Positions 1 through 64,000 of a stretch of DNA of 64,000 bases are shown here, piece by piece (positions within the stretch are counted from its first letter, which is position 1; every line of letters begins with the position of its first letter). The stretch is taken from NCBI RefSeq assembly GCF_003019035.1, contig NZ_CP027447.1. One strand, given 5' to 3'. The DNA comes from Escherichia coli (GTDB lineage: Bacteria; Pseudomonadota; Gammaproteobacteria; Enterobacterales; Enterobacteriaceae). Below the pieces are notes generated by a model. That model searched no databases and was not told where the DNA came from. It was given only the letters and a program-made list of their open reading frames with translations. The position numbers and the translations under genes were made by a program.

Positions 1-505
1 AAATCCCCTGATCTTCACGGTTGAGACGCTGCTTAACCGCTTCTTTGTTGATCATCTGGTTAACGGAGAAGTGTTTGCCAATATCGCGCAGGAAGGTCAG
101 CACATTCATATTGCCGAACCAGTCATAGTTGTTCGCCGCGATAGCAGAGTTTTCTCCACAGTCGAAATCGAGGAACGGGGCAACCTGCTTGCGGATTTTG
201 TCCACCCATTCCTGAACAGTTTCTTCGGTGTTCAGCTTACGCTCAGCAGCTTTGAAGCTCGGGTCGCCAATCAGACCCGTCGCGCCGCCTACCAGCGCAA
301 CCGGCTTGTGGCCCGCCTGCTGGAAGCGTTTCAGGCATAACAATGGAACAAGATGCCCCAAATGCAAGCTGTCAGCGGTAGGATCGAAGCCGCAATAGAG
401 CGCGATCGGGCCTTGCGCCAGTCGCTCTGCTAACGCTTCCTCGTCCGTCACCTGGGCTACCAGCCCCCGCTCTTGCAATTGTTTAATCAAGTTACTGCTT
501 GCCAT
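1..505 (-). CDS. tyrS: Tyrosyl-tRNA synthetase, N-terminal ~168 codons only (gene continues beyond window start)
   Basis: Reverse-complement translation from the ATG at 503-505 reads [19 protein letters not shown]...[14 protein letters not shown] (HIGH motif); no stop within window. Confidence 0.9.
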
Positions 506-633
506 CAAAATCTCCATGTATATAACGACTGCACCTTTGCCGGTACACGACTTTTCGCCAGATGCGAAAGAGACATAGAATAAAGTGCCAGAATCAGGAG
601 TACCAGCGATTAAAGCAAGATTTTTGCATCTTT

Positions 634-1290
634 TCAGGGGGCAAGACGATCAATCTTCCACGCATCATTTTCACGCTGGTACAAAAAGCGGTCATGCAGG
701 CGATGCTCACCGCCCTGCCAGAACTCAATCTGTTCAAGGCTGACGCGAAAACCGCCCCAAAAACTCGGCAATGGCACTTCGCCCTGTTGAAACTTCTGCT
801 TCAGCTCCAGGAATTTACTTTCAAGGATACCGCGGGCAGAAATGCGACTGGACTGCTTCGAAACCCATGCACCAATCTGGCTATCACGGGGGCGACTATG
901 AAAATATTTCATCACTTCGAGAGTCGAAAGTCGTTCCGCTTTACCGATCACCATCACCTGGCGTTCAAGGGTATGCCACGGGAACAGCAGGCTAACGCGC
1001 GGATTATTTTCAATTTGATGTGCTTTACGGCTGCCGAGGTTGGTGTAAAACACCATGCCTTTTTCGTCGTAATGTTTGAGTAAAACGATGCGCTGATAAG
1101 GCTGACCATGTTCATCCACGGTAGCGACCACCATCGCGGTAGGGTCCGCCAGTTTGGCGTCACAAGCCTGAGAGAGCCAACGTTCAAAAAGGGTTAATGG
1201 CTCGGCAGGAAGATCGCGGCGGCGTAACCCGCCTTTGGTGTATTCACGGCGCAGATGCGCGATTTGCTGCAATTCGTCGTTATCAGACAT
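634..1290 (-). CDS. pdxH: Pyridoxine/pyridoxamine 5'-phosphate oxidase
   Basis: 218-aa [30 protein letters not shown]..., recognised as PdxH; lies upstream of tyrS on the same strand. Confidence 0.9.
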
Positions 1291-1348
1291 GGTTTTCTTT
1301 ACGGATTGTCAGTGGGTGACGCTATTGTGCGCCGCCCCTGGAAAAATC

Positions 1349-1678
1349 TCAACGCTGTGGATTTTGTAACTGACAGTTATTCAAGACGATGCGGTCGCGT
1401 TTATAGACAGTCGCTTCCTCGCCTTTCGACCAGAAAACATAGATCCCGTCGGTGTAACGTGCACCAGACGCAGAAATGCCCTGTTTGAGATGCAATAGTT
1501 GATTATCATAAACAAAACTGACTTCCTGGCGCGGATTATTCAGTTTGACCGTCAACGGTTTTTCATCACACTGGTATTCCAGCGTATCGGTTTGCATGCG
1601 CTCAACCAGTTGATTGAACGCGCTACAGCCGGTGAGAAGGACCGGCAAACAGATCAGTAACAGTTTTTTCATAGACAT
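1349..1678 (-). CDS. mliC: Membrane-bound lysozyme inhibitor of C-type lysozyme (lipoprotein)
   Basis: 109-aa ORF with signal peptide and lipobox LLTGC; recognised as MliC/YdhA. Confidence 0.85.
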
Positions 1679-1775
1679 ATCCCGAAGACTTTCCTGGTCT
1701 GGAGGGCAATACGCCCTCCCTAACGTTCCAAGTGTAACGGCAGACGCGGTAAGAAAAATTCAGTTAACTCTGATA

Positions 1776-2885
1776 TCACGGGTTAGCGGGGAAAATAGCC
1801 CCCAGTACCGTCTCCTGGCTTGCGCCAGTGACGGAAGGCAGATTTCCTGGTAATCCCGCCAGCGTTCGCCAGGCAAGCCAGGCGAACGCCAATGCTTCCA
1901 TGTCATCGCCACTAATGCCAACGGCATCGGTGGTGGTGACTTCTGTGCCTGGCAGTAATGCCGCCAGACGCGCCATGAGTAGCGGATTACGACTTCCTCC
2001 ACCACATACCATCAATCGTTCGCAGCCACCGCTCAACAAAACTTGTTCAGAAATGGTCACGGCGGTTAGTTCTGCCAGTGTCGCCTGTACATCTCGGGGA
2101 TCAACCCCCGGAAAATGGCGCAAATGGCGCTCCAGCCAGCCGTAGTTAAAGTATTCGCGTCCGGTACTTTTCGGTGCAGGTTGCGAGAAATATGGGTCGC
2201 TGAGCATATTTTGCAGCAGTGGGAGAATGACTTTACCCGCCCGTGCCCACTCGGCATCTTTATCGTAAGGTTTACCGGCCTGACGCCAGATCCAGGCATC
2301 CATCAGCATGTTACCAGGGCCGGTATCGTAGCCCCCTACCGGCTGCCCAGGAATGAGCAGTGACAGATTGGCGATGCCACCAATATTGAGCACCATTCGT
2401 CGCTCGGTTGGGTGAGCCAGCAGCGCATGATGGAACGCAGGTACCAGCGGTGCGCCTTGTCCTCCCAAGGCAATATCGCGACGGCGAAAATCACCGACAA
2501 CCGTAATTCCGGTGCGCGCCACAATTTGATTGTTATCGCCAATCTGTAAAGTGTGTGGTGCCACGCCCGTCGGTTCATGCCAGACGGTTTGACCGTGACA
2601 GCCGATCGCAACGATATCTCTCGCCTGCAGGTTTTGTTCCTTAAGCAAGGCATTGACCGCATCAGCAAAAAGTCGCCCGAGTTGAGTATCAAGTTGTCCA
2701 AACTGCGAAAGTGTAAGCTGCTGGCCCTGGCAAATATCCAGTACAGCCTGTTTCAAAGACACCGGGATCGGCCAGCTCAAACTTGCCAGCTGTGCGACCC
2801 GGTGTTCATCAATTGTCGCCAACACAACATCAACACCATCAAGGCTGGTGCCTGACATAACGCCAATAAAGCGGCCCGATTTCAT
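1776..2885 (-). CDS. anmK: Anhydro-N-acetylmuramic acid kinase
   Basis: 369-aa [26 protein letters not shown]...; recognised as AnmK/YdhH. Confidence 0.9.
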
Positions 2886-2994
2886 AGTTCATCCTTTTTC
2901 AATCTGACGTTTGCGCACCACTCAAACATAAACTTTTCGTGAATACTATGCGGAATGACCGATTTTTACCGTTGGTAGTAAAACATTATCTTCA

Positions 2995-3000
2995 AATCAA
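2995..3000. repeat. Target-site duplication, low-coordinate copy, (A)ATCAA
   Basis: AATCAA immediately precedes the TG prophage terminus at 3001; the same hexamer follows the CA terminus at 40272..40277. Confidence 0.6.
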
Positions 3001-3045
3001 TGATGCGCCGCGCGATAAACGTACCTATTTCCGTGAGATAAATTA
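3001..3045. repeat. Right-end terminal inverted repeat with two putative transposase-binding motifs
   Basis: TGATGCGCCGCGCGATAAACG...CCGTGAGATAAAT; motifs GCGATAAAC (3012..3020) and CCGTGAGATAAAT (3031..3043) are mirrored at the other end. Confidence 0.55.
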
Positions 3046-3078
3046 CATCGCCGCGGCATTTCAATATCAGAAAAAGAA

Positions 3079-3651
3079 TTACAACTCAGCTTGAGTTTGA
3101 AGTTCCTCTACAGGGTGATAACGATAAATCGTCGATATACCGATATCGTAAATAATTGCCAACTGTTTCCTGCTATAGCCATTTTTGATCAGCCTTGCTA
3201 TTTGTTCATGTTGCTCTTTTGTCAGTTTCGGACGACGTCCACCAATACGCCCCTGTGCACGTGCTGCTTCAAGTCCGGCCAGTGTTCGTTCGACTATTAA
3301 TTCACGCTCCATTTCCGCTAAAGCCCCCATGACGTGAAAAAAGAAACGTCCCATGGGTGTTGACGTATCAATGCTGTCTGTAAGACTACGGAAGTTAACC
3401 CCTTTTTCCCGCAGTTCCTCAATAAGAGTGATTAGGTGTTTCATGCTTCTGCCCAGCCTGTCCAGCTTCCAGACAACGAGCGTATCTCCTTCTGATAACG
3501 TTCTGAGCAGCTTTTTCAATCCCGGTCGGGCTGACTTTGTTCCGCTGATTTTATCCTCAAAAATCAGTTCACATCCTGCGCAGTTCAGTGCGTTTCGTTG
3601 TAAATCTGTATTCTGGTCATTTGTTGACACACGAATGTAGCCAATTTGCAT
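3079..3651 (-). CDS. Site-specific DNA invertase, serine recombinase of the Gin/Pin/Hin/Cin/Min family
   Basis: 190 aa from the ATG at 3649-3651: MQIGYIRVSTNDQNTDLQRNAL... with the catalytic Ser motif and a C-terminal HTH (GYSRKQLAIIYDIGISTIYRY). The track ORF extends further upstream from a non-ATG start. Confidence 0.9.
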   Translation of the reverse strand: MQIGYIRVSTNDQNTDLQRNALNCAGCELIFEDKISGTKSARPGLKKLLRTLSEGDTLVVWKLDRLGRSMKHLITLIEELREKGVNFRSLTDSIDTSTPMGRFFFHVMGALAEMERELIVERTLAGLEAARAQGRIGGRRPKLTKEQHEQIARLIKNGYSRKQLAIIYDIGISTIYRYHPVEELQTQAEL

Positions 3652-3705
3652 GAAAAATATCCTCTTTGTTTTGTTAAAAATACATAGCTGGTATAGGTGG
3701 GAGTT

Positions 3706-3930
3706 AAGACGAAAACGTTGGTTTGGGGGAAGGCTCTGCACTACCTGTTGGTGTGCCTGTTCCATGGCCGTCAGCCACACCGCCAACAGGGTGGCTGAAA
3801 TGTAACGGTGCAGCATTTTCTTCTGAAATGTACCCCAATCTGGCAAAGGCTTACCCCACGAATAAATTACCGGATTTACGGGGCGAATTTATCCGTGGCT
3901 GGGATGACGGACGAGGTATTGATGCAGGAC
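3706..3930 (+). repeat. Repeat copy A (~215 bp) starting with a candidate invertase crossover site
   Basis: GAAAACG-TT-GGTTTGGGGGAA at ~3706..3731 (core TT 3718-3719) resembles hix/gix half-sites (TTnnnnnAAACC); followed by the conserved tail-collar coding block GEGSALPVGVPVPWPSATPPTGWLKCNGAAFSS... Confidence 0.7.
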
Positions 3931-4184
3931 GAGAGATACTTTCATTTCAGGAAGGCACTATCGTCTCCGGTTTTGATGATAATGATACTGGGGATATCAG
4001 TTCACTTAGCTCAACACAATACGGATTTGGTGACACTCTAACCTCTAATCAATGGGGGGCCATAAATGGCAAAAAGTGGATATTTGATGCATCCAGTAAA
4101 GGTGCACAAAAATATGACTGGTGGGCTTATGTATCAGCTCGTCCGCGTAATATTGCATTTAATTACATCGTAAGAGCGGCATAG
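3723..4184 (+). CDS. Silent alternative tail-fibre C-terminal cassette A (tail-collar half plus variable receptor-binding end)
   Basis: 153 codons opening at TTG, no canonical start; shares the N-terminal ~68 aa and the terminal SARPRNIAFNYIVRAA with the expressed fibre; inverted relative to the fibre gene. Confidence 0.65.
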   Translation: MGEGSALPVGVPVPWPSATPPTGWLKCNGAAFSSEMYPNLAKAYPTNKLPDLRGEFIRGWDDGRGIDAGREILSFQEGTIVSGFDDNDTGDISSLSSTQYGFGDTLTSNQWGAINGKKWIFDASSKGAQKYDWWAYVSARPRNIAFNYIVRAA

Positions 4185-4402
4185 AAACGTTGGTTTGGGG
4201 GAAGGCTCTGCACTGCCCGTTGGTGTACCTGTTCCGTGGCCCTCAGCCACTCCACCAACGGGCTGGCTGAAATGCAACGGCGCAGCATTTTCTTCTGAAG
4301 ATTACCCCAAACTGGCACAGGCTTACCCCGCGAACAAATTACCGGATCTACGGGGTGAATTTATCCGTGGCTGGGATGACGGGCGAGGGATTGATGCAGG
4401 AC
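4179..4402 (+). repeat. Repeat copy B (~215 bp) starting with a candidate invertase crossover site
   Basis: AGAAACG-TT-GGTTTGGGGGAA (core TT 4191-4192) directly after the stop of cassette A; same conserved coding block. Confidence 0.7.
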
Positions 4403-4671
4403 GTGCTTTATTAAGCTTTCAAACTGGGATGCTGGAAAAACACCGCCATATTGTTGTAGCTAACGATGGGTATGACACAAAGGATGAATGGGAGTTGGCC
4501 ACAATTTTCAAAAAAACATATACACAAGGACGGGGACTTGATGCCACAAGTACAGGCGGGAGTCTGATCCCATCACCGACACTTCATTCACGAGGGAGTA
4601 TTGGTAACACTGGTGGTAGTGAAACTCGCCCCCGCAATATCGCATTTAACTATATCGTGAGGGCGGCTTAA
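4195..4671 (+). CDS. Silent alternative tail-fibre C-terminal cassette B
   Basis: 158 codons opening at TTG; conserved N-terminal block and terminal ETRPRNIAFNYIVRAA; distinct variable middle. Confidence 0.65.
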   Translation: MGEGSALPVGVPVPWPSATPPTGWLKCNGAAFSSEDYPKLAQAYPANKLPDLRGEFIRGWDDGRGIDAGRALLSFQTGMLEKHRHIVVANDGYDTKDEWELATIFKKTYTQGRGLDATSTGGSLIPSPTLHSRGSIGNTGGSETRPRNIAFNYIVRAA

Positions 4672-4677
4672 TTATAC

Positions 4678-5295
4678 TCAACTGGCTGCTGCCAGAGGCA
4701 TTTCCGGCCAGTTGATATCCGGTGCAGTGCTGATGTCAGTCGCATTAAGCGTATCTATGAAATCAAGCACGGCGTTTAGTTTTTCCGTCTCCTGGGGCGT
4801 CAATCGGCGTCCGGCTCGTAGTTTGAGATTAATAAGCTCAACAGATGCCATTGCCTGTTCCTCAAGTTGCTGACGATGCGCTCCGGCAGCTTCCAGTTCT
4901 GCTGCGTGCTGTCGTCTCGTATCTGTCACCCAAATCTCACCATCCCAGACATCATAGATAGTAGCTGGCTGTTTCACCGTCGTATCAGGAGGGTAATCTC
5001 CCGGTTGTGTGATTTGCACAGCGTTACCATTCTCTGTGCTGTAAACCGTTTCGCCTCTGTGGTCTGGAACATATTTCCAGATGTTCTGGTCGGTATCACG
5101 ACAGACAGCGAAGCCGGGGCGTTTTTCTGGTGGCGCGTCAATGCATGAGTGAGCCGGAATTCCAACACCATAAGCGAGATACTCAACAGTGGCAGAGAGA
5201 TATTCACGGTTTTCAGCATCGTAGTTATAAACGGTAATATCGCCTGCAGTTATAGCGATACCATTCTGATCAAGTACTGCAGCAGCATTATTCAT
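4678..5295 (-). CDS. Tail fibre assembly protein (Tfa; Mu U / P2 G-like chaperone)
   Basis: 205 aa with the Tfa-type C-terminus ...LNAVLDFIDTLNATDISTAPDINWPE...; its ATG overlaps the stop of cassette 3 (TAATG); the only tfa in the region. Confidence 0.8.
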   Translation of the reverse strand: MNNAAAVLDQNGIAITAGDITVYNYDAENREYLSATVEYLAYGVGIPAHSCIDAPPEKRPGFAVCRDTDQNIWKYVPDHRGETVYSTENGNAVQITQPGDYPPDTTVKQPATIYDVWDGEIWVTDTRRQHAAELEAAGAHRQQLEEQAMASVELINLKLRAGRRLTPQETEKLNAVLDFIDTLNATDISTAPDINWPEMPLAAAS

Positions 5296-5768
5296 TAAGT
5301 AGCCCTTACAATATAGTTAAACGCAATATTACGGGGGCGGTTTTCCGTTCCTGTATTCCCTCCGTTGGCACCTAATCTATAAACACCACGAGTGCCAATA
5401 GCACGTAGTGAAGATGGAACTTTTACACCTGACTCATCTGTTTTAACAATCCCGCCATCACCGTATGTAGCCAGTATACCAGGGTTTGTTCCTGCACGGG
5501 TGCTGTTTGCGGCAAGCCCTTCACCAGTCCATAACTCCATATAATGAATATGATCTATAACCGAATGTGATTGTGCATTAAGCAAGGAACGCCCTGAATC
5601 AATTCCCCGCCCGTCATCCCAGCCACGAATAAACTCGCCCCGTAAATCCGGTAATTTATTGGTGGGGTAAGCCTTTGCCAGTTTGGGGTACATTTCAGAA
5701 GAAAATGCTGCACCGTTACATTTCAGCCACCCCGTTGGCGGCGTGGCTGAAGGCCATGGAACGGGCAC
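5295..5768 (-). CDS. Alternative tail-fibre C-terminal cassette 3 (same orientation as the fibre gene, translationally coupled to tfa)
   Basis: 157 codons from a GTG; conserved block then unique variable region, ending ...RPRNIAFNYIVRAT. Confidence 0.65.
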   Translation of the reverse strand: MPVPWPSATPPTGWLKCNGAAFSSEMYPKLAKAYPTNKLPDLRGEFIRGWDDGRGIDSGRSLLNAQSHSVIDHIHYMELWTGEGLAANSTRAGTNPGILATYGDGGIVKTDESGVKVPSSLRAIGTRGVYRLGANGGNTGTENRPRNIAFNYIVRAT

Positions 5769-5815
5769 ACCAACGGGCAGCGCCGAGCCTTCCCCTAAAC
5801 CAACGTTTTCATGCG
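5588..5815 (-). repeat. Repeat copy 3 with candidate crossover site
   Basis: Minus-strand GAAAACG-TT-GGTTTAGGGGAA (plus-strand core 5802-5803) directly after the stop of cassette 2. Confidence 0.7.
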
Positions 5816-6147
5816 GCTCTTACGATGTAATTGAATGCAACGTTGCGGGGGCGTGTTTCTGCTGTGCCGACAATACTGGTACTCAGTCCTGTCGCTGTTC
5901 GTTTGTTATTTTTATTCCCTTCGATAAGACAGTTGTAATCGTCATTACCAATTAACGAGTTGGTGGCATCAATACCGTCCGGGGACAAGGCATTAGTTGT
6001 GGAACTTAAAGTCAGCATCTCGTCTGAACTTGGAAGATTTTTTAATGGGGTCTCATTACGTGAAATACCCGCATAAAAAAAGGACTCATGCCTGTGCGCT
6101 TCAAAAGAGTCATCCTGAAGACTTAGCAAGGCACGCCCAGCATCCAA
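5809..6147 (-). CDS. Alternative tail-fibre C-terminal cassette 2 (variable part; conserved block lies upstream at ~6135..6357)
   Basis: Track ORF opens at TTG within ...WDDGRGLDAGRALLSLQDD...; ends ETRPRNVAFNYIVRAA. Confidence 0.6.
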   Translation of the reverse strand: MDAGRALLSLQDDSFEAHRHESFFYAGISRNETPLKNLPSSDEMLTLSSTTNALSPDGIDATNSLIGNDDYNCLIEGNKNNKRTATGLSTSIVGTAETRPRNVAFNYIVRAA

Positions 6148-6358
6148 GCCACGTCCATCATCCCAGCCACGGATAAATTCACCCCGTAGATCCGGTAATT
6201 TGTTCGCGGGGTAAGCCTGTGCCAGTTTGGGGTAATCTTCAGAAGAAAATGCTGCGCCGTTGCATTTCAGCCAGCCCGTTGGTGGAGTGGCTGAGGGCCA
6301 CGGAACAGGTACACCAACGGGCAGTGCAGAGCCTTCCCCAAACCAACGTTTCTATGCT
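6135..6358 (-). repeat. Repeat copy 2 with candidate crossover site
   Basis: Minus-strand AGAAACG-TT-GGTTTGGGGAAGG (plus-strand core 6345-6346) abutting the stop of the expressed fibre gene. Confidence 0.7.
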
Positions 6359-7317
6359 GCTCTCACAATGTAGTTAAAGGCGATGTTGCGTGGACGAGTT
6401 ACATTAAAAAAGGACCCACTTAAAGCAGCTTTGGCACGACCAGCGACGTTACCCAGAATTGCATACCATAAATAATCACTCCTGTAATTCGTTGAAAATG
6501 TTTTATCGCCACCGTAATCAATACTATTTCCGTTACTCATATATGAAATATCAACTGCGGCATCATTGTCATCTCTACCACCAACCAAAGTACCTTTCTG
6601 CCACCCAAGCAACTGGCGACCAGGATCAATCCCGCGCCCGTCATCCCAGCCACGGATAAATTCACCCCGTAAATCCGGTAATTTATTGGTGGGGTAAGCT
6701 TTTGCCAGTTTGGGATACATTTCAGAAGAAAATGCTGCACCGTTACATTTCAGCCAGCCCGTTGGTGGTGTTGCTGAGGGCCACGGAACAGGCACACCAA
6801 CGGGCAGCGCAGAGCCTTCCCCCAAACCAAGGTTTTTGACAAACAGCGCAGGATCAGGAATATCTGCGCCGTTCTGGTCTTTAGCCAGCTTTTCCGCCAG
6901 CTTGTTCAGTACCGTAGTCGCAAAGTTTGGATCATTACCGAGAGCGTCAGCCAGCTCTTTAAGCGTATCCAGTGTCTCAGGGGCGCTGCCTGCAAGCGCC
7001 GCAAGTGCTTTGGCCACAAACTCCGTTGTCGCCAGCTTTTTGCTGTTATCGCCATTTGCAGGTGTAGGTGCTGTTGGTGTGCCGGTGAATGTCGGACTGG
7101 CTTTCTGTGCGTACTGGGTATGCGGGTCTGCTGCCGCGATGTGTTTCGCAAGGTCAGCCCCGCCTTTTTCAACCTGTTGCTTCAGGTACAGCGTGCGGCT
7201 GGCCAGTTGTTTACCCTGACGGTTAGAAATTCCGTCAGGTCCGCCCAGAACGGGGTCAGAGACCTCAATCTGGTAGATGCCGTCTTCCCACTGCGGGGTT
7301 TCGGGTAGATTTGCCAT
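6352..7317 (-). CDS. Tail fibre protein (constant N-terminal part fused to currently expressed variable C-terminus 1)
   Basis: 321 aa; N-terminal fibre region (TTEFV motif), tail-collar block from residue ~164, ends VTRPRNIAFNYIVRAA; position matches Mu S. Confidence 0.85.
   Translation of the reverse strand: MANLPETPQWEDGIYQIEVSDPVLGGPDGISNRQGKQLASRTLYLKQQVEKGGADLAKHIAAADPHTQYAQKASPTFTGTPTAPTPANGDNSKKLATTEFVAKALAALAGSAPETLDTLKELADALGNDPNFATTVLNKLAEKLAKDQNGADIPDPALFVKNLGLGEGSALPVGVPVPWPSATPPTGWLKCNGAAFSSEMYPKLAKAYPTNKLPDLRGEFIRGWDDGRGIDPGRQLLGWQKGTLVGGRDDNDAAVDISYMSNGNSIDYGGDKTFSTNYRSDYLWYAILGNVAGRAKAALSGSFFNVTRPRNIAFNYIVRAA
6612..6843 (-). repeat. Repeat copy 1, inside the expressed fibre gene, with the crossover site joining constant and variable parts
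   Basis: Sense-strand GTCAAAAACC-TT-GGTTTGGGGGAAGG (plus-strand core 6829-6830), a near-palindrome AAACCAAGGTTT resembling hix. Confidence 0.7.
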
Positions 7318-7319
7318 AA

Positions 7320-7898
7320 TTAACTGCTCCCGTGGTTGTAACTACCGTTATAACGGGTAGTACTGTTGTATCGAATGGCGACAGACTGATATTCCAGACT
7401 TGCCAGATGACAGCGAGCCGGAGCAAAGGCAGCAAGCGTCTGACGTAACAGCGCCGCCTGATCGTTAGTGATGGGTTGTTGAAGGATGACGCGATAGACT
7501 GCCCAGGCTTGTGCATCACCATGGACGAAAAGCCCGTTGTACGTGTGTCTGCCGTCATAGCCAATCTGCCCCGTACCTTCAATCAGATCCACTTCGCCGA
7601 AGCCAAAACGGCGGATAATTTCCCGGATTGACCACGGTGTTCCTTTATAGCGGTGTAGCTCGATAGCGGATTTGATAAGCATGCGGCGCACATCGTCCGA
7701 TTCCGCCAGTTCCCAGCCATCGCCGAACAGCGAGAACTGCTCGCCAAGCCATGGCAGCGCGGAACTGTCGACAATATCGACGAGACCGACCATCAGTACG
7801 CTCAGGTCGATGTTATCCAGCCGTCCGGCCAGTCTTCCCAGCGTTCTGAGACTGATATCACCCTCAAGCGGTGGCGGGAGTTGTAGCACCTCAGCCAT
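7320..7898 (-). CDS. Baseplate/tail protein (P2 gpI / Mu gp48-like)
   Basis: 192 aa; position immediately upstream of the fibre gene and resemblance to P2 gpI-type proteins. Confidence 0.6.
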   Translation of the reverse strand: MAEVLQLPPPLEGDISLRTLGRLAGRLDNIDLSVLMVGLVDIVDSSALPWLGEQFSLFGDGWELAESDDVRRMLIKSAIELHRYKGTPWSIREIIRRFGFGEVDLIEGTGQIGYDGRHTYNGLFVHGDAQAWAVYRVILQQPITNDQAALLRQTLAAFAPARCHLASLEYQSVAIRYNSTTRYNGSYNHGSS

Positions 7899-7976
7899 CG
7901 GACACCCCGGTCATGTTAAGAGTGATCGCCGTACAGTTTGCCCATTCGTTTTCTGCCACCACCCTCAGTGCCGGTG

Positions 7977-8993
7977 TCACCAGTTCGACCGGTACACCCC
8001 GGAAACGGACAACACGCTGATAATCTGGCTGGGAACAATATCGCGCCCCAGCGTGGCGGTACGGGATGCCACCCAGTTCTGTATGGCGCTGTTAGCGTTG
8101 TCCTTTACCAACCTTGCATCCTGATCACGATAGATCGTAATCCTGGCTTCAATGGTGTAATCCACCTGAACAGGTGTTTTAGCCCGCACGGTATCAGTGA
8201 GTGGTCTGACTTTTTCGTCAGAACAGAAACTCTCTACCAGAGTGAGGATACTGCTGTCCGGCAGACCAGTGCTGAGCAGCGGATACAGCTCGACAGTGCC
8301 GGGAGCGGGAGAAAGAACAGCAACGTCGACAATGCCGGGATGCGCCCCCATAGCATGAAAACGGTATGCACCACGGCTTCCGGCATTGGTGAATGACTCC
8401 GGGGCCAGCCTGATACGCTCCCGGAGTCGGTCATCGTCTTCCTGCTCTGAACCGCCAGAGCTGGCCGTCAGATTGGTCACCAGCAGGTCAATGTTATCAA
8501 TCTCATCGAGTAACTGACTGACCTGCGCCGGTTGCCAGCCGTTGCCAGCGGTACCCGGCTCGGTACAGGTGGCCGTGACATTGACCAGCAGCAATCCGGC
8601 CTTCAGCACCACATCTGTATCGGTGGCAAAAATAATACTGTCGGAAGCGCTGACGCGGGTGCCTGCCGGGATCAGCACATCAATGGCCAGTGCCTCATCC
8701 ACAGAGAACTGAAGTGTGGTGGTGGCAGGCTGCGCAGCAAGGCGGTATACACCGACCAGTTCACCGAGGTAATCAATCATCGGCTCCCGGGAAAAGGCGA
8801 CCAGATTCAGCTTCGCCGCCTCCTGTACCGCCACCCTGACCAGCATTTCGCGATAGGCCCACAGGTCTATCAGCAGACGTTCTGCCTGTGCCGGGTACAA
8901 CGTTTTGCCGGTATCCGCTTCATACTTCGCAATCATTTCTGCCGTGATTTTATCGGCATCGCGTTCAATAAAATCGGGTTCTGTCAGCGCCAT
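7977..8993 (-). CDS. Baseplate protein J-like (Mu gp47-like)
   Basis: 338 aa; gene order and size match baseplate J. Confidence 0.65.
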   Translation of the reverse strand: MALTEPDFIERDADKITAEMIAKYEADTGKTLYPAQAERLLIDLWAYREMLVRVAVQEAAKLNLVAFSREPMIDYLGELVGVYRLAAQPATTTLQFSVDEALAIDVLIPAGTRVSASDSIIFATDTDVVLKAGLLLVNVTATCTEPGTAGNGWQPAQVSQLLDEIDNIDLLVTNLTASSGGSEQEDDDRLRERIRLAPESFTNAGSRGAYRFHAMGAHPGIVDVAVLSPAPGTVELYPLLSTGLPDSSILTLVESFCSDEKVRPLTDTVRAKTPVQVDYTIEARITIYRDQDARLVKDNANSAIQNWVASRTATLGRDIVPSQIISVLSVSGVYRSNW

Positions 8994-9331
8994 AGCAGTT
9001 CCTGAGTACGGGGTTGTCCGTCTGAGCCTTTCCAGCTCACCCGGAGCGTAAGATGTTCGCCGTCGACGGCGGGTTTAACCGACATAAGCTGGCAGCGGGG
9101 TTCCCAGCGCCTGATGGCATCGACGGATTCGCGAACCACATGCGGAATGGCCCGGTCGACAGGCCAGTCGATATAAAGGTGCAGATTGCTGCCGAACTCC
9201 GGGCGATGCGGGTCGCTGCCGCGGGGAGTCCGCAGGATGATCTGGATGGACTGCCGGATATCATCCAGCCCCCGGACGATTTCGCCGGGAGCCTGCAGAG
9301 CTGGTTGCCAGAATACTGAGGTCGTTTTCAT
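8984..9331 (-). CDS. Baseplate wedge protein W/gp25-like (Mu gp46-like)
   Basis: 115 aa; size and position typical. Confidence 0.6.
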   Translation of the reverse strand: MKTTSVFWQPALQAPGEIVRGLDDIRQSIQIILRTPRGSDPHRPEFGSNLHLYIDWPVDRAIPHVVRESVDAIRRWEPRCQLMSVKPAVDGEHLTLRVSWKGSDGQPRTQELLWR

Positions 9332-9387
9332 GGAGGCAGTATTGCCCCCGGGAAGTAAGCACCGATATTAAAGGCGTTTAAGAAGGT

Positions 9388-9915
9388 TCAATGGGAATGG
9401 TGATTAGAGTTCTGACCATCTGCAAATATGTTACCCGTTGCATGGGCGCTTCCGTTGATTTCCAGATCACCATTGAGTGTCGCGGGGCCGTTGATCGTGG
9501 TAACTCCCGTGAGGTCGAGGTTTTTCCCTTTGAGAGAGATATCAGCGGCAACCTCCACCACGATACGCTCAATACCTCCTCTGACCGTCAGCGTATGGGT
9601 CGCGCGGTTATAACTGAACTCCGCGCCATCAGCGTATTTCGTACCCCGGACGTTTTTATCTCTGAACGGCGGTTTATCGACGTCTGAGTACACCGCGCCC
9701 AGAATAACACCATCCTCGCCGTTGGCATCGAGCAGCACCTCAACCTGCTCCCCCACGTCAGGGAGCCAGTAATCCTTGTTATCCTGGGTATTGCGCTGCA
9801 GCACGTTAAGCCAGTTTGTGCGCAGATTATCGCATTCAGGCAGACGAACGCGGGCCTGAACCCTGTCGGCATCCACGGCACTGACCGTACCGACCTGACG
9901 GGTGACACCAGTCAT
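9388..9915 (-). CDS. Baseplate assembly/spike protein V-like (Mu gp45-like)
   Basis: 175 aa; position between hub and W genes. Confidence 0.6.
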   Translation of the reverse strand: MTGVTRQVGTVSAVDADRVQARVRLPECDNLRTNWLNVLQRNTQDNKDYWLPDVGEQVEVLLDANGEDGVILGAVYSDVDKPPFRDKNVRGTKYADGAEFSYNRATHTLTVRGGIERIVVEVAADISLKGKNLDLTGVTTINGPATLNGDLEINGSAHATGNIFADGQNSNHHSH

Positions 9916-11066
9916 TTTTTCTTCTCCTTAATCACCGTCGATGTACTGCCATCCGGGTGATAAACCGTGAGTTTCTGAGTTTTTTGTTTTTTCCCTCTTG
10001 TGACTGGCCCCCGTGCCACTTCCAGCTCTGTGGTGTAGCCGCTGTTACGCTCAAACGCATGGCGGGCAGTGGTTATGAGCCATGGCCCGGATAACTGCCC
10101 AAAGCCCACCAGTTCAATTTTGTTGCCTGCTGTCAGTTGAGGCGTTCCCGTCAGCGTCAGGGAGCCGTTCTGCTGGTATTCGTTATGTCTGGCCAGTGCT
10201 GAATCCGCTTTAATCCGGGCACTGTCCGGGTCGCTGACGCGACTGTTAACTTTAAGTGAGTCAGCGCTGGTAACCTTACCACCTTTGAGCTTTTTGTCGC
10301 TTTCACGGGTACCACCATCAGCTTCGTAGACGATCAGTTTTTTACTGCTGCTTTTCTGGTGTTTTACCTTTGCAGATTTATAGACCCGGTTGATGGTGTC
10401 ACGCAGGGAAAAGCGGGCCACATCCTGCGGTTTTAACTGCCTGACCGGCTCCTGACTGCGCAGTGTGGCCAGATGAGAAAAAATCAGCTGGTCACTGACC
10501 ACTTTCACTGCATAACCATACTCGCTGGCCAGCCGGCGCAGAAAACCCACGTCGGTTTCAGCATACTGGGTCACCCGGTCGATTCTGATGGACTCAATGC
10601 TGCCCACCAGTTTCAGCCGGTGCTTTCTGGCAATCCGCCCCGCAACAGCTGCCAGCGTGGTGTTCTCAAAACCACGGCTGGATTTAGTCCGCAGAGCACT
10701 GTTAACCGAGGTGGCCACCCCACGGATAGCGACAACGGACGCGGGCGAACTCACTTCGATCTCGTCTATTGAGAATGTACCGCAGGACAGCAGTTTCTCG
10801 CCCTGATAACCCATTTTCAGCGTCAGCGTGTCACCCTTGCCCGGATACCACTTATCCAGCCAGCGGCCATCGGTGTCGTCCAGCTCCACCTCAATGGTAT
10901 CGGACTCATTTTTGATGTTATCGCTCCAGACCACACGGGTGACATAAGGCGCGATATCAGAGGTGATGTTTTTCTGCAGATACCACAGAGTGAATACCGG
11001 CGTCAGCACATCGCTGACGCCGGTTAACGCTGATGTGGCTTGCGCAGTACTGTTTATCTCAGCCAT
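9912..11066 (-). CDS. Baseplate hub protein (P2 gpD / Mu gp44-like)
   Basis: 384 aa, size and position of late control D / Mu P. Confidence 0.6.
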   Translation of the reverse strand: MAEINSTAQATSALTGVSDVLTPVFTLWYLQKNITSDIAPYVTRVVWSDNIKNESDTIEVELDDTDGRWLDKWYPGKGDTLTLKMGYQGEKLLSCGTFSIDEIEVSSPASVVAIRGVATSVNSALRTKSSRGFENTTLAAVAGRIARKHRLKLVGSIESIRIDRVTQYAETDVGFLRRLASEYGYAVKVVSDQLIFSHLATLRSQEPVRQLKPQDVARFSLRDTINRVYKSAKVKHQKSSSKKLIVYEADGGTRESDKKLKGGKVTSADSLKVNSRVSDPDSARIKADSALARHNEYQQNGSLTLTGTPQLTAGNKIELVGFGQLSGPWLITTARHAFERNSGYTTELEVARGPVTRGKKQKTQKLTVYHPDGSTSTVIKEKKK

Positions 11067-11269
11067 GGGGCAATATCCTCTTCTGTACGGGCATCTTCAG
11101 CCTCAATAACCGGGATCAGTAACAACAACCCGGAGGGCAGCACCGGCGTAATGGCCACGTGCGGATTGGCTGCAATAATCCGGGGATAGCCCAGCGGGTC
11201 ACCGTAGTACTGCCATGCCAGCGAATCCCAGCGCTCTCCGTCACGGGTAATATGTTCAAGAAACATCAC
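11054..11269 (-). CDS. Tail protein X-like
   Basis: 71 aa small protein between the U-like and hub genes. Confidence 0.45.
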   Translation of the reverse strand: MMFLEHITRDGERWDSLAWQYYGDPLGYPRIIAANPHVAITPVLPSGLLLLIPVIEAEDARTEEDIAPWLR

Positions 11270-12150
11270 ACACTCCTCGTCAGTATTCTGGCGGCCATTG
11301 CACTTAATCCCGGAGACATGCGGTTGAATGCTGTGCCGGCGGCGTTAAGCTGCCCGGAAACGGTATCCAGAGCACCTGCAATATTTCTTTTGTCCACACC
11401 ACTCAGCGCCGACTGCGCCTGCTGTACATACGTGGCTGCCTCACTGGCTGTTCTGGCCAGACTGATGGCATCGGGCATGGATTCAGAGAGTGCATTAAAC
11501 GCCGGAACACTTTTCCCCAGAGCTCCGGATATATTACCCAGTCCGCTCATCAGTCCCGGCACACGGGTCAGCGCGACAACGGGGTTACCCTTCATTTTCT
11601 GCGCCACCCGAACGGCACTGATAGTGGTCTGGAGTACAGACTGCGCCTGTTTCGCATAGTTGACGCCGTTACGGACGAACTGCGCCACCCCGGAAGGCGA
11701 TGGAACAGCACCAGATACGGCCCCGGCACCGGGAACCTGCCTGCGTATTGCCGGCGGTTGCAGAGGATTTTTCGGGTCACCGGTGTATTCCCGGAGAGAC
11801 ACGGTGGCACTGACAGCCAGCACGTTACCGGTGCTGTCTGTCTGCTCGCTGGTTGCGGTCACATCGGTAATCACGAACCAGCCGCGATAGTCACCGTTGC
11901 CGAAGACCAGCGCCAGTGCCTGATGGGCCTTCATGGCTGTTCGCACTCTCGCCAGCTCCACGTCGGGCACACAATAATGCTGATGGAAGACCAGGCTTAT
12001 CTGGATTTCGTCCAGCCTGTCGCCGACGAACTGCAGGCCGGGTTTACCCTCGATGCGGGCATGCTCCGCATAATCGACGCCAAACGTGGCCTCGAAGCCG
12101 TCCCAGTAGGTAATCAGTTCAAACTCAATATCACCCAGTACGGCAAACAT
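11266..12150 (-). CDS. Tail protein U-like / DNA circularisation protein N-like
   Basis: 294 aa; N-terminal ~130 aa resembles P2 gpU; Gly/Ala/Ser-rich C-terminal extension; directly downstream of the tape measure gene. Confidence 0.55.
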   Translation of the reverse strand: MFAVLGDIEFELITYWDGFEATFGVDYAEHARIEGKPGLQFVGDRLDEIQISLVFHQHYCVPDVELARVRTAMKAHQALALVFGNGDYRGWFVITDVTATSEQTDSTGNVLAVSATVSLREYTGDPKNPLQPPAIRRQVPGAGAVSGAVPSPSGVAQFVRNGVNYAKQAQSVLQTTISAVRVAQKMKGNPVVALTRVPGLMSGLGNISGALGKSVPAFNALSESMPDAISLARTASEAATYVQQAQSALSGVDKRNIAGALDTVSGQLNAAGTAFNRMSPGLSAMAARILTRSV

Positions 12151-14615
12151 CAGCTGTACTCCTTACGTTGTTTCTGAGCCAGCAGACGCTCCAGCATTTT
12201 TTCCAGCTCATGCAGGCTCATATTCAGGGCACCAGCCAGCCCGGCAGGCGCTGCGGTTTCCTTACCATTGAGGAAAAACTGAGGATTAAAGCTGACCTGG
12301 ATACCGCCAGACGCTCCACCGCCGGTTGCCGTTGCGCCACGGCCTGAATATCCGGCAGCCATGATTTCCGGCGACGGGATACGGGGAACATCCGGTGTCA
12401 TTTCAGCGGCCAGACGCTGCCCGGCCAGTGCAGCAAGCGGAGTGGTCCGTTGCAGGCCAATGGCGGCACCCTGCGCGATATTGTCACCAAAGCCTATAAA
12501 CACGCGACTCGGTGAATGGATGCCCAGCTTTTCGCTGAACCAGTCACTGATGCTGTCACCCATTCCGGTTATGCTGGTTTTCAGTGACTCCCATTTGTTT
12601 CTGATGCCATTTATCAGCCCGTCAATAAGATGACCACCGAAGTCGGTGAATTTCGCCGGCAAATCAACGCCGAGATATTTCAGCGCAGCCGCAAAGGCTT
12701 TATAAAGCAGACCTGCCGGAGACCAGTTAACCAGCAGTTTACCAATTCCCGCGATACCGCCGTTAAAGGCTTCCTGAATGTCAGCCCAGCGCTGTTTAAA
12801 CCAGCTACTGACCGCGCCCCAGTTGCGGTAGATAAGGTAAGCTGCTGCCGCGACGGCGGTGATAGCGAGACCGATGGGATTCATCATCAGCGCCCGGCCA
12901 ATCCAGAGAACGGCACGCCCGGCGCTCATAATTCCGCGAACCAGCCCCCCTGAGAGCACACCCCCCAGTGTTCTGGCTCCTCTGGCGACGGCACCAAAGC
13001 CTGTCACCAGCCAGCGGAGTTTACCGCCTTCCCCCAGTGCGAGCATCAGACGAAGCCAGTTGGCCCGAAGTAAAACAGCATTTTTCCAGACGCTTACAAA
13101 GGGGGAAATAAGGAGATTCAGCCCAAACTTGAGACCGATAGTGGCCATCCTGAAAGCGAGTAATGCGCCCACAACCTTTATGGTGCTGCTGACGAGCTGC
13201 GGATTTGCCGCTATCCATTTGCCGACGCTGTCCATTAAAGGAATAAATGTTTCACCCAACTGGAGCAAAGCCGGACGCAAGGATTGCCCGATGCTGATAG
13301 CAGAATCATTAAAGCCGATCTGCATTCTGCGCCAGCGACCTTCAAGCGTATCATTCTGCTTTGCAGCATCCTTATCCAGGGTAGACATTGCAGCCGGAGC
13401 ATTCATTTCCTGCTTACTGGAAAGGTATTTATCCCAGCCCTGTCGCATTGACAGTAAATGGTTGACAGTCTGAATATCGGTAAAGACCTCAGCCAGACCA
13501 AATGACTCCATGAGTTTCTGCTGACCTTCCTGATCGCCTCTTGCTCCTGCAGCTTTCCATTGCTGCAAAAACGCTTTGCCTTTACTGTCGATAAAACGGT
13601 TGGCAATCATCAGTGAAGCTTCGTACTGCGAAAAACCCTGAGCGACGTAATTCTGCATTGACCCCGGGTAATCCACCCCGGCTTTAGCATATTTCTGGAT
13701 GGTATCTCCGCGGCCCATTGCTGCCAGCCAGTTGGACATATTGGTGACCGCTTCCTCTGCAGAGCCACTACCTTTACCGACCTCCAGACTGGCAACAATC
13801 TGGGTAATCGCATCTTTTCCATAAATACCACGAGCAGCGAAGGCTTTAGCCATACCGGGTAATGCTTTTGCCATATCCTTCAGCTCAAATGACCCAAGTT
13901 TGGCTCCTGTTGCCGCAATACCAAATGCCTGTTCAAGTTCTTTCGCATCAGTGATTCTGAGTGCATCGCTGAAGGCATAAGTCATTTTGGCAAGGTCGGT
14001 CATATCGGCTTTGGTTGCTGTAGCGGTCTTTCCAAGCATCTCTGCAAACGTTGCTGCCCGTTCGGGGGCCATACCATCAGCAACTAATTGTCCGACTCCC
14101 CCTAACAGAGACTCCTGCAGTTGGTTAACCTTCAGCGAGGCCTGTCTGATAGCCAGGCCAATTGCACGTTCCTGTTTTGCATCCAGGTCTCCTGTGACAC
14201 TGATATCCCGTAACTGTGATTCAAACGAGGCATATTGTTTAACCGAGGCCATGACCGGTGCGCCCAGCGTTCTGCCAATAGCATAGGTTTCTGCACCCTG
14301 ACCATAGAGCGCCAGGCGGTTAGCCTTCAACGCATCACCGGTGGCTGATACTGCTGACAGACGGCGCTGCTGACGTTCAATTTGCTCCATGGTGCGGCTT
14401 ACCCGCAGCAACTCGCTGTTGAGATGCTGCATCCGGGAAGAACCCAGTTGACCATAACGTTCTGTTGCCCGGGTTAAGGCATTCTGGCGTTCCTGCAGAC
14501 GGCGGGAGGTATCACCAAGGGAATCAAGGGCGCGTCGGGTGCCACTGACGGCTGAGCGGAAGCTGCTCCCGACAATGCCGCCAATAATGACGCCGACTGA
14601 AAATTCACTGGCCAC
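12150..14615 (-). CDS. Tail tape measure protein
   Basis: 821 aa, alpha-helical N-terminus and Gly-rich hydrophobic central segments; downstream of the chaperone pair, as in Mu and P2. Confidence 0.8.
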   Translation of the reverse strand: MASEFSVGVIIGGIVGSSFRSAVSGTRRALDSLGDTSRRLQERQNALTRATERYGQLGSSRMQHLNSELLRVSRTMEQIERQQRRLSAVSATGDALKANRLALYGQGAETYAIGRTLGAPVMASVKQYASFESQLRDISVTGDLDAKQERAIGLAIRQASLKVNQLQESLLGGVGQLVADGMAPERAATFAEMLGKTATATKADMTDLAKMTYAFSDALRITDAKELEQAFGIAATGAKLGSFELKDMAKALPGMAKAFAARGIYGKDAITQIVASLEVGKGSGSAEEAVTNMSNWLAAMGRGDTIQKYAKAGVDYPGSMQNYVAQGFSQYEASLMIANRFIDSKGKAFLQQWKAAGARGDQEGQQKLMESFGLAEVFTDIQTVNHLLSMRQGWDKYLSSKQEMNAPAAMSTLDKDAAKQNDTLEGRWRRMQIGFNDSAISIGQSLRPALLQLGETFIPLMDSVGKWIAANPQLVSSTIKVVGALLAFRMATIGLKFGLNLLISPFVSVWKNAVLLRANWLRLMLALGEGGKLRWLVTGFGAVARGARTLGGVLSGGLVRGIMSAGRAVLWIGRALMMNPIGLAITAVAAAAYLIYRNWGAVSSWFKQRWADIQEAFNGGIAGIGKLLVNWSPAGLLYKAFAAALKYLGVDLPAKFTDFGGHLIDGLINGIRNKWESLKTSITGMGDSISDWFSEKLGIHSPSRVFIGFGDNIAQGAAIGLQRTTPLAALAGQRLAAEMTPDVPRIPSPEIMAAGYSGRGATATGGGASGGIQVSFNPQFFLNGKETAAPAGLAGALNMSLHELEKMLERLLAQKQRKEYS

Positions 14616-14707
14616 GGTGGCTATCCTCTGAAAGCAAAAAAACGGAAGGGAAGTGTCTGAACCCCATGCAGAACAGCCGCGACTGGCGGCTGTTAAGTGA
14701 TACGTTG

Positions 14708-14965
14708 TTACTGATTGTCGCCGAACTCGCTTTTGATTTGCTCTTCAGCCTGCTCCAGCCACATCTCCAGATCGTCAGTATCGAGGGCATCAATCTCCCC
14801 CGGCTGAAACCTGAACCATCTCGCCAGCAGGCCCTGCGCCTGCATCAGTGTTTTTGTCGCTCTTGCCCAGCCCAGTGATTTTCTGAAATCGTTTCTGCAG
14901 CTCCATATAGTCGGCAAGATCCATGTTATCGAGGTCTTCCGGGAGGATACCGGTGCTACGGGCAA
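14708..14965 (-). CDS. Overlapping ORF, candidate frameshift extension of the tail assembly chaperone
   Basis: 85 codons in the +1 frame relative to 14790..15131, overlapping its 3' half and ending ~90 bp before the tape measure start. Confidence 0.4.
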   Translation of the reverse strand: MPVAPVSSRKTSITWILPTIWSCRNDFRKSLGWARATKTLMQAQGLLARWFRFQPGEIDALDTDDLEMWLEQAEEQIKSEFGDNQ

Positions 14966-15131
14966 TCAGTGGTTCGTCCCAGTCTGCCGGGTCTTTGTTG
15001 ATTTTGCGCACCTGCTTCAGGTCTTTAACTGTCAGGCGTTTCAGTTCAATCTGTTCAATTCTGGTACCTGCAGCAGTGGTGAAAGGATAAGACAGCGTAA
15101 AAGTATCGGACTGGGTCTGTGACATGATCAT
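14790..15131 (-). CDS. Tail assembly chaperone (P2 gpE / Mu gp41-like)
   Basis: 113 aa ORF immediately upstream of the tape measure gene. Confidence 0.6.
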   Translation of the reverse strand: MIMSQTQSDTFTLSYPFTTAAGTRIEQIELKRLTVKDLKQVRKINKDPADWDEPLIARSTGILPEDLDNMDLADYMELQKRFQKITGLGKSDKNTDAGAGPAGEMVQVSAGGD

Positions 15132-15222
15132 ACTCCTTTGTAAATTCAGAGCAGTATGTCTGGCGGTGGACGTGACGGATATTAAAGGGGATTAAGAAGA
15201 AGGGGCCGGAGCCCCTGTGATG

Positions 15223-15504
15223 TCAGCAAGTGCGAAAACCCTTGCAGTTACGCAGGAAAGCGATGAGAAGCGCCTTTCCCTCAGATTTGCCGATGCCGGA
15301 GAACCAGTGGTCGGGCGGCTCCCATGCTTCAATCAAATCGGCCAGTTTTCGGGCCTTTGAACGTGTGCAGTCAATCGGGTCATTGGTTTTACGGGTATTA
15401 AAAAGGGTTTCCACCCCCGGAATATCAAGGAGGGTAAACCACGTACCATTTGACATGCCCAGTGACGCACATCGCCCTCCTTTGTCAGTCAGTTCAACAC
15501 TCAC
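15223..15504 (-). CDS. Hypothetical protein
   Basis: 93-aa ORF between the tube and chaperone genes; no recognisable motif. Confidence 0.3.
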   Translation of the reverse strand: MSVELTDKGGRCASLGMSNGTWFTLLDIPGVETLFNTRKTNDPIDCTRSKARKLADLIEAWEPPDHWFSGIGKSEGKALLIAFLRNCKGFRTC

Positions 15505-15506
15505 CG

Positions 15507-16028
15507 TCAGCCCCCGATATTGATCCGATAGTCAGTCAGTTGATCAACGCCACCGACGCGGAAGATGTTGGCCAGATAGTCCAGTTGCAGCAACTCTTCA
15601 CCATCCAGTACCTGTCTGATATACGTGCAGGTGAAGCTACTGGAGAACTCGGCGTTCTCGTGCTGTTTAAACGTCCCCAGCGGGTTCTTCTTGAACATAA
15701 TTGTCAGGAAGGTGACCAGCGGGATTTCGTCGATCAGCCCCTGCGAGCTGTAGCGCTGGACGCTGGAGCGACACTGCAGCGCCAGCGACCTGTACGGGTT
15801 CGCGGCAGACAGCATCGCATCGCGGTAAAAGCTGTTCCATTTGATTTCGCCTTCCAGTTTGTCAAAACCAGCCGGGAGTTCCACCTTACCCACCATCCCC
15901 AGTGCCTTGTGCTCCTGCATAATCATGGAGACATCGGGGAGTTTAACCTCCTCAGCCCGTCCCAGCAGGTTAGTACCATCCAGATAGATGTTGGCATTCG
16001 TGATTCGGTTTATCTCAATCTTTGACAT
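15507..16028 (-). CDS. Tail tube protein (Mu M / P2 FII-like)
   Basis: 173 aa directly downstream of the sheath gene. Confidence 0.7.
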   Translation of the reverse strand: MSKIEINRITNANIYLDGTNLLGRAEEVKLPDVSMIMQEHKALGMVGKVELPAGFDKLEGEIKWNSFYRDAMLSAANPYRSLALQCRSSVQRYSSQGLIDEIPLVTFLTIMFKKNPLGTFKQHENAEFSSSFTCTYIRQVLDGEELLQLDYLANIFRVGGVDQLTDYRINIGG

Positions 16029-17455
16029 CAGTTGCCCCCTTTCAGGGTTAACAGGTATTCCGAGGTGATCTCAGTCTCAAACGTCAGTCGCTCCAGCGGC
16101 GGTGGTGGCGTATATTTGTAGCTCAGCAACAGGTGCCCGGCGGCCAGCTCCGTTTCCGGATTGCGGGCCGGATCAAACCAGCAACGGAAGCCCAGTACCG
16201 CGCCATCACCAGTCATTTTGCGACCGTAAGCGTTGACCGACTCCGTCAGTGCATCAATCAGCGCCTGAGTAATCGGCATGTCGATGTACTGCTGGCTGAA
16301 GTAACGAATGGACTCATTGATCACATCACCGGTGCGGCGAACGTTCTCAAAGTTACGCATATGGGTGACCGTTGGCCATGCTGCCGTCCGGTTACCCCAC
16401 AGACGAAGGCCGCTGCCGTAACTGCTGAATACCGTGGTGATCCCCTGTTCGTTAAGCAGGTTCACCTCGCTCTGCGGATCGTCAATCATTGCCGACAGCT
16501 GGCGCTCCACGCCGGTGATCCCCAGAATCTCCTGATTGGAGGATGACCACCAGTACCCTTTGTCCAGGTCGACTCTGGCACGCAGGCCCGCCGCACGCTG
16601 GCTCAGTGGCTCCAGACGCTCCGTGTTCGTCACCGGGTCATATACCTTCACATGCGGGTAGCACAGGCGGACACGGTCAGAGCTGGTATTAAAGTTAATG
16701 GTGCCTTCCGGGCCACGTCCCGCCAGAGCCTGCGCAAAAGTGGTACCAACCGGCGCATCAATATAGGTTACTGCTCCCAGTTTCTCAGCCATGGCGATAA
16801 GCTCAACCGAGACGCTGTTCTGGGTGCAGAATACCGGAGCAATCAGGATTTTGGCGAAGTAGCCAAACAGGTTAAAACTGTCGTTAAGCAGCTTCATGCC
16901 GGTACGGTTGCCTGCAGCGTTAACGGTACCGATGATATCAGCCGGGGTGACTTTGGTCGGATCAGCATAGTTATAGCTGGCCTTCACCGTTGCATCTGCA
17001 GCAATGCTTTTACCCAGGTTAGTAATCACCCCGGTCTGTGCATCAAGCGAGTAGTCCTGACCTTCAACATAAGGCTGACCGTCGCTGTCCGGTTTCAGTA
17101 CCAGCTGCGCGACCACCGGATTAGCCAGCCGGGCTCTGCCTGTCGCCTTGTCGAACGACACATTCTCACTGACCACAGCGGTTTTATGCACAGACGGATC
17201 GAGTACGTTAATGACCAGAACGGTGCCTGCACCATGGTCATAAATCGCATCCAGCGCCTGCGGAATGGTAAAGCCGGTGAACTGGCTGCCAAATGCCGCT
17301 GCGTCTTTCTCAGACAGGCACTGTACCAGCGTATTGACATCCCCCATTGGTGCGGTACCAATCAGGCCAATAACGGCAGATTTCACCGTTTTAACCGGGC
17401 GGGCACCGTTTTCCACTTCAATGGTTTCGACGCCATGCAGATAGTTAGCTGCCAT
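16028..17455 (-). CDS. Contractile tail sheath protein (Mu L / P2 FI-like)
   Basis: 475 aa; size and position typical of a sheath protein. Confidence 0.8.
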   Translation of the reverse strand: MAANYLHGVETIEVENGARPVKTVKSAVIGLIGTAPMGDVNTLVQCLSEKDAAAFGSQFTGFTIPQALDAIYDHGAGTVLVINVLDPSVHKTAVVSENVSFDKATGRARLANPVVAQLVLKPDSDGQPYVEGQDYSLDAQTGVITNLGKSIAADATVKASYNYADPTKVTPADIIGTVNAAGNRTGMKLLNDSFNLFGYFAKILIAPVFCTQNSVSVELIAMAEKLGAVTYIDAPVGTTFAQALAGRGPEGTINFNTSSDRVRLCYPHVKVYDPVTNTERLEPLSQRAAGLRARVDLDKGYWWSSSNQEILGITGVERQLSAMIDDPQSEVNLLNEQGITTVFSSYGSGLRLWGNRTAAWPTVTHMRNFENVRRTGDVINESIRYFSQQYIDMPITQALIDALTESVNAYGRKMTGDGAVLGFRCWFDPARNPETELAAGHLLLSYKYTPPPPLERLTFETEITSEYLLTLKGGN

Positions 17456-17699
17456 GGGAGTCCTCCGTTTTCACTTCGCTGTCACTGCTGCTTCTGCGCT
17501 TTGGTGACTGCACTGCCGGTGTGACGGCGGGTTTAGTATCTTCTGGTACCGGCGTCAGATGCTTCAGCGCCACCAGTACCTTCACGTAGTCATGCTCCTC
17601 CGGCAGGGAAACCGTCTTCCCCGGCCAGAGCAGGATTTCGGTTCCGTCCCACAGCGTGACGCCGCTGGCCGGGCCGGAATAGCGGTATTCTTTCATCAC
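17445..17699 (-). CDS. Hypothetical head-tail connector region protein
   Basis: 84-aa ORF overlapping neighbours in operon style. Confidence 0.4.
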   Translation of the reverse strand: MMKEYRYSGPASGVTLWDGTEILLWPGKTVSLPEEHDYVKVLVALKHLTPVPEDTKPAVTPAVQSPKRRSSSDSEVKTEDSHGS

Positions 17700-18160
17700 T
17701 CGCTTTCCTCATAGTTCACTTCGGTTAACAGCGGGCCGGACGGTAAATCGCTGTCTTCGATAAAGACGCTTTCAGTCGCGAAGTCGAGGGCGTATTGCCA
17801 CAGCCCCCTGACTTCACCGATGAACACCTCGCGGGTCAGCCAGATACGGCGGCGGCAGCCGGGCGGGGTGTGGCCGCCGAGAATGCGGCGGACAGCATCC
17901 AGGACATTAATCGCCCCTTTTTTACCGTTGAGCTGGCGGAAGACCACCGTGACGCAGAGCTGGATAGTCTGAGACTGGATCACCGCACCGGTATCATCCG
18001 GCCTGTCAAAGCGCGAACCGGCATAGCTCAGCAGCAACGCGCCAACCGGATGGTTCAGGCGATATTCAGCCGGTTTCTCCGGGAAGTACTCCACCTGCAG
18101 TTGCGGCAGCTTCTCGCGTAACCGGGCCAGTACCGCATCAAGGACGGGCAGAACGTTCAT
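17696..18160 (-). CDS. Putative head-tail joining/completion protein (Mu gp37-like position)
   Basis: 154 aa; gene order. Confidence 0.45.
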   Translation of the reverse strand: MNVLPVLDAVLARLREKLPQLQVEYFPEKPAEYRLNHPVGALLLSYAGSRFDRPDDTGAVIQSQTIQLCVTVVFRQLNGKKGAINVLDAVRRILGGHTPPGCRRRIWLTREVFIGEVRGLWQYALDFATESVFIEDSDLPSGPLLTEVNYEESE

Positions 18161-18606
18161 CAGTATTTCTCCAGTAAACCGTCACGACCGCCGAAAGTGG
18201 CCAGGCGGCTGCGTACACGAAACTCGCCAGGCTCAGGCACATCTTTCTGAGTGGACGGCAGCCCCAGCGTGAGCCTGTTATCACGTAACTCCCTGAGTTG
18301 CCGCAGCGCTTCTTTGTGGTCATCCTTCACCGTATCCGGGAGGTCACCTTCCGGGCGGCGGGCGTAGAGCCGGTAACGGACCAGCGTGATGGCAATGTCC
18401 CGCAGAACAGTCGGTATCTCTGCCAGTGGCAGGATATAGCGTCCGCGCAGATGGGCATCAATCAGCTCGTCGGCATAGCGGATACAGCTGTCCACCACAC
18501 GGGTATTCACTGTTGCAGGCGAGTCGAAGTCCATCTCTTCACTGGTGAGCTCGATCAGCGTTCGTTCCGGCACCTGCGCAAGCAAATCCTCCAGGGTGCA
18601 GTACAT
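18160..18606 (-). CDS. Putative head completion protein (Mu gp36-like position)
   Basis: 148 aa from the ATG MYCTLEDLLAQV...; the track ORF is longer from an upstream alternative start. Confidence 0.45.
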   Translation of the reverse strand: MYCTLEDLLAQVPERTLIELTSEEMDFDSPATVNTRVVDSCIRYADELIDAHLRGRYILPLAEIPTVLRDIAITLVRYRLYARRPEGDLPDTVKDDHKEALRQLRELRDNRLTLGLPSTQKDVPEPGEFRVRSRLATFGGRDGLLEKY

Positions 18607-18607
18607 G

Positions 18608-18946
18608 TCACACCCCGCGCAGGATACGAATGACGTCGCCTTCACCCCCGGCTTCATCAAGTGCAATACCACAGGATTTACCGTCGCCGGACTGCGGCAC
18701 GGCTCTGGCCTGAGCATCTGACTGAACAGCCACACCACGGCTGACCGCAGCACCGGCCTCAACAGCAATAATGCCCAGAACGCTCACCGGCGTGCTGTCG
18801 CCGGTAACAGCATCCACATCGGCAACCCCGAGCGCTGCGGCACCGGCTTTACAGGGGGTATTATCTGCCCCGACAAAACGCTGCTGTGCCAGTTCTGCCC
18901 CTGCCGTTACGGTTGTAATCAGAATGACCTGCTGAGTGGTTCCCAT
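18608..18946 (-). CDS. Hypothetical Gly/Ala-rich head protein
   Basis: 112 aa directly downstream of the major capsid gene. Confidence 0.4.
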   Translation of the reverse strand: MGTTQQVILITTVTAGAELAQQRFVGADNTPCKAGAAALGVADVDAVTGDSTPVSVLGIIAVEAGAAVSRGVAVQSDAQARAVPQSGDGKSCGIALDEAGGEGDVIRILRGV

Positions 18947-18955
18947 AACGCCTCC

Positions 18956-19909
18956 TTATTTACTGATACCGGTGATGAGATACCCGGCATCGCCACCAAC
19001 CACGGCGACTTTGTAGATATCGGTATAACGGCAGTACTTCACCTTGCCACCGGCTCCGTCGTATTTGTCAGCAACAGGCATCCCCTTACGACGCAGAGTG
19101 TAGCCGAAGGACGGCTCGTTCTCGTCCGCGCTGTCCGCCCCGGGCTGCGGTTTGCCGACATAGTGCAGCATCAGGTTGTCTCCCCAGATATCCGCCGGCA
19201 CGCTGTTTTTATCCATTGCCGCTTTCATGGATGGCAGGGAAACAGGAGCACCGATGACGATCTCTTCGATCTGAAAGAGGTCCTGCAGGATCTCCGTGGT
19301 GATGCGCTTACGCTCGTTGGCTCCGATGGCTGCCTGAAGTGCTGGATGGAACTTCAGCAGCGCCATCACGCCGGCACCCATGGTCATCAGGTTAGGACGC
19401 AGCCCTGTGGCCGTACGGACCGCTTCCATACCGGCTTCAATCACCCCGATGGGGTCACCCTTACCACCGGCCCAGCGGTCGCCGGACGTCAGTTTTTTGA
19501 CGTGTCCGGTACGGTAGACCTTTTCATCCTGAGCCAGACGGGCAGCGATAAGTTCACGGCGCAGGTTCACGCCATTCGTGGCGCGACGGATGGCCTTGCT
19601 CTCCTCGTTAAACATGGACTCCGCCTGTTCGCGGTAATCCACCGGCGCTGCCAGATCGTGTTCACCCAGCACCAGATCAAGCGTGTCGGTTTTCTCACGG
19701 ACCAGAACATTGCTGTCCGCCCCGACGGCGCGCTCGGTGTCATATTCCACAAAGGCGGTTTTCCCGAAGGTCGGTACACGCACGCCTTCCTTGTCCGTCA
19801 GCACGACGGGGAAAATACGTTCGCCGATGAATGCGGCATTTTTATAGCCACGGGCGATACTGGTCAGTACCGGATCAACGACACGTTTACCTTTTAAGTA
19901 ATCAGACAT
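18956..19909 (-). CDS. Major capsid protein (Mu T-like)
   Basis: 317 aa MSDYLKGKRVVDPVLTSIARGYKNAAFIGERIFPV...; ATG preceded by AGGAGA; follows the protease/scaffold gene as in Mu. Confidence 0.8.
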   Translation of the reverse strand: MSDYLKGKRVVDPVLTSIARGYKNAAFIGERIFPVVLTDKEGVRVPTFGKTAFVEYDTERAVGADSNVLVREKTDTLDLVLGEHDLAAPVDYREQAESMFNEESKAIRRATNGVNLRRELIAARLAQDEKVYRTGHVKKLTSGDRWAGGKGDPIGVIEAGMEAVRTATGLRPNLMTMGAGVMALLKFHPALQAAIGANERKRITTEILQDLFQIEEIVIGAPVSLPSMKAAMDKNSVPADIWGDNLMLHYVGKPQPGADSADENEPSFGYTLRRKGMPVADKYDGAGGKVKYCRYTDIYKVAVVGGDAGYLITGISK

Positions 19910-19923
19910 GATTTCTCCTTAAA

Positions 19924-21039
19924 TTACAGGCAGCGTGCGACAGCAGCCTCATAGCTGATGCCTTCTTTTTTGGACAGGGCCACTGCTTTCTGATGCAGGG
20001 CCAGACGCTCAGGATCGGCTTCCGCAAACTCCGCCACATCCACCTTCACCGTGTCGCCGACACGCTCTTTTGTGGCCTGTTCGGCGAAATTCATCACCGG
20101 CTCCCCGTCGGAGAGCAATGAACGAAAGGCGGTGGCCAGCGGTGTGCGGCTTTCCCCCTCAGCAAACTCCACCGGCTTGTCGCCACCGGCGACGGCATCC
20201 AGCAGGGCAACCACCACGGAGGAGGCGCGGGGAGCCAGACGGCCCTCTGCGACAAGTTTTTCTGCAAAGGCCACATTGTCCTTATGCAGTTGCTCCTGTC
20301 TGACCTGTGCATCACGCGCATCGCGATCAGCAGCCTGCTGCTTCAGGCGGCGGTTCTCCTCCTGAAGGGCTTCAATCTCTTCTTTTGTCATCGATGATTC
20401 CTCGTTACTTGCGGAAGACGGCCCCGGGCCTGTCTCACTGAATTGGGCACCTGCTGCATCCTGCGACAGTGTGTCGCGGTACGCCTCTTCGCGCAGACTG
20501 TTGAGCTGCCATTCCGGCAGGACTTTTTCTGCCTCGTCCAGACTGAAGCGGGCGATCAGAAAATCGCGCAGCTTTCCCCACAGGGAGGCATTCGTGATGG
20601 CCTGCCAGTCGGCGAACTCCACCACACCTTCTTCCTGCTCACTGAAGGACACCTGTTTCAGCCCCTTGACGGAAGGTGGCTGTGCCCCGAGAAAGCCCAC
20701 ATGGCGCAGGTAGAGCACGCCGGGCTTCGGATTGGACGGTGAATCCGGGAGGTAGAAAGAGGCGGACACTTTTTTGAATCGTCCGTCGGTGACCATCTCA
20801 GCAAACTGCGGGTCCAGCTGGGCAGGCTCTGCCATCAGATCGACGCCGCTGAGCGACAGGGCTTTCACCCAGCCCCACGCCGGGTCTTCCGTTCTGGGAT
20901 GACCAATCACGAGTGGTGCTTCATGGACGGACGGGTCATAGGCTTTCACGCAGGCGGCAAGATCGTCTGGCGTGAACGGCAGTTTTTTGCCGTGCATATC
21001 GGTATGAGTACCGGCTTTAAAAATGTGAATGGCTGACAT
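19924..21039 (-). CDS. Head maturation protease/scaffold (Mu I-like)
   Basis: 371 aa with an acidic, coiled-coil-like middle region; position upstream of the capsid gene. Confidence 0.7.
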   Translation of the reverse strand: MSAIHIFKAGTHTDMHGKKLPFTPDDLAACVKAYDPSVHEAPLVIGHPRTEDPAWGWVKALSLSGVDLMAEPAQLDPQFAEMVTDGRFKKVSASFYLPDSPSNPKPGVLYLRHVGFLGAQPPSVKGLKQVSFSEQEEGVVEFADWQAITNASLWGKLRDFLIARFSLDEAEKVLPEWQLNSLREEAYRDTLSQDAAGAQFSETGPGPSSASNEESSMTKEEIEALQEENRRLKQQAADRDARDAQVRQEQLHKDNVAFAEKLVAEGRLAPRASSVVVALLDAVAGGDKPVEFAEGESRTPLATAFRSLLSDGEPVMNFAEQATKERVGDTVKVDVAEFAEADPERLALHQKAVALSKKEGISYEAAVARCL

Positions 21040-21253
21040 TTTGCTGTCCCGCGTTATGTTGTCGGAGACAGTTTGTGAGAAATGCAGGCCCGGCGATTTT
21101 AATCTGCTTTAGAAAACATCAGGGGAGAAGGACAGGGAAAGCAATGCGGTGAACCGGAAGCGGTTATAAAACAGAGGCTGTAAAGCCTTTATAAAGGTAA
21201 TACAGCCCCTCATTCGCTGGCAATGATAAATCACCCGCCTGAAGAGAGAAAAC

Positions 21254-21712
21254 TCAGCGACGGGCCGCTGATTCAAGATGGCGGACAATGGTATCGAGGA
21301 TGGGGATTACCACTTCAGGCTGTAGTTCTCCATCCCCCGTCACCGGCAGGAACGGGCGGGCCGGAAGTTCAACAGACTCATTACGCCCCGTTTTACCCCC
21401 GAACTGGTGAATGGCACCGTAAACAACGTTGGTCCCCACAACAGCCTGCCGGGCGTCATGGTCGGTTGATACTGACCCCATCAGACGCCCGGTATCCTGC
21501 AGTGTCTGCCCGTCACGTTCTTCCGCTGCCAGCGAGGGCATCCACCCCGGACGCCCCTCATCAAGAAAGTTAAACTGTGTTTCCGCCAGCAGGGTTCCGG
21601 CGATTTTGCGCATCGCGGGCTCCAGGTCTGTGGCAGCAAGATCCAGCGCACGGAGGCTCCGGCGCAGGGATTTATCGTTAATGGTGATACTGACCAGGTT
21701 ATCGGAAGCCAT
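21254..21712 (-). CDS. Virion morphogenesis protein (Mu G-like)
   Basis: 152 aa between the F-like and I-like genes. Confidence 0.6.
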   Translation of the reverse strand: MASDNLVSITINDKSLRRSLRALDLAATDLEPAMRKIAGTLLAETQFNFLDEGRPGWMPSLAAEERDGQTLQDTGRLMGSVSTDHDARQAVVGTNVVYGAIHQFGGKTGRNESVELPARPFLPVTGDGELQPEVVIPILDTIVRHLESAARR

Positions 21713-21714
21713 TG

Positions 21715-22536
21715 TTATCCTCTCAGTTCCTGTTGTGCCAGTGGCTGAAGCGTACCCTGATAGCGGGCCAGGTCGGGACGGTATGCTGCCCCCGGTGCAT
21801 AAGACCAGCCGACGTCGGTGGTCACCTTCGTGGTGCCGGTATTAAAGGTGGCCACGTTCCGCATTTCGCCGGTTTTCTCTGAGACCAGTTTCAGTTCCTG
21901 GCCCATGGCAGAGCCGGAGCTGATAACCTTCAGGCCCCGGGCACGTACATCCGCCGCACTCAGGGCAATCACACTACAGCGGCAGCGCCAGCCGTTCGGC
22001 GGGTAAAATGCCTGCCAGAACGGGTCATCCCAGCGCAGCACCAGACCATGCAGCGCCAGATGGCTCCTGCGGGTATGGCTGTCGTTGATGCCGGTATACA
22101 TCCAGTACGGCCTGTCGTCGACGTTTTCCATCTGCTCCGCCCAACGACCGGCGCTGTAGAGTACGGACATATTGGTGCGAAAGATGGTGTCGAGCCGCCA
22201 CGGGCTGCCCTGCTGAATGGTGACCGGCTCACCCGTTACCGGGTCAGTCGTGTCACGTGGTCCCCACCATCCCTTACGCTTCAGCACCGGCTCCAGCTCC
22301 TGCCGGAACCAGCGATCGGTTTTTCCTTCATCGACAGCCTGCTGCAGTGCCCCGCGAATATCTTCCAGAATATCCAGGCGGGTCACTTTAGCGACGGTAA
22401 AGGCGCGGGCATGGGCTTCCTGCCACATTTCTTCCCAGTCCCAGGTAATCTGATACCCTTTGGACTTCAGGTAACTGACTGCCCGCTTCGGGGGAAGCGT
22501 CATGCAGTACGCCAGTTCAGCCGTTGTCACGCTCAT
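21715..22536 (-). CDS. Minor head / head morphogenesis protein (Mu F-like)
   Basis: ATG at 22534-22536 (MSVTTAEL...) overlapping the portal gene end. Confidence 0.65.
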   Translation of the reverse strand: MSVTTAELAYCMTLPPKRAVSYLKSKGYQITWDWEEMWQEAHARAFTVAKVTRLDILEDIRGALQQAVDEGKTDRWFRQELEPVLKRKGWWGPRDTTDPVTGEPVTIQQGSPWRLDTIFRTNMSVLYSAGRWAEQMENVDDRPYWMYTGINDSHTRRSHLALHGLVLRWDDPFWQAFYPPNGWRCRCSVIALSAADVRARGLKVISSGSAMGQELKLVSEKTGEMRNVATFNTGTTKVTTDVGWSYAPGAAYRPDLARYQGTLQPLAQQELRG

Positions 22537-24013
22537 GCAGACGCCCCCGGATATTTGCCACAAAGAGAATGCGGGCCAGCCGCTCCTGCAGATCGTCCGT
22601 GTTCATCTGAGGGTAGAGCTCCGCCAGTTCGCCCAGCAGCTCAGACGGGTTAACCCCGTTTTCGACCCGCTTAAACAGAGGTGCCAGGACGGGTTCCAGC
22701 GTGCCATTTAACACACCTCCGTTCATCAGAATGTCCAGTGCGTCGTCAAGCTGCTGTTGAGCCTGAATATCGGCATCAATCGCCTCGGCAAATGACAGCG
22801 GCAGCATGTTCTTCTCGCGTTCTGACGGTGGTGTCTCGTCAATATCGCCGTCCTGCAGCTGGTACTCACGCTTGAAGTATTGCGGGGTCAGACGCAGACC
22901 CGCCCGGGTGAGTTTTTCGTCGCGGGTGGCACGGGTGTCATCAATGGCCTCCTGTTCCCACATGGCCCAGACCGGACACGGCACATCGCCGAAGTTCAGG
23001 GTGACCACCGTTCTTATGACCTGATTCACTGCCGCCTGAATGATGTCCGCATCCGCATCGCGGATATCAGCCGTCACCTCCAGCCCGGCCTGTGCAGAGG
23101 CCTTGTTACTGTTCGCTTCCGTGGTCTGATTCTGACCGAGTAATGCAATGGAGATCTCACTGCGTGACAGTGTGATCAGCTCGCGGAATACCTCGCTGCT
23201 GTCCGCCTTGCCATCCGCTGCTTTGAGTTCGATACTGCTGTCATCGGGGATGGCGGCCACCGCGTCCTCCACCATCTGCTCCATGGAGTCCAGCAGTTTT
23301 TCAATCTCTGCATCATTTGCACCCCTCGGGTGCTTACCGATCACCCACGGGGAGCCAAACTTTTCGGCAAAGCGGAGCCAGAATTTCATCCCGCCTTTCT
23401 TGAAGGCGACCGGCCAGAAGCACATGGACAGGTCCGGGAAACCGTAAGGATTGTCATAGGATGCATCCTGTGCCGGCACCACGAATTTTGACGGTGACAG
23501 CAGCTCACCCTCCACACCCGCATCACGCGCCCGGAAGCGCAGGCAGTTGTCCGTATCAAACTGGAACCACTCAGGTGGTTTGCCGACAATATCCGTCACC
23601 GCCCACGCCCTGACCGAACGGCCCCACATGATTTCACAGGGCTGATACCCGTAGAGCACGGCATCGCTCATCTCACCGATGATGCGGGACAGATCCAGAT
23701 CGTCGAGCATGTCGCGGATGAAACGGAAGACCCGGGCAGAAGCGTGACCGCGCTCCAGTCCACGCTCCAGCGATTTGAGCGCTGCTTTACGTCTGCGGAT
23801 ACAGCCCCCGACCAGCGGGTCGGTGCGCAGTTCGCGGTAGATACGGATATCCCGTCCCTGAGCCTTGAGAATGGGATCAGGATTGGGCAGATACATGCCC
23901 AGTCCGTAAAAGTCGATCGCGCGGCTGCGGGAGGCAATCTGCGCGGTCAGTGATTTCTGAGGCTCAGAAAAAGCAACAAATTCATCGGGTGAAACCCAGA
24001 TACCCCTCGCCAT
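22517..24013 (-). CDS. Portal protein (Mu H/gp29-like)
   Basis: 498 aa; its ATG overlaps the terminase stop (ATGA). Confidence 0.8.
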   Translation of the reverse strand: MARGIWVSPDEFVAFSEPQKSLTAQIASRSRAIDFYGLGMYLPNPDPILKAQGRDIRIYRELRTDPLVGGCIRRRKAALKSLERGLERGHASARVFRFIRDMLDDLDLSRIIGEMSDAVLYGYQPCEIMWGRSVRAWAVTDIVGKPPEWFQFDTDNCLRFRARDAGVEGELLSPSKFVVPAQDASYDNPYGFPDLSMCFWPVAFKKGGMKFWLRFAEKFGSPWVIGKHPRGANDAEIEKLLDSMEQMVEDAVAAIPDDSSIELKAADGKADSSEVFRELITLSRSEISIALLGQNQTTEANSNKASAQAGLEVTADIRDADADIIQAAVNQVIRTVVTLNFGDVPCPVWAMWEQEAIDDTRATRDEKLTRAGLRLTPQYFKREYQLQDGDIDETPPSEREKNMLPLSFAEAIDADIQAQQQLDDALDILMNGGVLNGTLEPVLAPLFKRVENGVNPSELLGELAELYPQMNTDDLQERLARILFVANIRGRLHERDNG

Positions 24014-25329
24014 CAGAATCCCTCCAGTATATGACCAGCCTCACGGCGGTGACGCGAACGGGCCATCACCGGCCCTGACGGTCCGTCAGTGGCGTTTATT
24101 GCCAGAAAACAGGCCCATGTGCGGTCGGCGTGACCTGCTGCATCACTTTCGGCCACAAAGCGGGGAGTTCCGGTAGGCCCGGTAACCTTGCGAAGTTTAT
24201 GCAGATCACTGCGCAGGACCACATCTCCCGCCGGAATACGCAGGCGGCGGTCCTCAAACATCTCCCTGCCACGGGTCGCGAGGGTGAGCTTGTTCGGGCT
24301 GTTAAATATCACCCCCTCCACACGGCTTCTGCCATGGCGACCCTGTGCATCCTCCACCGGCTTTTCTCCCATCCCGGTCTGATCCATACAGCAGCGCAGC
24401 ACGCGGTAACGGAAAAATACGTCATCCAGCAAAGCATCCTGCTCAGCAAAGGTGGCCCGTTTACGGGTGATGATTTCCCGGGTCCAGTAGACATCCCCCA
24501 CCTGTTCAAGCACCCAGATGACAAACAGGTCATTACGAACAGCAATATCCACCCCCACAAAGCAGGGGCCACCCGTATAGTGCACCGGCAGCCCGGCAGC
24601 ATCGTGCTCCACGCCGTCAATCAGTTCAAACGTCAGCCAGGCCGATGCCTCATCCAGCCACTTCAGTTCAAACTCCTGTGCCCAGGCGTCATCATCGTTG
24701 AGCGCCTGTCGCATCTGTGCAATATCCCGCGGCAGACCATCACGCACGGCACGGTAAATATCCACGATGTGACGTGACCAGACATTTTCAAGGGCGTTGC
24801 TGGTCATCAGTTCATAAAACTTGTTTCCCTTGCCGTTCGGTGTCGATGTCACACGCAGTCTGTAGCCGTTGGAAATGACCGGAAACAGAGCGGTCCAGAT
24901 TTTGCGACTGTCGGCATGGAAGGCGAACTCATCCAGAAAGACGTTAGCCGCAAACCCACGAGCCGTGTCGGGATTCGCCGGCAGGGCCGTGATACGGGAG
25001 CCGCCGGGTAACTCCACCTCAAGCATGGTGTAGCGTTCGCCGCTTTCAGCACGGTAATAACTTTCCACCTCACGGGCCGCCATCCGGTAGGCGCTGCAGT
25101 GTTTTTTCACCCCCTCCACCATGGCTTCTTTTGCCTGACGCTCCCCGCGCGAGAGGATCACCCAGCGTGTACGTCCCCCTGAGGCCTCCGTTTCAAAACA
25201 GTCATCAACCAGTTCCAGCGTGGTGGTGAACGTCTTGCCCGTCTGACGGGCAAACATACCAATCTTGAAACGGGCACGATCCAGAAACCACGACTGCTGA
25301 TAGGGATACAGCTGAATGGCCGCTGTCAT
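24013..25329 (-). CDS. Terminase large subunit (Mu gp28-like)
   Basis: 438 aa with an N-terminal ATPase motif (ARQTGKTF) and C-terminal nuclease-like acidic residues. Confidence 0.8.
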   Translation of the reverse strand: MTAAIQLYPYQQSWFLDRARFKIGMFARQTGKTFTTTLELVDDCFETEASGGRTRWVILSRGERQAKEAMVEGVKKHCSAYRMAAREVESYYRAESGERYTMLEVELPGGSRITALPANPDTARGFAANVFLDEFAFHADSRKIWTALFPVISNGYRLRVTSTPNGKGNKFYELMTSNALENVWSRHIVDIYRAVRDGLPRDIAQMRQALNDDDAWAQEFELKWLDEASAWLTFELIDGVEHDAAGLPVHYTGGPCFVGVDIAVRNDLFVIWVLEQVGDVYWTREIITRKRATFAEQDALLDDVFFRYRVLRCCMDQTGMGEKPVEDAQGRHGRSRVEGVIFNSPNKLTLATRGREMFEDRRLRIPAGDVVLRSDLHKLRKVTGPTGTPRFVAESDAAGHADRTWACFLAINATDGPSGPVMARSRHRREAGHILEGF

Positions 25330-25880
25330 GAGATCACCCCGTAAATCTGTTCCCGCACCATCTTCAGGGTTTCCAGACTCAGGCGGGTGTCGCCGGACTT
25401 CGCCTGTTTTTCCAGAGCATTCATCCGCGCCTCAATTTTTGCCAGCACCTCGGCCCGGAATCGCTTGTGGGTCACCGAAGCCCGTACCAGTGTGGCTATA
25501 CTTTCCGAAGCAGTGGCCAGCAGTTTTGCGCGTTTTGCAGGATCATCACTTTCCCCGATTTCCTGCAGACGCATCAGAACATCCAGCATCTCGGTCTGAA
25601 TCAGTGCCATCATCCCGGCAGAACGATCGTCCGCCTCGTCACCGGCTTCCTGCGCCATCAGACGCGCGGCCTCGGTGGCGGCGCGGATGCGGGCCAGTTG
25701 TCGCTCCATTTTGTAGCCAAACCGCTGCAGGGAAGAGCGGGTGATGACGTATCCCTTCTCCTTCAGCAGGGCTTCCAGCCGGGCATATCCACTGAAGTTA
25801 TTCTCCGTCAGTGCCCGCTCCAGCCAGCGGCGGACCTCCGTCGGCAGAGAATCAATGCTGCTGCGACGTCCCATAATCAC
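25326..25880 (-). CDS. Putative terminase small subunit (Mu gp27-like)
   Basis: 184 aa, helical, immediately upstream of the large subunit. Confidence 0.55.
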   Translation of the reverse strand: MIMGRRSSIDSLPTEVRRWLERALTENNFSGYARLEALLKEKGYVITRSSLQRFGYKMERQLARIRAATEAARLMAQEAGDEADDRSAGMMALIQTEMLDVLMRLQEIGESDDPAKRAKLLATASESIATLVRASVTHKRFRAEVLAKIEARMNALEKQAKSGDTRLSLETLKMVREQIYGVIS

Positions 25881-26188
25881 TCACTCCAGTATTTTTCCGG
25901 GCGGGCAATACCCGGGCCGCATTCCACGGTGTATTCCACAATATCCACACCAAGGCGACTCAGATCGGCAAACCAGTCACCGGACGGTCTCTTCTCCAGC
26001 TCCACCATTTTGCGATCTGCCAGATAATCAAGCTCCCGGCGCAGCTCCAGTTGCGTGGTGTCCGGGTAGATGGCACGGGACACGTCCAGCAGCAACGTTT
26101 CGCTGGCGGTGTAAGGGCGGGTTTTGTTCAGGGCAACCAGCAGACTCCAGCGCAGGGATTCGCGGCGTACCCGGGTAATATCGACCAT
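25877..26188 (-). CDS. Hypothetical protein (Mu gp26-like position)
   Basis: 103-aa ORF in operon overlap with neighbours. Confidence 0.4.
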   Translation of the reverse strand: MVDITRVRRESLRWSLLVALNKTRPYTASETLLLDVSRAIYPDTTQLELRRELDYLADRKMVELEKRPSGDWFADLSRLGVDIVEYTVECGPGIARPEKYWSE

Positions 26189-26514
26189 TATTGACCTCCG
26201 GTATTGCGGTACTGCTGTACCACTTCCAGTTTGTTGTAAAGTGCGTCCAGTTTGGCCTCGATGACTGTCTGGCCACGGATATAATCCTCGCGACGGACAT
26301 AATTCAGCGGTAAATCCGCTTTAAATCGCATAAATTCCTTTTCCAGCTCGCCCCAGTTGGAGGCGGACTGTTGCAGGGCCTGTTCAAGGGAGGCGAATCG
26401 TGCCGCCTGGCGTTCTTCTGTTTTACTGAACAACCATTTGGCGAGCCCTCCAACAAACCCCATGAAGGTGAGCAGAAAACTCACCACCGTCCAGAATTCA
26501 ACCTGCAGTGTCAT
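26188..26514 (-). CDS. Hypothetical membrane protein (Mu gp25-like position)
   Basis: 108 aa with an N-terminal TM helix and coiled-coil tail. Confidence 0.4.
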   Translation of the reverse strand: MTLQVEFWTVVSFLLTFMGFVGGLAKWLFSKTEERQAARFASLEQALQQSASNWGELEKEFMRFKADLPLNYVRREDYIRGQTVIEAKLDALYNKLEVVQQYRNTGGQ

Positions 26515-27164
26515 TTCTGTAATCCTTCCCGTTCATCCAGCAGCGCGTTTATCTGGTTTCGCCAGCGACGACATTGCCCTGCGTTGTCGATGATGTTGGC
26601 GAGGACGTCACGCTGGGAGACACCCGAATTGCGTAACCGGGCGTCAGCGGTTTCAGGTTGCCCGGTCGCTGCGCCAGTGCCGGTGCCAGCGGCGGCAGTT
26701 GCGTCTGAATGACCGGTGTCGACGGATGCGTTGTCATACCCGAGTGCGGCGTTGTACTGGCGCACGAAACCGCGAGTAAACACGCACTCAATGGGATGGC
26801 TCTTACCTTTTTCATCAATCCAGCGCTGTGTGACATCGTTAATTTGCCCCTGTAGTTGTTTGTTCAGGCTCTCCAGTTGAGCAATCTGCTCAAGATAACC
26901 GGCTTCAGCCCGCTGCCCGGCGGCCACCTGCTCCTGATACCGTTTTGCCCATGCTCGCAACGCAGCGTTCTCAAGCATTGCCTGCTCCGTTTTGTATGTG
27001 TCGAATGCTGACTGCAACTCACTGATCGCCTTATCGCCGTCGCGCGTGGCGTTTTCATGCCCGCTTTTGTAGCCCAGGTAATAAAGTCCAATCAGAAAAG
27101 CATTTATGAGCACAGCCAGCAGCAGACTGCGCCACGGCAGATTTTTTAGCAGGTTAGTCCACAC
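26511..27164 (-). CDS. Inner-membrane spanin (Rz-like)
   Basis: 217 aa, N-terminal TM helix then coiled coil; directly downstream of the endolysin. Confidence 0.6.
   Translation of the reverse strand: MWTNLLKNLPWRSLLLAVLINAFLIGLYYLGYKSGHENATRDGDKAISELQSAFDTYKTEQAMLENAALRAWAKRYQEQVAAGQRAEAGYLEQIAQLESLNKQLQGQINDVTQRWIDEKGKSHPIECVFTRGFVRQYNAALGYDNASVDTGHSDATAAAGTGTGAATGQPETADARLRNSGVSQRDVLANIIDNAGQCRRWRNQINALLDEREGLQK
26549..26815 (-). CDS. Outer-membrane lipoprotein spanin (Rz1-like), fully embedded in the Rz-like gene
   Basis: Alternative-frame ORF MKKVRAIPLSAC... with lipobox LSAC and a proline-rich mature part. Confidence 0.5.
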   Translation of the reverse strand: MKKVRAIPLSACLLAVSCASTTPHSGMTTHPSTPVIQTQLPPLAPALAQRPGNLKPLTPGYAIRVSPSVTSSPTSSTTQGNVVAGETR

Positions 27165-27882
27165 AGCTGCCGCCCCCCCATGTCAGATAACGGGGGGCCA
27201 GTTCGTGCAGGATGCGCTGCGGATAATGGCGGTTCTCCCGCCAGCTGGCAGCATTGCGTCCGGCATTCACCGTGGCGACATGCCCGAACCAGCGGGTACT
27301 GTCCAGGCCTTTCTGTGATGCTAGCTGCCTGTCCCGTTGTACCCAGCCCAGACCACCGTTATAGCCCGACAGTGTCATGGCCATACGTTCGCAGTCACTG
27401 GCGGCGCTGACGCGCTGCCACAGCCAGCGGTCATAGCTGACCAGCGCCCGGATGGCCCATGCCGGATTAAACGGCTCACGGCTGTTAAGCCCCGGCATCA
27501 GCTGACTTATCCAGTCAGCAGTGGCGGGCATGAACTGCGCCAGTCCCTGAGCGCCAGCCGGCGAGACCGCATCAGGTCGCCAGCCGCTTTCCTGATGCAG
27601 TTGCGCAGCGAAATCGGCCACCGGCGCAGACAGTCCCCATTCAAGCCGGGCATTACGGATCACATCATCGCGATACTGCAGCGCAGCCTGCGGAGGCTGC
27701 GCTGCGCGGGCCTGACTGAAGAAGCCGCCACACCAGAGCAGCCAGACAATCACCAGGTTGCCAGCAAGCTGCCACCAGAAGCTGTATTTATCGTTACGTG
27801 GTTCTCCGTGTCTGATGGCGGTTACGCCCAGACCAAAGGCGAACAGAATAATGAGGGTGATTTGAGGCCAGTTCATGGTCAC
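27154..27882 (-). CDS. Endolysin, SLT-type lytic transglycosylase with N-terminal signal-anchor
   Basis: 242 aa; hydrophobic N-terminus followed by ...LHQESGWRPDAVSPAGAQGLAQFMPATADW... Confidence 0.8.
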   Translation of the reverse strand: MTMNWPQITLIILFAFGLGVTAIRHGEPRNDKYSFWWQLAGNLVIVWLLWCGGFFSQARAAQPPQAALQYRDDVIRNARLEWGLSAPVADFAAQLHQESGWRPDAVSPAGAQGLAQFMPATADWISQLMPGLNSREPFNPAWAIRALVSYDRWLWQRVSAASDCERMAMTLSGYNGGLGWVQRDRQLASQKGLDSTRWFGHVATVNAGRNAASWRENRHYPQRILHELAPRYLTWGGGSCVD

Positions 27883-28229
27883 AGTCCTGTTGCCACAGCC
27901 AGACAGACCGCTGCAACAATCAGTGCACGGCGGATTAACGCAGCAGAAAATACAAGGTGAAGGCCGGTCTGCACAGGGAAACGCCCTTCAGCCATCAGCC
28001 TGTCTTCATGTTTCAGGTACTGACCGGGACGGGCTTTGGGGAAGAGTGAACGGTCAAGCCAGTAACCCAGCACTGCTGCCAGCGTGATGAGTGCCAGCTT
28101 GTAGATCACAACAGGCAGCTGCTGTGGCGAGACCAGAGCGATGGTGCCCAGCAACAGCACTGAGGTCAGCAGCCAGCCGCTGAGGCGAGGTTTTTTAACA
28201 GGGGGAATGAATTTTTTCAGGTTTTTCAT
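27879..28229 (-). CDS. Putative holin (3 TM segments)
   Basis: ATG at 28227-28229 preceded by AAGGAG (MKNLKKFIPP...); three hydrophobic helices; first gene of the lysis cassette. The track ORF begins at an upstream GTG. Confidence 0.5.
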   Translation of the reverse strand: MKNLKKFIPPVKKPRLSGWLLTSVLLLGTIALVSPQQLPVVIYKLALITLAAVLGYWLDRSLFPKARPGQYLKHEDRLMAEGRFPVQTGLHLVFSAALIRRALIVAAVCLAVATGL

Positions 28230-28359
28230 GTGTGTCTCCTTGTCTGGTGGAGACAGCATCACAAATACAGGGCGCGAAGGATTTTAAAGCGCGTTAAGAG
28301 AGCCGGGGATACGGGATGTGCAGGATAAACGATGAATTATTCACAGAGGAGAATACGAT

Positions 28360-28785
28360 ATGACGCAGACACTGAATCCGGTCATCACTGTCACCGTGTC
28401 CGGTCCTGTGGGCAGCGGTAAAAGTTACGTACTGGCGCGGATAGAAGAGATGGTGAAACAGGAACCCGGAAACAGCGTCATTGTCGATGCTGCTGACGTG
28501 GAGAATGAGCGCCGTATGAGTGGGGATGATCTGAGCACATGGCAGAAACCACAGGCAGGTACAATTATCCGACTGGAAGAATACACTGAGCGGGTAACTC
28601 TATCATATAGTGAGGAGCGCATTTGCCTGACGAATGCACTGCTGGAAGTTATATGTCCCGAAGGCAAGAGCCCCTGGATACTACCCGATGCTGTACATGC
28701 CGCAATTGCTGCATTGTTCGTATTATACGATCAGGAGCTGGTTTTAATGGAGTTATGTAAGGTTATTAAAGCTACAGAAAAGTAA
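28360..28785 (+). CDS. Hypothetical small P-loop protein (Walker A GPVGSGKS), orphan accessory gene
   Basis: 141-aa ORF with GAGGAG RBS; Walker A at residues 15-22; divergent from the late operon; no family recognised. Confidence 0.6.
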   Translation: MTQTLNPVITVTVSGPVGSGKSYVLARIEEMVKQEPGNSVIVDAADVENERRMSGDDLSTWQKPQAGTIIRLEEYTERVTLSYSEERICLTNALLEVICPEGKSPWILPDAVHAAIAALFVLYDQELVLMELCKVIKATEK

Positions 28786-28860
28786 AAATATTATCGGTAT
28801 CCTGTGGATGATAAAAACACGCTACCCACAGGATTACTTGTATAAAACCGTGGATAACAA

Positions 28861-29382
28861 CTAGATAAAACCATCATAGAAGTCATCCCTCTTACGAGAC
28901 CTGATACGAACTGGATTTGGCTCTCCTTTCAACCATACAGCACTGTTTTGACCACAAACCGGACACATGCAAAAACTGTCTTTTCGTATATGCAGGATAC
29001 TTTTCAGGTTTTTGGAATCAAAACAAGTCTGGCAAATATAATGTTCAGTTTCATCGTTTCCCGTATAACGATAAGCATAGAAGCCTTTTTCTTCACTCAG
29101 TAACGTCAGTTTATAATTACCGCGAAAGTTAAGAAGGTCTTCCAGAGAGCGAATTTTCTCTTCCAGATTGGTAATGGTTTTTTGCTGTTCTCCTAGCTTG
29201 CTCGTTACCTCAAAGAACTGCCCCTGTGCTTCAATAATTTTACTCTGTAATTCACTGGTCAAAGCGGCCTGTTTTATTTGATCACGCTCTTTTATTATTT
29301 TCTGAGCAGTACTGCTGATATAGCCAAGAGCTGTTAATAAAGCGTTTGTATCCATAGCACCCCGATATCCTCTAAACCACAT
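28861..29382 (-). CDS. Hypothetical coiled-coil protein with C-terminal zinc-ribbon (CxxC...CxCxxC), orphan accessory gene
   Basis: 173 aa (or 164 aa from the second ATG at 29355); heptad-like N-terminal half; C-terminal YICQTC...CMCPVCG; visibly AT-rich DNA. Confidence 0.55.
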   Translation of the reverse strand: MWFRGYRGAMDTNALLTALGYISSTAQKIIKERDQIKQAALTSELQSKIIEAQGQFFEVTSKLGEQQKTITNLEEKIRSLEDLLNFRGNYKLTLLSEEKGFYAYRYTGNDETEHYICQTCFDSKNLKSILHIRKDSFCMCPVCGQNSAVWLKGEPNPVRIRSRKRDDFYDGFI

Positions 29383-29422
29383 TAACAGAAATCACTTCAT
29401 CCCTGCCGCATCATGAAAGAAC

Positions 29423-29454
29423 GACCAGCCCGGCACCCGAAAGCCGGGCTGGTC
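29423..29454. other. Perfect 12-bp GC-rich stem-loop in the divergent intergenic region
   Basis: GACCAGCCCGGC-acccgaaa-GCCGGGCTGGTC between the 173-aa gene start and the methyltransferase gene. Confidence 0.5.
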
Positions 29455-29557
29455 ATCGTCCCACAGGAATGCACTGTGAGCCGACCGAGGTTCAGTCAGT
29501 CTCGCGAGACCAGACTAGCCTGCCATATTTTTAATAATTGTAAAAGGCTTACAGATT

Positions 29558-30322
29558 ATGAAAATGCAGTCATTACCCATCGTTCCATGGATTGGTGGCA
29601 AACGCCGCCTTGCAAAACACATTCTGCCGCTGTTTCCGGCGCATGAATGTTATGTGGAGCCGTTTTGTGGGGCAGCAGCGCTCTATTTTCTTAAGACACC
29701 CGGCAAGATCGAAGTCATTAATGATATCAACGGTGAACTGGTGAATCTGTACCGGGTGGTAAAGCATCACCTGGAAGAATTTGTCCACCAGTTCAAATGG
29801 GCGCTGGTCAGCCGTCAGATCTACAAGTGGCTGCAGATCACCCCGGAAGAAACACTGACGGATATCCAGCGTGCAGCACGGTTCTACTACCTCCAGAAGC
29901 AGGCGTTTGGCGGCAAGGTAGCAGAACACAGCTTCGGTACCTCCACCACATCCCCGCCACGCTTCAACCTGCTGCGTATTGAAGAAGAACTGTCAGCGGC
30001 ACACCTGCGACTTTCCAGAACAGTCATAGAACACATGGACTGGCAACAGTGCATTGAGCGCTATGATCGTCCGCACACGCTGTTCTACTGTGATCCGCCG
30101 TATCTGGGTACGGAAGGCTATGGTGTGGATTTTCCTGAAGGGAACTACTCGCGGCTGGCAGAGCTGGCCCGGTGCATCAGAGGAAAAATGATAATTTCGG
30201 TGAACGACATCCCGCAGATGCGCGAGGTGTTCACTGGACTGAACATACAGACAGTGAATATCAACTACAGTCTGGCGGGGAAACCCACGCCGCGCCGTGA
30301 ACTGATAATCTGCAACTTCTGA
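29558..30322 (+). CDS. DNA adenine methyltransferase, Dam-like
   Basis: 254 aa with the N-terminal AdoMet-binding region (FCGAAALYF) and the catalytic DPPY motif (YCDPPYLG). Confidence 0.85.
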   Translation: MKMQSLPIVPWIGGKRRLAKHILPLFPAHECYVEPFCGAAALYFLKTPGKIEVINDINGELVNLYRVVKHHLEEFVHQFKWALVSRQIYKWLQITPEETLTDIQRAARFYYLQKQAFGGKVAEHSFGTSTTSPPRFNLLRIEEELSAAHLRLSRTVIEHMDWQQCIERYDRPHTLFYCDPPYLGTEGYGVDFPEGNYSRLAELARCIRGKMIISVNDIPQMREVFTGLNIQTVNINYSLAGKPTPRRELIICNF

Positions 30323-30329
30323 AACAGAA

Positions 30330-30352
30330 CCGGAAAGCACAATGCTTTCCGG
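30330..30352. terminator. Hairpin between the convergent methyltransferase and repressor genes
   Basis: CCGGAAAGCA-caa-TGCTTTCCGG, 10-bp perfect stem, 8 bp after the methyltransferase stop. Confidence 0.45.
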
Positions 30353-30438
30353 TAAATCAGCCCATTCCTGCCATGCTACTGACGGCGCTTTCTGAAAGCG
30401 TCCAGATCAACCACCTGTCCTTTGTGTCCGGGTCAGAA

Positions 30439-30816
30439 TCAGCCTGTAAATTTACTTGGTTTGGGTTGAGTATAGAATCGCCCAACCTCAAGAAATGAGC
30501 GTCGTTGTTCCGGAGTCATTTCATCAAATGCGTCCATTAATTTTTGTTTTTCTGGTGACATTTTTGGGACAACATTGGTCATTACATCCCCTCTCTGTCC
30601 TGTAACAACGTAAAGCACGTCAAGCCCTAAAGTAGCCCAAATTGCCAAAGCATCTGCTCCGGGAGCGGATTCATCCTTTTCCCACCGCAATTGGCTTTTA
30701 TAGGATGCCCCCACCAATTCAGCAAACTCAGACTGACTAAATCCTAGGCGGTTTCGTTCTTCTTTTAATCGTGAGCCAAGTGACATTTTTGTCCAATACC
30801 TATTTACATGTCCCAT
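30439..30816 (-). CDS. Phage repressor, XRE-family HTH
   Basis: 125 aa with HTH LGFSQSEFAELVGASYKSQLRWEKDE; divergent from the early operon. Confidence 0.7.
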   Translation of the reverse strand: MGHVNRYWTKMSLGSRLKEERNRLGFSQSEFAELVGASYKSQLRWEKDESAPGADALAIWATLGLDVLYVVTGQRGDVMTNVVPKMSPEKQKLMDAFDEMTPEQRRSFLEVGRFYTQPKPSKFTG

Positions 30817-30878
30817 TTTTGGGATAATAATCTAACATATATAGAGCAAACATCATTGCGTTAATAAAGGAGGCAACA

Positions 30879-31067
30879 ATGACTGCAGAGCAGGTCAAAG
30901 CCCATTTCCGCCGCAACGGAATCACCTTTACCCAGTGGGCAAAACAGAACAACTACACCCGAGCAGAGGTTTACCGCGTACTGAATGGACAGGTAAAAGC
31001 GAACTATGGCAAAGCCCATGAAATCGCCGTCAAGCTGGGATTAAAAACCATCACTGACGCCGCTTAA
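30879..31067 (+). CDS. Small DNA-binding early regulator (Ner/Cro-like by position)
   Basis: 62 aa, strong RBS AAGGAGG; first gene of the early operon, divergent from the repressor. Confidence 0.5.
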   Translation: MTAEQVKAHFRRNGITFTQWAKQNNYTRAEVYRVLNGQVKANYGKAHEIAVKLGLKTITDAA

Positions 31068-31113
31068 AAAGATACAGCATGCGAAAAAGATTATCACATA
31101 TTGAAAAAGAGGT

Positions 31114-31428
31114 ATGCAGATGAGTAAGACGAATGTTTCAAGCTCCGGCAGTCGTATCCTCCGGGTACTCAAAGCGCTGCGCGGTCATGCCCTGAACGGT
31201 ATTTCCAACGGTGAACTGGCAGCAGCACTGCACGAGTCACCGGCAAACATCAACCGGGCACTCAACACCCTCATTGAAGAAGGGCTGGCCCTGAAACTGG
31301 AGAATGGACGTTTTGCTCCTGGCATCCAGTTACTGCAGATCGCCATGGCTCACAGTAACGAGATGGCACGAGCGCAGGATCGTATTAACGAAATCAACCA
31401 ACGTGTCATTTCAGGTAGTCGTTTGTAA
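31114..31428 (+). CDS. Winged-helix (IclR-type HTH-like) DNA-binding protein
   Basis: 104 aa; RILRVLKALRGHALNGISNGELAAALHESPANINRALNTLIEEGLA pattern. Confidence 0.45.
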   Translation: MQMSKTNVSSSGSRILRVLKALRGHALNGISNGELAAALHESPANINRALNTLIEEGLALKLENGRFAPGIQLLQIAMAHSNEMARAQDRINEINQRVISGSRL

Positions 31429-31438
31429 GGAGTAATCA

Positions 31439-32350
31439 ATGGGACGCACTAAATCACCAATGACCACAGATCTGAATGCTGAGGTGCCGCTTTCTGATGA
31501 TCTCAACGTCAGCCTGAATACCATGACACAGCATCGTATGGAGATCATGCAGCAGTTCGGCGACGGCCTGCCCTATGAACGTAATCGCATCGTTCACGAA
31601 GCTCGGTTTTATATGGACCAGAGTGCGGAGGCTATGCTGGAGGCAGGTAAACGTTTGGTTATCCTGAAGGAAAATGAACCTCATGGAGAATACGTACAAA
31701 TCGTCAAAGAACAGTTGAACCTTGAGCCACGCATAGCCCAAAAAATGGCCCAAGCTGCTCTGAAGTTTTTATCTCCAGAGCTGACATCAAAAGCGAAAAC
31801 GTTTTCGCATTTGGGAAGATCAAAACTGTACGAATTGATGTTAGAGGATGATGAAGACCTTGCCGAACTGGCCGACGGTGGCACAGTTGCCGGCCTGACG
31901 CTTGACGACGTTGATCGCATGTCAGTACGTGAATTGCGTCAGTCTCTTCGCGAAGCCCGCGAAACCAACGCAGCACAACAGCGCGTACTCGCCGACAAAA
32001 ATGAAAAAATAGACTCACTCTCCACCAGACTGGAGAAGAAATCCCGTATTCAGCCGCCTGAGCCTGATGAGGAGGTTAAGAAGCTGCGGGCGGAAGTGAC
32101 AGCATTAGCGGTTGAGGCGGAATCTGCCATCGCCGTTCGATTGTCCAGCGCTTTTGAGACGCTGTGTGCATATTGTGCTGAAAACATGATTGATACCCCC
32201 AGAGACTTCATGGCAGGCCTGGTCTGTCAACTGGAAAGCACAGCGCGTAGCCTGCGCTCCACATTTGACCTGCCGGACGAGCCAACAGGCAATGCAGCGC
32301 CTTCATGGCTGACTGAGCCGACGCCACAGATTAACGGGCTGGAGGCATAA
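31439..32350 (+). CDS. Hypothetical early protein
   Basis: 303 aa, helical/acidic, RBS TAAGGAG; immediately upstream of the transposase. Confidence 0.45.
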   Translation: MGRTKSPMTTDLNAEVPLSDDLNVSLNTMTQHRMEIMQQFGDGLPYERNRIVHEARFYMDQSAEAMLEAGKRLVILKENEPHGEYVQIVKEQLNLEPRIAQKMAQAALKFLSPELTSKAKTFSHLGRSKLYELMLEDDEDLAELADGGTVAGLTLDDVDRMSVRELRQSLREARETNAAQQRVLADKNEKIDSLSTRLEKKSRIQPPEPDEEVKKLRAEVTALAVEAESAIAVRLSSAFETLCAYCAENMIDTPRDFMAGLVCQLESTARSLRSTFDLPDEPTGNAAPSWLTEPTPQINGLEA

Positions 32351-32353
32351 CCA

Positions 32354-34135
32354 ATGAATGCTGCCCTGACTGAACGACTGGTTTATGTCGCCCGCGCGGC
32401 ACGTGACGCGGGGCATGGTAAACGCGGTGCAATATACGACGCTGCCTGTGCTGAACTTGGCATGTCCCGCGCCACTCTGCTGCGCAGGCTGAAGGAGGTC
32501 TCTGTGACTGATAAACGCAAAAAACGCGCCGATGCCGGGCGCAGCGCTCTGACCCGCGACGAAGCCGCGCTGATATCTGCCACACTGCGTGAGGCCACCC
32601 GCAAGAACGGTAAGCGTCTCTATTCCATCGCAGATGCAGTGGAAACCCTGCGGGCTAACGGCTTTATCTCCGCAGGCAGAACAGATGAAACCACCGGTGA
32701 GTTTTTCCCGTTGTCCGAAGATGCCATCAGTCGTGCCCTGCGTAACTATGGCCTGCACCCGGAACAACTGGATGCCCCTGCACCGCATACCGAAGTGGCC
32801 AGTCTGCATCCCAATCATGTCTGGCAGATTGACGCCTCACTCTGCACGCTTTACTACCTGAGCAATGGACATAAAGGGCTGCAGGTGATGGACAGCGCGA
32901 AGTTCTACAAGAACAAGCCCGCTAACCTTGCCCGTATCGCCAGTGACCGCGTGTGGAGTTACGAGATTACCGACCATGCCAGCGGCTGGATTTACGTTGA
33001 GTATGTGACGGGCGCGGAATCCGGTGAGAACCTGTGTTCTGTGCTTATCAACGCCATGCAGGAGCGCGGTGGCGCAGACGTGCTGCACGGCGTGCCGAAA
33101 ATACTCTATCTCGACCCTGGCTCGGCAAACACCGCGGGTATGACGAAAAACATGTGCCGCTCACTGGGCATCGACCTGATAGCGCACAGGCCGCATAACG
33201 CCCGCGCCACCGGACAGGTGGAAAAGGCGCGTGACATTATCGAACGCAAGCTGGAGCCGGGTCTGAAGTTCCGGCCGGTTCACAGTCTGGAAGAACTCAA
33301 CGCGCTGGCCGCGAAATGGCGCAGCCACTTTAACGCCACGGCTGTTCACAGCCGCCACGGTAAAACCCGCACGGATATCTGGCTGAAGATTACTGCTGAG
33401 CAGCTGAAAAAAGCGCCTTCCGTTGAAGTATGCCGTGAACTGGCTGTGGCGACACCAGAACTCCGCAAAGTCACGCCAAAACTTCGTGTCTCGTTCCGGG
33501 GCACTGAATTTGACGTATCAACGGTACCGGGCGTACTGGTTGGTGAAAAACTGATGATTACCCGTAACCCATGGCGCAGCGATGTGGCACAGGTGGTTCT
33601 GACCGGTGAGGACGGCCACGAGACGTTCTTCCTGGTCGAAGAGGTCAGAAAGAACGAGTTTGGCTTTGCTGAAGGCGCGGCGGTATTTGGCGAAAGTTAC
33701 AAAGCCCTGCCGGAAACCCCGGCACAGATGGCGGCAAAAGAAACCGAAGCGCTGGTTACCGGTACAGACAACGCCGCAGATGCAGCCGCCGCACGCAAGG
33801 CGAAGGCGCTGCCGTTCGGCGGGCGGCTTGACCCGTATAAACATATCGACGACACCACACTTCCGGCCTATATGCCGAAGCGTGGTCAGGCCTCTGACGT
33901 ACGCGGGCCGCGCACTGAACAACGTCCCATGACTCATGTGGAGGCCGCGAAAGCCCTGCGCGATAAGTTCAGCGCCGACGGCCTTACCTGGACGCCGGAA
34001 CATTACCGCCAGTTAACGGCACAGTACCCGGACGGCGTACCGGAAGCTGCACTGGATGAAGTCATGGCCACGCTGACCACGCCGGCCCGCAGCAGCGTTA
34101 TCAGCAGCGTTATCAGCATTGTTAACGGCAACTGA
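32354..34135 (+). CDS. DDE transposase (integrase catalytic core; functional analogue of Mu A)
   Basis: 593 aa; candidate catalytic region HVWQIDAS...YLDPGSANTAG; followed by the transposition ATPase gene. Confidence 0.8.
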   Translation: MNAALTERLVYVARAARDAGHGKRGAIYDAACAELGMSRATLLRRLKEVSVTDKRKKRADAGRSALTRDEAALISATLREATRKNGKRLYSIADAVETLRANGFISAGRTDETTGEFFPLSEDAISRALRNYGLHPEQLDAPAPHTEVASLHPNHVWQIDASLCTLYYLSNGHKGLQVMDSAKFYKNKPANLARIASDRVWSYEITDHASGWIYVEYVTGAESGENLCSVLINAMQERGGADVLHGVPKILYLDPGSANTAGMTKNMCRSLGIDLIAHRPHNARATGQVEKARDIIERKLEPGLKFRPVHSLEELNALAAKWRSHFNATAVHSRHGKTRTDIWLKITAEQLKKAPSVEVCRELAVATPELRKVTPKLRVSFRGTEFDVSTVPGVLVGEKLMITRNPWRSDVAQVVLTGEDGHETFFLVEEVRKNEFGFAEGAAVFGESYKALPETPAQMAAKETEALVTGTDNAADAAAARKAKALPFGGRLDPYKHIDDTTLPAYMPKRGQASDVRGPRTEQRPMTHVEAAKALRDKFSADGLTWTPEHYRQLTAQYPDGVPEAALDEVMATLTTPARSSVISSVISIVNGN

Positions 34136-34145
34136 GGAGGAAAAC

Positions 34146-35312
34146 ATGCTGGTACTGAAGCAGCAACTGAAAGAGGCCCGTATCCCACAGGCGGTGGTGG
34201 CGAGAGCTGTCGATGTTTCTGAGGCCACGCTGGCCCAGATTGTGAATCATAACGCGTGGCCCCGCACCCGCCCCGGAGAAGTGCGCCGGCGTCTTGCGTC
34301 CTGGCTGGAAAGTCAGGGGATTGATACAACGAAGAGTTTTGATGCTGTACAGGGCGCGGCCACGCCCCGTACAGCGGGTACCACAGATAAAACGAGCCTC
34401 AGTGAGGAAGAGAATATGTTACTCAAAAAACAGGTGTTATTTCCAGCAACCAAAAAAGCGTTTGGTCTTTTCCGTGACCCGTTCGCCGACGAAGCCATGC
34501 AGGGTTCTGATGATGTGTTCACCACCCCGGACATTCGCTACGTGCGTGAGGCGCTGTACCAGACAGCCCGTCATGGTGGGTTTATGGCCGTCATCGGTGA
34601 GTCCGGTGCGGGTAAATCCACGCTGCGCCGCGACCTGACTGAACGTATCAACCGCGAGAATGCGCCGGTAATTGTTATCGAGCCATACATCATCGCTATG
34701 GAAGACAACGATGTGAAAGGGAAAACCCTGAAGGCAGCAGCTATTGCCGAAGCCATTATCAGTACCATCGCACCACTGGAAAGCATCAGACGCAGTCAGG
34801 ACGCCCGCTTTCGCCAGTTGCATCGCGTCCTGAAAGACAGCAGCCAGGCGGGGTTCAGCCACGTTCTGGTGATTGAGGAGGCTCACAGTCTGCCCATTCC
34901 GACACTGAAACACCTCAAACGCTTTTTTGAGCTGGAGTCCGGTTTCAAAAAACTGCTGTCCATCGTGCTGATTGGTCAGCCGGAACTGGCGACAAAACTG
35001 TCTGAACGCAATATGGAAGTCCGTGAAGTCGTTCAGCGCTGTGAGGTGGTCGAACTTCTGCCTCTGGACAATAACCTTGAAGAGTTTCTGACGTTCAAAC
35101 TGCAACGGGCCGGTAAACAACTGACGGACATTATGGACGCCAGTGCAGTGGATGCCATACGTGCCCGCCTGAGCAATCCGGGAAGTCATCGTAAAAATAT
35201 GGTCAGCCTGCTGTATCCGCTGGCCGTCAGTAACCTGGTGATAGCCGCCATGAATCTGGCCGCTGAAATCGGGGTTCCACAGGTCAACGCTGACGTTGTC
35301 AAAGGGGTTTAA
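34146..35312 (+). CDS. AAA+ transposition ATPase (Mu B / TniB-like)
   Basis: Walker A GESGAGKST and Walker B VLVIEEAH; ATG at 34146 with GAGGAGG RBS; the track ORF opens at an upstream TTG. Confidence 0.75.
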   Translation: MLVLKQQLKEARIPQAVVARAVDVSEATLAQIVNHNAWPRTRPGEVRRRLASWLESQGIDTTKSFDAVQGAATPRTAGTTDKTSLSEEENMLLKKQVLFPATKKAFGLFRDPFADEAMQGSDDVFTTPDIRYVREALYQTARHGGFMAVIGESGAGKSTLRRDLTERINRENAPVIVIEPYIIAMEDNDVKGKTLKAAAIAEAIISTIAPLESIRRSQDARFRQLHRVLKDSSQAGFSHVLVIEEAHSLPIPTLKHLKRFFELESGFKKLLSIVLIGQPELATKLSERNMEVREVVQRCEVVELLPLDNNLEEFLTFKLQRAGKQLTDIMDASAVDAIRARLSNPGSHRKNMVSLLYPLAVSNLVIAAMNLAAEIGVPQVNADVVKGV

Positions 35313-35314
35313 TA

Positions 35315-35584
35315 ATGAAATCCACCACAGGTATCAACCAGCAAATCAGCAAAGTGCAGTCAGCCATTATGGCGCTTAAGGCGACGAACACGGATGTACA
35401 AAGCATCACCATCAGGGGTAACAAACCTGTCATCCGCGTTTCCCGGAGTGCGCATTGCATGCGCATGCTTGAGCAGGGAAAGGCCTGTTATCTGTATACC
35501 GGACATGACCACAGGGGATATTTCCGTCAGGGCGTTTTCGAACTGCACGGCTGTCGCGTCGTGTGGCCGGAATCTTTGTGGTAA
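35315..35584 (+). CDS. Hypothetical early protein
   Basis: 89-aa ORF directly after the ATPase gene. Confidence 0.4.
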   Translation: MKSTTGINQQISKVQSAIMALKATNTDVQSITIRGNKPVIRVSRSAHCMRMLEQGKACYLYTGHDHRGYFRQGVFELHGCRVVWPESLW

Positions 35585-35611
35585 TCAGCACAACTGGAGA
35601 AATCATAAAAT

Positions 35612-36142
35612 ATGGCAAAAAGTACAAAAGGGGCAAAACGTATCAAGTCCGCAGCGGCACTCTGGGTACCAGGGACACGCGAAGAGGTCATTGAGGGCAT
35701 CAGACTGCTCGGTGACGCACAACGTGAACTGGTCAGGGCTGAAACAGAAATGAATGACGCCATTGGCGATATCACCGCACGTTATGCCCCGCTCACCGAG
35801 AGCCTGAAAAAACGCATGGCCGAACTGCAGTCCGGTATTCAGACATGGTGTGAGGCACACCGTGATGAACTGACCGGCAACGGGAAGGTGAAGTTCGCTA
35901 ACCTCACCACCGGCGAGGTGCAGTGGCGAAACCGTCCGCCATCAGTCAGTATCCGTGGAGCGGATAATGTTATTGAACTACTGAGACGTCTGGGGCTTGA
36001 GCGCTTTATTCGTGTAAAAGAGGAAATAAATAAAGATGCCATTCTGAATGAAAAAGAGGCCGTGAAAAATATTCCCGGTATTACCATAAAAAGTGATATT
36101 GAGGATTTTTCAATAATTCCTTTTGAGCAGGATGTGCAGTAA
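35612..36142 (+). CDS. Gam-like host-nuclease inhibitor / DNA-end binding protein
   Basis: 176 aa, size and sequence character of Mu Gam; RBS GGAGA. Confidence 0.6.
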   Translation: MAKSTKGAKRIKSAAALWVPGTREEVIEGIRLLGDAQRELVRAETEMNDAIGDITARYAPLTESLKKRMAELQSGIQTWCEAHRDELTGNGKVKFANLTTGEVQWRNRPPSVSIRGADNVIELLRRLGLERFIRVKEEINKDAILNEKEAVKNIPGITIKSDIEDFSIIPFEQDVQ

Positions 36143-36239
36143 ACACACCACGTTAATTATTTAATAAAAATATTTTCTTTTTTATTCCGGCGTCAGCGCC
36201 GTGGGCTTCTGCACGCCGGAAACAGAGGAGAATTAAATT

Positions 36240-36434
36240 ATGATATTTAAATGTATTCAGTGCGAGAGGGATATAACAGCCCTGCGTTTTCACAGCGCCA
36301 TCGCCGTGATGTCCGGTAAATACCACATCCCTGCGGTACGCGTCACCCTGGTCTGCCCGTACTGCAGCCAGCATTTTTCGGCGGACGTGCCCGTCATGGA
36401 ATTCTCCCGCCCTGACAGGGAGGACGCGCAATGA
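36240..36434 (+). CDS. Small zinc-ribbon protein
   Basis: 64 aa with CIQC...CPYC; RBS GAGGAG. Confidence 0.45.
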   Translation: MIFKCIQCERDITALRFHSAIAVMSGKYHIPAVRVTLVCPYCSQHFSADVPVMEFSRPDREDAQ

Positions 36435-36703
36435 TTACCCCACAGGAAGCACGACAGCGCACCCGAACCCTTGTTGAACACTATGTCAACGAGTGTGAAT
36501 GCCGCGACCTCACCGATGTGAAGCACGTCCTGACGGCGCTAATCAGCATGGCCGCTCAGGCCATTGTGGCGACCAACGGAAAGGCGGCTGCCCTGCAGGT
36601 ACTGGTGAACACACTCACCCACACGGCAGAGCATGAGGTGCCGTACCGGATGGAAACCACTGCAGAAGGCGGCCTGCACATCACCGTCAGCCGGAAGCAC
36701 TGA
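36431..36703 (+). CDS. Hypothetical early protein
   Basis: 90 aa; ATGA overlap with the upstream gene. Confidence 0.4.
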   Translation: MITPQEARQRTRTLVEHYVNECECRDLTDVKHVLTALISMAAQAIVATNGKAAALQVLVNTLTHTAEHEVPYRMETTAEGGLHITVSRKH

Positions 36704-36712
36704 GGGCGCGGC

Positions 36713-37009
36713 ATGACACGAAACACCGAACTCACCCGCACCGCCCTCTACCGTCTGGCCCTGCACCGTTTCGGGCCGGACGCACAGGCCCTGAAACTGA
36801 CAGAAGAGGCCGCTGAACTGGCGGCCAGTGCTGCCCGCAATCTGAACGGACAGGGCAACGAAAGTGACCTCGCGGCAGAGCTGGCAGACGTGGAAATCAT
36901 GACAGAGCAATTGCGCCTTCAGGGGATGGACCGGCTGATTGACTTCCACAAACAGAAAAAACTGGAACGTCTGGCTGCACGACTGGGCGTGATTTACACG
37001 AACGAGTAA
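36713..37009 (+). CDS. MazG-like nucleotide pyrophosphohydrolase domain protein
   Basis: 98 aa with EExxE and ExxD motifs (LTEEAAELAA...ELADVEIM) typical of all-alpha MazG/HisE-type NTP pyrophosphatases. Confidence 0.5.
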   Translation: MTRNTELTRTALYRLALHRFGPDAQALKLTEEAAELAASAARNLNGQGNESDLAAELADVEIMTEQLRLQGMDRLIDFHKQKKLERLAARLGVIYTNE

Positions 37010-37023
37010 CCGGGAGGCATTCA

Positions 37024-37239
37024 ATGGCTGACATACTCAGGGAAATCACCGCATGGATACTGATTCTTACTGGCCTGGCGACATGCCTCAGTGCGGGGGC
37101 AGCCCTGGCTGCCCTGCTGATGCACATAACAACACAGTGGTTATGGGAAAAGCTTAAAGCAGCATACAGCCTGAAAGAGCTGTCCGACGCTGTCCGGGCA
37201 TGGAAACGGCAGAAAAATACCGGAGATACAGAACAATGA
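37024..37239 (+). CDS. Small membrane protein
   Basis: 71 aa with one hydrophobic helix; RBS GGGAGG. Confidence 0.4.
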   Translation: MADILREITAWILILTGLATCLSAGAALAALLMHITTQWLWEKLKAAYSLKELSDAVRAWKRQKNTGDTEQ

Positions 37240-37919
37240 CAGACCAGAATAAACACATTGAGAAACTGAAAAAGTTGCTGGCGCTGGCCGCATCCGGCAA
37301 CCCGCACGAGGCCGCTCTGGCACTGCGCCGAGCCCGTAAACTGATGGATGTTCACGGCATCACACATTCCGACATTGCTATGAGTGATATTGATGAAACC
37401 ATCAGTCATTACTGGCCGACAGGCAGTCTCCGTCCACCGCGCTACATGCTGGGCCTGATGAACATCATCCGCGAGGCATTTGGTGTTAACTCCATCATTC
37501 ACCCCGGCACGCATCCGTCTGTGGGGTTCTACGGTAACCGGGAACGAGCGGCACTGGCTGCGTACACCTGGGAAGTGCTGGTCCGCCAGCTGAAAAAGGC
37601 GCGTCAGCAGTATATCAGCGCACAGAACAAAAGAATAAAAAACGCCACCCGTACCAGCCGTGGAGACCAGTTTGCTGAAGGCTGGGTACTGGCCGTTATC
37701 AGTGAAATACAGTCCTTTGCCCTGACCGATGATGAGCGTGAACTGATGCAACAGTGGCTGGAACATAAATACCCGCAAACGCAAACCACCAGGGCGCGTA
37801 AACCGGGAAGAAGCCGCAATGGCGACGCCTCGCGCTATGCGGGGTTTCGTGAAGGGCAGAACGTCAGACTGCACCGCCCGGTCAGTGGGCAGGAACAACA
37901 GAAACTGGAGGCCAGATGA
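37236..37919 (+). CDS. Early protein with DUF2786-like N-terminal domain
   Basis: MTDQNKHIEKLKKLLALAASGNPHEAALALRRARKLM...; ATGA overlap with the upstream gene. Confidence 0.5.
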   Translation: MTDQNKHIEKLKKLLALAASGNPHEAALALRRARKLMDVHGITHSDIAMSDIDETISHYWPTGSLRPPRYMLGLMNIIREAFGVNSIIHPGTHPSVGFYGNRERAALAAYTWEVLVRQLKKARQQYISAQNKRIKNATRTSRGDQFAEGWVLAVISEIQSFALTDDERELMQQWLEHKYPQTQTTRARKPGRSRNGDASRYAGFREGQNVRLHRPVSGQEQQKLEAR

Positions 37920-38146
37920 TTACGCTATCAGGTAACAGCCGGAAATTAAAAGCCTGCCGAATATCTGCCAGATACCTTTTTGCCCGCGCCTTTTTTAAGA
38001 ACGTCAGGCCGGGGATCACAATTGGTGTTATTGCCGGACGCGAACAGGTTGAAAAATACATGTCAGGTGCATGGTGGGATAACGACCCTGTCATTGCTGC
38101 CCGTAATATTCATATCAGTTGGGGGGATATTCAGAATGACGGCTGA
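37916..38146 (+). CDS. Hypothetical protein
   Basis: 76-aa ORF, ATGA overlap with the upstream gene. Confidence 0.35.
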   Translation: MITLSGNSRKLKACRISARYLFARAFFKNVRPGITIGVIAGREQVEKYMSGAWWDNDPVIAARNIHISWGDIQNDG

Positions 38147-38351
38147 ATCTGTTGTATGTGCCCTGTTCTGGTATTGTTTTGTCGGTTGGTGTACTGCTGA
38201 ACTGCACCGCCGTTCAGGGTTTTATTCACGTTACAGTGGTGCCGGCTACTGGATTAGCTGGTCGGTGATGTTCCTGTGCTGGCCTGTGGCGCTTCCTTTA
38301 TATGTCGGTTATATCGGTGGCGCAGGTAAAAGGAGCAACGATGATGACTAA
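38136..38351 (+). CDS. Small membrane protein
   Basis: 71 aa from the ATG at 38136 after a G-rich RBS; two hydrophobic helices. Confidence 0.4.
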   Translation: MTAESVVCALFWYCFVGWCTAELHRRSGFYSRYSGAGYWISWSVMFLCWPVALPLYVGYIGGAGKRSNDDD

Positions 38352-38793
38352 ACAACGTCTTATCCAGCTCATTCATATTGCCCGTAATGAACTGGGTATG
38401 GATGAAGACACCTACCGCCAGATGTTACAGGGGCTGACCGGTAAAGCCTCAACCAAAGGAATGGATACCACACAACTAAACTGCGTGCTGGAATCCATGA
38501 AAAGGAAAGGCTTTCGCGTTAAGCCTGCCGGAAAAGCCAGCTCCGGTTTACCGCTGGATAACCATCCGCAGTCCAGGAAAATCCGTGCGCTATGGCTTGA
38601 AATGGCTGCTGCCGGCATTGTTCGTGACCGTTCAGAAAATGCATTAGCGCGGTGGATCAAGCGGGAAACGGGCATCAGCGCCCTGCGCTGGCTCAATACT
38701 GAACAGGCAAGCAGTGTTATTGAGAAACTGAAGAAGTGGCAGCACAGAGCTGCGGGAGTAAAACATGAGCGACCTGAATCAGTTTCGAAGTAA
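38341..38793 (+). CDS. GemA/gp16-like protein
   Basis: MMTKQRLIQLIHIARNELGMDEDTYRQMLQGLTGKAS... matches the GemA family pattern. Confidence 0.6.
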   Translation: MMTKQRLIQLIHIARNELGMDEDTYRQMLQGLTGKASTKGMDTTQLNCVLESMKRKGFRVKPAGKASSGLPLDNHPQSRKIRALWLEMAAAGIVRDRSENALARWIKRETGISALRWLNTEQASSVIEKLKKWQHRAAGVKHERPESVSK

Positions 38794-39163
38794 AGGGCCG
38801 GAACTCCTGGTGGAGCTGGCACAGCATACCTCTGAGACCGTTCGCGAGATTATTGATATTGAGCCCGCAATTGCCGACCAGATTGGTCAGGCCGTCGCGA
38901 ACCGAATGATGCAGGTCTGGGGCGGGCAAAACGTTTATTTCCCGATGGGCATGGTATGGAAGGTCAGTCAGCGCGACCGGGAAATCTTCAGGGAGTTTAA
39001 CGGACGCAACCACCACGAACTGGCCCGCAAGTTTGGTGTTTCGCTTCAGTGGGTCTACAGCGTGGTTAAGCGGGTCAGAAAAGAAGAACTGGATCGGATG
39101 CAGGGCAGGTTGTTTGATGAAGATCTGCCAGAGGAGACGAAAGACGTTAACAAATCCAGATAA
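38765..39163 (+). CDS. Mor/C-family transcription activator
   Basis: C-terminal GGQNVYFPMG...RDREIFREFNGRNHHELARKFGVSLQWVYSVVKR matches the Mor/C pattern (GGxxVYIPxG...FNGRN..EL...YGV...VY). Confidence 0.7.
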   Translation: MSDLNQFRSKGPELLVELAQHTSETVREIIDIEPAIADQIGQAVANRMMQVWGGQNVYFPMGMVWKVSQRDREIFREFNGRNHHELARKFGVSLQWVYSVVKRVRKEELDRMQGRLFDEDLPEETKDVNKSR

Positions 39164-39205
39164 TTCCTGCTTGTTAAAGTCCTTTCAAAAATCTCCTTAT
39201 TGTAT

Positions 39206-39240
39206 AAAAGCACGGTAGACCCCTTACCGTGCTTTTTTTA
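39206..39240 (+). terminator. Rho-independent terminator after the Mor-like gene
   Basis: GCACGGTA-gacccct-TACCGTGC followed by a run of seven T. Confidence 0.7.
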
Positions 39241-39277
39241 TGCTCTCTCTTTAGTATTCAGGATGCAGGGAGAAAAT

Positions 39278-39910
39278 ATGTTTGACGTTTCGTTGTTAAA
39301 TCTGCCATGGGCAACACTGGTGACCCTGACCAGTGGCTATATTGGGTATTTTATTGCGAATGTGGGACTGAAGGATCACCACAAGCCCATTGAGGTGACT
39401 TTTTCTTCGCTGATTTTTGGCCTGACAGCAATGATGGCTTACCAGGCTGTTATGTGGGCAGGTCTGAATGCCTGGCTGGCAACACCACCAGCACTTCTGT
39501 GTGCCGTTACATGCGGTGCGTGGTGGCGCAGGTACGGTCGCAAATGGATGTACAGATTACTGTGGAATAATGATATTTCATGGTCTGACGATACCAGCTC
39601 AGCATGGCAGGCAATGTTTGATCAAACAGGCTTCAGCGTTACCGAGGTCAGAGTGATTCTTCGCGATGGTTCCGGTATGATGTCACGGCTGCCAGGGAAC
39701 TTTGAAGAGTGGCCTAACGGTCCGTTTACCCTGGGGAATAAAGGCGATATGGTTCTTTACGTCACGCACAGCAGCCCTTCAGGCAGTAACGAATGGGAAG
39801 AGTATAAAGGCGTGGTTGATAAGTACTGGGGAGCTCTGGCAACCTATATTCCAGCAGATCAGATTGCCAGAGTGGAGATCAGGCGCGTTCGTGCAACGAA
39901 CGATGAATGA
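39278..39910 (+). CDS. Hypothetical membrane protein (3 predicted TM helices plus soluble C-terminal domain), terminal accessory gene
   Basis: 210 aa from the ATG at 39278 with RBS AGGGAG; follows a terminator; last gene before the prophage end. Confidence 0.55.
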   Translation: MFDVSLLNLPWATLVTLTSGYIGYFIANVGLKDHHKPIEVTFSSLIFGLTAMMAYQAVMWAGLNAWLATPPALLCAVTCGAWWRRYGRKWMYRLLWNNDISWSDDTSSAWQAMFDQTGFSVTEVRVILRDGSGMMSRLPGNFEEWPNGPFTLGNKGDMVLYVTHSSPSGSNEWEEYKGVVDKYWGALATYIPADQIARVEIRRVRATNDE

Positions 39911-40226
39911 TGTTTATTTTTTCCCTGGGGCAGGGGCTGCCGGCATAGTGGTTTTATTGGCAGAGGAAGACGATTCTCCTTTTCTACCGGAATCGCGCTC
40001 GAACGTCACGATGTGCTTGCTTTTGGGCTTTTCTGAGTAATCCAGGCTATCATGCTTATTGTTTTGAGTAGTCATTGGAATCATCCTTTTTGTTGCGGGT
40101 CATGTTTCAGCAAACTCGATTCTAAGTTGCCAGGAAGGATGATTTCAATGCCCGACTTATCTATCGTATAGCGGAAAAGAATTTCAGTTCTGTTCACCAG
40201 AACCCATGTTAACCCACTCCAATTCG

Positions 40227-40271
40227 TTATTTATCTCACGGATCCCCCTTCATTTATCTCATGTCTGATCA
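40227..40271. repeat. Left-end terminal inverted repeat with two putative transposase-binding motifs
   Basis: Reverse complement reads TGATCAGACATGAGATAAATG...CCGTGAGATAAAT, mirroring the right end. Confidence 0.55.
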
Positions 40272-40277
40272 AATCAA
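40272..40277. repeat. Target-site duplication, high-coordinate copy, (A)ATCAA
   Basis: AATCAA immediately after the CA terminus at 40271; identical to 2995..3000. Confidence 0.6.
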
Positions 40278-40435
40278 TAATCATCATGAATGTTTTGTTT
40301 ATAATTGGTTGATCCTACTTTCATTATGATTTGCTCATATTTGGTAGAACATGTAACCATGGATTCACATATGCCATATACTTTGACCATGAGGGATGCT
40401 TGCGTGGCGTTTCATGGTGAACAGGAGATTTTTCA

Positions 40436-40903
40436 ATGATTAAACGCGTATTGGTTGTTTCAATGGTAGGTCTGTCTCTTGTCGGTTGTGTTAATAACGA
40501 CACCCTGTCAGGGGATGTTTATACCGCTTCTGAAGCGAAACAAGTACAGAATGTCAGCTATGGCACCATCGTTAACGTACGTCCGGTACAGATTCAGGGC
40601 GGTGATGATTCCAACGTTATCGGTGCAATTGGCGGTGCTGTTCTTGGTGGTTTCCTGGGGAATACTGTTGGCGGCGGAACCGGGCGTTCTCTGGCTACTG
40701 CAGCAGGCGCTGTTGCAGGTGGCGTAGCCGGTCAGGGCGTACAGAGTGCAATGAACAAAACGCAGGGTGTCGAGCTGGAAATTCGTAAAGACGATGGTAA
40801 TACCATCATGGTGGTACAGAAACAAGGCAACACTCGTTTCTCTCCGGGCCAACGTGTCGTACTGGCCAGCAATGGCAGTCAGGTGACCGTTTCCCCGCGC
40901 TAA
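40436..40903 (+). CDS. slyB: Outer membrane lipoprotein SlyB
   Basis: 155 aa MIKRVLVVSMVGLSLVGCVNN... with lipobox and Gly-rich repeats. Confidence 0.9.
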   Translation: MIKRVLVVSMVGLSLVGCVNNDTLSGDVYTASEAKQVQNVSYGTIVNVRPVQIQGGDDSNVIGAIGGAVLGGFLGNTVGGGTGRSLATAAGAVAGGVAGQGVQSAMNKTQGVELEIRKDDGNTIMVVQKQGNTRFSPGQRVVLASNGSQVTVSPR

Positions 40904-40911
40904 ATAAGTTT

Positions 40912-40939
40912 GCGTGTGGTCAGGTTACTGACCACACGC
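40912..40939. terminator. Hairpin shared by convergent slyB and slyA
   Basis: GCGTGTGGTCAG-gtta-CTGACCACACGC, 12-bp perfect stem. Confidence 0.5.
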
Positions 40940-40949
40940 CCCCTTCATT

Positions 40950-41384
40950 TCACCCTTTGGCCTGTAACTCAATGATATTATGCTCAAGTTTTGCGATGAG
41001 CTTAATCAGTTGTTCCAGTTCCTCTGCGGAGATGCCATGTAAAATTTCCGCGCGGGTTTTGTTAATAACAGCTTCCATTTCGCTGATCAGCGGCTCTGCC
41101 TTTTCCGTCAGTTTAATACGTTTAGCCCGACGATCGCTGGCACAAGTTTGACGCGAAATTAACCCTTTTTCTTCCAGTTGGTCCAGAGTACGGACCAGTG
41201 ATGGCTGCTCGATGCCAATCGCTTTTGCCAGTTGAATTTGCGACTGGTCTGGAGGTAACTGATGGATATTGTGTAACGTAACCCAATGGGTTTGTGTTAA
41301 CTCCAGCGGTTTCAGGCGATGGTCTATCAGAGCACGCCATATGCGCACCAACCGTGCCAGATCAGAACCTAGTGGCGATTCCAA
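40950..41384 (-). CDS. slyA: MarR-family transcriptional regulator SlyA
   Basis: ...[33 protein letters not shown]...; start taken at the TTG with AAGGAG spacing (the track ORF starts two codons upstream at 41390). Confidence 0.85.
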
Positions 41385-41584
41385 TTTCATCTCCTTATAA
41401 TTAGCTTGCTAAGATATTATGCGGCTTTTAGAATAGTGTGCAGCAATTGTATTGCTAAAACAAATGTATTGCTGCATTTGGTTACCGTCAGACATATTTT
41501 TCAGAAATTGCGCGTAAATTTTTCGCACTTAAAGAATATTTATTAATCTAACGCAATATATTCGGTCGTAAAGGAATCTACTTT

Positions 41585-41821
41585 GTGAAGTTTATGCTCA
41601 ATGCAACAGGATTGCCCTTACAAGATCTGGTGTTCGGTGCGTCCGTATACTTTCCTCCGTTTTTCAAAGCCTTCGCGTTTGGATTCATCATCTGGCTTGT
41701 CGTACACCGCCTGCTTCGTGGCTGGATCTACGCCGGTGACATCTGGCATCCCTTGTTAATGGATTTATCGCTGTTTGCGATTTGCGTTTGCCTTGCCCTG
41801 GCAATACTGATTGCGTGGTAA
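41585..41821 (+). CDS. ydhI: Small inner membrane protein YdhI
   Basis: 78-aa hydrophobic ORF upstream of ydhJ. Confidence 0.8.
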
Positions 41822-41823
41822 CT

Positions 41824-42681
41824 ATGTCAATTAAAACAATTAAGTATTTCTCAACAATCATTGTAGCGGTAGTTGCGGTTCTTGCCGGATGGTGGCTGTG
41901 GAATTATTACATGCAATCTCCGTGGACACGCGACGGGAAAATACGCGCAGAACAGGTTTCTATCACCCCTCAGGTGTCGGGACGTATTGTTGAGCTGAAT
42001 ATAAAAGACAACCAACTGGTTAACGCGGGGGATCTTCTGCTCACGATCGATAAAACGCCCTTTCAGATCGCCGAGCTGAACGCACAGGCTCAGCTGGCGA
42101 AAGCGCAATCTGACCTCGCAAAAGCCAATAACGAAGCGAATCGTCGTCGTCATCTCTCACAAAATTTTATTTCTGCCGAAGAACTCGATACCGCTAACCT
42201 CAATGTTAAAGCGATGCAGGCCAGTGTTGATGCCGCACAGGCGACGCTGAAACAGGCACAATGGCAACTGGCGCAAACGGAAATTCGCGCCCCGGTGAGT
42301 GGATGGGTGACTAACCTCACTACCCGCATCGGCGATTACGCTGACACCGGGAAACCGCTGTTTGCCCTTGTCGACAGCCACTCGTTTTACGTCATTGGTT
42401 ATTTTGAAGAAACCAAGTTGCGCCATATCCGCGAAGGTGCACCAGCACAAATTACCCTCTATAGTGATAACAAAACGTTACAGGGTCACGTTTCCAGTAT
42501 CGGTCGGGCGATTTATGATCAGAGCGTTGAAAGTGACTCAAGCCTTATTCCGGATGTGAAACCTAACGTCCCCTGGGTTCGACTCGCCCAACGCGTTCCC
42601 GTCCGCTTTGCGCTGGATAAAGTCCCAGGCGATGTCACGCTGGTGTCGGGCACCACCTGTAGCATTGCCGTAGGTCAATAA
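41824..42681 (+). CDS. ydhJ: HlyD-family membrane fusion protein YdhJ
   Basis: Start at MSIKTIKYF... right after the ydhI stop; periplasmic coiled coil. Confidence 0.8.
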
Positions 42682-44693
42682 TGAACGCATCGTCATGGTC
42701 CTTGCGCAATTTGCCCTGGTTCAGGGCCACGCTGGCGCAATGGCGTTATGCGTTACGCAATACCATTGCCATGTGTCTGGCGCTGACGGTTGCCTATTAT
42801 TTGAATCTTGATGAACCCTATTGGGCGATGACCTCGGCTGCCGTGGTTAGCTTTCCCACCGTTGGCGGTGTCATCAGCAAAAGCCTCGGACGCATCGCTG
42901 GCAGTTTGCTCGGAGCCATTGCGGCACTGCTTCTTGCCGGACATACACTTAATGAGCCGTGGTTTTTTCTTTTGAGCATGGCGGCGTGGCTTGGCTTTTG
43001 TACCTGGGCCTGTGCGCACTTCACGAATAATGTCGCGTATGCATTTCAACTGGCGGGCTACACGGCTGCCATCATCGCCTTTCCGATGGTTAATATTACT
43101 GAGGCCAGCCAGCTGTGGGATATCGCTCAGGCGCGCGTTTGCGAGGTGATTGTCGGTATTTTGTGCGGCGGCATGATGATGATGATCCTGCCGAGCAGTT
43201 CCGATGCTACAGCCCTTTTAACCGCATTGAAAAACATGCACGCCCGATTGCTGGAACATGCCAGTTTACTCTGGCAGCCTGAAACAACCGATGCCATTCG
43301 TGCAGCACATGAAGGGGTGATTGGGCAGATACTGACCATGAATTTGCTCCGTATCCAGGCTTTCTGGAGCCACTATCGTTTTCGCCAGCAAAACGCGCGC
43401 CTTAATGCGCTGCTCCACCAGCAATTACGTATGACCAGTGTCATCTCCAGCCTGCGACGTATGTTGCTCAACTGGCCCTCACCGCCAGGTGCCACACGAG
43501 AAATTCTCGAACAGTTGCTGACGGCGCTCGCCAGTTCGCAAACAGATGTTTACACCGTCGCACGTATTATCGCCCCGCTACGCCCGACCAACGTCGCCGA
43601 CTATCGGCACGTCGCCTTCTGGCAGCGACTACGTTATTTTTGCCGCCTTTATCTGCAAAGTAGTCAGGAATTACATCGTCTGCAAAGCGGTGTAGATGAT
43701 CATACCAGACTCCCACGGACATCCGGCCTGGCTCGTCATACCGATAACGCCGAAGCTATGTGGAGCGGGCTGCGTACATTTTGTACGTTGATGATGATTG
43801 GCGCATGGAGTATTGCTTCGCAATGGGATGCCGGTGCCAATGCATTAACGCTGGCAGCAATTAGCTGCGTACTCTACTCCGCCGTCGCAGCACCGTTTAA
43901 GTCGTTGTCACTGCTGATGCGTACGCTGGTGTTACTTTCGCTATTCAGCTTTGTGGTCAAATTTGGCCTGATGGTCCAGATTTGCGATCTGTGGCAATTT
44001 TTACTGTTTCTCTTTCCACTGCTGGCGACGATGCAGCTTCTTAAATTGCAGATGCCCAAATTTGCCGCACTGTGGGGGCAACTGATTGTTTTTATGGGTT
44101 CGTTTATCGCTGTCACTAATCCCCCAGTGTATGATTTTGCTGATTTTCTTAACGATAATCTGGCAAAAATCGTTGGCGTTGCGCTGGCGTGGTTAGCGTT
44201 CGCCATTCTGCGTCCAGGATCGGATGCTCGTAAAAGTCGCCGTCATATTCGCGCGCTGCGCCGGGATTTTGTCGATCAACTAAGCCGCCATCCATCACTG
44301 AGTGAAAGCGAATTTGAATCGCTCACTTATCATCACGTCAGTCAGTTGAGTAACAGCCAGGATGCGATGGCTCGCCGTTGGTTATTACGCTGGGGTGTAG
44401 TGCTGCTGAACTGTTCTCATGTTGTCTGGCAATTGCGCGACTGGGAATCGCGTTCCGATCCGTTATCGCGAGTACGGGATAACTGTATTTCACTGTTGCG
44501 CGGAGTGATGAGTGAGCGTGGCGTTCAGCAAAAATCACTGGCGGCCACACTTGAAGAATTACAGCGAATTTGCGACAGCCTTGCCCGTCATCATCAACCT
44601 GCCGCCCGTGAGCTGGCGGCAATTGTCTGGCGGCTGTACTGCTCGCTTTCGCAACTTGAGCAAGCACCGCCGCAAGGTACGCTGGCCTCTTAA
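42681..44693 (+). CDS. ydhK: FUSC-family efflux/inner membrane protein YdhK
   Basis: 670 aa multi-TM protein. Confidence 0.8.
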
Positions 44694-45215
44694 TTACTTA
44701 ATTACACCACAGGCATAGCGTTCACCGCCACCGCCCAGCGGTTTAGGTTGATCGGACATATTATCCCCGCCAACGTGGACCATCAGCGCTTTGCCTTTGA
44801 TTTCATCCAGTGATTTCAGACGAGGCGCGATGACGGCATCGGTAGCTTTGCCATCATTATTGACGACCAGTGCAGGCAGATCGCCTAAATGCCCGGCACC
44901 TTCTGGCCCTTCATGTTTACCGGTATTTTGTGGATCAAGATGCCCGCCTGCGGATTCCGCGGCGCTGGCTTTGCCATCTTTGGTGGCTGGCTGGCAGCTT
45001 CCTTTGGCATGAATATGGAAGCCATGTTCACCGGGAGGTAATGCTTTCAGATCGGGTGAGAACTCCAGACCTTTATCGGTTTCAGTAATGGTAACGCTAC
45101 CAATTGACTGCCCAACCCCTTGCGACGTGACGAGGTTCATCTCGACTTTTTCACTGGCAGCTTGTGCGCCGGTCGCAACAACCAGCGCCAGAATGGCCAG
45201 ACTAAAACGTTTCAT
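44694..45215 (-). CDS. sodC: Periplasmic Cu/Zn superoxide dismutase
   Basis: 173 aa from MKRFSLAILALVVATGAQA (signal peptide); Cu/Zn SOD His-rich motifs. Confidence 0.9.
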   Translation of the reverse strand: MKRFSLAILALVVATGAQAASEKVEMNLVTSQGVGQSIGSVTITETDKGLEFSPDLKALPPGEHGFHIHAKGSCQPATKDGKASAAESAGGHLDPQNTGKHEGPEGAGHLGDLPALVVNNDGKATDAVIAPRLKSLDEIKGKALMVHVGGDNMSDQPKPLGGGGERYACGVIK

Positions 45216-45295
45216 AGGACCTCCGTTCATTGTGCATTCCTGAATAAGTGTAAACCAGTGACACATTTTTGAACGGCGGCTATTCCTAAAAGTGC

Positions 45296-46192
45296 TTACG
45301 GTACGTCGTAACCCAATGCCGCTTTACGGATACGGAACCATTGTTGACGGGTCATTTTCAGTGTTTCAGCTTCGACAGCTGCCCGTACGCGCTCAATTTT
45401 ACCTGAGCCGATAATTGGCAGCGGCTGCGACGGTAAACGTAATACCCAGGCGTAAACCACCTGTTCAATCGAGCCCGCGTTTAACTCCTCCGCCACCACA
45501 GCCAGTTCATCACGCAGCGGCTGGAAATAATCATCATTAAACAGACGACCACCACCAAGGCAGGACCACGCCATCGGACGAACACGCAGTTGTTGCAGTT
45601 GGTCGAGCGTGCCATCCAGCAGTAACGGCTGATGCACCGGGGATATTTCCACCTGATTAGTGGCAAGGGTAAACGGCAGGCGTGATTGCAACAGGGCAAA
45701 TTGCGCGGGCGTGAAGTTGGATACACCAAAATGGCGCACTTTGCCGCTCTGATGCAGATGTTTAAACGCGTCCGCCACTTCATCGGCATCCATTAACGGG
45801 TCTGGTCGGTGGATTAACAGCAGATCCAGATGATCGGTCGCGAGATTAATTAGCGACTGTTCGGCGCTCTTAATGATGTGATCGCGGTCAGTGATGTAAT
45901 GACCAATGACGTTTTCTTCACGCGCGGTCGTCGCGATACCGCATTTACTGACGATTTCCATCCGTTCACGCAGGTGAGGAGCCAGTTTCAGCGCCTCGCC
46001 AAACGCCGCTTCGCACTGATAGCCACCATAAATATCAGCATGGTCCACGGTGGTCACGCCGAGATCCAGATGCTCTTCAATAAAACTGACCAGCTGGCGG
46101 GCGGACATATTCCAGTCCATCAATCGCCAGTAGCCCATCACAAAACGGGAAAACTCCGGGCCTTGCGGCGCAATAGTAATACGCTGAACCAT
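45296..46192 (-). CDS. ydhF: Aldo-keto reductase family oxidoreductase YdhF
   Basis: 298 aa MVQRITIAPQGPEFSRFVMGYWRLMDW... Confidence 0.85.
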   Translation of the reverse strand: MVQRITIAPQGPEFSRFVMGYWRLMDWNMSARQLVSFIEEHLDLGVTTVDHADIYGGYQCEAAFGEALKLAPHLRERMEIVSKCGIATTAREENVIGHYITDRDHIIKSAEQSLINLATDHLDLLLIHRPDPLMDADEVADAFKHLHQSGKVRHFGVSNFTPAQFALLQSRLPFTLATNQVEISPVHQPLLLDGTLDQLQQLRVRPMAWSCLGGGRLFNDDYFQPLRDELAVVAEELNAGSIEQVVYAWVLRLPSQPLPIIGSGKIERVRAAVEAETLKMTRQQWFRIRKAALGYDVP

Positions 46193-46240
46193 AATCGCTT
46201 CCTCTTATCAGATATGAGAGGAGTATACGCAAGATTAGGC

Positions 46241-46480
46241 TCAAAAGAGTGATGGTTGCTCCGGTTCGTCTGATGACGCTGGCTTATTTGCGCGTAATTT
46301 GCGCATTAATCGCTGCCGACAAAGGCGCAGCACCTCTTGTTTTTCGCCATCGCTCATTTTATTCCAGTTAAAACGCTCATCCCGACTACGAAAACAGCCG
46401 CGACAAAACCCGCGTTCGTCAGACTGGCAAATTCCCCGGCACGGGCTCTGGACGGGAAAGAACTCTAATTGCTCCGCCAC
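46241..46480 (-). CDS. ydhL: DUF1289-family Cys-rich protein YdhL
   Basis: 79 aa from GTG (…AEQLEFFPVQSPCRGICQSD...); the track ORF is extended upstream. Confidence 0.7.
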   Translation of the reverse strand: MAEQLEFFPVQSPCRGICQSDERGFCRGCFRSRDERFNWNKMSDGEKQEVLRLCRQRLMRKLRANKPASSDEPEQPSLF

Positions 46481-46582
46481 TTCGCCCTCCTCAAATAAGA
46501 TTATTACCATTATTGAAGCTGTTAATGCCCAAAGTAGCAACTTTGCTTGCACTAGACCGACTGGTCTACTACACTCCAACGC

Positions 46583-47182
46583 ATGAACAAACACACCGAA
46601 CATGATACTCGCGAACATCTCCTGGCGACGGGCGAGCAACTTTGCCTGCAACGTGGATTCACCGGGATGGGGCTAAGCGAACTCCTAAAAACTGCTGAAG
46701 TGCCGAAAGGGTCCTTCTATCACTACTTTCGCTCTAAAGAAGCGTTTGGCGTTGCCATGCTTGAGCGCCATTACGCCGCATATCACCAGCGACTGACTGA
46801 GTTGCTGCAATCCGGCGAAGGTAACTACCGCGACCGCATACTGGCTTATTACCAGCAAACACTGAACCAGTTTTGCCAACATGGAACCATCAGTGGTTGC
46901 CTGACAGTAAAACTCTCTGCCGAAGTGTGCGATCTGTCAGAAGATATGCGTAGCGCGATGGATAAAGGCGCTCGCGGCGTGATCGCCCTGCTCTCGCAGG
47001 CGCTGGAAAATGGCCGTGATAGCCATTGTTTAACCTTTTGTGGCGAACCGCTGCAACAGGCACAAGTGCTTTACGCACTATGGCTGGGTGCGAATCTGCA
47101 GGCCAAAATTTCGCGCAATTCCGAGCCACTGGAAAACGCGCTGGCACATGTAAAAACTATTATTGCGACGCCTGCCGTTTAG
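46583..47182 (+). CDS. nemR: TetR-family repressor NemR
   Basis: 199 aa with an N-terminal TetR HTH. Confidence 0.9.
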   Translation: MNKHTEHDTREHLLATGEQLCLQRGFTGMGLSELLKTAEVPKGSFYHYFRSKEAFGVAMLERHYAAYHQRLTELLQSGEGNYRDRILAYYQQTLNQFCQHGTISGCLTVKLSAEVCDLSEDMRSAMDKGARGVIALLSQALENGRDSHCLTFCGEPLQQAQVLYALWLGANLQAKISRNSEPLENALAHVKTIIATPAV

Positions 47183-47218
47183 CAGGCATTTTTTATCACC
47201 AGACGACCGGGAGCCTTT

Positions 47219-48316
47219 ATGTCATCTGAAAAACTGTATTCCCCACTGAAAGTGGGCGCAATAACTGCGGCAAACCGTATTTTTATGGCACCGCTGACGC
47301 GTCTGCGCAGTATTGAACCGGGTGACATCCCTACCCCGTTGATGGCGGAATACTATCGCCAACGTGCCAGTGCCGGTTTGATTATTAGCGAAGCCACGCA
47401 AATTTCTGCCCAGGCAAAAGGATATGCAGGTGCGCCTGGCATCCATAGTCCGGAACAAATTGCCGCATGGAAAAAAATTACCGCTGGCGTTCATGCTGAA
47501 AATGGTCATATGGCCGTACAGCTGTGGCACACCGGACGCATTTCTCACGCCAGCCTGCAACCTGGCGGTCAGGCACCGGTAGCGCCTTCAGCACTTAGCG
47601 CGGGAACTCGTACTTCTCTGCGCGATGAAAATGGTCAGGCGATCCGTGTTGAAACATCCATGCCGCGTGCGCTTGAACTGGAAGAGATTCCGGGTATCGT
47701 CAATGATTTCCGTCGGACCATTGCTAACGCGCGTGAAGCCGGTTTTGATCTGGTAGAGCTCCACTCTGCTCACGGTTATTTGCTACATCAGTTCCTTTCC
47801 CCTTCTTCAAACCATCGTACCGATCAGTACGGCGGCAGCGTGGAAAATCGCGCACGTCTGGTGCTGGAAGTGGTCGATGCAGGGATTGAAGAATGGGGTG
47901 CCGATCGCATTGGCATTCGCGTTTCGCCAATCGGTACTTTCCAGAACACAGATAACGGCCCGAATGAAGAAGCCGATGCACTGTATCTGATTGAACAACT
48001 GGGTAAACGCGGCATTGCTTATCTGCATATGTCAGAACCAGATTGGGCGGGGGGTGAACCGTATACTGATGCGTTCCGCGAAAAAGTACGCGCCCGTTTC
48101 CACGGTCCGATTATCGGCGCAGGTGCATACACGGTAGAAAAAGCCGAAACGCTGATCGGCAAAGGGTTAATTGATGCGGTGGCATTTGGTCGTGACTGGA
48201 TTGCAAACCCGGATCTGGTCGCCCGCTTGCAGCGCAAAGCTGAGCTTAACCCACAGCGTGCCGAAAGTTTTTACGGTGGCGGCGCGGAAGGCTACACGGA
48301 TTACCCGACGCTGTAA
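47219..48316 (+). CDS. nemA: N-ethylmaleimide reductase (Old Yellow Enzyme family)
   Basis: 365 aa [28 protein letters not shown]... Confidence 0.9.
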
Positions 48317-48396
48317 TCCAACATTGCGAGCGGCGCAAAGCCGCCGCTATACTAAAACAACATTTTGAATCTGTTAGCCATTTTGAGGATATAAAG

Positions 48397-48804
48397 ATGC
48401 GTCTTCTTCATACCATGCTGCGCGTTGGCGATCTGCAACGCTCCATCGATTTTTATACCAAAGTACTGGGCATGAAACTGCTGCGTACCAGCGAAAACCC
48501 GGAATACAAATACTCACTGGCGTTTGTTGGCTACGGCCCGGAAACCGAAGAAGCGGTGATTGAACTGACCTACAACTGGGGCGTGGATAAATACGAACTC
48601 GGCACTGCTTATGGTCACATCGCGCTTAGCGTTGATAACGCCGCTGAAGCGTGCGAAAAAATCCGTCAAAACGGGGGTAACGTGACCCGTGAAGCGGGTC
48701 CGGTAAAAGGCGGTACTACGGTTATCGCGTTTGTGGAAGATCCGGACGGTTACAAAATTGAGTTAATCGAAGAGAAAGACGCCGGTCGCGGTCTGGGCAA
48801 CTAA
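48397..48804 (+). CDS. gloA: Glyoxalase I (lactoylglutathione lyase)
   Basis: 135 aa [30 protein letters not shown]... Confidence 0.9.
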
Positions 48805-48906
48805 TCTCCTGCCGGGCGTGAACTCCTCGCGCCCGCATCTTTACTGCATCGACAAGTAATATTTGTCATAATGCGCGCTGCAATTTATCCGTATTAAGAG
48901 AATCAG

Positions 48907-49554
48907 ATGTCCGATAACGCTCAACTTACCGGTCTGTGCGACCGTTTTCGTGGTTTTTATCCTGTTGTGATCGATGTTGAAACAGCCGGATTTAACGCCA
49001 AAACCGATGCGCTGCTTGAGATTGCCGCCATCACCCTGAAAATGGATGAACAAGGCTGGCTGATGCCGGACACCACATTACATTTCCACGTCGAACCATT
49101 TGTCGGCGCAAATTTGCAGCCAGAGGCCCTCGCCTTCAACGGTATTGACCCGAACGATCCCGATCGCGGCGCGGTCAGCGAATACGAGGCGCTGCACGAA
49201 ATTTTTAAAGTTGTACGTAAAGGCATTAAAGCGAGCGGCTGTAACCGCGCCATTATGGTGGCGCACAACGCCAATTTCGATCACAGCTTTATGATGGCCG
49301 CCGCAGAACGCGCCTCACTGAAACGTAACCCGTTCCACCCTTTCGCCACTTTTGACACTGCTGCACTGGCCGGGCTGGCACTCGGACAAACCGTATTGTC
49401 AAAGGCTTGCCAGACCGCTGGCATGGACTTCGACAGCACCCAGGCGCACTCCGCGTTGTACGACACCGAACGCACTGCTGTGCTGTTTTGTGAAATCGTC
49501 AACCGCTGGAAACGTCTGGGAGGCTGGCCGCTACCTGCCGCCGAAGAGGTGTAA
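48907..49554 (+). CDS. rnt: Ribonuclease T
   Basis: 215 aa DEDD exonuclease (...[12 protein letters not shown]...). Confidence 0.9.
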
Positions 49555-49646
49555 TCGAGTCGATGCCTGATGACATGCAATGATTCAGGCATCTATAGTG
49601 AGGCTATTCCACGCATCATGCATGATATTCACGGGGAATAGCGTTA

Positions 49647-52600
49647 ATGGCAGATAATCTAAACCCTTCATCGCCCCTGCCGGACGTGTTTTCACCGGCG
49701 ACCCGCGACTGGTTTCTTCGCGCCTTTAAACAGCCGACCGCTGTCCAGTCGCAAACCTGGCATGTGGCGGCGCGAGGCGAACATGCGCTGGTGATTGCAC
49801 CGACTGGCTCCGGGAAAACGCTGGCAGCATTTCTCTACGCCCTCGATCAGCTCTTCCGCGAAGGCGGCGAAGATACCCGCGAGGCGCATAAGCGTAAAAC
49901 CTCACGCATTCTCTATATTTCACCGATCAAAGCTCTGGGCACCGACGTTCAGCGCAACTTGCAGATCCCGTTACAGGGTATTGCCGATGAACGGCGGCGG
50001 CGCGGCGAAACGGAAGTCAATCTTCGCGTGGCGATCCGTACTGGCGATACGCCTGCACAGGAACGCAGCAAACTCACCCGTAATCCGCCGGATATTCTGA
50101 TCACCACACCCGAATCACTCTATCTGATGCTGACCTCCCGCGCGCGCGAAACGCTACGCGGCGTCGAAACGGTAATTATTGATGAAGTCCACGCGGTAGC
50201 GGGCAGTAAACGTGGTGCGCATCTGGCGTTAAGTCTGGAGCGGCTCGATGCGCTGCTCCACACCTCAGCACAGCGAATTGGCCTTTCTGCCACTGTACGC
50301 TCAGCCAGCGATGTGGCAGCATTTCTTGGTGGCGATCGCCCGGTTACGGTAGTCAACCCGCCCGCAATGCGCCATCCGCAGATACGGATTGTCGTACCGG
50401 TCGCCAATATGGATGATGTCTCATCGGTCGCCAGCGGCACCGGCGAAGACAGCCATGCCAGCCGGGAAGGCTCCATCTGGCCATATATTGAAACGGGTAT
50501 CCTTGATGAAGTTTTGCGCCATCGCTCGACCATTGTCTTTACTAATTCGCGGGGGCTGGCGGAAAAACTGACGGCACGATTGAATGAGCTTTACGCCGCT
50601 CGCTTACAGCGTTCCCCGTCTATCGCCGTTGATGCGGCCCATTTCGAGTCGACCTCCGGCGCAACCTCTAACCGTGTACAAAGTAGCGACATTTTTATTG
50701 CCCGCTCACACCACGGCTCCGTCTCTAAAGAACAACGAGCAATCACCGAACAGGCGCTGAAATCGGGTGAATTACGCTGCGTGGTCGCAACCTCCAGTCT
50801 CGAACTGGGGATTGATATGGGCGCGGTGGATCTGGTGATTCAGGTGGCGACGCCGCTTTCTGTTGCCAGTGGGTTACAACGCATTGGACGTGCCGGACAT
50901 CAGGTTGGCGGTGTATCTAAAGGGCTTTTTTTCCCCCGAACCCGGCGTGACTTAGTCGATTCCGCAGTCATTGTAGAGTGTATGTTCGCAGGCAGGCTGG
51001 AAAACCTGACACCACCGCATAATCCACTCGACGTCCTTGCGCAGCAAACCGTTGCCGCCGCGGCGATGGATGCATTACAGGTAGACGAATGGTACTCCCG
51101 CGTACGCCGTGCCGCACCGTGGAAAGATCTGCCAGGACGTGTTTTTGACGCCACGCTGGATATGCTTTCCGGGCGCTATCCCTCTGGCGATTTTTCTGCT
51201 TTTCGCCCCAAACTAGTCTGGAACAGGGAGACCGGGATATTGACCGCCCGACCTGGCGCTCAATTGTTGGCGGTTACCAGCGGCGGCACCATTCCGGATC
51301 GTGGCATGTATAGCGTGTTATTACCCGAAGGTGAAGAACAGGCCGGTTCGCGGCGGGTGGGTGAACTGGATGAGGAGATGGTATATGAGTCACGGGTGAA
51401 CGATATTATCACTCTTGGCGCAACCTCATGGCGGATCCAGCAAATCACCCGCGATCAGGTGATTGTGACTCCTGCTCCAGGTCGTTCTGCCCGCCTTCCC
51501 TTCTGGCGTGGTGAAGGTAACGGACGTCCGGCAGAATTAGGCGAGATGATCGGCGATTTTCTCCATTTACTGGCGGATGGCGCGTTCTTTTCCGGGACTA
51601 TTCCCCCGTGGTTGGCAGAAGAAAATACGATCGCCAATATTCAGGGGTTGATTGACGAGCAGCGCAACGCGACGGGTATCGTTCCAGGTAGTCGTCATCT
51701 TGTCCTCGAACGGTGCCGTGATGAAATTGGTGACTGGCGTATTATTTTGCACTCTCCCTATGGAAGACGGGTGCATGAACCCTGGGCGCTGGCGATTGCC
51801 GGGCGAATACATGCACTATGGGGCGCTGACGCGTCTGTGGTTGCCAGTGATGACGGCATTGTTGCGCGCATTCCTGACACCGATGGTAAATTGCCTGATG
51901 CCGCGATTTTTTTGTTTGAACCAGAAAAGTTGCTGCAAATTGTCCGCGAGGCGGTAGGCAGCTCGGCACTTTTCGCCGCCCGTTTTCGCGAATGCGCCGC
52001 GCGGGCATTATTAATGCCGGGCCGCACGCCGGGCCATCGCACCCCGCTCTGGCAACAACGACTGCGCGCCAGTCAGTTGCTGGAAATCGCTCAGGGATAT
52101 CCGGATTTTCCGGTCATTCTCGAAACCCTACGCGAATGTCTGCAAGATGTTTATGATCTTCCCGCGCTGGAACGTTTGATGCGTCGCCTGAACGGTGGCG
52201 AAATTCAAATATCCGATGTAACGACCACTACGCCCTCGCCTTTCGCCGCCAGTTTATTGTTCGGCTATGTCGCGGAATTTATGTACCAGAGCGACGCCCC
52301 GCTGGCAGAGCGCCGGGCATCCGTACTGTCGCTGGACAGCGAGTTACTGCGCAATCTACTCGGACAGGTCGAACCGGGGGAATTACTCGACCCGCAGGTC
52401 ATTCGCCAGGTGGAAGAAGAGTTGCAACGACTGGCTCCTGGCAGAAGAGCGAAAGGTGAAGAAGGATTGTTCGACCTGCTGCGCGAACTGGGGCCAATGA
52501 CCGTTGAAGACCTGGCGCAACGGCATACAGGCAGCAGTGAAGAGATTGCGTCGTATCTGGAAAATCTTCTTGCAGTAAAACGAATCTTCCCGACGATGAT

Positions 52601-54263
52601 TAGCGGGCAGGAGCGTCTTGCCTGTATGGATGATGCCGCCAGGCTGCGCGATGCCCTCGGCGTACGACTACCAGAGTCACTGCCAGAGATTTATTTGCAC
52701 CGAGTCAGTTACCCGCTTCGCGACCTCTTTCTGCGCTATCTCCGGGCTCATGCTCTGGTCACGGCTGAACAACTGGCTCATGAGTTTAGTCTCGGTATTG
52801 CCATTGTCGAAGAGCAACTTCAGCAACTGCGCGAACAGGGTCTGGTGATGAATCTGCAACAAGACATCTGGGTGAGCGATGAAGTATTTCGTCGTCTGCG
52901 TTTGCGCTCGCTGCAAGCCGCCAGAGAAGCGACACGTCCCGTTGCGGCCACGACCTATGCGCGATTGCTGCTGGAACGTCAGGGCGTATTACCCGCCACC
53001 GATGGTAGCCCGGCACTCTTTGCCTCAACATCGCCAGGCGTTTATGAGGGCGTGGATGGCGTGATGCGGGTGATCGAACAGCTTGCTGGCGTTGGTTTAC
53101 CCGCCTCACTCTGGGAAAGCCAGATCCTGCCTGCCCGCGTACGCGACTATTCGCCAGAAATGCTCGATGAATTACTGGCAACCGGAGCGGTTATCTGGTC
53201 GGGGCAAAAAAAGCTGGGTGAAGATGACGGCCTGGTGGCACTGCATCTACAGGAATATGCCGCAGAATCGTTCACTCCCGCCGAAGCGGATCAGGCGAAT
53301 CGTTCGGCGCTGCAGCAAGCGATAGTCGCTGTTCTGGCTAACGGAGGAGCCTGGTTTGCACAACAAATCAGCCAACGGATACGCGATAAAATCGGCGAAT
53401 CGGTTGATCCCTCGGCACTGCAAGAGGCGTTATGGGCGCTGGTCTGGCAAGGCGTCATCACCAGCGATATTTGGGCACCGTTACGCGCCCTCACCCGCAG
53501 CAGTTCCAACGCACGCACCTCAACTCGCCGCAGTCACCGGGCTCGTCGTGGGCGTCCTGTCTATGCGCAACCCGTCTCGCCGCTGGTATCTTACAACACA
53601 CCAAAGCTGGCCGGACGCTGGTCGTTATTGCAGGTGGAGCCACTAAACGATACCGAAAGGATGCTGGCGCTGGCGGAAAATATGCTCGACCGCTACGGCA
53701 TCATCAGTCGTCAGGCGGTGATAGCCGAAAATATCCCTGGCGGTTTTCCATCGATGCAAACGCTTTGTCGAAGTATGGAAGACTCCGGGCGAATTATGCG
53801 GGGTCGTTTTGTAGAAGGTCTGGGTGGCGCGCAATTCGCTGAACGTCTGACTATTGACCGATTGCGTGACCTGGCGACACAAACCGCGCAAACGCGCCAC
53901 TATACACCAGTGGCGCTCTCCGCCAACGATCCGGCTAATGTGTGGGGAAATCTTCTGCCCTGGCCTGCACATCCGGCAACGCTGGTTCCAACGCGTCGGG
54001 CGGGTGCGCTGGTGGTCGTTTCTGGCGGCAAATTGTTACTTTATCTGGCGCAAGGTGGCAAAAAAATGCTGGTCTGGCAGGAAAAAGAGGAATTACTCGC
54101 CCCAGAGGTTTTCCACGCGCTGACTACCGCACTGCGTCGCGAACCACGGCTGCGCTTTACGCTGACAGAAGTGAATGATCTACCAGTCCGACAAACGCCG
54201 ATGTTTACGCTGCTGCGTGAGGCGGGATTTTCAAGTTCGCCACAAGGGCTGGATTGGGGATAG
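49647..54263 (+). CDS. lhr: Large ATP-dependent helicase-related protein Lhr
   Basis: 1538 aa; DEAD/DEAH helicase motifs (APTGSGKT, DEVH). Confidence 0.9.
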   Translation: MADNLNPSSPLPDVFSPATRDWFLRAFKQPTAVQSQTWHVAARGEHALVIAPTGSGKTLAAFLYALDQLFREGGEDTREAHKRKTSRILYISPIKALGTDVQRNLQIPLQGIADERRRRGETEVNLRVAIRTGDTPAQERSKLTRNPPDILITTPESLYLMLTSRARETLRGVETVIIDEVHAVAGSKRGAHLALSLERLDALLHTSAQRIGLSATVRSASDVAAFLGGDRPVTVVNPPAMRHPQIRIVVPVANMDDVSSVASGTGEDSHASREGSIWPYIETGILDEVLRHRSTIVFTNSRGLAEKLTARLNELYAARLQRSPSIAVDAAHFESTSGATSNRVQSSDIFIARSHHGSVSKEQRAITEQALKSGELRCVVATSSLELGIDMGAVDLVIQVATPLSVASGLQRIGRAGHQVGGVSKGLFFPRTRRDLVDSAVIVECMFAGRLENLTPPHNPLDVLAQQTVAAAAMDALQVDEWYSRVRRAAPWKDLPGRVFDATLDMLSGRYPSGDFSAFRPKLVWNRETGILTARPGAQLLAVTSGGTIPDRGMYSVLLPEGEEQAGSRRVGELDEEMVYESRVNDIITLGATSWRIQQITRDQVIVTPAPGRSARLPFWRGEGNGRPAELGEMIGDFLHLLADGAFFSGTIPPWLAEENTIANIQGLIDEQRNATGIVPGSRHLVLERCRDEIGDWRIILHSPYGRRVHEPWALAIAGRIHALWGADASVVASDDGIVARIPDTDGKLPDAAIFLFEPEKLLQIVREAVGSSALFAARFRECAARALLMPGRTPGHRTPLWQQRLRASQLLEIAQGYPDFPVILETLRECLQDVYDLPALERLMRRLNGGEIQISDVTTTTPSPFAASLLFGYVAEFMYQSDAPLAERRASVLSLDSELLRNLLGQVEPGELLDPQVIRQVEEELQRLAPGRRAKGEEGLFDLLRELGPMTVEDLAQRHTGSSEEIASYLENLLAVKRIFPTMISGQERLACMDDAARLRDALGVRLPESLPEIYLHRVSYPLRDLFLRYLRAHALVTAEQLAHEFSLGIAIVEEQLQQLREQGLVMNLQQDIWVSDEVFRRLRLRSLQAAREATRPVAATTYARLLLERQGVLPATDGSPALFASTSPGVYEGVDGVMRVIEQLAGVGLPASLWESQILPARVRDYSPEMLDELLATGAVIWSGQKKLGEDDGLVALHLQEYAAESFTPAEADQANRSALQQAIVAVLANGGAWFAQQISQRIRDKIGESVDPSALQEALWALVWQGVITSDIWAPLRALTRSSSNARTSTRRSHRARRGRPVYAQPVSPLVSYNTPKLAGRWSLLQVEPLNDTERMLALAENMLDRYGIISRQAVIAENIPGGFPSMQTLCRSMEDSGRIMRGRFVEGLGGAQFAERLTIDRLRDLATQTAQTRHYTPVALSANDPANVWGNLLPWPAHPATLVPTRRAGALVVVSGGKLLLYLAQGGKKMLVWQEKEELLAPEVFHALTTALRREPRLRFTLTEVNDLPVRQTPMFTLLREAGFSSSPQGLDWG

Positions 54264-54270
54264 ATAAAGA

Positions 54271-54300
54271 ACTGACGGATGCCCGTTCGCATCCGTCAGT
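54271..54300. terminator. Hairpin between convergent lhr and grxD
   Basis: ACTGACGGATGC-ccgttc-GCATCCGTCAGT, 12-bp stem; T-rich on the grxD side. Confidence 0.6.
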
Positions 54301-54313
54301 ATTGCAGGACGGA

Positions 54314-54661
54314 TTATTCCGCGTCCGGCTCTTCAGACTTGTATTTAGCGGCAGTTTCTTTGATCAGCTGCTGCAGTTCGCCACGCTGATACATTTCGAT
54401 CACGATATCACAACCGCCGACCAGCTCGCCGTCAACCCACAGTTGCGGGAAAGTCGGCCAGTTAGCATATTTCGGCAGTTCCGCACGAATGTCCGGATTC
54501 TGCAGGATATCAACATAGGCAAAACGTTCGCCACATGCGGCAAGCGCCTGGACTGCCTGGGCAGAGAAACCGCAGCTCGGCAGTTTCGGTGAACCTTTCA
54601 TGTACAGCAGGATCGGGTTTTCAGCAATCTGGCGTTGGATTTTTTCGATAGTGGTGCTCAT
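54314..54661 (-). CDS. grxD: Monothiol glutaredoxin 4
   Basis: 115 aa with CGFS active site (...GSPKLPSCGFSAQ...). Confidence 0.9.
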   Translation of the reverse strand: MSTTIEKIQRQIAENPILLYMKGSPKLPSCGFSAQAVQALAACGERFAYVDILQNPDIRAELPKYANWPTFPQLWVDGELVGGCDIVIEMYQRGELQQLIKETAAKYKSEEPDAE

Positions 54662-54995
54662 TGTCTTGCTTCCTCAAACTTCTTTACGGCAGTAATCTGA
54701 CATTGTAGCGGGTCAGTGCGGCATCGGAAAATAACATTTTCATCACGCTTTTGCTATTTTATCCCTTTGTTCTATTTGTTGCATTTCAAATATTCGTTTC
54801 TTCCCTTATGCACGGCAAACTGGCGTGTTTATAACCATTTTTAGCTTTCACTGCTGCATTTTTTTGCGCTCGCCGACGAAACGTATTTTTTAACAATAAA
54901 AGCTATTAACTTTCTCTTCTTCTATGCATTAGAATCATCAAGTTTTGTAAATCAGACGCAGGCATGATAGACCTGCCTTAACAGAGGGACGCTCA

Positions 54996-55823
54996 GTGGC
55001 GCGGATAAACCGTATTTCGATCACGCTCTGTGCTTTACTTTTTACCACCCTGCCTTTAACGCCTATGGCCCATGCTTCAAAGCAAGCCAGGGAGAGTTCT
55101 GCTACCACTCATATCACCAAAAAAGCAGATAAAAAGAAAAGCACGGCAACCACCAAAAAGACCCAGAAAGCCAGCCAGAAAACAGCGAAAAAAGCCGCCA
55201 GTAAAAGTACGATCAAAAGCAAAACCGCTTCTTCCGTTAAAAAATCTTCCATTACCGCTTCTAAAAACGCCAAAACTCGCAGCAAACACGCCGTCAATAA
55301 AACGGCCTCAGCCAACTTTACCGAAAAGTGTACCAAACGTAAGGGCTATAAATCGCATTGTGTGAAAGTCAAAACTGCCGCGTCAGGAACCCTTGCCGAC
55401 GCGCACAAAGCGAAGGTGCAAAAAGCCACGAAAGTGGCAATGAATAAACTGATGCAGCAAATTGGTAAGCCATATCGTTGGGGCGGCAGCTCACCGCGTA
55501 CCGGTTTTGATTGCAGCGGCCTGGTTTATTACGCTTATAAAGATTTGGTGAAAATTCGTATTCCGCGTACGGCGAATGAAATGTATCACCTGCGAGATGC
55601 AGCGCCAATCGAACGTAGTGAACTGAAAAACGGCGACCTGGTCTTTTTCCGTACTCAGGGACGCGGTACAGCCGATCATGTCGGCGTATATGTCGGCAAC
55701 GGCAAATTTATTCAGTCACCGCGTACGGGTCAGGAAATTCAAATCACTTCTCTCAGTGAAGACTACTGGCAGCGCCACTATGTTGGCGCTCGCCGGGTAA
55801 TGACCCCAAAAACACTTCGCTAA
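54996..55823 (+). CDS. mepH: NlpC/P60-family peptidoglycan DD-endopeptidase MepH
   Basis: 275 aa; signal peptide, Lys-rich linker, C-terminal NlpC/P60 domain (...FDCSGLVYYAY...). Confidence 0.85.
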   Translation: MARINRISITLCALLFTTLPLTPMAHASKQARESSATTHITKKADKKKSTATTKKTQKASQKTAKKAASKSTIKSKTASSVKKSSITASKNAKTRSKHAVNKTASANFTEKCTKRKGYKSHCVKVKTAASGTLADAHKAKVQKATKVAMNKLMQQIGKPYRWGGSSPRTGFDCSGLVYYAYKDLVKIRIPRTANEMYHLRDAAPIERSELKNGDLVFFRTQGRGTADHVGVYVGNGKFIQSPRTGQEIQITSLSEDYWQRHYVGARRVMTPKTLR

Positions 55824-55950
55824 AACTTTACCCTGTTGTTACGGCAACAGGGTAAGTTCATCTTTTGTCTCACCTTTTAATTTGCTACCCTATCCATACG
55901 CACAATAAGGCTATTGTACGTATGCAAATTAATAATAAAGGAGAGTAGCA

Positions 55951-56532
55951 ATGTCATTCGAATTACCTGCACTACCATATGCTAAAGATGCTCTGGCACC
56001 GCACATTTCTGCGGAAACCATCGAGTATCACTACGGCAAGCATCATCAGACTTATGTGACTAACCTGAACAACCTGATTAAAGGTACCGCGTTTGAAGGT
56101 AAATCACTGGAAGAGATTATTCGCAGCTCTGAAGGTGGCGTATTCAACAACGCAGCTCAGGTCTGGAACCATACTTTCTACTGGAACTGCCTGGCACCGA
56201 ACGCGGGTGGCGAACCGACTGGAAAAGTCGCTGAAGCTATCGCCGCATCTTTTGGCAGCTTTGCCGATTTCAAAGCTCAGTTTACTGATGCAGCGATCAA
56301 AAACTTTGGTTCTGGCTGGACCTGGCTGGTGAAAAACAGCGATGGCAAGCTGGCTATCGTTTCAACCTCTAACGCGGGTACTCCACTGACCACCGATGCA
56401 ACTCCGCTGCTGACCGTTGATGTCTGGGAACACGCTTATTACATCGACTATCGCAATGCACGTCCTGGCTATCTGGAGCACTTCTGGGCGCTGGTGAACT
56501 GGGAATTCGTAGCGAAAAATCTCGCTGCATAA
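55951..56532 (+). CDS. sodB: Fe superoxide dismutase
   Basis: 193 aa [35 protein letters not shown]... Confidence 0.95.
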
Positions 56533-56554
56533 TAACTGATGGCAAATGCAGCAT

Positions 56555-56616
56555 TGCCTGATGCGCTTCGCTTACCATGCCAACACGGATGAGTCGTTAA
56601 CACCGCATCCGGCAAG
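56555..56616. repeat. REP-like extragenic palindromic sequence
   Basis: GCCTGATGCGCTTCGCTTACC...CACCGCATCCGGCAAG resembles REP units; after sodB. Confidence 0.4.
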
Positions 56617-56643
56617 ATAAATCGCACGTTGCCAGCAACTGTA

Positions 56644-56675
56644 ACGCAGAAGGTTATCCTTCTGCGTTTTTGTTT
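56644..56675. terminator. Rho-independent terminator after sodB (near the convergent ydhP end)
   Basis: ACGCAGAAGG-ttat-CCTTCTGCGT followed by TTTTTGTTT. Confidence 0.7.
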
Positions 56676-56677
56676 AA

Positions 56678-57847
56678 TTAGCTGTTGGCAACGCAAACTG
56701 TTTCAGGTTGTTTTCTGGCTGACATAAACACCAGCAATAATGCCAGTCCCGCGACAATCGCCCCCATCACCGGCACAAAGCTGTATCCCAGCCCAGCAGA
56801 AATTACCGCACCACCAGCAGCTGCTCCCAGCGCATTTCCAAGATTAAAGGCACCAATATTGACTGATGAAGACAGACCTGGCGCTTCACTGGCGACACGC
56901 ATCACGCGCATCTGTAACGGCGGTACGACCGCAAAGGTTGCAGCGCCCCACACCACCATGCTAATAGCTGCGCCGAACTCATTGCGGGCCAGGAACGGGA
57001 TTGCCAGCATAATCACCATCAGCAGCAACAAAAAGCCTTTCAACGTGCCGTTAACTGAACGATCTGCCAGTTTGCCGCCGAGATAGTTACCGATAGAGAA
57101 TCCGACACCAATCAGCACCAGCATTGCTGTGACGAACACCGGTGTTGCGTGGGTAATACTTTGCAGTACCGGAGAGATATAGGTGTAGAGGGTAAACATT
57201 GCACCAGCTCCCAGTACCGTCGTCAGCAATGCAGACCGCACCTGCGGACGCATTAATACCGCCAGCTCTTTTTTCACTTCAGGTCGTGCCCCTGCACCAC
57301 CTTTAGGTAATGAGAAGAACAGACTTACCATTGAAATCACGCCCAGCCCCGCCGTTGCCAGAAATGACATCCGCCAGCCGATGGTTTCACCCAACCAGGT
57401 CGCCGCCGGCACGCCACCGATATTTGCCAGGGTTAACCCCATAAACATAGTGGCAACTGCGCTGGCCTGTTTATGTTTTGGCACCACGCTTGCGGCCACG
57501 ACTGAACCCAAACCAAAAAATGCTCCGTGATTCAGGCTGGTCAAAATGCGAGAAAGCATCAGGGTCATATAATCCGGCGCGATGGCGGAAAGTACGTTGC
57601 CGAGCGTGAAAATCGCCATCAGGAAAATCAACGCACTGCGGCGGGCACGATGAGAAAGTAGAAGCGTCATCAGCGGCGCGCCCACCATTACGCCAACTGC
57701 ATAGGCACTGATTAACATTCCGGCAGCGGGAATCGAGACATCTACACCGCGCGCAATGACGGGCAACAAGCCCATTGGCGAGAACTCCGTTGTCCCGATA
57801 CCAAACGCGCCAATCGCCAGCGCCAGCAACGGATAGTTAATTTTCAT
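56678..57847 (-). CDS. ydhP: MFS transporter YdhP
   Basis: 389 aa, 12-TM-like hydrophobic profile. Confidence 0.85.
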   Translation of the reverse strand: MKINYPLLALAIGAFGIGTTEFSPMGLLPVIARGVDVSIPAAGMLISAYAVGVMVGAPLMTLLLSHRARRSALIFLMAIFTLGNVLSAIAPDYMTLMLSRILTSLNHGAFFGLGSVVAASVVPKHKQASAVATMFMGLTLANIGGVPAATWLGETIGWRMSFLATAGLGVISMVSLFFSLPKGGAGARPEVKKELAVLMRPQVRSALLTTVLGAGAMFTLYTYISPVLQSITHATPVFVTAMLVLIGVGFSIGNYLGGKLADRSVNGTLKGFLLLLMVIMLAIPFLARNEFGAAISMVVWGAATFAVVPPLQMRVMRVASEAPGLSSSVNIGAFNLGNALGAAAGGAVISAGLGYSFVPVMGAIVAGLALLLVFMSARKQPETVCVANS

Positions 57848-58012
57848 GCCTTATCTCCACCTCTTCGCGTCATTACGCGATATTCATTAAAGTGGCGAAA
57901 GCATGACAGCAATCACAAAAAAATGAAAATAACAAAAAGAGAAAACACTTTTGCCATTTTGCTAACAAACAGGAAGGAGATGCGAGGGAGAGCGCGCTCC
58001 CTCGAGAGGAAA

Positions 58013-58102
58013 TCAGTGCAGCGCGGCAGTCAAACCCACGGCCACGATCAAACCGAGGACGATAATCGTTGTTACCAGTGAAAATTTAAGGTCGGTGCTC
58101 AT
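58013..58102 (-). CDS. ynhF: Small membrane protein YnhF (29 aa)
   Basis: Not in the ORF track; reverse-complement translation gives MSTDLKFSLVTTIIVLGLIVAVGLTAALH. Confidence 0.6.
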   Translation of the reverse strand: MSTDLKFSLVTTIIVLGLIVAVGLTAALH

Positions 58103-58400
58103 CAAGTTTTCTCCTTTTTTATTACCACACAAAAAGTGATATTACGCATTTTTACACACTGTGATGAAAAAATCTCCCGTCATTTATAATGATAAGTGTT
58201 TTTACCACTTCCCCTTTTCGTCAAGATCGGCCAAAATTCCACGCTTACACTATTTGCGTACTGGCCATTGACCCCTTCCTGACGCTCCGTGTCGTTTTTC
58301 CGGCGTACCGCAACACTTTTGTTGTGCGTAAGGTGTGTAAAGGCAAACGTTTACCTTGCGATTTTGCAGGAGCTGAAGTTAGGGTCTGGAGTGAAATGGA

Positions 58401-59426
58401 ATGGCAACAATAAAAGATGTAGCGAAACGAGCAAACGTTTCCACTACAACTGTGTCACACGTGATCAACAAAACACGTTTCGTCGCTGAAGAAACGCGCA
58501 ACGCCGTGTGGGCAGCGATTAAAGAATTACACTACTCCCCTAGCGCGGTGGCGCGTAGCCTGAAGGTTAACCACACTAAGTCTATCGGTTTGCTGGCGAC
58601 CAGCAGCGAAGCGGCCTATTTTGCCGAGATCATTGAAGCGGTTGAAAAAAATTGCTTCCAGAAAGGTTACACCCTGATTCTGGGTAATGCGTGGAACAAT
58701 CTTGAGAAACAGCGGGCTTATCTGTCGATGATGGCGCAAAAACGCGTCGATGGTCTGCTGGTGATGTGTTCTGAGTACCCAGAGCCGTTGCTGGCGATGC
58801 TGGAAGAGTATCGCCATATCCCAATGGTGGTAATGGACTGGGGTGAAGCAAAAGCTGACTTCACCGATGCGGTCATTGATAACGCGTTCGAAGGCGGCTA
58901 CATGGCCGGGCGTTATCTGATTGAACGCGGTCACCGCGAAATCGGCGTTATCCCCGGCCCGCTGGAACGTAACACTGGCGCAGGCCGCCTTGCCGGTTTT
59001 ATGAAGGCGATGGAAGAAGCGATGATCAAGGTGCCGGAAAGCTGGATTGTACAGGGTGACTTTGAACCTGAATCCGGTTATCGCGCCATGCAGCAAATAC
59101 TGTCGCAGCCGCATCGCCCTACTGCCGTCTTCTGTGGTGGCGATATCATGGCAATGGGCGCACTTTGTGCTGCTGATGAAATGGGTCTGCGCGTGCCGCA
59201 GGATGTTTCGCTGATCGGTTATGATAACGTGCGCAACGCCCGCTATTTTACGCCGGCGCTGACCACGATCCATCAGCCAAAAGATTCGCTGGGTGAAACA
59301 GCGTTCAACATGCTGTTGGATCGTATCGTCAACAAACGTGAAGAACCGCAGTCCATTGAAGTGCATCCGCGCTTGATTGAACGCCGCTCCGTGGCTGACG
59401 GCCCGTTCCGCGACTATCGTCGTTAA
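58401..59426 (+). CDS. purR: Purine repressor (LacI family)
   Basis: 341 aa [33 protein letters not shown]... Confidence 0.95.
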
Positions 59427-60355
59427 TCACCCGTTGCGGGAGTCTCTTCCGGCTCCCGCAGCCACTCCTTATTCAGCGTCTCACTATCGCCGAGATACTC
59501 AAGCAACCAGGTTAACGCAGGCGACATATCATTTTGCTGCCATGTCAGACAACATGCCGAATCCGGAAAGGGGTTTTCCAGTTCTAATGCTACCCACTTC
59601 CCCTCATTAAGCCACGGTTTGGCGAAATGTGTTGGCACCATCCCTATGCATAATCCTGCCGAGATACAGGTTGCCGATGATTCCCAGTCAGGCACGACAA
59701 GTCTTTTTTGGTTATCCAGCAACCAGGTAATACGTTTAGGTAGCGTTCGCGAGGTGTCTTCGCGCACCAATGACGGCCAGTTGCGCAACGTATCATCGCT
59801 GAACGGGCCATCCATCAACGCCAGCGGGTGGTGACTGGCAACAACGCAACTCCAGCTTAGCATCCCCATATCCCGGAAGGCATAACGACCACCTACCGGA
59901 ATCGCGCGTGTTGCGCCAATCGCCAGTTCCACGCGCCCGTCGGAAAGCGCATCCCAGACACCATTGAACACTTCCTGAAAGACAAGAAGTTCGACATCAT
60001 CAAAATGGCGATAAAAATCAACGATCATCTGCCGTGTACGTTCTGGCCTGACAATATTATCCACTGCGATAGCTAACTGACCGCGCCAGCCGTTCGCTAT
60101 CTGCTGACATTGCTGCCGGGTGATCTGCATTTTTTTGACAACAGAGCGCCCTTCTTTGAGAAACCACGCCCCGGCAGCGGTCAGTTCCACATCACGGTGA
60201 CGTCGTTCAAACAGCGGCACCGCCAGCCACTCTTCCAGCTGACGCACGGTATAGCTGACCGCAGAAGGAACGCGATGCAACTCCTGTGCCGCAGCGCTAA
60301 AACTACCATTACGCGCTACCGCATCAACAACTTCGAGTGAATATTCTGACCACAT
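59423..60355 (-). CDS. punR: LysR-family transcriptional regulator PunR (YdhB)
   Basis: 310 aa with an N-terminal LysR HTH; divergent from punC. Confidence 0.85.
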
Positions 60356-60467
60356 AGTCTGCCTGCAAAATTTTTGAAACCAGTCATCAAATATTACCGT
60401 TTCACAACACTAATTTCACTCCCTACACTTTGCGGCGGTGTTTAATTGAGAGATTTAGAGAATATAC

Positions 60468-61679
60468 ATGCAACCTGGGAAAAGATTTTTAGTCTGGCTG
60501 GCGGGTTTGAGCGTACTCGGTTTTCTGGCAACCGATATGTATCTGCCTGCTTTCGCCGCCATACAGGCCGACCTGCAAACGCCTGCGTCTGCTGTCAGTG
60601 CCAGCCTTAGTCTGTTCCTTGCCGGTTTTGCCGCAGCCCAGCTTCTGTGGGGGCCGCTCTCCGACCGTTATGGTCGTAAACCGGTATTATTCATCGGCCT
60701 GACAATTTTTGCGTTAGGTAGTCTGGGGATGCTGTGGGTAGAAAACGCCGCTACGCTGCTGGTATTGCGTTTTGTACAGGCTGTAGGTGTCTGCGCCGCG
60801 GCGGTTATCTGGCAAGCGTTAGTGACGGATTATTATCCTTCACAGAAAGTTAACCGTATTTTTGCGACCATCATGCCGCTGGTGGGTCTATCTCCGGCAC
60901 TGGCTCCTCTGTTAGGAAGCTGGCTGCTGGTCCATTTTTCCTGGCAGGCGATTTTCGCCACCCTGTTTGCCATTACCGTGGTGCTGATTCTGCCTATTTT
61001 CTGGCTCAAACCCACGACGAAGGCCCGTAACAATAGTCAGGATGGTCTGACCTTTACCGACCTGCTACGTTCTAAAACCTATCGCGGCAACGTGCTGATA
61101 TATGCGGCCTGTTCAGCCAGTTTTTTTGCATGGCTGACCGGCTCACCGTTCATCCTTAGTGAAATGGGCTACAGCCCGGCAGTTATTGGTTTAAGTTATG
61201 TCCCGCAAACTATCGCGTTTCTGATTGGTGGTTATGGCTGTCGCGCCGCGCTGCAGAAATGGCAAGGCAAGCAGTTATTACCGTGGTTGCTGGTACTGTT
61301 TGCTGTCAGCGTCATTGCGACCTGGGCTGCGGGCTTCATTAGCCATGTGTCGCTGGTCGAAATCCTGATCCCATTCTGTGTGATGGCGATTGCCAACGGT
61401 GCGATCTACCCGATTGTTGTCGCCCAGGCGCTGCGTCCCTTCCCACATGCAACTGGTCGCGCCGCAGCGTTGCAGAACACTCTGCAACTGGGTCTGTGCT
61501 TCCTCGCAAGTCTGGTAGTTTCCTGGCTTATCAGTATCAGCACGCCATTGCTCACCACCACCAGCGTGATGTTATCAACAGTAGTGCTGGTCGCTCTGGG
61601 TTACATGATGCAACGTTGTGAAGAAGTTGGCTGCCAGAATCATGGCAATGCCGAAGTCGCTCATAGCGAATCACACTGA
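60468..61679 (+). CDS. punC: MFS transporter PunC (YdhC)
   Basis: 403 aa multi-TM protein. Confidence 0.85.
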
Positions 61680-61969
61680 TCTATATCGATATACTTATAC
61701 TTAGGCTGCTAACAAAATTTTGTTGTATGATTGAAATTAGCGGCCTATACTAATTTCGAGTTGTTAAAGCTACGATAAATATTATGTTTTTACGGGGACA
61801 GGATCGTTCCCGACTCACTATGGATGGTCATTTCGGCAAGGGTTCCTCCTTTCCCTCTGTTCTACGTCGGATTATAGACTCGCGGTTTTTTCTGCGAGAT
61901 TTCTCACAAAGCCCAAAAAGCGTCTACGCTGTTTTAAGGTTCTGATCACCGACCAGTGATGGAGAAACT

Positions 61970-63118
61970 ATGAGTTCATCGTGTATAGAAGAAGTCAGTG
62001 TACCGGATGACAACTGGTACCGTATCGCCAACGAATTACTTAGCCGTGCCGGTATAGCCATTAACGGTTCTGCCCCGGCGGATATTCGTGTCAAAAACCC
62101 CGATTTTTTTAAACGCGTTCTGCAGGAAGGATCGTTGGGGTTAGGCGAAAGTTATATGGATGGCTGGTGGGAATGTGACCGACTGGATATGTTTTTTAGC
62201 AAAGTCTTACGCGCAGGTCTCGAGAACCAACTCCCCCATCATTTCAAAGACACGCTGCGTATTGCCGGCGCTCGTCTCTTCAATCTGCAGAGTAAAAAAC
62301 GTGCCTGGATAGTCGGCAAAGAGCATTACGATTTGGGTAATGACTTGTTCAGCCGCATGCTTGATCCCTTCATGCAATATTCCTGTGCTTACTGGAAAGA
62401 TGCCGATAATCTGGAATCTGCCCAGCAGGCGAAGCTCAAAATGATTTGTGAAAAATTGCAGTTAAAACCAGGGATGCGCGTACTGGATATTGGCTGTGGC
62501 TGGGGCGGACTGGCGCACTACATGGCGTCTAATTATGACGTAAGCGTGGTCGGCGTAACCATTTCTGCCGAACAGCAAAAAATGGCTCAGGAACGCTGTG
62601 AAGGCCTGGATGTCACCATTTTGCTGCAAGATTATCGTGACCTGAACGACCAGTTTGACCGTATTGTTTCTGTGGGGATGTTCGAACACGTCGGACCGAA
62701 AAATTACGATACCTATTTTGCGGTGGTGGATCGTAATTTGAAACCGGAAGGTATATTCCTGCTCCATACCATCGGTTCGAAAAAAACCGATCTGAATGTT
62801 GATCCCTGGATTAATAAATATATTTTTCCGAACGGTTGCCTGCCCTCTGTACGCCAGATTGCTCAGTCCAGCGAACCCCACTTTGTGATGGAAGACTGGC
62901 ATAACTTCGGTGCTGATTACGATACTACGTTGATGGCGTGGTATGAACGTTTCCTCGCCGCATGGCCAGAAATTGCGGATAACTACAGTGAACGCTTTAA
63001 ACGGATGTTTACCTATTATCTGAATGCCTGTGCAGGTGCTTTCCGCGCACGTGATATTCAGCTCTGGCAGGTGGTGTTCTCTCGCGGAGTCGAAAACGGC
63101 CTTCGAGTCGCTCGCTAG
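61970..63118 (+). CDS. cfa: Cyclopropane-fatty-acyl-phospholipid synthase
   Basis: 382 aa with SAM-binding motif (VLDIGCGWGG). Confidence 0.9.
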   Translation: MSSSCIEEVSVPDDNWYRIANELLSRAGIAINGSAPADIRVKNPDFFKRVLQEGSLGLGESYMDGWWECDRLDMFFSKVLRAGLENQLPHHFKDTLRIAGARLFNLQSKKRAWIVGKEHYDLGNDLFSRMLDPFMQYSCAYWKDADNLESAQQAKLKMICEKLQLKPGMRVLDIGCGWGGLAHYMASNYDVSVVGVTISAEQQKMAQERCEGLDVTILLQDYRDLNDQFDRIVSVGMFEHVGPKNYDTYFAVVDRNLKPEGIFLLHTIGSKKTDLNVDPWINKYIFPNGCLPSVRQIAQSSEPHFVMEDWHNFGADYDTTLMAWYERFLAAWPEIADNYSERFKRMFTYYLNACAGAFRARDIQLWQVVFSRGVENGLRVAR

Positions 63119-63128
63119 AGGCTATTCT

Positions 63129-63151
63129 ATCGCCCCCGCTCCGGGGGCGAT
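63129..63151. terminator. Hairpin between convergent cfa and ribC
   Basis: ATCGCCCCCG-ctcc-GGGGGCGAT then TTTCAG. Confidence 0.6.
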
Positions 63152-63157
63152 TTCAGA

Positions 63158-63799
63158 TCAGGCTTCTGTACCTGGTTGATTCATGGCATTTTCTCGTGCC
63201 GCCAGCACACGTTCTACCGTATCAACCACTGCCTGAGTTTGTGGATCGATTTCAATGTTGACGCGTGCGCCAAGTTTTTTCTTCCCAAGAGTCGTGCGTT
63301 CCAGTGTTTCCGGAATTAAATGGACGCAAAAACGCGTTGGCGTGACTTCGCCGACGGTCAGGCTAATACCGTCGATGCCAATAAATCCTTTGTACAGGAT
63401 ATATTTCATCAACTGACTATCCTGGACTTTAAACCAGATCTGACGATTATTTTCCGAGGTTAATATTTTCGCTACTTCAGCGGTGGTCATAATATGACCT
63501 GACATTAAGTGTCCGCCAATTTCATCGCTGAATTTCGCCGCTCGCTCAACGTTTACCCAATCCCCCACTTTTAAATCGCCAAGATTAGTAATGCGTAACG
63601 TTTCTTTCATCAGGTCAAAACTGACATGGTTGCCGTTAATTTCCGTCACGGTCAGGCAGCAACCGTTATGCGCCACGGAAGCACCGGTTTCCAGACCGTC
63701 CAGCATGTGGTCGGGTAACTCCACCACATGCGTGCGAAAATTTGGTTTCTCGTCAATCGACACCAGTTTTGCGGTGCCCTGTACAATCCCCGTAAACAT
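63158..63799 (-). CDS. ribC: Riboflavin synthase
   Basis: 213 aa [29 protein letters not shown]... Confidence 0.9.
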
Positions 63800-64000
63800 A
63801 CTTACAACTCCTGAAATCAGTTAAGACATTCTGTTCAGCACAATAGCAGGTGGCAAACGCCCTTACCAGTGAAGGGGTAAGAATGGCTATTTTTTCACTG
63901 GAGAATTAATAAATCCTCGCTACAATAGACTGAATTTCCCCTGCTTCTTCTTTTTGCTGCCCATTCAGGCGGCTTTTTAGTCTCTCATATAACTACAAAT

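Follow-up and report, generated by a model that had tools for sequence, protein, structure and literature searches.

A conserved palindrome at the apex of a terminator-like hairpin between two late gene blocks of a BcepMu-like prophage in Escherichia coli

The perfect 12-bp palindrome CCTTTATAAAGG forms the apex of a terminator-like hairpin between two late gene blocks of a BcepMu-like (Mu-like) transposable prophage of E. coli. Across Klebsiella, Burkholderia, Ralstonia and Pseudomonas relatives, the palindrome core SYTTTATAAAGS stays unchanged amid diverging flanks, and a separate motif further along the same non-coding gap is the predicted activator site of an internal late promoter. We read the hairpin, tentatively and with slightly less than even confidence, as a Rho-independent terminator, or a hairpin stabilising the RNA 3' end, that closes the first late transcription unit. 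The prophage is common, and its late transcription units and promoters are without annotation; the result is a testable map, i.e. four Mor-type promoters and two terminator-like boundaries, for use in annotation and in induction studies.

Prophage and late gene order

The window, i.e. the whole analysed stretch of 64 kb of E. coli DNA, contains the prophage at positions 3001-40271 (37,271 bp), its bounds (TG at 3001, CA at 40271) being given by comparison with genomes without the element. The insertion lies between anmK and slyB and is flanked by a target duplication of 6 bp, AATCAA; at either end of the prophage, CGTGAGATAAAT motifs recur, probably as binding sites for the transposase. The DNA shares 99.5 % identity with Escherichia phage PhiKM (genus Bcepmuvirus) and around 80 % with Klebsiella phage KP12, and the gap sequence is present in 636 of 5,426 complete E. 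coli genomes. The KP12 record (OM835952.1, L002, 'Klebsiella phage KP12 clone KP12_2') is classified under Vequintavirinae, its content being that of a BcepMu-like transposable phage, possibly a prophage assembled along with the phage that the record names.

The late genes are on the minus strand and, together with the putative activator gene, are arranged as follows (late genes in 5' to 3' order):

25329..24013, minus strand: terminase
24013..22517, minus strand: Mu-type portal
22563..21715, minus strand: F-like gene
21712..21254, minus strand: G-like virion morphogenesis gene (Pfam PF05069, E = 4.9e-23)
21253..21040, minus strand: non-coding gap of 214 bp between the G-like and I-like genes
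21039..19924, minus strand: I-like head protease/scaffold gene, 371 aa (homology to BcepMu gp32 and the phiE255 head maturation protease genes)
38765..39163, plus strand: Mor/C-family activator gene (Pfam Mor PF08765, E = 1.1e-43), the only one of this family found in the prophage

The 214-bp gap between the G-like and the protease/scaffold genes, described in the initial annotation, is confirmed by the list of ORFs and by the PF05069 match. The G-like gene, with its TGA stop codon at 21256..21254, is the last of the first late transcription unit, while the I-like gene opens the second and is followed by the major capsid gene. The exact centre of the prophage is position 21636, i.e. the gap lies 383-596 bp away from it.

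A small protein encoded in the gap was considered and rejected: the ORF from GTG 21234 to TAA 21109, annotated in KP12, is not conserved as a protein, its translation diverging completely past the part that is conserved at the nucleotide level, and it has no start codon in L035. Small CDSs are annotated in the G-I gap of two relatives, i.e. KP12_270 (L002, 3517-3642) and phiE255 gp7 (L005, 2288-2419); since they overlie conserved non-coding elements and show no conservation at the protein level, both are probably spurious.

The palindrome and its hairpin

The following elements of the gap are considered below:

21228..21238, plus strand: 11-mer A|AATC|ACCCGC, equal to the cleavage core of the Mu strong gyrase site (SGS) variant nuB103 and matching the wild type at 10 of 11 positions
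21210..21173, minus strand: 38-nt stem-loop (RNA fold; same centroid structure)
21186-21197, no strand: perfect 12-bp palindrome CCTTTATAAAGG (exact match) at the hairpin apex, with the letters TTTATAAA as part of its core
21180..21195, minus strand: 16-mer TTTATAAAGGCTTTAC, identical in Burkholderia phage BcepMu
21166..21171, minus strand: U-rich tail UUUUAU, one nucleotide past the stem (GUUUUAU)
21113..21098, minus strand: Mor-type dyad of the P_I-like promoter, followed by ATC at 21097..21095
21075..21064, minus strand: -10-like CAAACT (21075..21070) and GTCTCC, assigned by spacing and conservation

As the initial annotation had it, the palindrome sits within a longer imperfect inverted repeat, GAGGCTGTA...TACAGCCCCTC, for which the repeat finder gives 22-nt arms at 21173-21194 and 21189-21210 with 82 % complementarity. 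CCTTTATAAAGG, the enterobacterial form of the invariant family core, occurs as a single exact copy in the window. On its own, a perfect 12-bp palindrome is ordinary (15 observed in the window vs 15.6 expected); the extended repeat is unusual, matching at 15 of 19 arm positions, which only two positions in the 64 kb equal. The main evidence for a palindrome beyond chance is comparative and is given below. The family type of palindrome occurs in perfect form once more, at 12697-12708 inside the tape-measure gene (GCTTTATAAAGC); this second copy has the form seen in the Pseudomonas-type relatives and reads TTTATAAAGCCTTTGC on the minus strand, and no equivalent second copy is present in BcepMu.

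In minus-strand RNA, the outer stem of the stem-loop has 10 bp (21210-21201 with 21182-21173) and is separated by a 3x3 internal loop from an inner stem of 4 bp, which is capped by a UAUA loop; the base is G+C-rich, with AGGGGC paired with GCCUCU. The stability of the stem-loop is about -22 to -24 kcal/mol (fold -24.2, z = -2.9), better than that of shuffled sequence, 2 of 200 shuffles doing as well. The hairpin starts 44 nt past the G stop codon, upstream of the next late promoter, and a terminator scan picks it up with the tail CTGTTTTATA; the U-run is on the late-gene strand only, the opposite strand reading CATTCGCTGG after the hairpin. The late transcript would fold into the palindrome-tipped stem-loop shortly after the G-like stop codon, followed by UUUUAU, and the hairpin would terminate, or stabilise the RNA 3' end of, the first late unit (holin through G). 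From a separate Mor-dependent promoter, around 110 nt downstream, RNA polymerase would then restart and transcribe the I-like gene and the genes beyond it.

Several observations support the hairpin as a terminator, i.e. its stability and the directionality of the U-run, and also the preservation of pairing through changes from G.U to G-C, both between the window and KP12 and between BcepMu and phiE255. A comparable hairpin occupies the equivalent position in the G-I gap of Mu. Moreover, a canonical terminator is found at the next operon boundary (see the second list below), and four late promoters, as in Mu, would divide the late region into units of around 5-7 kb, with the hairpin at the first boundary. 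A G+C-rich stem base and, in the window, a U-rich tail, on one strand and past the last gene of an operon, are likewise what is seen in Rho-independent terminators, and a terminator followed by a Mor-type promoter is an arrangement already known.

However, the structure also departs from the usual Rho-independent terminator: the hairpin is long and interrupted (10 bp, 3x3 internal loop, 4 bp), its apex is conserved across distant hosts, and the U-tract is not conserved in relatives. The tail is GUUUUAU in the window, weaker in KP12 (CGCUUUGC) and UUUGGUU in BcepMu, with none in the Pseudomonas-type loci. Outer stems and hairpin strength are not conserved across the family either, the strength around the core varying from -7 to -24 kcal/mol. 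In the group with 73-75 % identity (L035 and relatives), the outer stem, i.e. the 5' arm, of the window is absent, and a different strong hairpin lies directly upstream, ending at the palindrome. Across 15 family loci, strand-specific RNA folding gave no consistent sense-strand bias, the sense strand folding better than the antisense strand in seven of them, and an Rfam search returned no match at E = 1 or better. Finally, 9-16 nt of identity between Escherichia and Burkholderia phages would be unusual for terminators. Since a terminator role leaves the invariant core SYTTTATAAAGS unaccounted for, its conservation points to a putative additional, sequence-specific partner.

Predicted Mor-type late promoters

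The gap has a second conserved block, TCTAAAGCAGATTAAAA, which all enterobacterial relatives carry unaltered and BcepMu in near-exact form (CGTAAAGCCGATTAAAA). A search of the window with this block revealed three sibling sites, and the pattern YYTAA-N6-TTAAW-ATC, derived from the four, has exactly four matches in the 64 kb (0.00 expected), all on the minus strand and at late-operon starts. As the pattern was derived from the same sites, its weight rests on the lack of extra matches and on the location of all four at operon starts. The four sites and the terminator next to one of them are:

28298..28283, minus strand: (A) CTTAA-CGCGCT-TTAAA, ATC, N19, GATGCT, GTCTCC; putative lysis-operon promoter, upstream of the holin gene (Pfam match)
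21113..21098, minus strand: (D) TCTAA-AGCAGA-TTAAA, ATC, N19, CAAACT, GTCTCC; putative P_I-like promoter in the G-I gap
15215..15194, minus strand: canonical terminator GGGGCTCCGGCCCC (15215..15202) followed by TTCTTCTT, 8 nt past a stop codon and overlapping site 15196
15196..15181, minus strand: (B) CTTAA-TCCCCT-TTAAT, ATC, N19, CATACT, GCTCTG; late-operon start
9382..9367, minus strand: (C) CTTAA-ACGCCT-TTAAT, ATC, N20, AATACT, GCCTCC; upstream of baseplate and fibre genes

The distance from the dyad to the -10-like hexamer is 22-23 nt in all four, and their common layout can be written as CTTAA-N6(G/C-rich)-TTAAW-ATC-N19/20-nAnACT. For the site in the G-I gap, CAnACT is retained in relatives, with variable flanks. 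BcepMu carries TAAAGCCGATTAAAAGACC twice, i.e. upstream of its holin gene and of gp32, the I equivalent, each time with a -10-like hexamer at the same 22-nt spacing. The dyad is also found in more distant relatives (L046-L048), as TTAA-N6/7-TTAA. New in detail is a candidate late-promoter consensus for BcepMu-like phages, and we infer that the Mor homologue binds the TTAA-N6-TTAA dyads.

The longest holin ORF opens with a GTG at 28262, upstream of the predicted start of the lysis-operon transcript at around 28240, so that the shorter holin start (28229; PGAP, strain 503025) is more likely.

In the gap, the start is predicted near 21063, with the dyad centred at about -42.5. The suggestion of the initial annotation that the gap holds an internal, activator-type late promoter therefore stands as a prediction, equivalent to Mu P_I, but the palindrome, which had been put forward as the site of the Mor/C-like activator or as a promoter element, appears to be neither: the predicted activator site is the different motif at 21113..21098, around 85 bases further on (78-90 bp downstream of the palindrome). 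The palindrome is probably not a Mor site, because it lies at about -128 from the predicted start (centre 21191.5), has no TTAA core and is absent from the three other late promoters; no copy was found in the upstream regions at 28.3, 15.2 and 9.4 kb, an absence that the initial annotation had named as counting against its reading.

That the palindrome itself binds a Mor/C-like activator or acts as a core promoter element is hence very improbable in our view. It does share its gap with a Mor-type promoter, its flank CTGTAAAG (plus strand) is like CTGTAAAC, found ahead of the Mor site in Mu Pm, and TAAAG pentamers recur in both the palindrome region and the Mor-type element. Against this, the halves of the palindrome abut, with no 6-bp spacer, and on neither strand is there a TTAA-N6-TTAA dyad, an ATC or a -10-like partner at the spacing of the family; it is also missing from the second BcepMu site, and about -128 compares with about -43.5 for Mor and C. 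Combinations resembling sigma-70 -35 and -10 elements near the palindrome are not conserved in relatives. A sigma-70 promoter around it was likewise rejected, as TTTACA-N17-TTTAAT is confined to the L035 group and CTGACG-N17-TATAAA to BcepMu.

Conservation of the core and a possible protein-binding site

The conservation of the palindrome is concentrated in its centre. The 9-mer TTTATAAAG is retained in all examined lineages of the subfamily and is missing from more distant relatives, in which the I protein is 36-61 % identical. The pair flanking it is CC..GG in the enterobacterial loci, GC..GC in the Pseudomonas-type loci and GT..GG in those of Burkholderia and Ralstonia. In phiE255, the 16-mer TTTATAAAGGCTTTAC shows one change, and the rest of the gap is unalignable between the window and the two Burkholderia phages; in both BcepMu and phiE255, TTTATAAAGGCTTTAC lies inside a hairpin with a differing outer stem. 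Relatives with 80 % identity have the same hairpin as the window apart from changes from G.U to G-C, and the 50 nt past the hairpin are scrambled, with offsetting 1-nt indels. The 9-mer is single-copy in the BcepMu genome (63 % GC), where it is located at 51 % of its length. A second point that is new in detail is this palindrome, which is single-copy, lies in the central gap and is conserved among Escherichia, Pseudomonas and Burkholderia phages.

Under the best rival to the terminator, and one that does not exclude it, the palindrome would be bound as DNA by a dimeric protein of the phage or the host and would have an architectural or regulatory role upstream of the P_I-like promoter, its hairpin potential being a by-product of the symmetry; we consider this possible, if on the doubtful side. 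It would fit the invariance of SYTTTATAAAGS amid divergent flanks from enterobacterial to Pseudomonas-type relatives, the compensatory change of the outermost pair from CC..GG to GC..GC, which retains a perfect 12-bp palindrome, and the uniqueness of the core in the G+C-rich BcepMu genome. In all cases, the core also precedes the GATTAAAA of the Mor-type site by 77-93 nt, and between the window and KP12 this distance is held at 91 nt by offsetting -1/+1 indels.

However, a candidate binder was sought and none was found. The IHF consensus (WATCAANNNNTTR) is one base off in the window and lost in other lineages, so that an IHF site at the palindrome was rejected (by our reading of the sequences, the TTR part is missing in those lineages); by the same reading, the Fis consensus does not fit, and the prophage has no HU-like gene. 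Helical phasing of the palindrome with the Mor site was rejected as well, their offsets (77-93 nt) showing no one phase, and a position of about -128 is far for sigma-70 activation.

Comparison with Mu

The G-I region of Mu is among the closest known counterparts of the arrangement described here with respect to layout: G is upstream and the I protease/scaffold gene downstream of a non-coding gap of around 200 bp near the genome centre, a long hairpin with an AT-rich centre is followed by TTTTAT and a CT-rich tract, and an activator-dependent late promoter precedes I (predicted here, C-dependent P_I in Mu). The Mu hairpin reads ACGGGATT...AATCCCGT, followed by TTTTATCTT. In contrast to this similar layout, nothing is alignable between the two gaps but an 11-mer, and the invariant TTTATAAAG has no Mu counterpart. 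The dyad is TTAA-N6-TTAA here and TTAT-N6-ATAA in the C site of Mu, and the BcepMu-like family has one Mor/C homologue, whereas Mu has two.

The likeness to Mu Pm concerns the downstream motif at 21113..21098 and not the palindrome. In Mu, the Mor site is centred at -43.5 and consists of two 5-bp inverted repeats on either side of a 6-bp, G/C-rich spacer, the promoter having a -10 and lacking a -35 (PMC4390567); from the Mu sequence we read it as AGTAA-AGCCGG-TTAAT. The sites found here, CTTAA-CGCGCT-TTAAA and similar, share the 16-bp dyad with a G/C-rich hexamer, its position around 43 bp upstream of the start and a recognisable -10 without a -35. The number of late promoters in the prophage, four, is also the same as in Mu (PMC2582627). 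Just as the terminator overlaps site 15196, the Mor site of Mu Pm overlaps a hairpin with a T-run (AGCCGGTTAATCCGGCTTTTTTT); in the G-I gap, unlike at Mu Pm, the hairpin and the activator site do not overlap and are around 60 nt apart. The hairpin and T-run at Mu Pm, at the end of the early operon, are the terminator of the early transcript.

The gyrase-site question

The strong gyrase site of Mu is annotated in its G-I gap (GenBank) and, according to published work, must be central to work well. The gap described here, including the palindrome, might be its counterpart, in which case bound gyrase would supercoil the prophage and so help its ends to pair for replicative transposition; we regard this as improbable. 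The position would suit, as the gap is about as far from the prophage centre (383-596 bp) as the Mu site is from the Mu centre (478 bp), and the layout of core, hairpin, T-run and CT-rich tract is like that of Mu. In addition, the 11-mer A|AATC|ACCCGC, which begins 16 nt past the G stop codon, equals the nuB103 cleavage core (Mu SGS fragment from the Sutormin 2019 supplement). However, we estimate that a 10/11 match between two 200-bp gaps is expected around 0.65 times by chance, and the 11-mer is missing in BcepMu and is turned the other way round with respect to G and I; the match probably arose by chance.

We rebuilt an E. coli gyrase matrix by symmetric regression on 611 sites, using Topo-Seq site coordinates and scores (Sutormin et al. 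2019 supplement) and 275 kb of W3110 sequence. The Topo-Seq sites have, as expected, G at position 0 and C at +3, and the matrix, an approximation with a cross-validated r of 0.87 vs the published scores, ranks the Mu site third among 36,717 positions, with a score of 9.64. By this approximate matrix, the gap reaches a maximum of 5.1, with 4.2 near the palindrome and 4.08 at 21229 (within the top 6 % of prophage positions), where a crude S/W template made from the published consensus, now superseded by the matrix, had looked suggestive. The gap thus shares the central G-I position of a Mu-type gyrase site but not its motif and, because of the low matrix scores and the absence of the core from BcepMu, a gyrase site in the gap is not supported. 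In favour of such a site, Oram and Pato (2004) reportedly observed that gyrase cleaves the Mu-like prophage of S. Typhi CT18 in its central fragment.

It is conceivable, although again improbable, that SYTTTATAAAGS itself, being invariant, single-copy and always in the central G-I gap, is a cis-acting site at the genome centre of BcepMu-like transposable phages. If so, it would do the job of the Mu gyrase site, pairing the prophage ends or organising a separate domain, and it would need a different recognition partner, because SYTTTATAAAGS does not match the E. coli gyrase motif. A single central palindrome conserved across the family is a specific lead to the question of whether a central cis-acting site is needed by transposable phages besides Mu.

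Around the middle of the prophage, the best match to the gyrase motif is at 21590 (plus strand, position 0), inside the G-like gene and 46 bp from the exact centre; it scores 9.16 and ranks sixth in the prophage, and all enterobacterial relatives score 8.7-10.7 at this position. Randomisation of synonymous codons showed that the protein sequence alone gives 7.5-8.3, so the excess is small (p = 0.005-0.18 per locus). In the Mu genome (NC_000929, L061; 17876-17880), the GenBank feature 'gyrase cut site 17879..17880' corresponds to the bottom-strand cut; the top-strand cut, as placed by the Topo-Seq centring and the rebuilt matrix, falls after 17875, giving a 4-bp stagger of AATC.

Follow-up and report, generated by a model that had tools for sequence, protein, structure and literature searches.

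A probable embedded spanin pair of the BcepMu/B3 type in the lysis cassette of a Mu-like Escherichia coli prophage

Does a single stretch of prophage DNA encode both subunits of a two-component spanin in two overlapping reading frames? The question is raised by a locus in a window of 64,000 nucleotides from the E. coli contig NZ_CP027447.1, where positions are counted from the first letter of the window. The host element is a Mu-like prophage of ~37 kb in the E. coli chromosome, and the 10-bp repeat TCAAATCAAT flanks the insert. An original prediction, made from the sequence alone, held that the gene for a 217-aa protein encloses a second gene for a proline-rich Rz1-type lipoprotein and that the pair completes a lysis cassette, which we find in 637 of 5,426 complete E. 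coli genomes. From the gene anatomy, its conservation, the selection seen in both frames, and the homology and synteny reported here, we conclude that the element is very probably an embedded two-component spanin of the BcepMu/B3 type that would serve as the last step of the prophage lysis cassette (Table 1).

Table 1. Positions of the spanin genes, their predicted features and the neighboring genes of the lysis cassette
Feature	Position	Strand	Remarks
108-aa membrane protein	26188..26514	minus	directly downstream of the spanins; BcepMu gp25 53% identity, E 3e-35; PHROG 462
i-spanin (Rz-like)	26511..27164	minus	217 aa; GTG start; run of G 5′ of the start
Embedded o-spanin (Rz1-like) gene, +1 frame	26549..26836	minus	TAA stop 26549..26551
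Predicted lipid-modified cysteine	26762..26764	minus	Cys25 from the MSHS start, Cys18 from the MKK start; LLAVS↓C, box AVSC, then Ala
Predicted lipoprotein signal peptide	26765..26836	minus	MSHSAGLMKKVRAIPLSACLLAVS; 12 uncharged residues before Cys25, PS00013-type pattern matched
Cysteine of the original prediction (Cys19 from the MSHS start)	26780..26782	minus	box LSAC; probably inside the hydrophobic core of the signal peptide
i-spanin N-terminal transmembrane segment	27072..27128	minus	residues 13-31, SLLLAVLINAFLIGLYYLG
Endolysin, SLT lytic transglycosylase	27154..27882	minus	PF01464 SLT E 1.4e-14; PHROG 669 endolysin E 5.7e-70; PHROG 5479 on residues 3-56
Holin	27879..28229	minus	116 aa from ATG 28229; PF13272 Holin_2-3 E 1.5e-40; PHROG 1528 E 1e-53, residues 12-127

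The product of the outer gene is predicted to be a full-length Rz-like i-spanin. It matched PHROG 1403 'Rz-like spanin' with an E of 8.1e-88, residues 1-217 aligning with positions 1-212 of the 212-position profile, and other Rz-like PHROGs matched it weakly. The sole 19-residue Kyte-Doolittle peak above 1.6 (value 2.03) falls on residues 13-31, giving the protein a single N-terminal transmembrane segment that lies within helix 11-119 of an AlphaFold model. DSSP analysis of this model, which is of modest quality (mean pLDDT 64, pTM 0.28), assigned a helix to residues 11-119, coil to residues 120-183 (pLDDT 33-46) and a second helix to residues 184-216, so that the modeled periplasmic domain has two helical regions and a flexible linker. 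Cys127 and Cys198 are invariant in 43/43 relatives, and through them the complex would have at least one periplasmic cysteine for intermolecular disulfides.

The +1 ORF that was originally placed in this 217-aa gene (26511..27164) is borne out by the sequence, lies entirely within the outer gene and ends at 26549. From the ATG at 26815, which was the start originally chosen, it encodes 88 aa beginning MKKVRAIPLSAC, and its phase follows from 27164 − 26815 = 349, where 349 mod 3 = 1. From a second ATG at 26836 it encodes 95 aa beginning MSHSAGLMKKVR. The predicted start homologous to that of BcepMu gp24 is the upstream ATG at 26836, and the mature o-spanin is identical from either start. Shine-Dalgarno sequences are poor at both candidates, with AGGGG 10 nt away from 26836 and only GGA 3 nt away from 26815. 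In the embedded architecture, the o-spanin gene lies wholly in the i-spanin gene in another frame, starting at ~0.4-0.5 of its length (L) and ending at 0.9-1 L (PMC6139136). We found that the nested ORF starts at nt 329 (0.50 L) or nt 350 (0.53 L) and ends at nt 616 of 654 (0.94 L), with 38 nt between its stop and the end of the i-spanin gene.

Database searches with the nested protein returned little. No Pfam, PHROG or NCBIfam model matched it, and no full-length copy was found among 5.8 billion protein clusters, where the search recovered only chimeric or truncated products and one Salmonella homologue. A tblastn search of 50,697 phage records matched only three near-identical phages, and the o-spanin is absent from every annotation inspected, namely those of KP12, PhiKM and RefSeq E. 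coli A20.

To ask if the nested frame behaves as a gene, we compared 43 unique relatives with i-spanin identity down to 69%, of which 42 are gap-free in the nested region; one locus (L060) was dropped from all statistics because the gene model forced on it did not stay in register (29% identity). All 43 relatives retain both ATGs, and the nested TAA is at the same place in 42/43. None of the 42 gap-free relatives has an internal stop and all 42 keep both cysteines of the nested product, so the ORF shows the conservation in relatives on which the original prediction had staked itself. The other four alternative frames have stops in 40-42 of the 43 sequences, leaving the nested +1 frame as the sole stop-free alternative.

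Length was a poor guide. Synonymous recoding of the outer gene that respected local codon usage produced a +1 ORF of ≥88 codons in 8.5% of trials, and many relatives have a +1 frame that stays open from one end of the gene to the other. Because of these two results, ORF length alone is weak evidence, and it was rejected as an argument for the nested gene. A lipoprotein-type signal appeared in the +1 ORF in 0.8% of recodings, and the signal together with a long ORF in 0.4%.

The substitution pattern was far more informative. Changes synonymous in Rz occur at 146/210 possible sites upstream of the nested ORF (70%) vs 49/201 sites inside it (24%; OR 7.1, p 2e-20), where this and the following p-values overstate independence because the 43 sequences are related by descent. 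Rz-nonsynonymous changes inside the nested ORF are seen at 23% when silent in +1 vs 9% when not (nominal p 4e-7), and the corresponding values upstream of the nested ORF are 31% vs 27% (nominal p 0.24). Across Rz codons 141-180, the most variable position is Rz codon position 1, which is the wobble position of the +1 frame. The o-spanin core (residues 25-68) has a mean pairwise identity of 0.917, compared with 0.802 for Rz on the same DNA, and the o-spanin tail has 0.73, compared with 0.905 for Rz. Purifying selection is thus evident on both frames in this set of phylogenetically related sequences. The in-phase antisense frame has the same wobble position as the +1 frame, and we considered an antisense gene as the source of the shifted wobble. 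That candidate was rejected: the antisense frame scores an OR of 2.6 but contains ~3 stops per sequence in 42/43 relatives.

If the nested ORF were not a gene, its open frame would have to result from G+C-rich composition and from constraint on Rz alone. A +1 frame is easily open in a G+C-rich gene, as the recodings and the relatives with a gene-wide open frame illustrate, and the lack of a database family or annotation and the weak ribosome-binding sites of the nested ORF point the same way. Constraint on Rz alone, however, can account neither for Rz-synonymous variation that falls threefold over precisely the span of the nested ORF nor for the wobble shift in codons 141-180. Nor would it be expected that the +1 product is conserved better than Rz over the linker, that +1-frame protein similarity remains recognizable in BcepMu and B3 although Rz identity is ~30%, or that a lipoprotein-type signal so rare among the recodings is present. 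We regard this explanation as extremely improbable and, on sequence grounds, consider the comparative evidence decisive for a nested gene.

The nested product was originally assigned a signal peptide with a lipobox, and here the prediction held in part. A lipoprotein signal was found with a rule-based, PS00013-type pattern, and lambda Rz1, run through it as a positive control, gave Cys20. The signal is recognized at Cys25, which is preceded by an n-region with K/R and an uncharged core of 12 residues, as for a signal peptidase II substrate. The cysteine of the LSAC box to which the signal had been attributed fails the pattern from either start, and the cysteine of the AVSC box passes. Cys25 is invariant in 42/42 gap-free relatives and is followed in all 42 by Ala and not Asp, a residue that agrees with outer-membrane sorting.

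Processing at the first cysteine would instead yield a 77-aa mature protein beginning CLLAVSCASTTP. LSAC matches the consensus [LVI][ASTVI][GAS]C perfectly and AVSC does not; the first cysteine is invariant in 42/42 relatives, where its box reads LSAC in 40, LIAC once and LTAC once, all of them canonical, and a cysteine occupies this position in BcepMu and the Salmonella homologue as well. This invariance, however, can be put down to the Rz frame, whose conservation over the same DNA is 99%, and the uncharged stretch between the last charged residue and the first cysteine is only 6 residues long, less than a signal-peptide core requires. In B3 nothing corresponds to the first cysteine: the B3 signal peptide contains one cysteine only, and BLASTP pairs B3 Cys27 with Cys25 and not with Cys19. 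Kongari et al. tabulated signal lengths of 28 aa for BcepMu and 26 aa for B3 (PMC6139136), and their signal and mature lengths put the lipidated cysteine at BcepMu Cys29 and B3 Cys27. BcepMu Cys29 lies one column from Cys25 in a MAFFT alignment, so the published pairs favor the later position. We consider cleavage before the first cysteine quite improbable, and the predicted lipid-modified cysteine is more probably the second one.

With Cys25 as the first residue, the mature product has the proline-rich composition originally claimed, with Pro at 11/71 residues (15%) and at 9/44 (20%) in the conserved core, yet it is less rich in Pro than lambda Rz1. It is predicted to have no cysteine beyond the lipidated one.

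Homology connects both frames with known spanin pairs. In the Burkholderia phage BcepMu (NC_005882), the gene order gp21-gp28 is the same as in the E. coli prophage, running from holin, SLT endolysin and Rz with nested Rz1 to the gp25-like membrane protein, gp26, TerS (gp27) and TerL. The BcepMu nested gene likewise uses the +1 frame, with its end 38 nt short of that of the outer gene (Table S4, PMC6139136). BLASTP aligned the i-spanin with BcepMu gp23 (Rz; E 6e-10, identity ~28-31%) and the nested protein with gp24, annotated 'Rz1, out of frame, embedded proline-rich protein' (E 8e-6, identity 35-38%), and the second match is not fully independent of the first because the two frames share DNA. 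The i-spanin is 217 aa here and 199 aa in BcepMu, with a longer Gly/Thr/Ala linker here, and the endolysin has two N-terminal hydrophobic segments here and one in BcepMu.

The Pseudomonas phages B3, JBD18, JBD25 and JBD67 (Kongari et al. 2018, PMC6139136) have i-spanins of ~30-35% identity over nearly the full length. A tblastn search with the i-spanin against B3-like phages gave 30-33% identity over 90-97% of the query with E down to 3e-8, and the lineage motifs CVFT.GFVR..N.A.G and SGV...D.LA are shared. The B3 homologue of the i-spanin is ORF27. BLASTP matched the nested protein to the B3 +1 ORF, the o-spanin, with an E of 9e-7 and with the lipobox cysteines aligned; both proteins have C-A-[ST]-[ST]-T-P after the lipobox cysteine and a later PAL.QRPG motif. 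In the B3/JBD family the nested start lies at ~0.5 of the outer gene length, as here, and the 38-nt end offset recurs in JBD25 (PMC6139136). Unlike here, the nested frame passes the i-spanin stop by 7 nt in B3, JBD18 and JBD67, and B3 has an extra small gene, ORF26, between endolysin and Rz. The Salmonella homologue of the o-spanin (54% identity) is also nested in an Rz-like ORF. In frame, position and homology, the locus agrees with the embedded pairs of the BcepMu/B3 family, and it has the 38-nt offset of BcepMu and JBD25, although the pairs of BcepMu and B3 were likewise annotated by bioinformatics. An Rz1-type lipoprotein gene inside an Rz-like gene is supported by the family matches, by the dual-coding statistics and by homology and synteny with BcepMu Rz/Rz1.

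The experimentally characterized prototype is lambda Rz/Rz1, in which Rz1 is embedded in the +1 frame of Rz, as here (PMC6139136). The lambda pair consists of a type II inner-membrane subunit with two helical regions and a linker and a short Pro-rich outer-membrane lipoprotein (PMC6139136), and the spanin pair is the last lysis-cassette element in lambda and in the prophage. No sequence similarity to lambda Rz/Rz1 was detected. Rz has 153 aa and mature Rz1 has 40 aa, 25% Pro and a functionally important Cys29, compared with 217 aa for the i-spanin and 71 aa, 15% Pro and no second cysteine for the o-spanin here.

The cassette was originally described as a holin, a signal-anchored transglycosylase and a spanin. 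All of these parts are present: endolysin and holin lie immediately upstream of the spanin gene on the same strand, and the end of the endolysin gene overlaps the i-spanin start by 11 nt. The description of the anchor did not survive, since hydropathy shows two hydrophobic segments at the endolysin N-terminus and not a single signal anchor, as aligned with the BcepMu, B3, D14K and Salmonella enzymes. The mechanical ORF of the holin extends to a GTG at 28262, the protein has three hydrophobic peaks and its gene has 351 nt in the annotations of KP12 and E. coli A20.

Taken as an embedded spanin pair, the locus would work as follows. The 217-aa product would be the inner-membrane subunit, with one N-terminal transmembrane segment, after which a long periplasmic helix and a second, C-terminal helix would flank a disordered linker. 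Translation of the same DNA from the internal +1 start would give a lipoprotein precursor of ~95 aa, to be lipidated at the LLAVS↓C cysteine and cut by signal peptidase II. Because the residue after the lipidated cysteine is Ala and not Asp, the lipoprotein is expected to be sorted to the outer membrane, leaving a 71-aa o-spanin rich in Pro, Ser and Thr. By analogy with lambda Rz/Rz1, we infer that the subunits would form a complex joined through their C-terminal parts and spanning the periplasm. After removal of the cell wall by the holin and the SLT transglycosylase, the complex would destroy the outer membrane, probably through fusion of the two membranes.

The nested ORF could also encode an outer-membrane lipoprotein with another role, such as superinfection exclusion, that is not the partner of the enclosing protein. 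Such a role would fit a mature protein that, unlike its BcepMu, B3 and Salmonella homologues, has no second periplasmic cysteine. It is hard to reconcile with a site inside an Rz-like gene beside holin and endolysin, the defining arrangement of embedded spanins, or with a frame, a relative position (0.50-0.94 of i-spanin length) and a homology that match catalogued embedded pairs. Nothing else in the cassette stood out as a candidate for disrupting the outer membrane, and we give this alternative almost no credence next to an embedded spanin.

A lysis cluster of another transposable phage offers a comparison for the gene downstream of the spanins. In Mu, gp23/gp23.1 and the releasin gp25 (Chamblee et al. 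2022, PMC9239132) form a cluster whose out-of-frame o-spanin was initially unannotated, and a small membrane protein with an N-terminal anchor comes after the spanins and immediately ahead of gp26 and gp27, as here. The Mu o-spanin overlaps its i-spanin gene and is not embedded; Mu also lacks a holin, and its endolysin is a SAR protein of the muramidase type. The 108-aa protein of the prophage has one N-terminal hydrophobic segment and a putative role in lysis. We considered it as a DUF2730 releasin homologue and rejected this, finding no BLASTP, Pfam or hhalign support. It gave no match to PF10805 at E ≤ 10, a model that Mu gp25 (2.5e-13) and the D14K protein (4.6e-9) do match, and against Mu gp25 it gave no BLASTP alignment and an hhalign probability of 0.4%, so that only position and N-terminal anchor are common to the two proteins. 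The two-segment module fused to the endolysin is a separate small gene in Pseudomonas phage D14K. A lysis pathway of five parts instead of four, in which this module tethers the SLT endolysin to the inner membrane and the 108-aa protein acts as a releasin-like factor before the spanins, seems doubtful to us. If true, it would add a second, unrelated family with releasin function, in a phage equipped with a holin as well.

The nested o-spanin is a previously unannotated gene of an already known spanin type, and knowledge of spanins is unchanged by this real but ordinary example of a two-part spanin. Its main value is for annotation: the o-spanin is routinely missed by genome annotations, and with the pair recorded, the lysis cassette is complete for a common Mu-like prophage family of E. 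coli, Klebsiella and Salmonella. The family is also a clean natural example of constraint shared by two overlapping frames. Over the disordered linker of the i-spanin, the o-spanin core is the better conserved product, and the C-terminal helix of the i-spanin dominates over the o-spanin tail. In existing annotations, the enclosing gene is labeled 'hypothetical protein' or, wrongly, 'putative lipoprotein'.

The nested ORF lies wholly within the outer gene, which has a GTG start, in the +1 frame relative to it. It ends at 26549 and has two ATG codons, one at 26815, the MKK start of the original prediction, giving 88 aa, and one upstream at 26836 (MSHSAGLMKK...), giving 95 aa. That prediction had called an Rz1-type lipoprotein ORF inside an Rz-like spanin gene, and its coordinates, strand, frame and quoted peptide were all right when checked on the sequence. 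The length of the nested ORF is by itself unpersuasive evidence: when the outer protein was fixed and its codons were resampled according to local usage, 8.5% of recoding trials produced a +1 ORF of 88 codons or longer, and the +1 frame is open over the whole gene in many relatives. A lipoprotein-type signal appeared in 0.8% of trials, and together with a long +1 ORF in 0.4%.

The comparison drew on 58 related loci in viral contigs, with i-spanin identities of 69-98%, and on GenBank and RefSeq hits; with one mis-registered locus excluded, these came to 43 unique gene sequences. Both nested ATGs were kept in all 43 and the nested TAA stop at the identical position in 42/43; in the 42 sequences gap-free in the nested region, the two cysteines and the Ala following the second are always retained and no internal stop occurs. 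The other four alternative frames had stops in 40-42 of the 43. Upstream of the nested ORF, 70% of possible sites showed outer-frame synonymous changes, as against 24% within it (OR 7.1, p 2e-20). Inside the nested ORF, outer-protein-altering changes were seen more often when silent in +1 (23% vs 9%, p 4e-7), a preference that did not extend upstream (31% vs 27%, p 0.24). These p-values overstate independence, as the sequences are related, and the contrasts are large and internal to one gene. Across outer codons 141-180 the most variable position is position 1, the wobble position of the +1 frame. The in-phase antisense frame has the same wobble position and correlates too, but carries about three stops per sequence. 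We conclude that the substitution patterns show selection acting on the +1 frame. One related locus, L061 (IMGVR_UViG_2898975184_000011), has an in-frame stop at i-spanin codon 201 (between CRI and RSQ) with the nested ORF intact; decay of this prophage copy or a sequencing error may account for the stop.

The o-spanin signal peptide (residues 1-24, mean pairwise identity 0.97) shares its DNA with the end of the first Rz helix and the invariant HPIECVFTRGFVRQYNAALG motif (0.99), the conserved core (25-68, 0.917) with the disordered linker (0.802), and the Ser/Thr-rich tail (69-95, 0.73) with the C-terminal helix (0.905). Because the core/linker and tail/helix identities contrast, constraint on each frame falls where the other tolerates change, in agreement with what Kongari et al. 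2018 (PMC6139136) discuss for embedded spanins. An AlphaFold model of the i-spanin (16-sequence alignment, mean pLDDT 64) has a helix at 11-119, which includes the sole hydrophobic segment (13-31), a low-confidence stretch at 120-183 and a helix at 184-216; this predicted layout is that expected of an i-spanin. Residues 1-45 (27030..27164 -), comprising the membrane segment and juxtamembrane part, are far more variable among relatives than the remaining protein and fall into a few distinct sequence types; sequence comparison suggests that the 5′ end of the i-spanin gene is exchanged as a mosaic.

The predicted embedded lipoprotein stood, whereas the choice of the LSAC cysteine (Cys19 from the upstream ATG) as the lipidated residue did not. 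The LSAC box is canonical, yet just six uncharged residues precede its cysteine, so that it fails a PS00013-type pattern from either start, and it is without counterpart in Pseudomonas phage B3. The later cysteine, Cys25 (LLAVS/C), is preceded by an uncharged core of 12 residues and fits the pattern; the identical script selects the known Cys20 of lambda Rz1. BLASTP aligns Cys25 with B3 Cys27, with C-A-[ST]-[ST]-T-P next in both, and the signal lengths of 26 aa (B3) and 28 aa (Burkholderia phage BcepMu) given by Kongari et al. (PMC6139136) place the lipidated cysteine at the later position. The start of BcepMu gp24 (MSRANTARRRMR) aligns with the ATG at 26836, and the predicted mature protein is identical from either start (71 aa, CASTTP...ETR), with 15% Pro overall, 20% Pro in the core and 45% Pro+Ser+Thr.

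The pair lies in a Mu-like transposable prophage of ~37.3 kb, with the 10-bp repeat TCAAATCAAT at both junctions and an empty site, 100% identical, in strain SCU-301. The phage records closest to it, at 88-94% DNA identity, are Klebsiella phage KP12, Escherichia phage PhiKM (placed in Bcepmuvirus) and Phi06_2974 B. The 2.2-kb lysis region is present in 637 of 5,426 complete E. coli genomes. The holin mechanical ORF has a GTG start and 127 aa; its more likely start, judging from family profiles and from homologues annotated at 351 nt, is the internal ATG at 28229 (116 aa).

Genes and boundaries of the prophage and its lysis region
Feature	Coordinates	Strand	Models	Position or content
E. coli core chromosome, left flank	1..3004			anmK, pdxH, tyrS, mliC
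Prophage insert	3005..40268 (approximate ends)			between mliC and slyB side
E. coli core chromosome, right flank	40269..end			slyB, sodC, ydh genes
Holin	27879..28262 (mechanical ORF)	-	PF13272, PHROG 1528	from ~28.2 kb downwards
SLT transglycosylase endolysin	27154..27882	-	PF01464, PHROG 669	
Outer gene (217 aa)	26511..27164	-		third in lysis order, after endolysin
108-aa membrane protein	26188..26514	-		next after 217-aa gene
gp26-like protein		-		after 108-aa membrane protein
Mu gp27-type small terminase		-	PF11985	after gp26-like protein
Large terminase, Mu-type portal		-		after small terminase

BcepMu (NC_005882) is annotated in the same order, with holin gp21, endolysin gp22, Rz gp23, gp24, gp25, gp26, TerS and TerL, and its gp24 is described as 'Rz1, out of frame, embedded proline-rich protein'. 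Pairwise comparison with BcepMu gave E values of 6e-10 (i-spanin), 8e-6 (o-spanin) and 3e-35 (gp25-like protein). In BcepMu and Pseudomonas phage JBD25 the o-spanin is in +1 and ends 38 nt before the i-spanin end (Kongari et al. Table S4, PMC6139136), exactly the offset in the window (26549 - 26511 = 38). The i-spanins of B3-type Pseudomonas phages are 30-35% identical to that of the window, and a Salmonella relative has a 54% identical o-spanin likewise nested in an Rz-like ORF. Because gene order, homology, frame and the 38-nt offset match, the pair belongs to a catalogued embedded-spanin lineage. It differs from its relatives in a longer i-spanin linker, a different endolysin N-terminus and an o-spanin missing their extra periplasmic cysteine; the invariant cysteines C127 and C198 remain in its i-spanin. 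Selection on the +1 frame, BcepMu/B3 homology and gene order thus bear out the embedded-spanin call, the cysteine apart, and by analogy the pair is a putative functional counterpart of lambda Rz/Rz1. At locus L068 (4001..4252; Salmonella enterica GCA_006394535.1) the usual error is reversed: the gene caller picked up the nested o-spanin (83 aa) and overlooked the Rz-like ORF around it.

The sequence analysis shows the anatomy, the conservation, the dual coding and the homology; the working of the pair we infer from the lambda paradigm (PMC6139136) and standard lipoprotein biogenesis. Translation of the o-spanin would start inside Rz, Cys25 would be lipidated and the signal cut off by signal peptidase II. 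Because Ala, not Asp, is next to the lipidated cysteine, Lol would sort the protein to the outer membrane, and it would pair with the i-spanin across the periplasm. Once holin and transglycosylase had removed the murein, the spanin complex would collapse and disrupt the outer membrane.

The first ~56 codons of the endolysin encode two hydrophobic segments, not one signal anchor, and match PHROG 5479 (E 1.6e-13). In Pseudomonas phage D14K, whose endolysin carries its own signal, the sequence that aligns with this module is a gene of its own (52 aa, 'phage lysis protein'). Both here and in B3 the module is fused in-frame to the endolysin; it is absent from BcepMu and the Salmonella relative. The 108-aa protein encoded after the spanins has a single N-terminal membrane segment, 53% identity to BcepMu gp25 and the invariant motif YVRREDY..Q.VIEAKLD; the PHROG 462 label 'lipoprotein' is unsupported by its sequence. 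It sits where Mu has its releasin gp25 (DUF2730), and the protein in the equivalent slot of D14K is DUF2730, to which BLASTP, Pfam and hhalign found no similarity.

The nested gene is missing from the annotations of KP12, PhiKM and RefSeq E. coli A20, where the outer gene is labelled 'putative lipoprotein' or 'hypothetical protein'. The nested protein matched no Pfam, PHROG or NCBIfam model, and a search of 5.8 billion protein clusters returned chimeras and fragments only. We conclude that the nested element is real and ordinary in kind: it belongs to a known family and had not been annotated before. Database proteins that match the nested ORF (P0001 and P0003-P0007) are chimeras in which the +1-frame peptide is fused to sequence read in the Rz or gp27 frame, a pattern suggestive of deletions or frameshifts, either in degraded prophages or in assemblies.

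Follow-up and report, generated by a model that had tools for sequence, protein, structure and literature searches.

A probable distant member of the Rip1 family in an exchangeable low-GC cassette of a BcepMu-like prophage of Escherichia coli

A short gene lying between the holin and dam genes of an E. coli prophage, ORF2, is best placed, on its sequence and its predicted structure, in Rip1 (ring interacting pore 1), a known family of single-gene defences, as a new and distant representative (~28% identical). By analogy, a part in abortive infection or exclusion is very probable. The prophage was examined in a window of 64,000 nucleotides of the E. coli contig NZ_CP027447.1. ORF2 and its convergent neighbor, ORF1, are both real genes under purifying selection (dN/dS against relatives of 0.10-0.32). 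The complete explanation, in which a hot-spot cassette carries ORF2 as a Rip1-type abortive-infection gene and ORF1 stands outside that system, is in our judgement rather likely, with some reserve.

The locus and its borders

The prophage is of the BcepMu-like transposable type and is inserted in the E. coli chromosome; the phage closest to it is PhiKM (a Bcepmuvirus). Both ORFs lie between the lysis/late operon and the dam and repressor genes (Table 1). Leftward of them are genes for holin, an SLT endolysin, spanin, a Mu gp27-like small terminase at 25326..25880 and terminase; rightward are Dam, an HTH repressor, ner-like and IclR-like genes, DUF3102 and a DDE transposase. An earlier note on this DNA had placed the two genes in the switch region of the prophage, but the repressor/ner switch is at ~30817-30878 and the locus is instead situated between the start of the late operon and dam.

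The divergent control region that separates holin from ORF1 presumably carries the late promoter and the ORF1 promoter, and the promoters of ORF2 and dam would be expected in the backbone between the cassette and dam. A scan for sigma-70 promoters and terminators yielded sites no commoner than in shuffled sequence, with none convincing for ORF1 or ORF2. The backbone preceding dam also contains a G+C-rich hairpin of 12-15 bp at 29423..29454 (minus-strand fold of 29356..29557, -62.5 kcal/mol, z=-4.1); Rfam, searched over 27500-31500 with the hairpin included, gave zero matches. The want of a confident promoter and the strong hairpin upstream of ORF2 count against the explanation offered for that gene.

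Table 1. Features of the locus, with positions in the window
Feature	Position	Strand	Evidence
Holin, opening gene of the leftward lysis/late operon; left border	27879..28229	-	phrog_1528 E=1e-53; 116-aa 'putative holin' (PGAP, relatives)
Divergent control region, holin/ORF1	28230..28359	.	Near-invariant backbone; ~100% nucleotide identity among window, M114, JB2 and PhiKM
ORF1, 141 aa, minimal member of the polymorphic family phrog_3787	28360..28785	+	phrog_3787 E=1.8e-74
Walker A motif GPVGSGKS, ORF1 residues 15-22	28402..28425	+	Translation; nearly invariant in family
Exchangeable low-GC cassette: ORF1 3' part, convergent spacer and Rip1-like gene	28556..29372	.	Alignment, dS, GC
9-bp inverted repeat ATCCTGTGG...CCACAGGAT within the convergent spacer	28799..28834	.	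RNA fold z = -2.5 (+ strand), -3.5 (- strand)
ORF2, 164 aa, probable Rip1-family (ring interacting pore 1) protein	28861..29355	-	Profile, fold, PHROG
Zinc-ribbon-like motif of ORF2, H105-x2-C108-x2-C111 ... C131-x2-C134	28954..29043	-	Family alignment
Hydrophobic small-residue N-terminal segment ALLTALGYISSTAQKII, ORF2 residues 5-21	29293..29343	-	Hydrophobicity windows
Backbone between cassette and dam	29356..29557	.	Kept in all relatives, with or without a Rip1 gene
Dam-family orphan N6-adenine DNA methyltransferase; right neighbor	29558..30322	+	TIGR00571 116.7 bits (cutoff 114.85); PADLOC MTase_II/oMTase; phrog_56

A low-GC cassette and its breakpoint

With a GC content of 40.5%, the cassette (28556-29372) is the minimum of the prophage, for which the median is 55.8% (56.5% for the late genes); only 0.3% of the 817-bp segments in the prophage are equally low. 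ORF2 itself has 39.0% GC and the convergent spacer 36%. The DNA had been called AT-rich, and comparison with the rest of the prophage bears this out. Alignment of the window with M114 and PhiKM shows divergence setting in at ~28555, with the stretch from ~28770 to 29372 unalignable. When ORF1 is compared with its counterpart in strain M114, the promoter region and the opening ~65 codons prove to be conserved backbone (dS 0.11); codons 66-135 belong to a different allele (dS 1.17). Because of this jump in dS at codon 65, a recombination breakpoint is placed near 28555.

Distribution of the complete cassette is sporadic: it is present in one of 5,426 complete E. coli genomes. The suggestion that this DNA was horizontally acquired is thus supported for the low-GC stretch, as a horizontally exchanged accessory cassette. 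The further statement that two genes had been inserted stands for ORF2 and the 3' part of ORF1, both in the exchanged segment, but not for the promoter region and first ~65 codons of ORF1. The inverted repeat in the spacer is a possible bidirectional terminator, although it was not among the calls of the simple terminator scan. The interval from holin to dam and the repressor would be a recombination hot spot for accessory genes, occupied here by a low-GC cassette with ORF2 as its cargo.

ORF2 as a Rip1 homologue

ORF2 had been described as running from 29382 to 28861 on the minus strand, convergent with ORF1 and with a C-terminal CxxC...CxCxxC. The orientation and the motif are as described, but the 173-aa start at 29382 is rejected: that ATG sits in backbone common to relatives that do not have ORF2. 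ATG 29355 (MDTN..., 164 aa) is the start in all ORF2 homologues, as well as the PGAP call in strain JB2, and on these alignments it is most likely the start of ORF2, which would then have the length of HK446 Rip1. Comparison with relatives (dN/dS 0.10-0.25) shows purifying selection.

The link to Rip1 came from a profile search of PDB sequences. The profile of the ORF2 family (70 sequences) matches the Rip1 of phage HK446 in PDB entry 9OOX (9oox_L) with E=1.7e-28 over nearly its full length, profile positions 5-145 aligning with residues 14-157. Both proteins belong to phrog_1244 (E=1.5e-24 for ORF2, E=2.2e-53 for HK446 Rip1). Compared as single sequences, they are related at E=4e-5 in phmmer and at E=5e-9, with 28% identity, in BLASTP. 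With ORF2 as the tblastn query, 50,697 phage records gave matches in Mu-like phages of Pseudomonas alone (E=2e-5), HK446 not being among them.

The AlphaFold model of ORF2 (pLDDT 86.5) consists of a single long helix, residues 3-79, which agrees with the heptad-rich N-terminal half noted earlier, and of strands within residues 81-130. When this model was compared with the PDB by Foldseek, 9oox_M and 9oox_L were the sole matches with E<1e-3 (probability 1.00). The TM-scores are modest (0.46-0.57), which may come from setting a monomer model against an assembled state. In the 70 family members C108, C111 and C131 are invariant and H105 is nearly so; H105/C108/C111...C131/C134 of ORF2 align with H118/C121/C124...C148/C151 of HK446 Rip1, and the HxxCxxC...CxxC arrangement is a putative metal-ligand motif. 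The 17-residue window of highest hydrophobicity is N-terminal in both proteins (residues 5-21 of ORF2, Kyte-Doolittle 1.07; residues 13-29 of HK446 Rip1, 1.21) and in both it is below the level of a classical transmembrane helix. Residues 5-21 of ORF2 are therefore described here as a candidate membrane-inserting segment, with a conjectural part in pore formation. Because the profile match, phrog_1244, the sole fold match, the common motif and the N-terminal place of the most hydrophobic window all lead to the same protein, ORF2 is assigned to the Rip1 family.

General-purpose resources do not reveal this relationship. Pfam, applied to the single sequences and to every member of both family alignments, had nothing above threshold for ORF1 or ORF2; NCBIfam gave spurious sub-threshold matches only for both; and the best match for ORF2 in PADLOC-DB 2.0.0 (2023, older than Rip1) was LmuB at E=2e-4, through its coiled coil only. 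Since PADLOC-DB (2023), Pfam and NCBIfam have no model of the ORF2 family, it also has no curated cut-off. The impression that neither protein matches a family has nevertheless been superseded, ORF1 belonging to phrog_3787 and ORF2 to phrog_1244, with a solved and named homologue.

A conference report presents Rip1 as a prophage-encoded defence in which 12 Rip1 subunits cap an 11-mer small terminase, with a proposed pore mechanism (PMC12908700). The infected cell would be killed by pore formation when Rip1 meets the small-terminase ring of an invading phage. A sentence in a citing preprint likewise names the small terminase as what Rip1 senses (bioRxiv 10.64898/2026.04.30.721860). The title of PDB entry 9OOX specifies phage HK446 'ring interacting pore 1' in complex with the T6 small terminase, with 12 Rip1 chains deposited.

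The analogy with HK446 Rip1 suggests when ORF2 would be made, what would trigger it, how it would kill and what kind of phages it would affect, as follows. The lysogen would make ORF2 as a soluble, inert protein; a superinfecting phage would then make its ring-shaped small terminase, and ORF2 subunits would assemble on that ring; the N-terminal helices of ORF2 would form a membrane pore, and the cell would be killed or depolarised with the invader still immature, as in abortive infection. Since identity to the characterised Rip1 is only ~28%, the trigger specificity of ORF2, and even the class of its trigger, could differ from that of HK446 Rip1. The exclusion, abortive-infection or toxin-like function that had been proposed for both proteins finds a footing in ORF2 as a Rip1 homologue; a toxin-like function is not supported for ORF1, whose similarities are confined to Walker A.

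ORF1, a polymorphic neighbor with a Walker A motif

ORF1 is as it had been described: 141 aa on the plus strand, with GPVGSGKS at residues 15-22 and a ribosome-binding site, GAGGAG, 8 nt 5' of the ATG. Two of its parts are conserved, an N-domain at residues 1-75 and a helical module at 82-135. Its family, confined to one prophage lineage, makes up 271 clusters in E. coli and Salmonella, with lengths of 140-351 aa, and in relatives from both it is always the first gene divergent from holin. A candidate Walker B, IIRLEE, lies at residues 69-74, with L72 and E74 invariant and E73 variable (E/N/K). The dN/dS ratio of ORF1 is 0.15-0.32.

In common with P-loop NTPases (ABC, AAA, KAP), ORF1 has its Walker A between a preceding beta-strand and a following helix. 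Unlike them, it falls below every Pfam and NCBIfam threshold, lacks LSGGQ, has a conserved domain of only ~75 residues and finds no fold match. Its Pfam P-loop matches (AAA/ABC/KAP) are all sub-threshold and cover only residues ~4-55; a profile search of the PDB gave matches at the Walker-A level only; and the best PADLOC-DB 2.0.0 match, mad8 at E=0.0029, is again Walker A only. The AlphaFold model is of low confidence (pLDDT 65.5, no sheet called), and with it Foldseek found no match in the PDB. An ABC ATPase was considered and rejected (ABC_tran i-Evalue 0.06; 14-15 bits for NCBIfam ABC models with cutoffs of 266-379; no LSGGQ). PGAP names ORF1 relatives 'ABC transporter ATPase' or 'KAP family NTPase', names that derive from P-loop NTPases. 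With similarity only at Walker A, no Pfam domain, no fold match and a low-confidence model, the designation of ORF1 as a minimal NTPase or toxin is not sustained.

Judged by its sequence relatives, ORF1 is a positionally fixed, highly polymorphic gene that joins a 75-residue Walker-A domain to exchangeable downstream modules, a pattern of diversity that may point to involvement in conflict between phages or between phage and host. A more specific reading makes ORF1 an anti-phage, exclusion or counter-defence determinant with a conserved nucleotide-binding N-domain and rapidly exchanged specificity modules. The near-invariance of the N-terminal 75 residues beside highly mosaic inserts and C-termini (140-351 aa), the restriction to one prophage lineage, the purifying selection on the gene, and the location in a hot spot whose single identifiable cargo is a defence gene are consistent with it. 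However, ORF1 has no similarity to PADLOC models beyond Walker A, its model is of low confidence and without fold match, and its fixed position by the late promoter, together with its occurrence in almost every E. coli and Salmonella member, would fit a housekeeping or regulatory phage role equally well. We regard this more specific reading as tentative and somewhat doubtful.

Comparison with known systems

HK446 Rip1 (gp37; PDB 9OOX) and ORF2 are both 164 aa long and in phrog_1244, and are alike in architecture, each combining a helix of ~75 residues and beta-hairpins with a hydrophobic N-terminus and HxxCxxC...CxxC. Each is a solitary, opposite-strand accessory gene of a temperate phage of E. 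coli. They differ in their carriers, HK446 being a lambdoid phage and the ORF2 carrier a Mu-like transposable myophage-type prophage; in their slots, between N and cIII for HK446 gp37 and between holin and dam for ORF2; and in the basic C-terminal tail RIRSRKRDDFYDGFI, which ORF2 has and HK446 Rip1 does not. Rip1-like genes are found in the same holin-dam slot of E. coli, Citrobacter and Salmonella-type prophages, with varying neighbors.

A second comparison is with orf25 of the Pseudomonas phage D3112 and its homologues in DMS3, JBD30, MP38 and other Casadabanvirus members. Like ORF2, these belong to phrog_1244, are carried by Mu-like transposable phages and are oriented opposite to the flanking operon; identity is ~22-27%. 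They lie between terminase genes, whereas ORF2 is upstream of the lysis cassette. No reported function for orf25 or its homologues was found in the literature.

These neighborhoods are relevant to the proposal that ORF2 serves the life cycle of its own prophage, either by modulating the prophage's own small terminase and packaging or as a pore that sets the timing of lysis. ORF2 does adjoin the lysis cassette, its homologue in D3112-like phages of Pseudomonas sits between small-terminase-like and large-terminase genes, and the known ligand of the family is a small terminase. But ORF2 is missing from over 99% of the E. coli prophages closely related to this one, which have the same lysis and packaging genes; it is encoded opposite to the late operon; its GC content is far under that of the phage; and the HK446 homologue is characterised as defending against T6, a phage heterologous to it. 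Service to its own prophage is accordingly an unlikely function for ORF2.

The defensive role preferred for ORF2 has parallels of principle elsewhere. Avs1-3 sense large terminase and portal, and TerI senses small terminase, according to the preprint cited above (bioRxiv 10.64898/2026.04.30.721860). The logic that this source describes, in which a conserved protein of virion assembly is recognised directly and the cell then dies, is the same as that proposed for ORF2. In contrast, Avs proteins are large STAND NTPases with separate effector domains, while ORF2 has 164 aa, no NTPase domain and no detected sequence relation to them.

Are ORF1 and ORF2 a pair?

The earlier note treated the two genes as one module, and they might form a two-gene defence or toxin system, the P-loop protein acting as effector or energiser and the zinc-ribbon protein as sensor. 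The two lie side by side and converge, ORF1 has its 3' half inside the exchanged low-GC segment, and the 141-aa ORF1 allele is accompanied by a Rip1-like gene in all four close loci (window, JB2, L011 and L012). That linkage is attributable to a shared recombination breakpoint. Relatives of ORF1 are present in 635 of the 5,426 complete E. coli genomes, ~634 of them without any Rip1-like gene, and the ORF1 family occurs without Rip1 in many Salmonella as well. Conversely, Rip1-like genes are found beside three kinds of gene in the first position of the slot, including non-homologous 235/263-aa genes in Citrobacter and, elsewhere, 207/253-aa ORF1 variants. Rip1 homologues, both the characterised one of HK446 and others (D3112), are solitary, and convergent genes cannot be co-transcribed. 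An obligate pair is rejected on this distribution, and a two-gene system of any kind is very unlikely: ORF1 and ORF2 occur independently and, as far as their sequence relatives tell, form no functional pair.

Least probable of all, and rejected, is that ORF1 is a decayed remnant, truncated by insertion of the cassette, of the 242-247-aa gene of most E. coli relatives (most E. coli copies have 247 aa, and ORF1 matches only 1-136 of the 242 positions of the phrog_3787 profile), because the 141-aa protein retains both conserved modules, ends where many Salmonella members do, is 88-99% identical across independent loci with dN/dS 0.15-0.17, and has a strong ribosome-binding site.

Wider reading

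A bolder, joint interpretation would make the holin-to-repressor interval of enterobacterial BcepMu-like prophages an unrecognised defence hot spot with Rip1 as just one cargo of many, the ORF1 family (phrog_3787) a new polymorphic conflict protein whose 75-residue Walker-A domain drives exchangeable specificity modules, and ORF2 a sensor of a ring-forming phage protein other than the T-even small terminase. As a whole this is speculative, and we put it forward as possible rather than probable.

For ORF2, labelled 'hypothetical' in every public record, the assignment supplies a testable function: single-protein, terminase-triggered abortive infection. It would extend the Rip1 family, very recently described, to transposable prophages of the Mu-like kind in E. 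coli, Citrobacter and Salmonella, and at ~28% identity to the solved protein ORF2 should be a useful natural variant for mapping the determinants of trigger specificity. The family of ORF1, polymorphic and with a P-loop motif, is one to which current annotation wrongly gives the name 'ABC transporter ATPase'.

The interval between holin and dam/repressor is a site of exchange in a prophage group that is present in ~12% of complete E. coli genomes, ST131 strains included. Other cargo of the slot includes a pair of 134-aa and 71-aa genes, a 193-aa gene, a 328-aa gene and the 188-aa gene of KP12; nine alternative cargo proteins had no real match in PADLOC-DB 2023. Because the functions of all of this other cargo are unassigned, the slot offers a short set of genes to put through defence-gene screens.

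The locus and its prophage

ORF1 (141 aa, with a Walker A motif) and ORF2 (164 aa) lie between the start of the late/lysis operon and dam, in a prophage of ~33 kb that takes up roughly 6.3-40 kb of the window within the E. coli chromosome. The nearest phage record is Escherichia phage PhiKM (genus Bcepmuvirus; 92.5% identity, 68% of a 3.1-kb query). To the right of the prophage, the ends of which are approximate, are host genes whose translations we take to be SlyB, SlyA (MarR family) and YdhI/J/K; if these names are right, the transposable prophage would adjoin slyB. An earlier note, made from the sequence, had sited the two genes in the switch region: they are indeed in the prophage, but the repressor/ner switch itself is ~1.5-2.5 kb away.

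Features of the prophage and its surroundings (window coordinates)
Feature	Position	Strand	Match
SLT-type endolysin, spanin, Mu gp27-like small terminase, large terminase, structural genes	left of holin	-	
Holin	from 28229 leftward	-	phrog_1528
ORF1	28360..28785	+	phrog_3787
Low-GC cassette	28556-29372		
ORF2	28861..29355	-	phrog_1244
Structured backbone segment	29400-29540		
Dam-family orphan methyltransferase	29558..30322	+	
Repressor	30439..30816	-	
ner-like gene, IclR-like HTH gene, DUF3102	from 30879 rightward	+	
MuB-like ATPase	right of 30879, among plus-strand genes	+	
DDE transposase	32354..34135	+	
Mor/C-type late activator	38765..39163	+	phrog_532
Predicted membrane protein	39275-39910		phrog_12870
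Host genes, presumed SlyB, SlyA, YdhI/J/K	40436-44693		
Very long ORF, outside the prophage	49647-54263	+	

The two convergent ORFs of the earlier note are present, with the features ascribed to them. ORF1 has a strong RBS (GAGGAG, 8 nt before the ATG) and the P-loop GPVGSGKS at residues 15-22; ORF2 has the look of a coiled-coil/zinc-ribbon protein, with a single long helix predicted (residues 3-79, numbered on the 164-aa form) and a C-terminus rich in Cys. Purifying selection acts on both (dN/dS 0.10-0.25 for ORF2, 0.15-0.32 for ORF1), and they are therefore genuine coding genes. The start of ORF2 is most likely the ATG at 29355 (MDTN...), which all homologues use and which PGAP calls in strain JB2; the upstream ATG at 29382 sits in backbone DNA common to relatives without the gene. 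AT-richness, previously judged by eye, is borne out by a GC comparison: the cassette, made up of the 3' part of ORF1, the convergent spacer (36%) and ORF2 (39.0%), stands at 40.5% where the late genes have 56.5% and the prophage as a whole a median of 55.8%, and only 0.3% of equally long prophage windows are as GC-poor.

ORF2 and the Rip1 family

The earlier note had recognised no family for either protein. ORF2 matches phrog_1244 (E=1.5e-24), a PHROG without assigned function; Pfam, NCBIfam and PADLOC gave no significant match. An exhaustive phmmer search returned 240 clusters (50% identity, E<1e-3), nearly all of 140-180 aa and matched over almost their whole length, and a family alignment and profile were built from 70 members. 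The alignment has a variable N-terminal helix, frequently with an 'RD' motif, then a coiled coil, a beta-hairpin with the conserved pattern 'R.RY.L ... G.FAY' and the motif 'EP.H..CQ.CFD..KSVL ... CP.C'. Searched against PDB sequences, the profile has one decisive match, 'ring interacting pore 1 (Rip1)', chain L of 9OOX (E=1.7e-28; profile positions 5-145 on residues 14-157 of 164), which the single ORF2 sequence also finds (phmmer E=4e-5; BLASTP E=5e-9, 28% identity). From the family alignment AlphaFold produced a confident model (pLDDT 86.5), whose only significant Foldseek matches in the PDB are 9oox_M and 9oox_L (probability 1.00, E ~1e-4), the next best having E=0.9. The PDB entry, solved by cryo-EM, shows Rip1 of Escherichia phage HK446 in complex with the small terminase of phage T6; its sequence file has 12 Rip1 chains. 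HK446 Rip1 (gp37, 164 aa) itself matches phrog_1244 (E=2.2e-53) and so shares that PHROG with ORF2, the motif His and four Cys of the two align residue for residue, and in each the N-terminus is the most hydrophobic stretch. We have little doubt that ORF2 belongs to the Rip1 family, of which it is a new, divergent member; the defence family itself is known and very recently described.

The homologues are solitary genes that run against the transcription around them. HK446 gp37 lies in the PL operon, between N and the cIII/anti-restriction genes, and D3112 orf25 is antisense to its surroundings, with the small-terminase-like gene on one side and the large-terminase gene on the other. Family genes, annotated as hypothetical, have the same antisense position in many Mu-like phages of Pseudomonas (D3112, DMS3, JBD30, JBD69, MP38, MP42, LPB1, H70 and PaMx73). 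Proteins more closely related to ORF2 (43-99% identity) are without exception encoded in the slot between holin and dam, in BcepMu-like prophages from E. coli, Citrobacter and a Salmonella-type lineage.

ORF1, a bare family core

ORF1 likewise has a family, phrog_3787 (E=1.8e-74), of whose 242-position profile it covers only positions 1-136. Its relatives, of 140-351 aa, fall into 271 clusters (90% identity); those that are named are all from E. coli or Salmonella except one partial Pseudomonas entry, and PhiKM is the sole carrier in a set of 50,697 phage records. In every locus examined the gene is the first one divergent from the holin. Residues 1-75 are almost invariant (Walker A; M53, G55, D57; W61, P64, G67, T68; L72, E74), members usually also have a second module, W106-LPDA-H-IAAL..YDQ.L..EL.K134, and inserts of 0 to ~190 residues come and go between or after the two. 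The 141-aa protein amounts to the family's bare core; that it is a truncation is contradicted by its end, which matches many Salmonella members, and by its conservation in independent loci (dN/dS ~0.16).

The 'minimal NTPase' of the earlier note holds as far as the Walker A motif. Matches to Pfam AAA/ABC/KAP were sub-threshold and those in a profile search of the PDB had E ~1e-3 or weaker, both over residues ~4-55; NCBIfam ABC models scored ~15 bits against cutoffs >260; and AlphaFold gave a poor model (pLDDT 65.5), which has no fold match. Since the NTPase evidence ends at Walker A, the name 'ABC transporter ATPase' that PGAP gives to relatives is unsupported. ORF1 is a mis-annotated, polymorphic, lineage-specific gene. 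Its fixed core and shuffled modules make a conflict-related role plausible, if less than likely; a housekeeping role beside the late promoter fits equally well.

Exchange at the slot

That both genes are inserted applies to ORF2, which lies in exchanged DNA; of ORF1 only a part has been exchanged. Relative to strain M114, dS is 0.11 at codons 1-65 and 1.17 at codons 66-135, and the sequences cannot be aligned from past codon 135 until ~29372. The roughly tenfold rise (0.11 to 1.1-1.2 against M114 and AR_0015) puts a recombination breakpoint near 28555, within ORF1, the 3' half of which (FVLYDQELV.MELCK) is closer to Salmonella alleles than to the common E. coli allele.

Because the breakpoint falls inside ORF1, the 141-aa allele is linked to Rip1. 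The pair is nevertheless not one module, as had been proposed, for the two occur independently: in E. coli, ~634 of the 635 genomes with ORF1-family genes lack Rip1, and Salmonella too has such genes without it; Rip1-like genes neighbour 141-aa ORF1 alleles, 207/253-aa variants or unrelated 235/263-aa proteins lacking a P-loop; and the characterised and distant homologues (HK446, D3112) have no ORF1-type neighbour. In Citrobacter prophages the 235/263-aa gene in the ORF1 slot is convergent with the Rip1-like gene, their 3' ends overlapping by 4 nt, and keeps the 'MT..P' start. A Salmonella protein joins this N-terminus to the ORF1-type C-terminal helix module.

Distribution of the cassette is sporadic: the flanking backbone occurs in 635 of 5,426 complete E. 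coli genomes, the cassette in only one (strain JB2, 98.5% identity). Most of the other backbone carriers, many ST131 strains among them, have a 1.64-kb alternative, in which an ORF1 allele of 247 aa is accompanied by genes for 134 and 71 aa; in further variants the slot has genes for 193, 328 or 188 aa, and dam may be present or absent. All these cargo proteins belong to PHROGs without assigned function, and PADLOC matched none. The dam gene is itself variable, being absent in strains CUVET21-PYO5 and AR_0015, in which the repressor has a 328-aa gene (phrog_10002) as its neighbour instead, and split into two ORFs in two other relatives.

Proposed action of ORF2

The guess of exclusion or abortive infection was right in spirit for ORF2, given its Rip1 homology, and wrong for a module. 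According to a 2026 preprint (10.64898/2026.04.30.721860), Rip1 is one of the defences sensing the small terminase subunit. With trigger, pore and phenotype drawn from HK446 Rip1, ORF2 would be made in the lysogen and remain inactive until the small-terminase ring of an invading phage is produced; ORF2 subunits would assemble on that ring, their N-terminal helices then forming a lethal membrane pore. On this analogy ORF2 is, on balance, probably a single-gene abortive-infection protein. A candidate promoter, from reading the sequence alone, is the extended -10-like TGTTAATGT at 29387-29379. The locus should be of use for studies of Rip1 specificity, and it offers a way into a slot full of uncharacterised cargo genes rather than a new kind of system.

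Other observations

The backbone between cassette and dam is kept in all relatives and strongly structured: its minus strand folds at -62.5 kcal/mol (z=-4.1) and includes a G+C-rich hairpin of 12-15 bp (29423-29454) followed by GUUCUUUCAU. At 29564-29537 the minus strand bears a weak resemblance to a promoter. No Rfam family matches the segment, which might terminate leftward transcription or give rise to an RNA of ~100 nt antisense to the dam leader. The last right-end gene of the prophage, following the late activator in lower-GC DNA (~46-49%), encodes a 211-aa protein whose PHROG is without assigned function and which has no PADLOC match; it is probably a further accessory gene. The very long ORF outside the prophage has 1,538 aa.

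Follow-up and report, generated by a model that had tools for sequence, protein, structure and literature searches.

The late operon of phage lambda is preceded by a short, terminator-ended RNA (PR′–6S RNA–tR′), and its expression depends on antitermination by Q. In phage HK022, the put elements are cis-acting antiterminator RNAs. Phage Mu has separate C-dependent promoters in front of lys and I, with −10 hexamers and no −35 elements (PMC2582627), and Mor and C bind dyads centred at −43.5 (PMC2582627, PMC4287176).

Here, we describe a hairpin in a BcepMu-like transposable prophage carried by a 64-kb stretch of Escherichia coli DNA (hereafter, the window). The locus resembles the lambda arrangement in that a putative terminator-ended short RNA would lie just before an operon of lysis and then head and tail genes; it differs in that no Q-like gene is annotated, a Mor-family activator is encoded, and a separate late signature is found downstream of the hairpin, beside the holin gene. 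With HK022 put, it shares two adjacent conserved stem-loops that closely follow a promoter-like site, likewise in a temperate phage, but here the stem-loops are followed by a conserved, probable terminator, whereas put precedes distant ones; we know of no sequence similarity between put and the stem-loops of the hairpin region. With Mu, it shares the phage lifestyle, an early operon that ends with a Mor-family gene, and separate signatures upstream of the late genes, one before the lysis gene and one before the I-like gene. The literature on BcepMu late promoters and on small RNAs of Mu-like prophages yielded nothing on the hairpin element. The hairpin is an element of an ordinary kind; the novelty lies in its setting, which is conserved in a very common family of prophages and is unannotated.

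Prophage Context and Distribution of the Hairpin

The gene layout was taken from the RefSeq annotation of the prophage in E. coli 12089, which is 99.5% identical. Among phage records, the closest relatives are Escherichia phage PhiKM (genus Bcepmuvirus; 92% identity), Klebsiella phage KP12 and phage Phi06_2974 B. The genes for tail, head, terminase and lysis functions are all on the minus strand and point leftward; the last of them is the holin gene (27879–28262). To the right of the holin gene follow a variable stretch, the hairpin and dam on the plus strand, and right of the repressor gene there is a rightward early operon that contains the transposase genes and ends with a gene for a Mor-family activator. 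The main landmarks are as follows:

29423–29454, minus strand: core of a terminator-type RNA hairpin, reading GACCAGCCCGGC-UUUCGGGU-GCCGGGCUGGUC on the minus strand
29558–30322, plus strand: dam, gene for a D12-class methyltransferase
30329–30353, minus strand: terminator-like hairpin that separates the 3′ end of dam from the repressor gene (tail score −3.25)
30439–30816, minus strand: gene for an HTH repressor, right of dam
38765–39163: gene for the Mor-family activator at the end of the early operon (Pfam E = 1e-43)

The 30329–30353 hairpin is the putative first barrier against leftward transcription of the repressor gene. A clear phage terminator follows the Mor gene, with a tail score (−4.06) far better than that of the 29423–29454 hairpin.

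An earlier note on this DNA had described a perfect, GC-rich 12-bp hairpin at 29423–29454, and its coordinates, pairs and loop proved exact: GACCAGCCCGGC-acccgaaa-GCCGGGCTGGTC forms 12 of 12 perfect pairs around a loop of 8 nt, and its folding energy is predicted at −27.8 kcal/mol. The window contains six perfect inverted repeats with arms of at least 12 bp and loops of 3–10 nt, versus a mean of 0.05 in 60 dinucleotide-preserving shuffles; the hairpin is therefore not a chance occurrence. It is also not unique in the window, since there are five further such repeats, which resemble terminators or gene-internal hairpins. Perfect 12-bp hairpins are about 100 times commoner in the window than in the shuffles. 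Each prophage carries one copy of the hairpin. The surrounding intergenic region, which the note had called otherwise AT-rich, is only mildly so: the G+C content of positions 29383–29557 is 51%, or 45.5% without the hairpin, compared to 53% for the whole window.

When 5426 complete E. coli genomes were searched with 218 nt from around the hairpin, 555 matched. In order to gather loci independently of the hairpin, an exact 22-mer located 35 nt to its right was used. It retrieved 49 IMG/VR contigs and 11 loci in contigs of a one-genome-per-species set, the latter from Pantoea, Trabulsiella, Citrobacter, Mixta, Buttiauxella, Intestinirhabdus, Erwinia and Limnobaculum. Together with annotated loci, these make up 72 elements and 50 distinct 262-nt sequences, and the hairpin was found in all 50 distinct variants. 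One Pantoea stewartii locus (L012) ends at about position 29516, probably because of an IS insertion at the contig end, and is uninformative. The earlier note had suggested that related prophages be examined for the hairpin; it is shared by all relatives examined, including the 28 of 62 loci that lack the accessory cassette described below. Burkholderia BcepMu-like phage vB_E433 contains neither an analogous hairpin nor a match to the covariance model of the region, so the element seems, on present sequences, to be specific to the enterobacterial lineage. The hairpin region is also missing from Sp18 of E. coli O157:H7 Sakai, a collinear prophage of the true Mu type, and published O157 small RNA data are therefore irrelevant here. 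The prophage family is common; its hosts include ST131-type clinical E. coli as well as Klebsiella, Citrobacter, Pantoea, Erwinia, Mixta and others. Its regulatory map is unannotated.

Selection of the Stem as Minus-Strand RNA

Over the 50 variants and 12 pairs of the stem, 555 of 600 cells are Watson–Crick pairs. On the plus strand, all but two of the 45 remaining cells read C.A or A.C, which corresponds to U.G or G.U on the minus strand; these 43 cells are spread over seven pairs. One cell is a G.U pair on the plus strand only, and one is neither. Since transitions without selection for minus-strand RNA would give both kinds equally, the ratio of 43:1 points to minus-strand RNA. Compensatory changes are also present: GGC/GCC becomes GGU/ACC or GGUG/CACC, C-G is replaced by U-A at two positions, and A-U by G-C. 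Both sides have changed in five pairs of the main helix in an alignment of 43 distinct sequences, in which 98.5% of this helix is paired on the minus strand. For a three-helix model on the same alignment, pairing amounts to 97.1% when the minus strand is read and to 77.6% for the plus strand. Neither the observed pairing score nor the observed covariation score was reached in 500 column shuffles, and when the 3′ partners were slid by 1–3 columns, pairing fell to 23–48%. We therefore conclude with high confidence from these sequence comparisons that the stem is selected as minus-strand RNA. A role for the stem as minus-strand single-stranded DNA is formally possible, although the biology of a transposing phage offers no reason to expect it.

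The compensatory changes and the strand asymmetry argue strongly against three other readings: a DNA palindrome, a recombination scar (considered with the cassette below) and an element in the 5′ untranslated region of dam. The earlier note had proposed that the hairpin could be a protein-binding palindrome. A double-stranded DNA site for a dimeric protein, or a cruciform, would fit the dyad symmetry, which is perfect in the window, and activators of the Mor/C type do bind dyads (PMC2582627, PMC4287176). In the relatives, however, the arms co-vary, the loop and the upper stem are free to change, and the single-sided changes are strand-specific, 43 to 1; moreover, the centre of the hairpin lies at about −83 relative to the putative late start, compared to −43.5 for Mor/C sites (PMC2582627). 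Such a site is thus very improbable.

The same note had also raised a regulatory RNA element in a 5′ untranslated region, which of its three readings comes closest. Its RNA nature stands, but the strand is the minus strand, that of the zinc-ribbon and late genes, and the element is terminator-like rather than part of the dam leader. A plus-strand element in the dam mRNA would be in keeping with the position of the hairpin, about 100 nt upstream of the dam start codon, and the plus-strand fold is stable too (−50.5 kcal/mol, z-score −4.8). On that strand, however, the single-sided changes would be C.A mismatches (43 vs 1), pairing drops to the 77.6% given above, no conserved promoter is seen left of the hairpin on the plus strand in the alignment of relatives, and the element survives where dam is dead or absent. 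In E. coli 8178 (locus L008), dam is a decayed remnant of about 100 nt, and minus-strand genes reach from the repressor towards the element. Compared to its nearest intact relative, this locus has one change in the 84 nt right of the hairpin (29455–29538), two changes in the next 19 nt, and about 12 changes, as well as indels, within the first 100 nt of what remains of dam; the conservation of the non-coding stretch is therefore independent of dam. We regard a dam leader element as having only a slight chance of being correct.

A small protein gene has to be considered as well, since a plus-strand ORF of 77 codons (29413–29646) is open in the window and begins with ATG, GTG or TTG in many variants. 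Against this, stops or frameshifts interrupt it within at most 41 codons in 21 of the 50 variants, the start is CTG in two variants, for the most part the substitutions are non-conservative, and its overlap with dam is in a different frame. The likelihood that it is a gene is negligible.

The Tail and Termination of Leftward Transcription

On the minus strand, the stem is followed directly by a U-rich tract and can be lengthened at its base:

29414–29422, minus strand: U-rich tail GUUCUUUCA, directly 3′ of the stem, at the expected RNA 3′ end
29455–29457, minus strand: stem extension of three pairs with 29420–29422 (U.G, A-U and G.U)

The tail is invariant in all 50 variants, and conservation falls immediately past it. 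It contains five U in 9 nt and is interrupted; its TransTermHP-style score is −3.01 on the minus strand, which is weak and above the usual cut, versus −2.09 on the plus strand. The extension pairs (70-111, 71-110 and 72-109) are possible in all 43 aligned sequences, and if these three weak pairs form, only CUUUCA is left as the tail. The hairpin was not listed by a simple terminator scan, probably because the extension uses the first bases of the tract.

More distant homologs were obtained by scanning IMG/VR with the late signature described below; a covariance model derived from the 43 aligned sequences was then applied to the loci gained in this way. Three of them (L084, 59 bits; L075, 58 bits; L138, 48 bits) have a stem of 13–16 bp with several double substitutions relative to the window, and their extension pairs are Watson–Crick, being G-C, A-U and C-G in L084 and L075. 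The stem is also kept in the divergent homolog L091. The tails of the divergent homologs are GCUCUUUUCC or GCUCUUUUUAC, and their U tracts, CUCUUUUCC and CUCUUUUUAC, with the run UCUUUUU, are clearly better than that of the window. L091 and L137 retain only the hairpin, the tail and 14 nt upstream (23 bits). In these two, the hairpin begins 14 nt past the stop codon of an immunity-side, minus-strand gene for a lipoprotein-like protein of 175 aa, which comes after two more minus-strand genes, including an HTH repressor-like gene. Thus, the statement that the hairpin is not placed as a terminator of any annotated gene is correct for the window, where no annotated minus-strand gene lies directly upstream, but fails in L091 and L137, where a same-strand stop codon is found at this short distance.

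The hairpin agrees with intrinsic terminators in its G+C-rich stem-loop, in the U-rich, though in the window weak, tract on the transcribed strand, in the end of conservation at the tract, in compensatory changes that keep the structure and, in one lineage, in its position just past a stop codon. It differs in that the tract of the window, GUUCUUUCA, is interrupted and invariant in sequence, and in that most prophages have a conserved, structured, non-coding stretch directly upstream instead of a coding gene. On balance, these comparisons suggest that the hairpin is probably an intrinsic (Rho-independent type) terminator on the minus strand, which would end leftward transcription before the putative late/lysis promoter; our confidence in termination is only moderate because the tail in the window is weak. 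The invariance of the 9-nt tail exceeds what a terminator needs, so the tail may have a second role.

Part of this evidence would also fit an element that affects RNA stability or processing and does not terminate, such as a 3′-protective stem or an RNase III-type site in a longer leftward transcript: the structure on minus-strand RNA would be the same, the stem reaches 15–16 bp, and the tail of the main group is a poor U tract. However, the divergent lineages keep and improve the U-rich tract, conservation ends directly past the tail, and the position in L091 is that of a classical terminator. A stability or processing element is, accordingly, distinctly unlikely.

The repressor/immunity side lies right of the hairpin, and the lysis, head and tail genes run leftward. 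In the mechanism that we propose for the terminator, leftward RNA could arise from two non-exclusive sources. One would be a small unit of its own, with a promoter of the form TTTNCA-16-YAGGCT and a start near 29510, producing an RNA of about 96 nt with two to three stem-loops. The other would be read-through from the immunity-side genes. This second source is clear in L091 and plausible in L008; in the window, such read-through would cross the 30329–30353 hairpin and then run antisense through dam. The transcript would fold the G+C-rich stem of 12–16 bp, and RNA polymerase would be released at GUUCUUUCA (29422–29414). Since the RNA would end directly upstream of the late signature of the holin gene, the hairpin would insulate the lysis/late operon, shielding this lethal operon from transcription that is active in the lysogen. 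The hairpin would form the boundary of two transcription units, and it is there that variable cassettes are inserted. The locus provides a handle for testing how lysis genes stay silent, and a candidate structured RNA is flagged.

The Late-Gene Signature Downstream of the Hairpin

A bipartite signature is found twice on the minus strand:

28249–28302, minus strand: late signature, holin copy (CTCTTAACGCGCTTTAAAATCC, N, CTGTCTCC), upstream of the holin gene
21064–21102, minus strand: second copy, upstream of the protease/scaffold (Mu I-like) gene

Each of the two parts, TTAAAATC and CTGTCTCC, occurs two times in the 64 kb, both times on the minus strand and 23 nt apart; the TTAAAATC-N23-CTGTCTCC pair of the holin gene is located at 28249–28287. 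Of 73 loci, 61 have the signature without any deviation. A good −10 hexamer, TAAAAT, lies within it, and it is followed by a Shine–Dalgarno sequence, GGAGAC, which could pair with GUCUCC and so be sequestered. We infer, by analogy with the separate late promoters of Mu, that the TTAAAATC signature represents a late promoter plus leader.

The distance from the tail of the hairpin to the signature is 44–45 nt in 28 of 62 loci, and the hairpin is centred about 83 nt before the putative late start. Comparable to the Mu arrangement, a 6-7-6 dyad, ATGCGG-N7-CCGCAT, is present in cassette-free relatives at about −41 from the putative start. The dyad is missing from the second late signature and from cassette-bearing prophages, and no claim of a Mor/C-type site at −43.5 is made. 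The hairpin itself is unlike the Mu sites, being centred near −83 and selected as RNA.

The position of the signature is important for another possibility, namely, that the hairpin is a leader attenuator, the real late promoter being the one to its right, and that a structured leader of about 96 nt ends at the hairpin unless a phage factor or the leader RNA itself permits read-through into the cassette, lysis and late genes, in the manner of lambda PR′–6S RNA–tR′ with Q or of HK022 put. Several properties would suit such regulation: the downstream operon starts with lysis genes, a short structured RNA precedes the terminator-like hairpin, a conserved promoter-like site is closely followed by two adjacent conserved stem-loops, and a weak, C-interrupted U tract would be appropriate for a regulated terminator. 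However, the late signature with its TAAAAT hexamer is always beside the holin gene, downstream of the hairpin, and is repeated before the I-like gene; cassette genes on the opposite strand are tolerated between the hairpin and the holin gene; and in L091 the hairpin comes after a coding gene and not after a leader. Furthermore, the RefSeq annotation of the near-identical prophage lists no Q-like product, and a Mor-family activator is present instead. Attenuation or antitermination at the hairpin appears unlikely, and a lambda-type Q-dependent late leader was set aside as unlikely on the grounds of the downstream signature, the tolerated opposite-strand cassette genes and the annotation. Pairing of an upstream CUGGUC with the 5′ arm of the hairpin, as in an antiterminator, was considered and rejected because the upstream copy is variable.

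A Candidate Short RNA Upstream of the Hairpin

If, as we favour, the hairpin is a terminator, the conserved non-coding stretch to its right could be the body of a short RNA. This stretch contains the following features:

29460–29480, minus strand: second hairpin, CUCACAG-N7-CUGUGGG, with invariant arms and a hypervariable 7-nt loop
29481–29499, minus strand: third hairpin, CUGACUGA-ACC-UCGGUCGG, with three G.U pairs and weaker support
29499–29510, no strand assigned: perfect palindrome GTCTCGCGAGAC, unique in the window
29517–29544, minus strand: candidate leftward promoter, TTTACA, a 16-nt spacer ending in TGG, and CAGGCT
29521–29529, plus strand: extended −10-like TGcCATATT, invariant in the alignment, a candidate dam promoter

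In the second hairpin, 100% of cells are paired on the minus strand, with U.G replaced by U-A in L020, and its loop is the most variable stretch of the region; alternatively, this hairpin could be a DNA dyad. Cells of the third hairpin are paired in 91.9% of cases on the minus strand versus 64.2% on the plus strand, and it is absent from the divergent homologs. The palindrome is either an operator or a 5′-terminal mini-hairpin of the minus-strand RNA. It is replaced by GTTCTCGAGAAC in L084 and L075 and by GTCGTCGATGAC in L138, the latter being G.U-compatible on the minus strand only. In all groups, the palindrome begins 7 nt past the candidate −10 element, at the expected +1.

The hexamers of the candidate leftward promoter are conserved in position and sequence in all groups, including the divergent ones (TTTNCA, 16–17 nt, YAGGCT, with the spacer ending in TGG, CGG or AGG), while the rest of the spacer and the 6-nt discriminator vary. 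The candidate −10 element, CAGGCT, is weak. A start is predicted near 29510, from which an RNA of about 96 nt would extend to the tail of the hairpin; as a candidate, it would consist of the possible 5′ mini-hairpin, the third hairpin, the second hairpin and the terminator. Since the plus-strand TGcCATATT overlaps the −10 element of the minus strand, the two putative promoters may compete. A sigma-70 site, TTTTCA-16-TACAAT (29564–29537), is good in one sequence class only; most relatives carry TGCAAT, so it was rejected as a conserved promoter. No second copy of the palindrome, or of a dyad near the dam start, is present in the window.

We put forward only tentatively, as a possibility raised by this arrangement, that the hairpin is the terminator of an undescribed phage RNA of about 96 nt whose promoter overlaps that of dam back-to-back, and that this RNA, or merely its transcription, has a part in the decision between lysogeny and late gene expression. 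If so, the RNA would be conserved across the BcepMu-like prophages of Enterobacterales, including about 10% of complete E. coli genomes, and could act by binding a protein, by promoter competition with dam or by modifying RNA polymerase in cis. The loops are the most variable parts, the alignment contains no conserved unpaired seed, and there is no evident target complementarity, which argues against a classic base-pairing small RNA. A k-mer search for complementarity between the region and the rest of the window gave nothing above background.

When 5 kb and the 221-nt region were scanned against Rfam 15 (E ≤ 10), only sub-threshold chance matches were returned. The best was the Pxr small RNA (RF01812), with 23.8 bits versus a gathering threshold of 80, followed by CC0196 (15.5 versus 35); the region therefore belongs to no Rfam 15 family. 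Pxr is similar in its overall shape to the minus-strand structure, several hairpins being followed by a terminator.

The Accessory Cassette and Its Junction

In the window, an insert separates the hairpin from the late signature of the holin gene:

28330–29372 (approximate limits), no strand assigned: variable accessory cassette
29373–29390, minus strand: degenerate copy of a late-promoter motif, CTGTTAATGTGGTTTA, at the right junction of the cassette, a conserved block in all classes; intact copy at 28280–28302

The cassette of the window carries a plus-strand gene for a P-loop-like protein of 141 aa and a minus-strand zinc-ribbon gene of 164/173 aa, neither of which gave a confident family match. 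It brings the distance between tail and signature to 1126 nt; in other loci with a cassette, this distance is 0.58–1.46 kb, and the cassettes contain unrelated accessory genes on either strand. The observation that an acquired cassette lies next to the hairpin was thus correct. The view of the region as a divergent promoter region between the zinc-ribbon and methyltransferase genes needs adjustment: since the zinc-ribbon gene is a part of the variable cassette, there is no simple divergent promoter between two core genes.

The earlier note had also suggested that the hairpin might be a recombination scar at the cassette junction. A scar or attachment site would be consistent with the adjacent variable cassette and with the fact that megablast homology with KP12 and Phi06 starts about 10 nt left of the hairpin. 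However, the 28 cassette-free loci contain the hairpin at the same spacing, weaker conservation runs about 45 nt further left, and the motif that flanks the insert, CTnTTAAnGnnnTTTA, is duplicated away from the hairpin, intact at 28287–28302 and degenerate at 29373–29390. The junction is therefore about 35–50 nt left of the hairpin, and, as the cassette-free loci keep the hairpin and the junction motif lies off it, the hairpin belongs to the core DNA and not to the cassette. A scar can hardly be its origin.

The distribution of inserts indicates that the slot between the putative terminator and the late signature is an insertion hotspot for variable accessory cassettes, possibly with defence or anti-defence functions. 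The hairpin and the late signature provide handles for prophage annotation and for predicting whether a given accessory gene is expressed in the lysogen or late.

Overlapping divergent promoter-like sites and a palindrome upstream of the hairpin

The interval between the hairpin and the methyltransferase gene (dam) contains three elements:

29499-29510, perfect 12-bp palindrome GTCTCGCGAGAC, occurring once within the window
29517-29544, minus strand, leftward-pointing promoter-like sequence TTTNCA-16-(TGG)YAGGCT
29521-29529, plus strand, rightward-pointing extended -10-like sequence TGcCATATT, directed towards dam

The leftward and dam-ward promoter-like sites are divergent and overlap, and each is kept across all variants; if both are real, RNA polymerase could not occupy them simultaneously. 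In divergent relatives, GTCTCGCGAGAC is replaced by other palindromes (GTTCTCGAGAAC and GTCGTCGATGAC), with the distance to the YAGGCT hexamer unchanged. The palindrome may be an operator or a 5′ mini-hairpin of the leftward RNA, the candidate transcript ending at the hairpin tail.

The 5′ end of dam survives at L008, a related prophage locus in NZ_CP151932 (E. coli 8178), as a degraded stretch of ~100 nt (2646-2745) beside an intact hairpin region, and minus-strand genes occupy the place of the remaining dam; this locus thus represents a natural “dam-dead” control for the hairpin region. Sp18 of E. coli O157:H7 Sakai (L073) is a collinear prophage of the true Mu type that is differently organised and carries no copy of the hairpin element, and O157 data are therefore not transferable.

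Accessory-gene hotspot and late-gene signature

Between the hairpin and the late-gene signature lies an accessory-gene hotspot (~28330-29372). Of 62 loci, 28 have nothing inserted there (44-45 nt), and the remainder carry unrelated cassettes measuring 0.58-1.46 kb. The cassette of the window, flanked by two copies of CTnTTAAnGnnnTTTA, consists of a plus-strand gene for a 141-aa P-loop-like protein and a minus-strand gene for a 164/173-aa zinc-ribbon protein, neither of which had a confident match in Pfam or PADLOC.

The late-gene signature occurs twice:

28225-28302, minus strand, upstream of the holin gene
21040-21125, minus strand, upstream of the protease/scaffold (Mu I-like) gene

Its layout is yTAAnGCnnnT-TAAAAT-C, N23, CTGTCTCC, ~10 nt, GGAGAC or GGGACAG and then ATG, and an exact signature is present in 61 of 73 loci. 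Pairing is possible between the CUGUCUCC arm and the Shine-Dalgarno region, which suggests translational masking of the late genes.

In cassette-free loci of the L003/L007 type, a 6-7-6 dyad, ATGCGG-N7-CCGCAT, is found between the hairpin tail and TTAAAATC. Its centre precedes the putative late start by ~41 nt, close to where Mu Mor/C sites lie (-43.5). No such dyad is present at the second late signature or in cassette-bearing prophages.

Other hairpins in the window

Four further perfect 12-bp hairpins were found (10996-11024, 27678-27705, 40912-40939 and 54271-54300), the chance expectation from shuffles being a mean of 0.05 per window. The one at 27678-27705 lies within the transglycosylase gene, with no U tract on either side. 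Two other hairpins adjoin gene ends:

39206-39236, canonical terminator AAAAGCACGGTA-N7-TACCGTGCTTTT followed by TTTAT, immediately following the Mor-family gene, where the early operon ends
30329-30353, 11-bp hairpin ACCGGAAAGCA-caa-TGCTTTCCGGT, separating the convergent repressor gene (minus) and dam (plus) at their 3′ ends

The latter has the tail UCUGUUUCAG and is a possible terminator of the repressor transcript.
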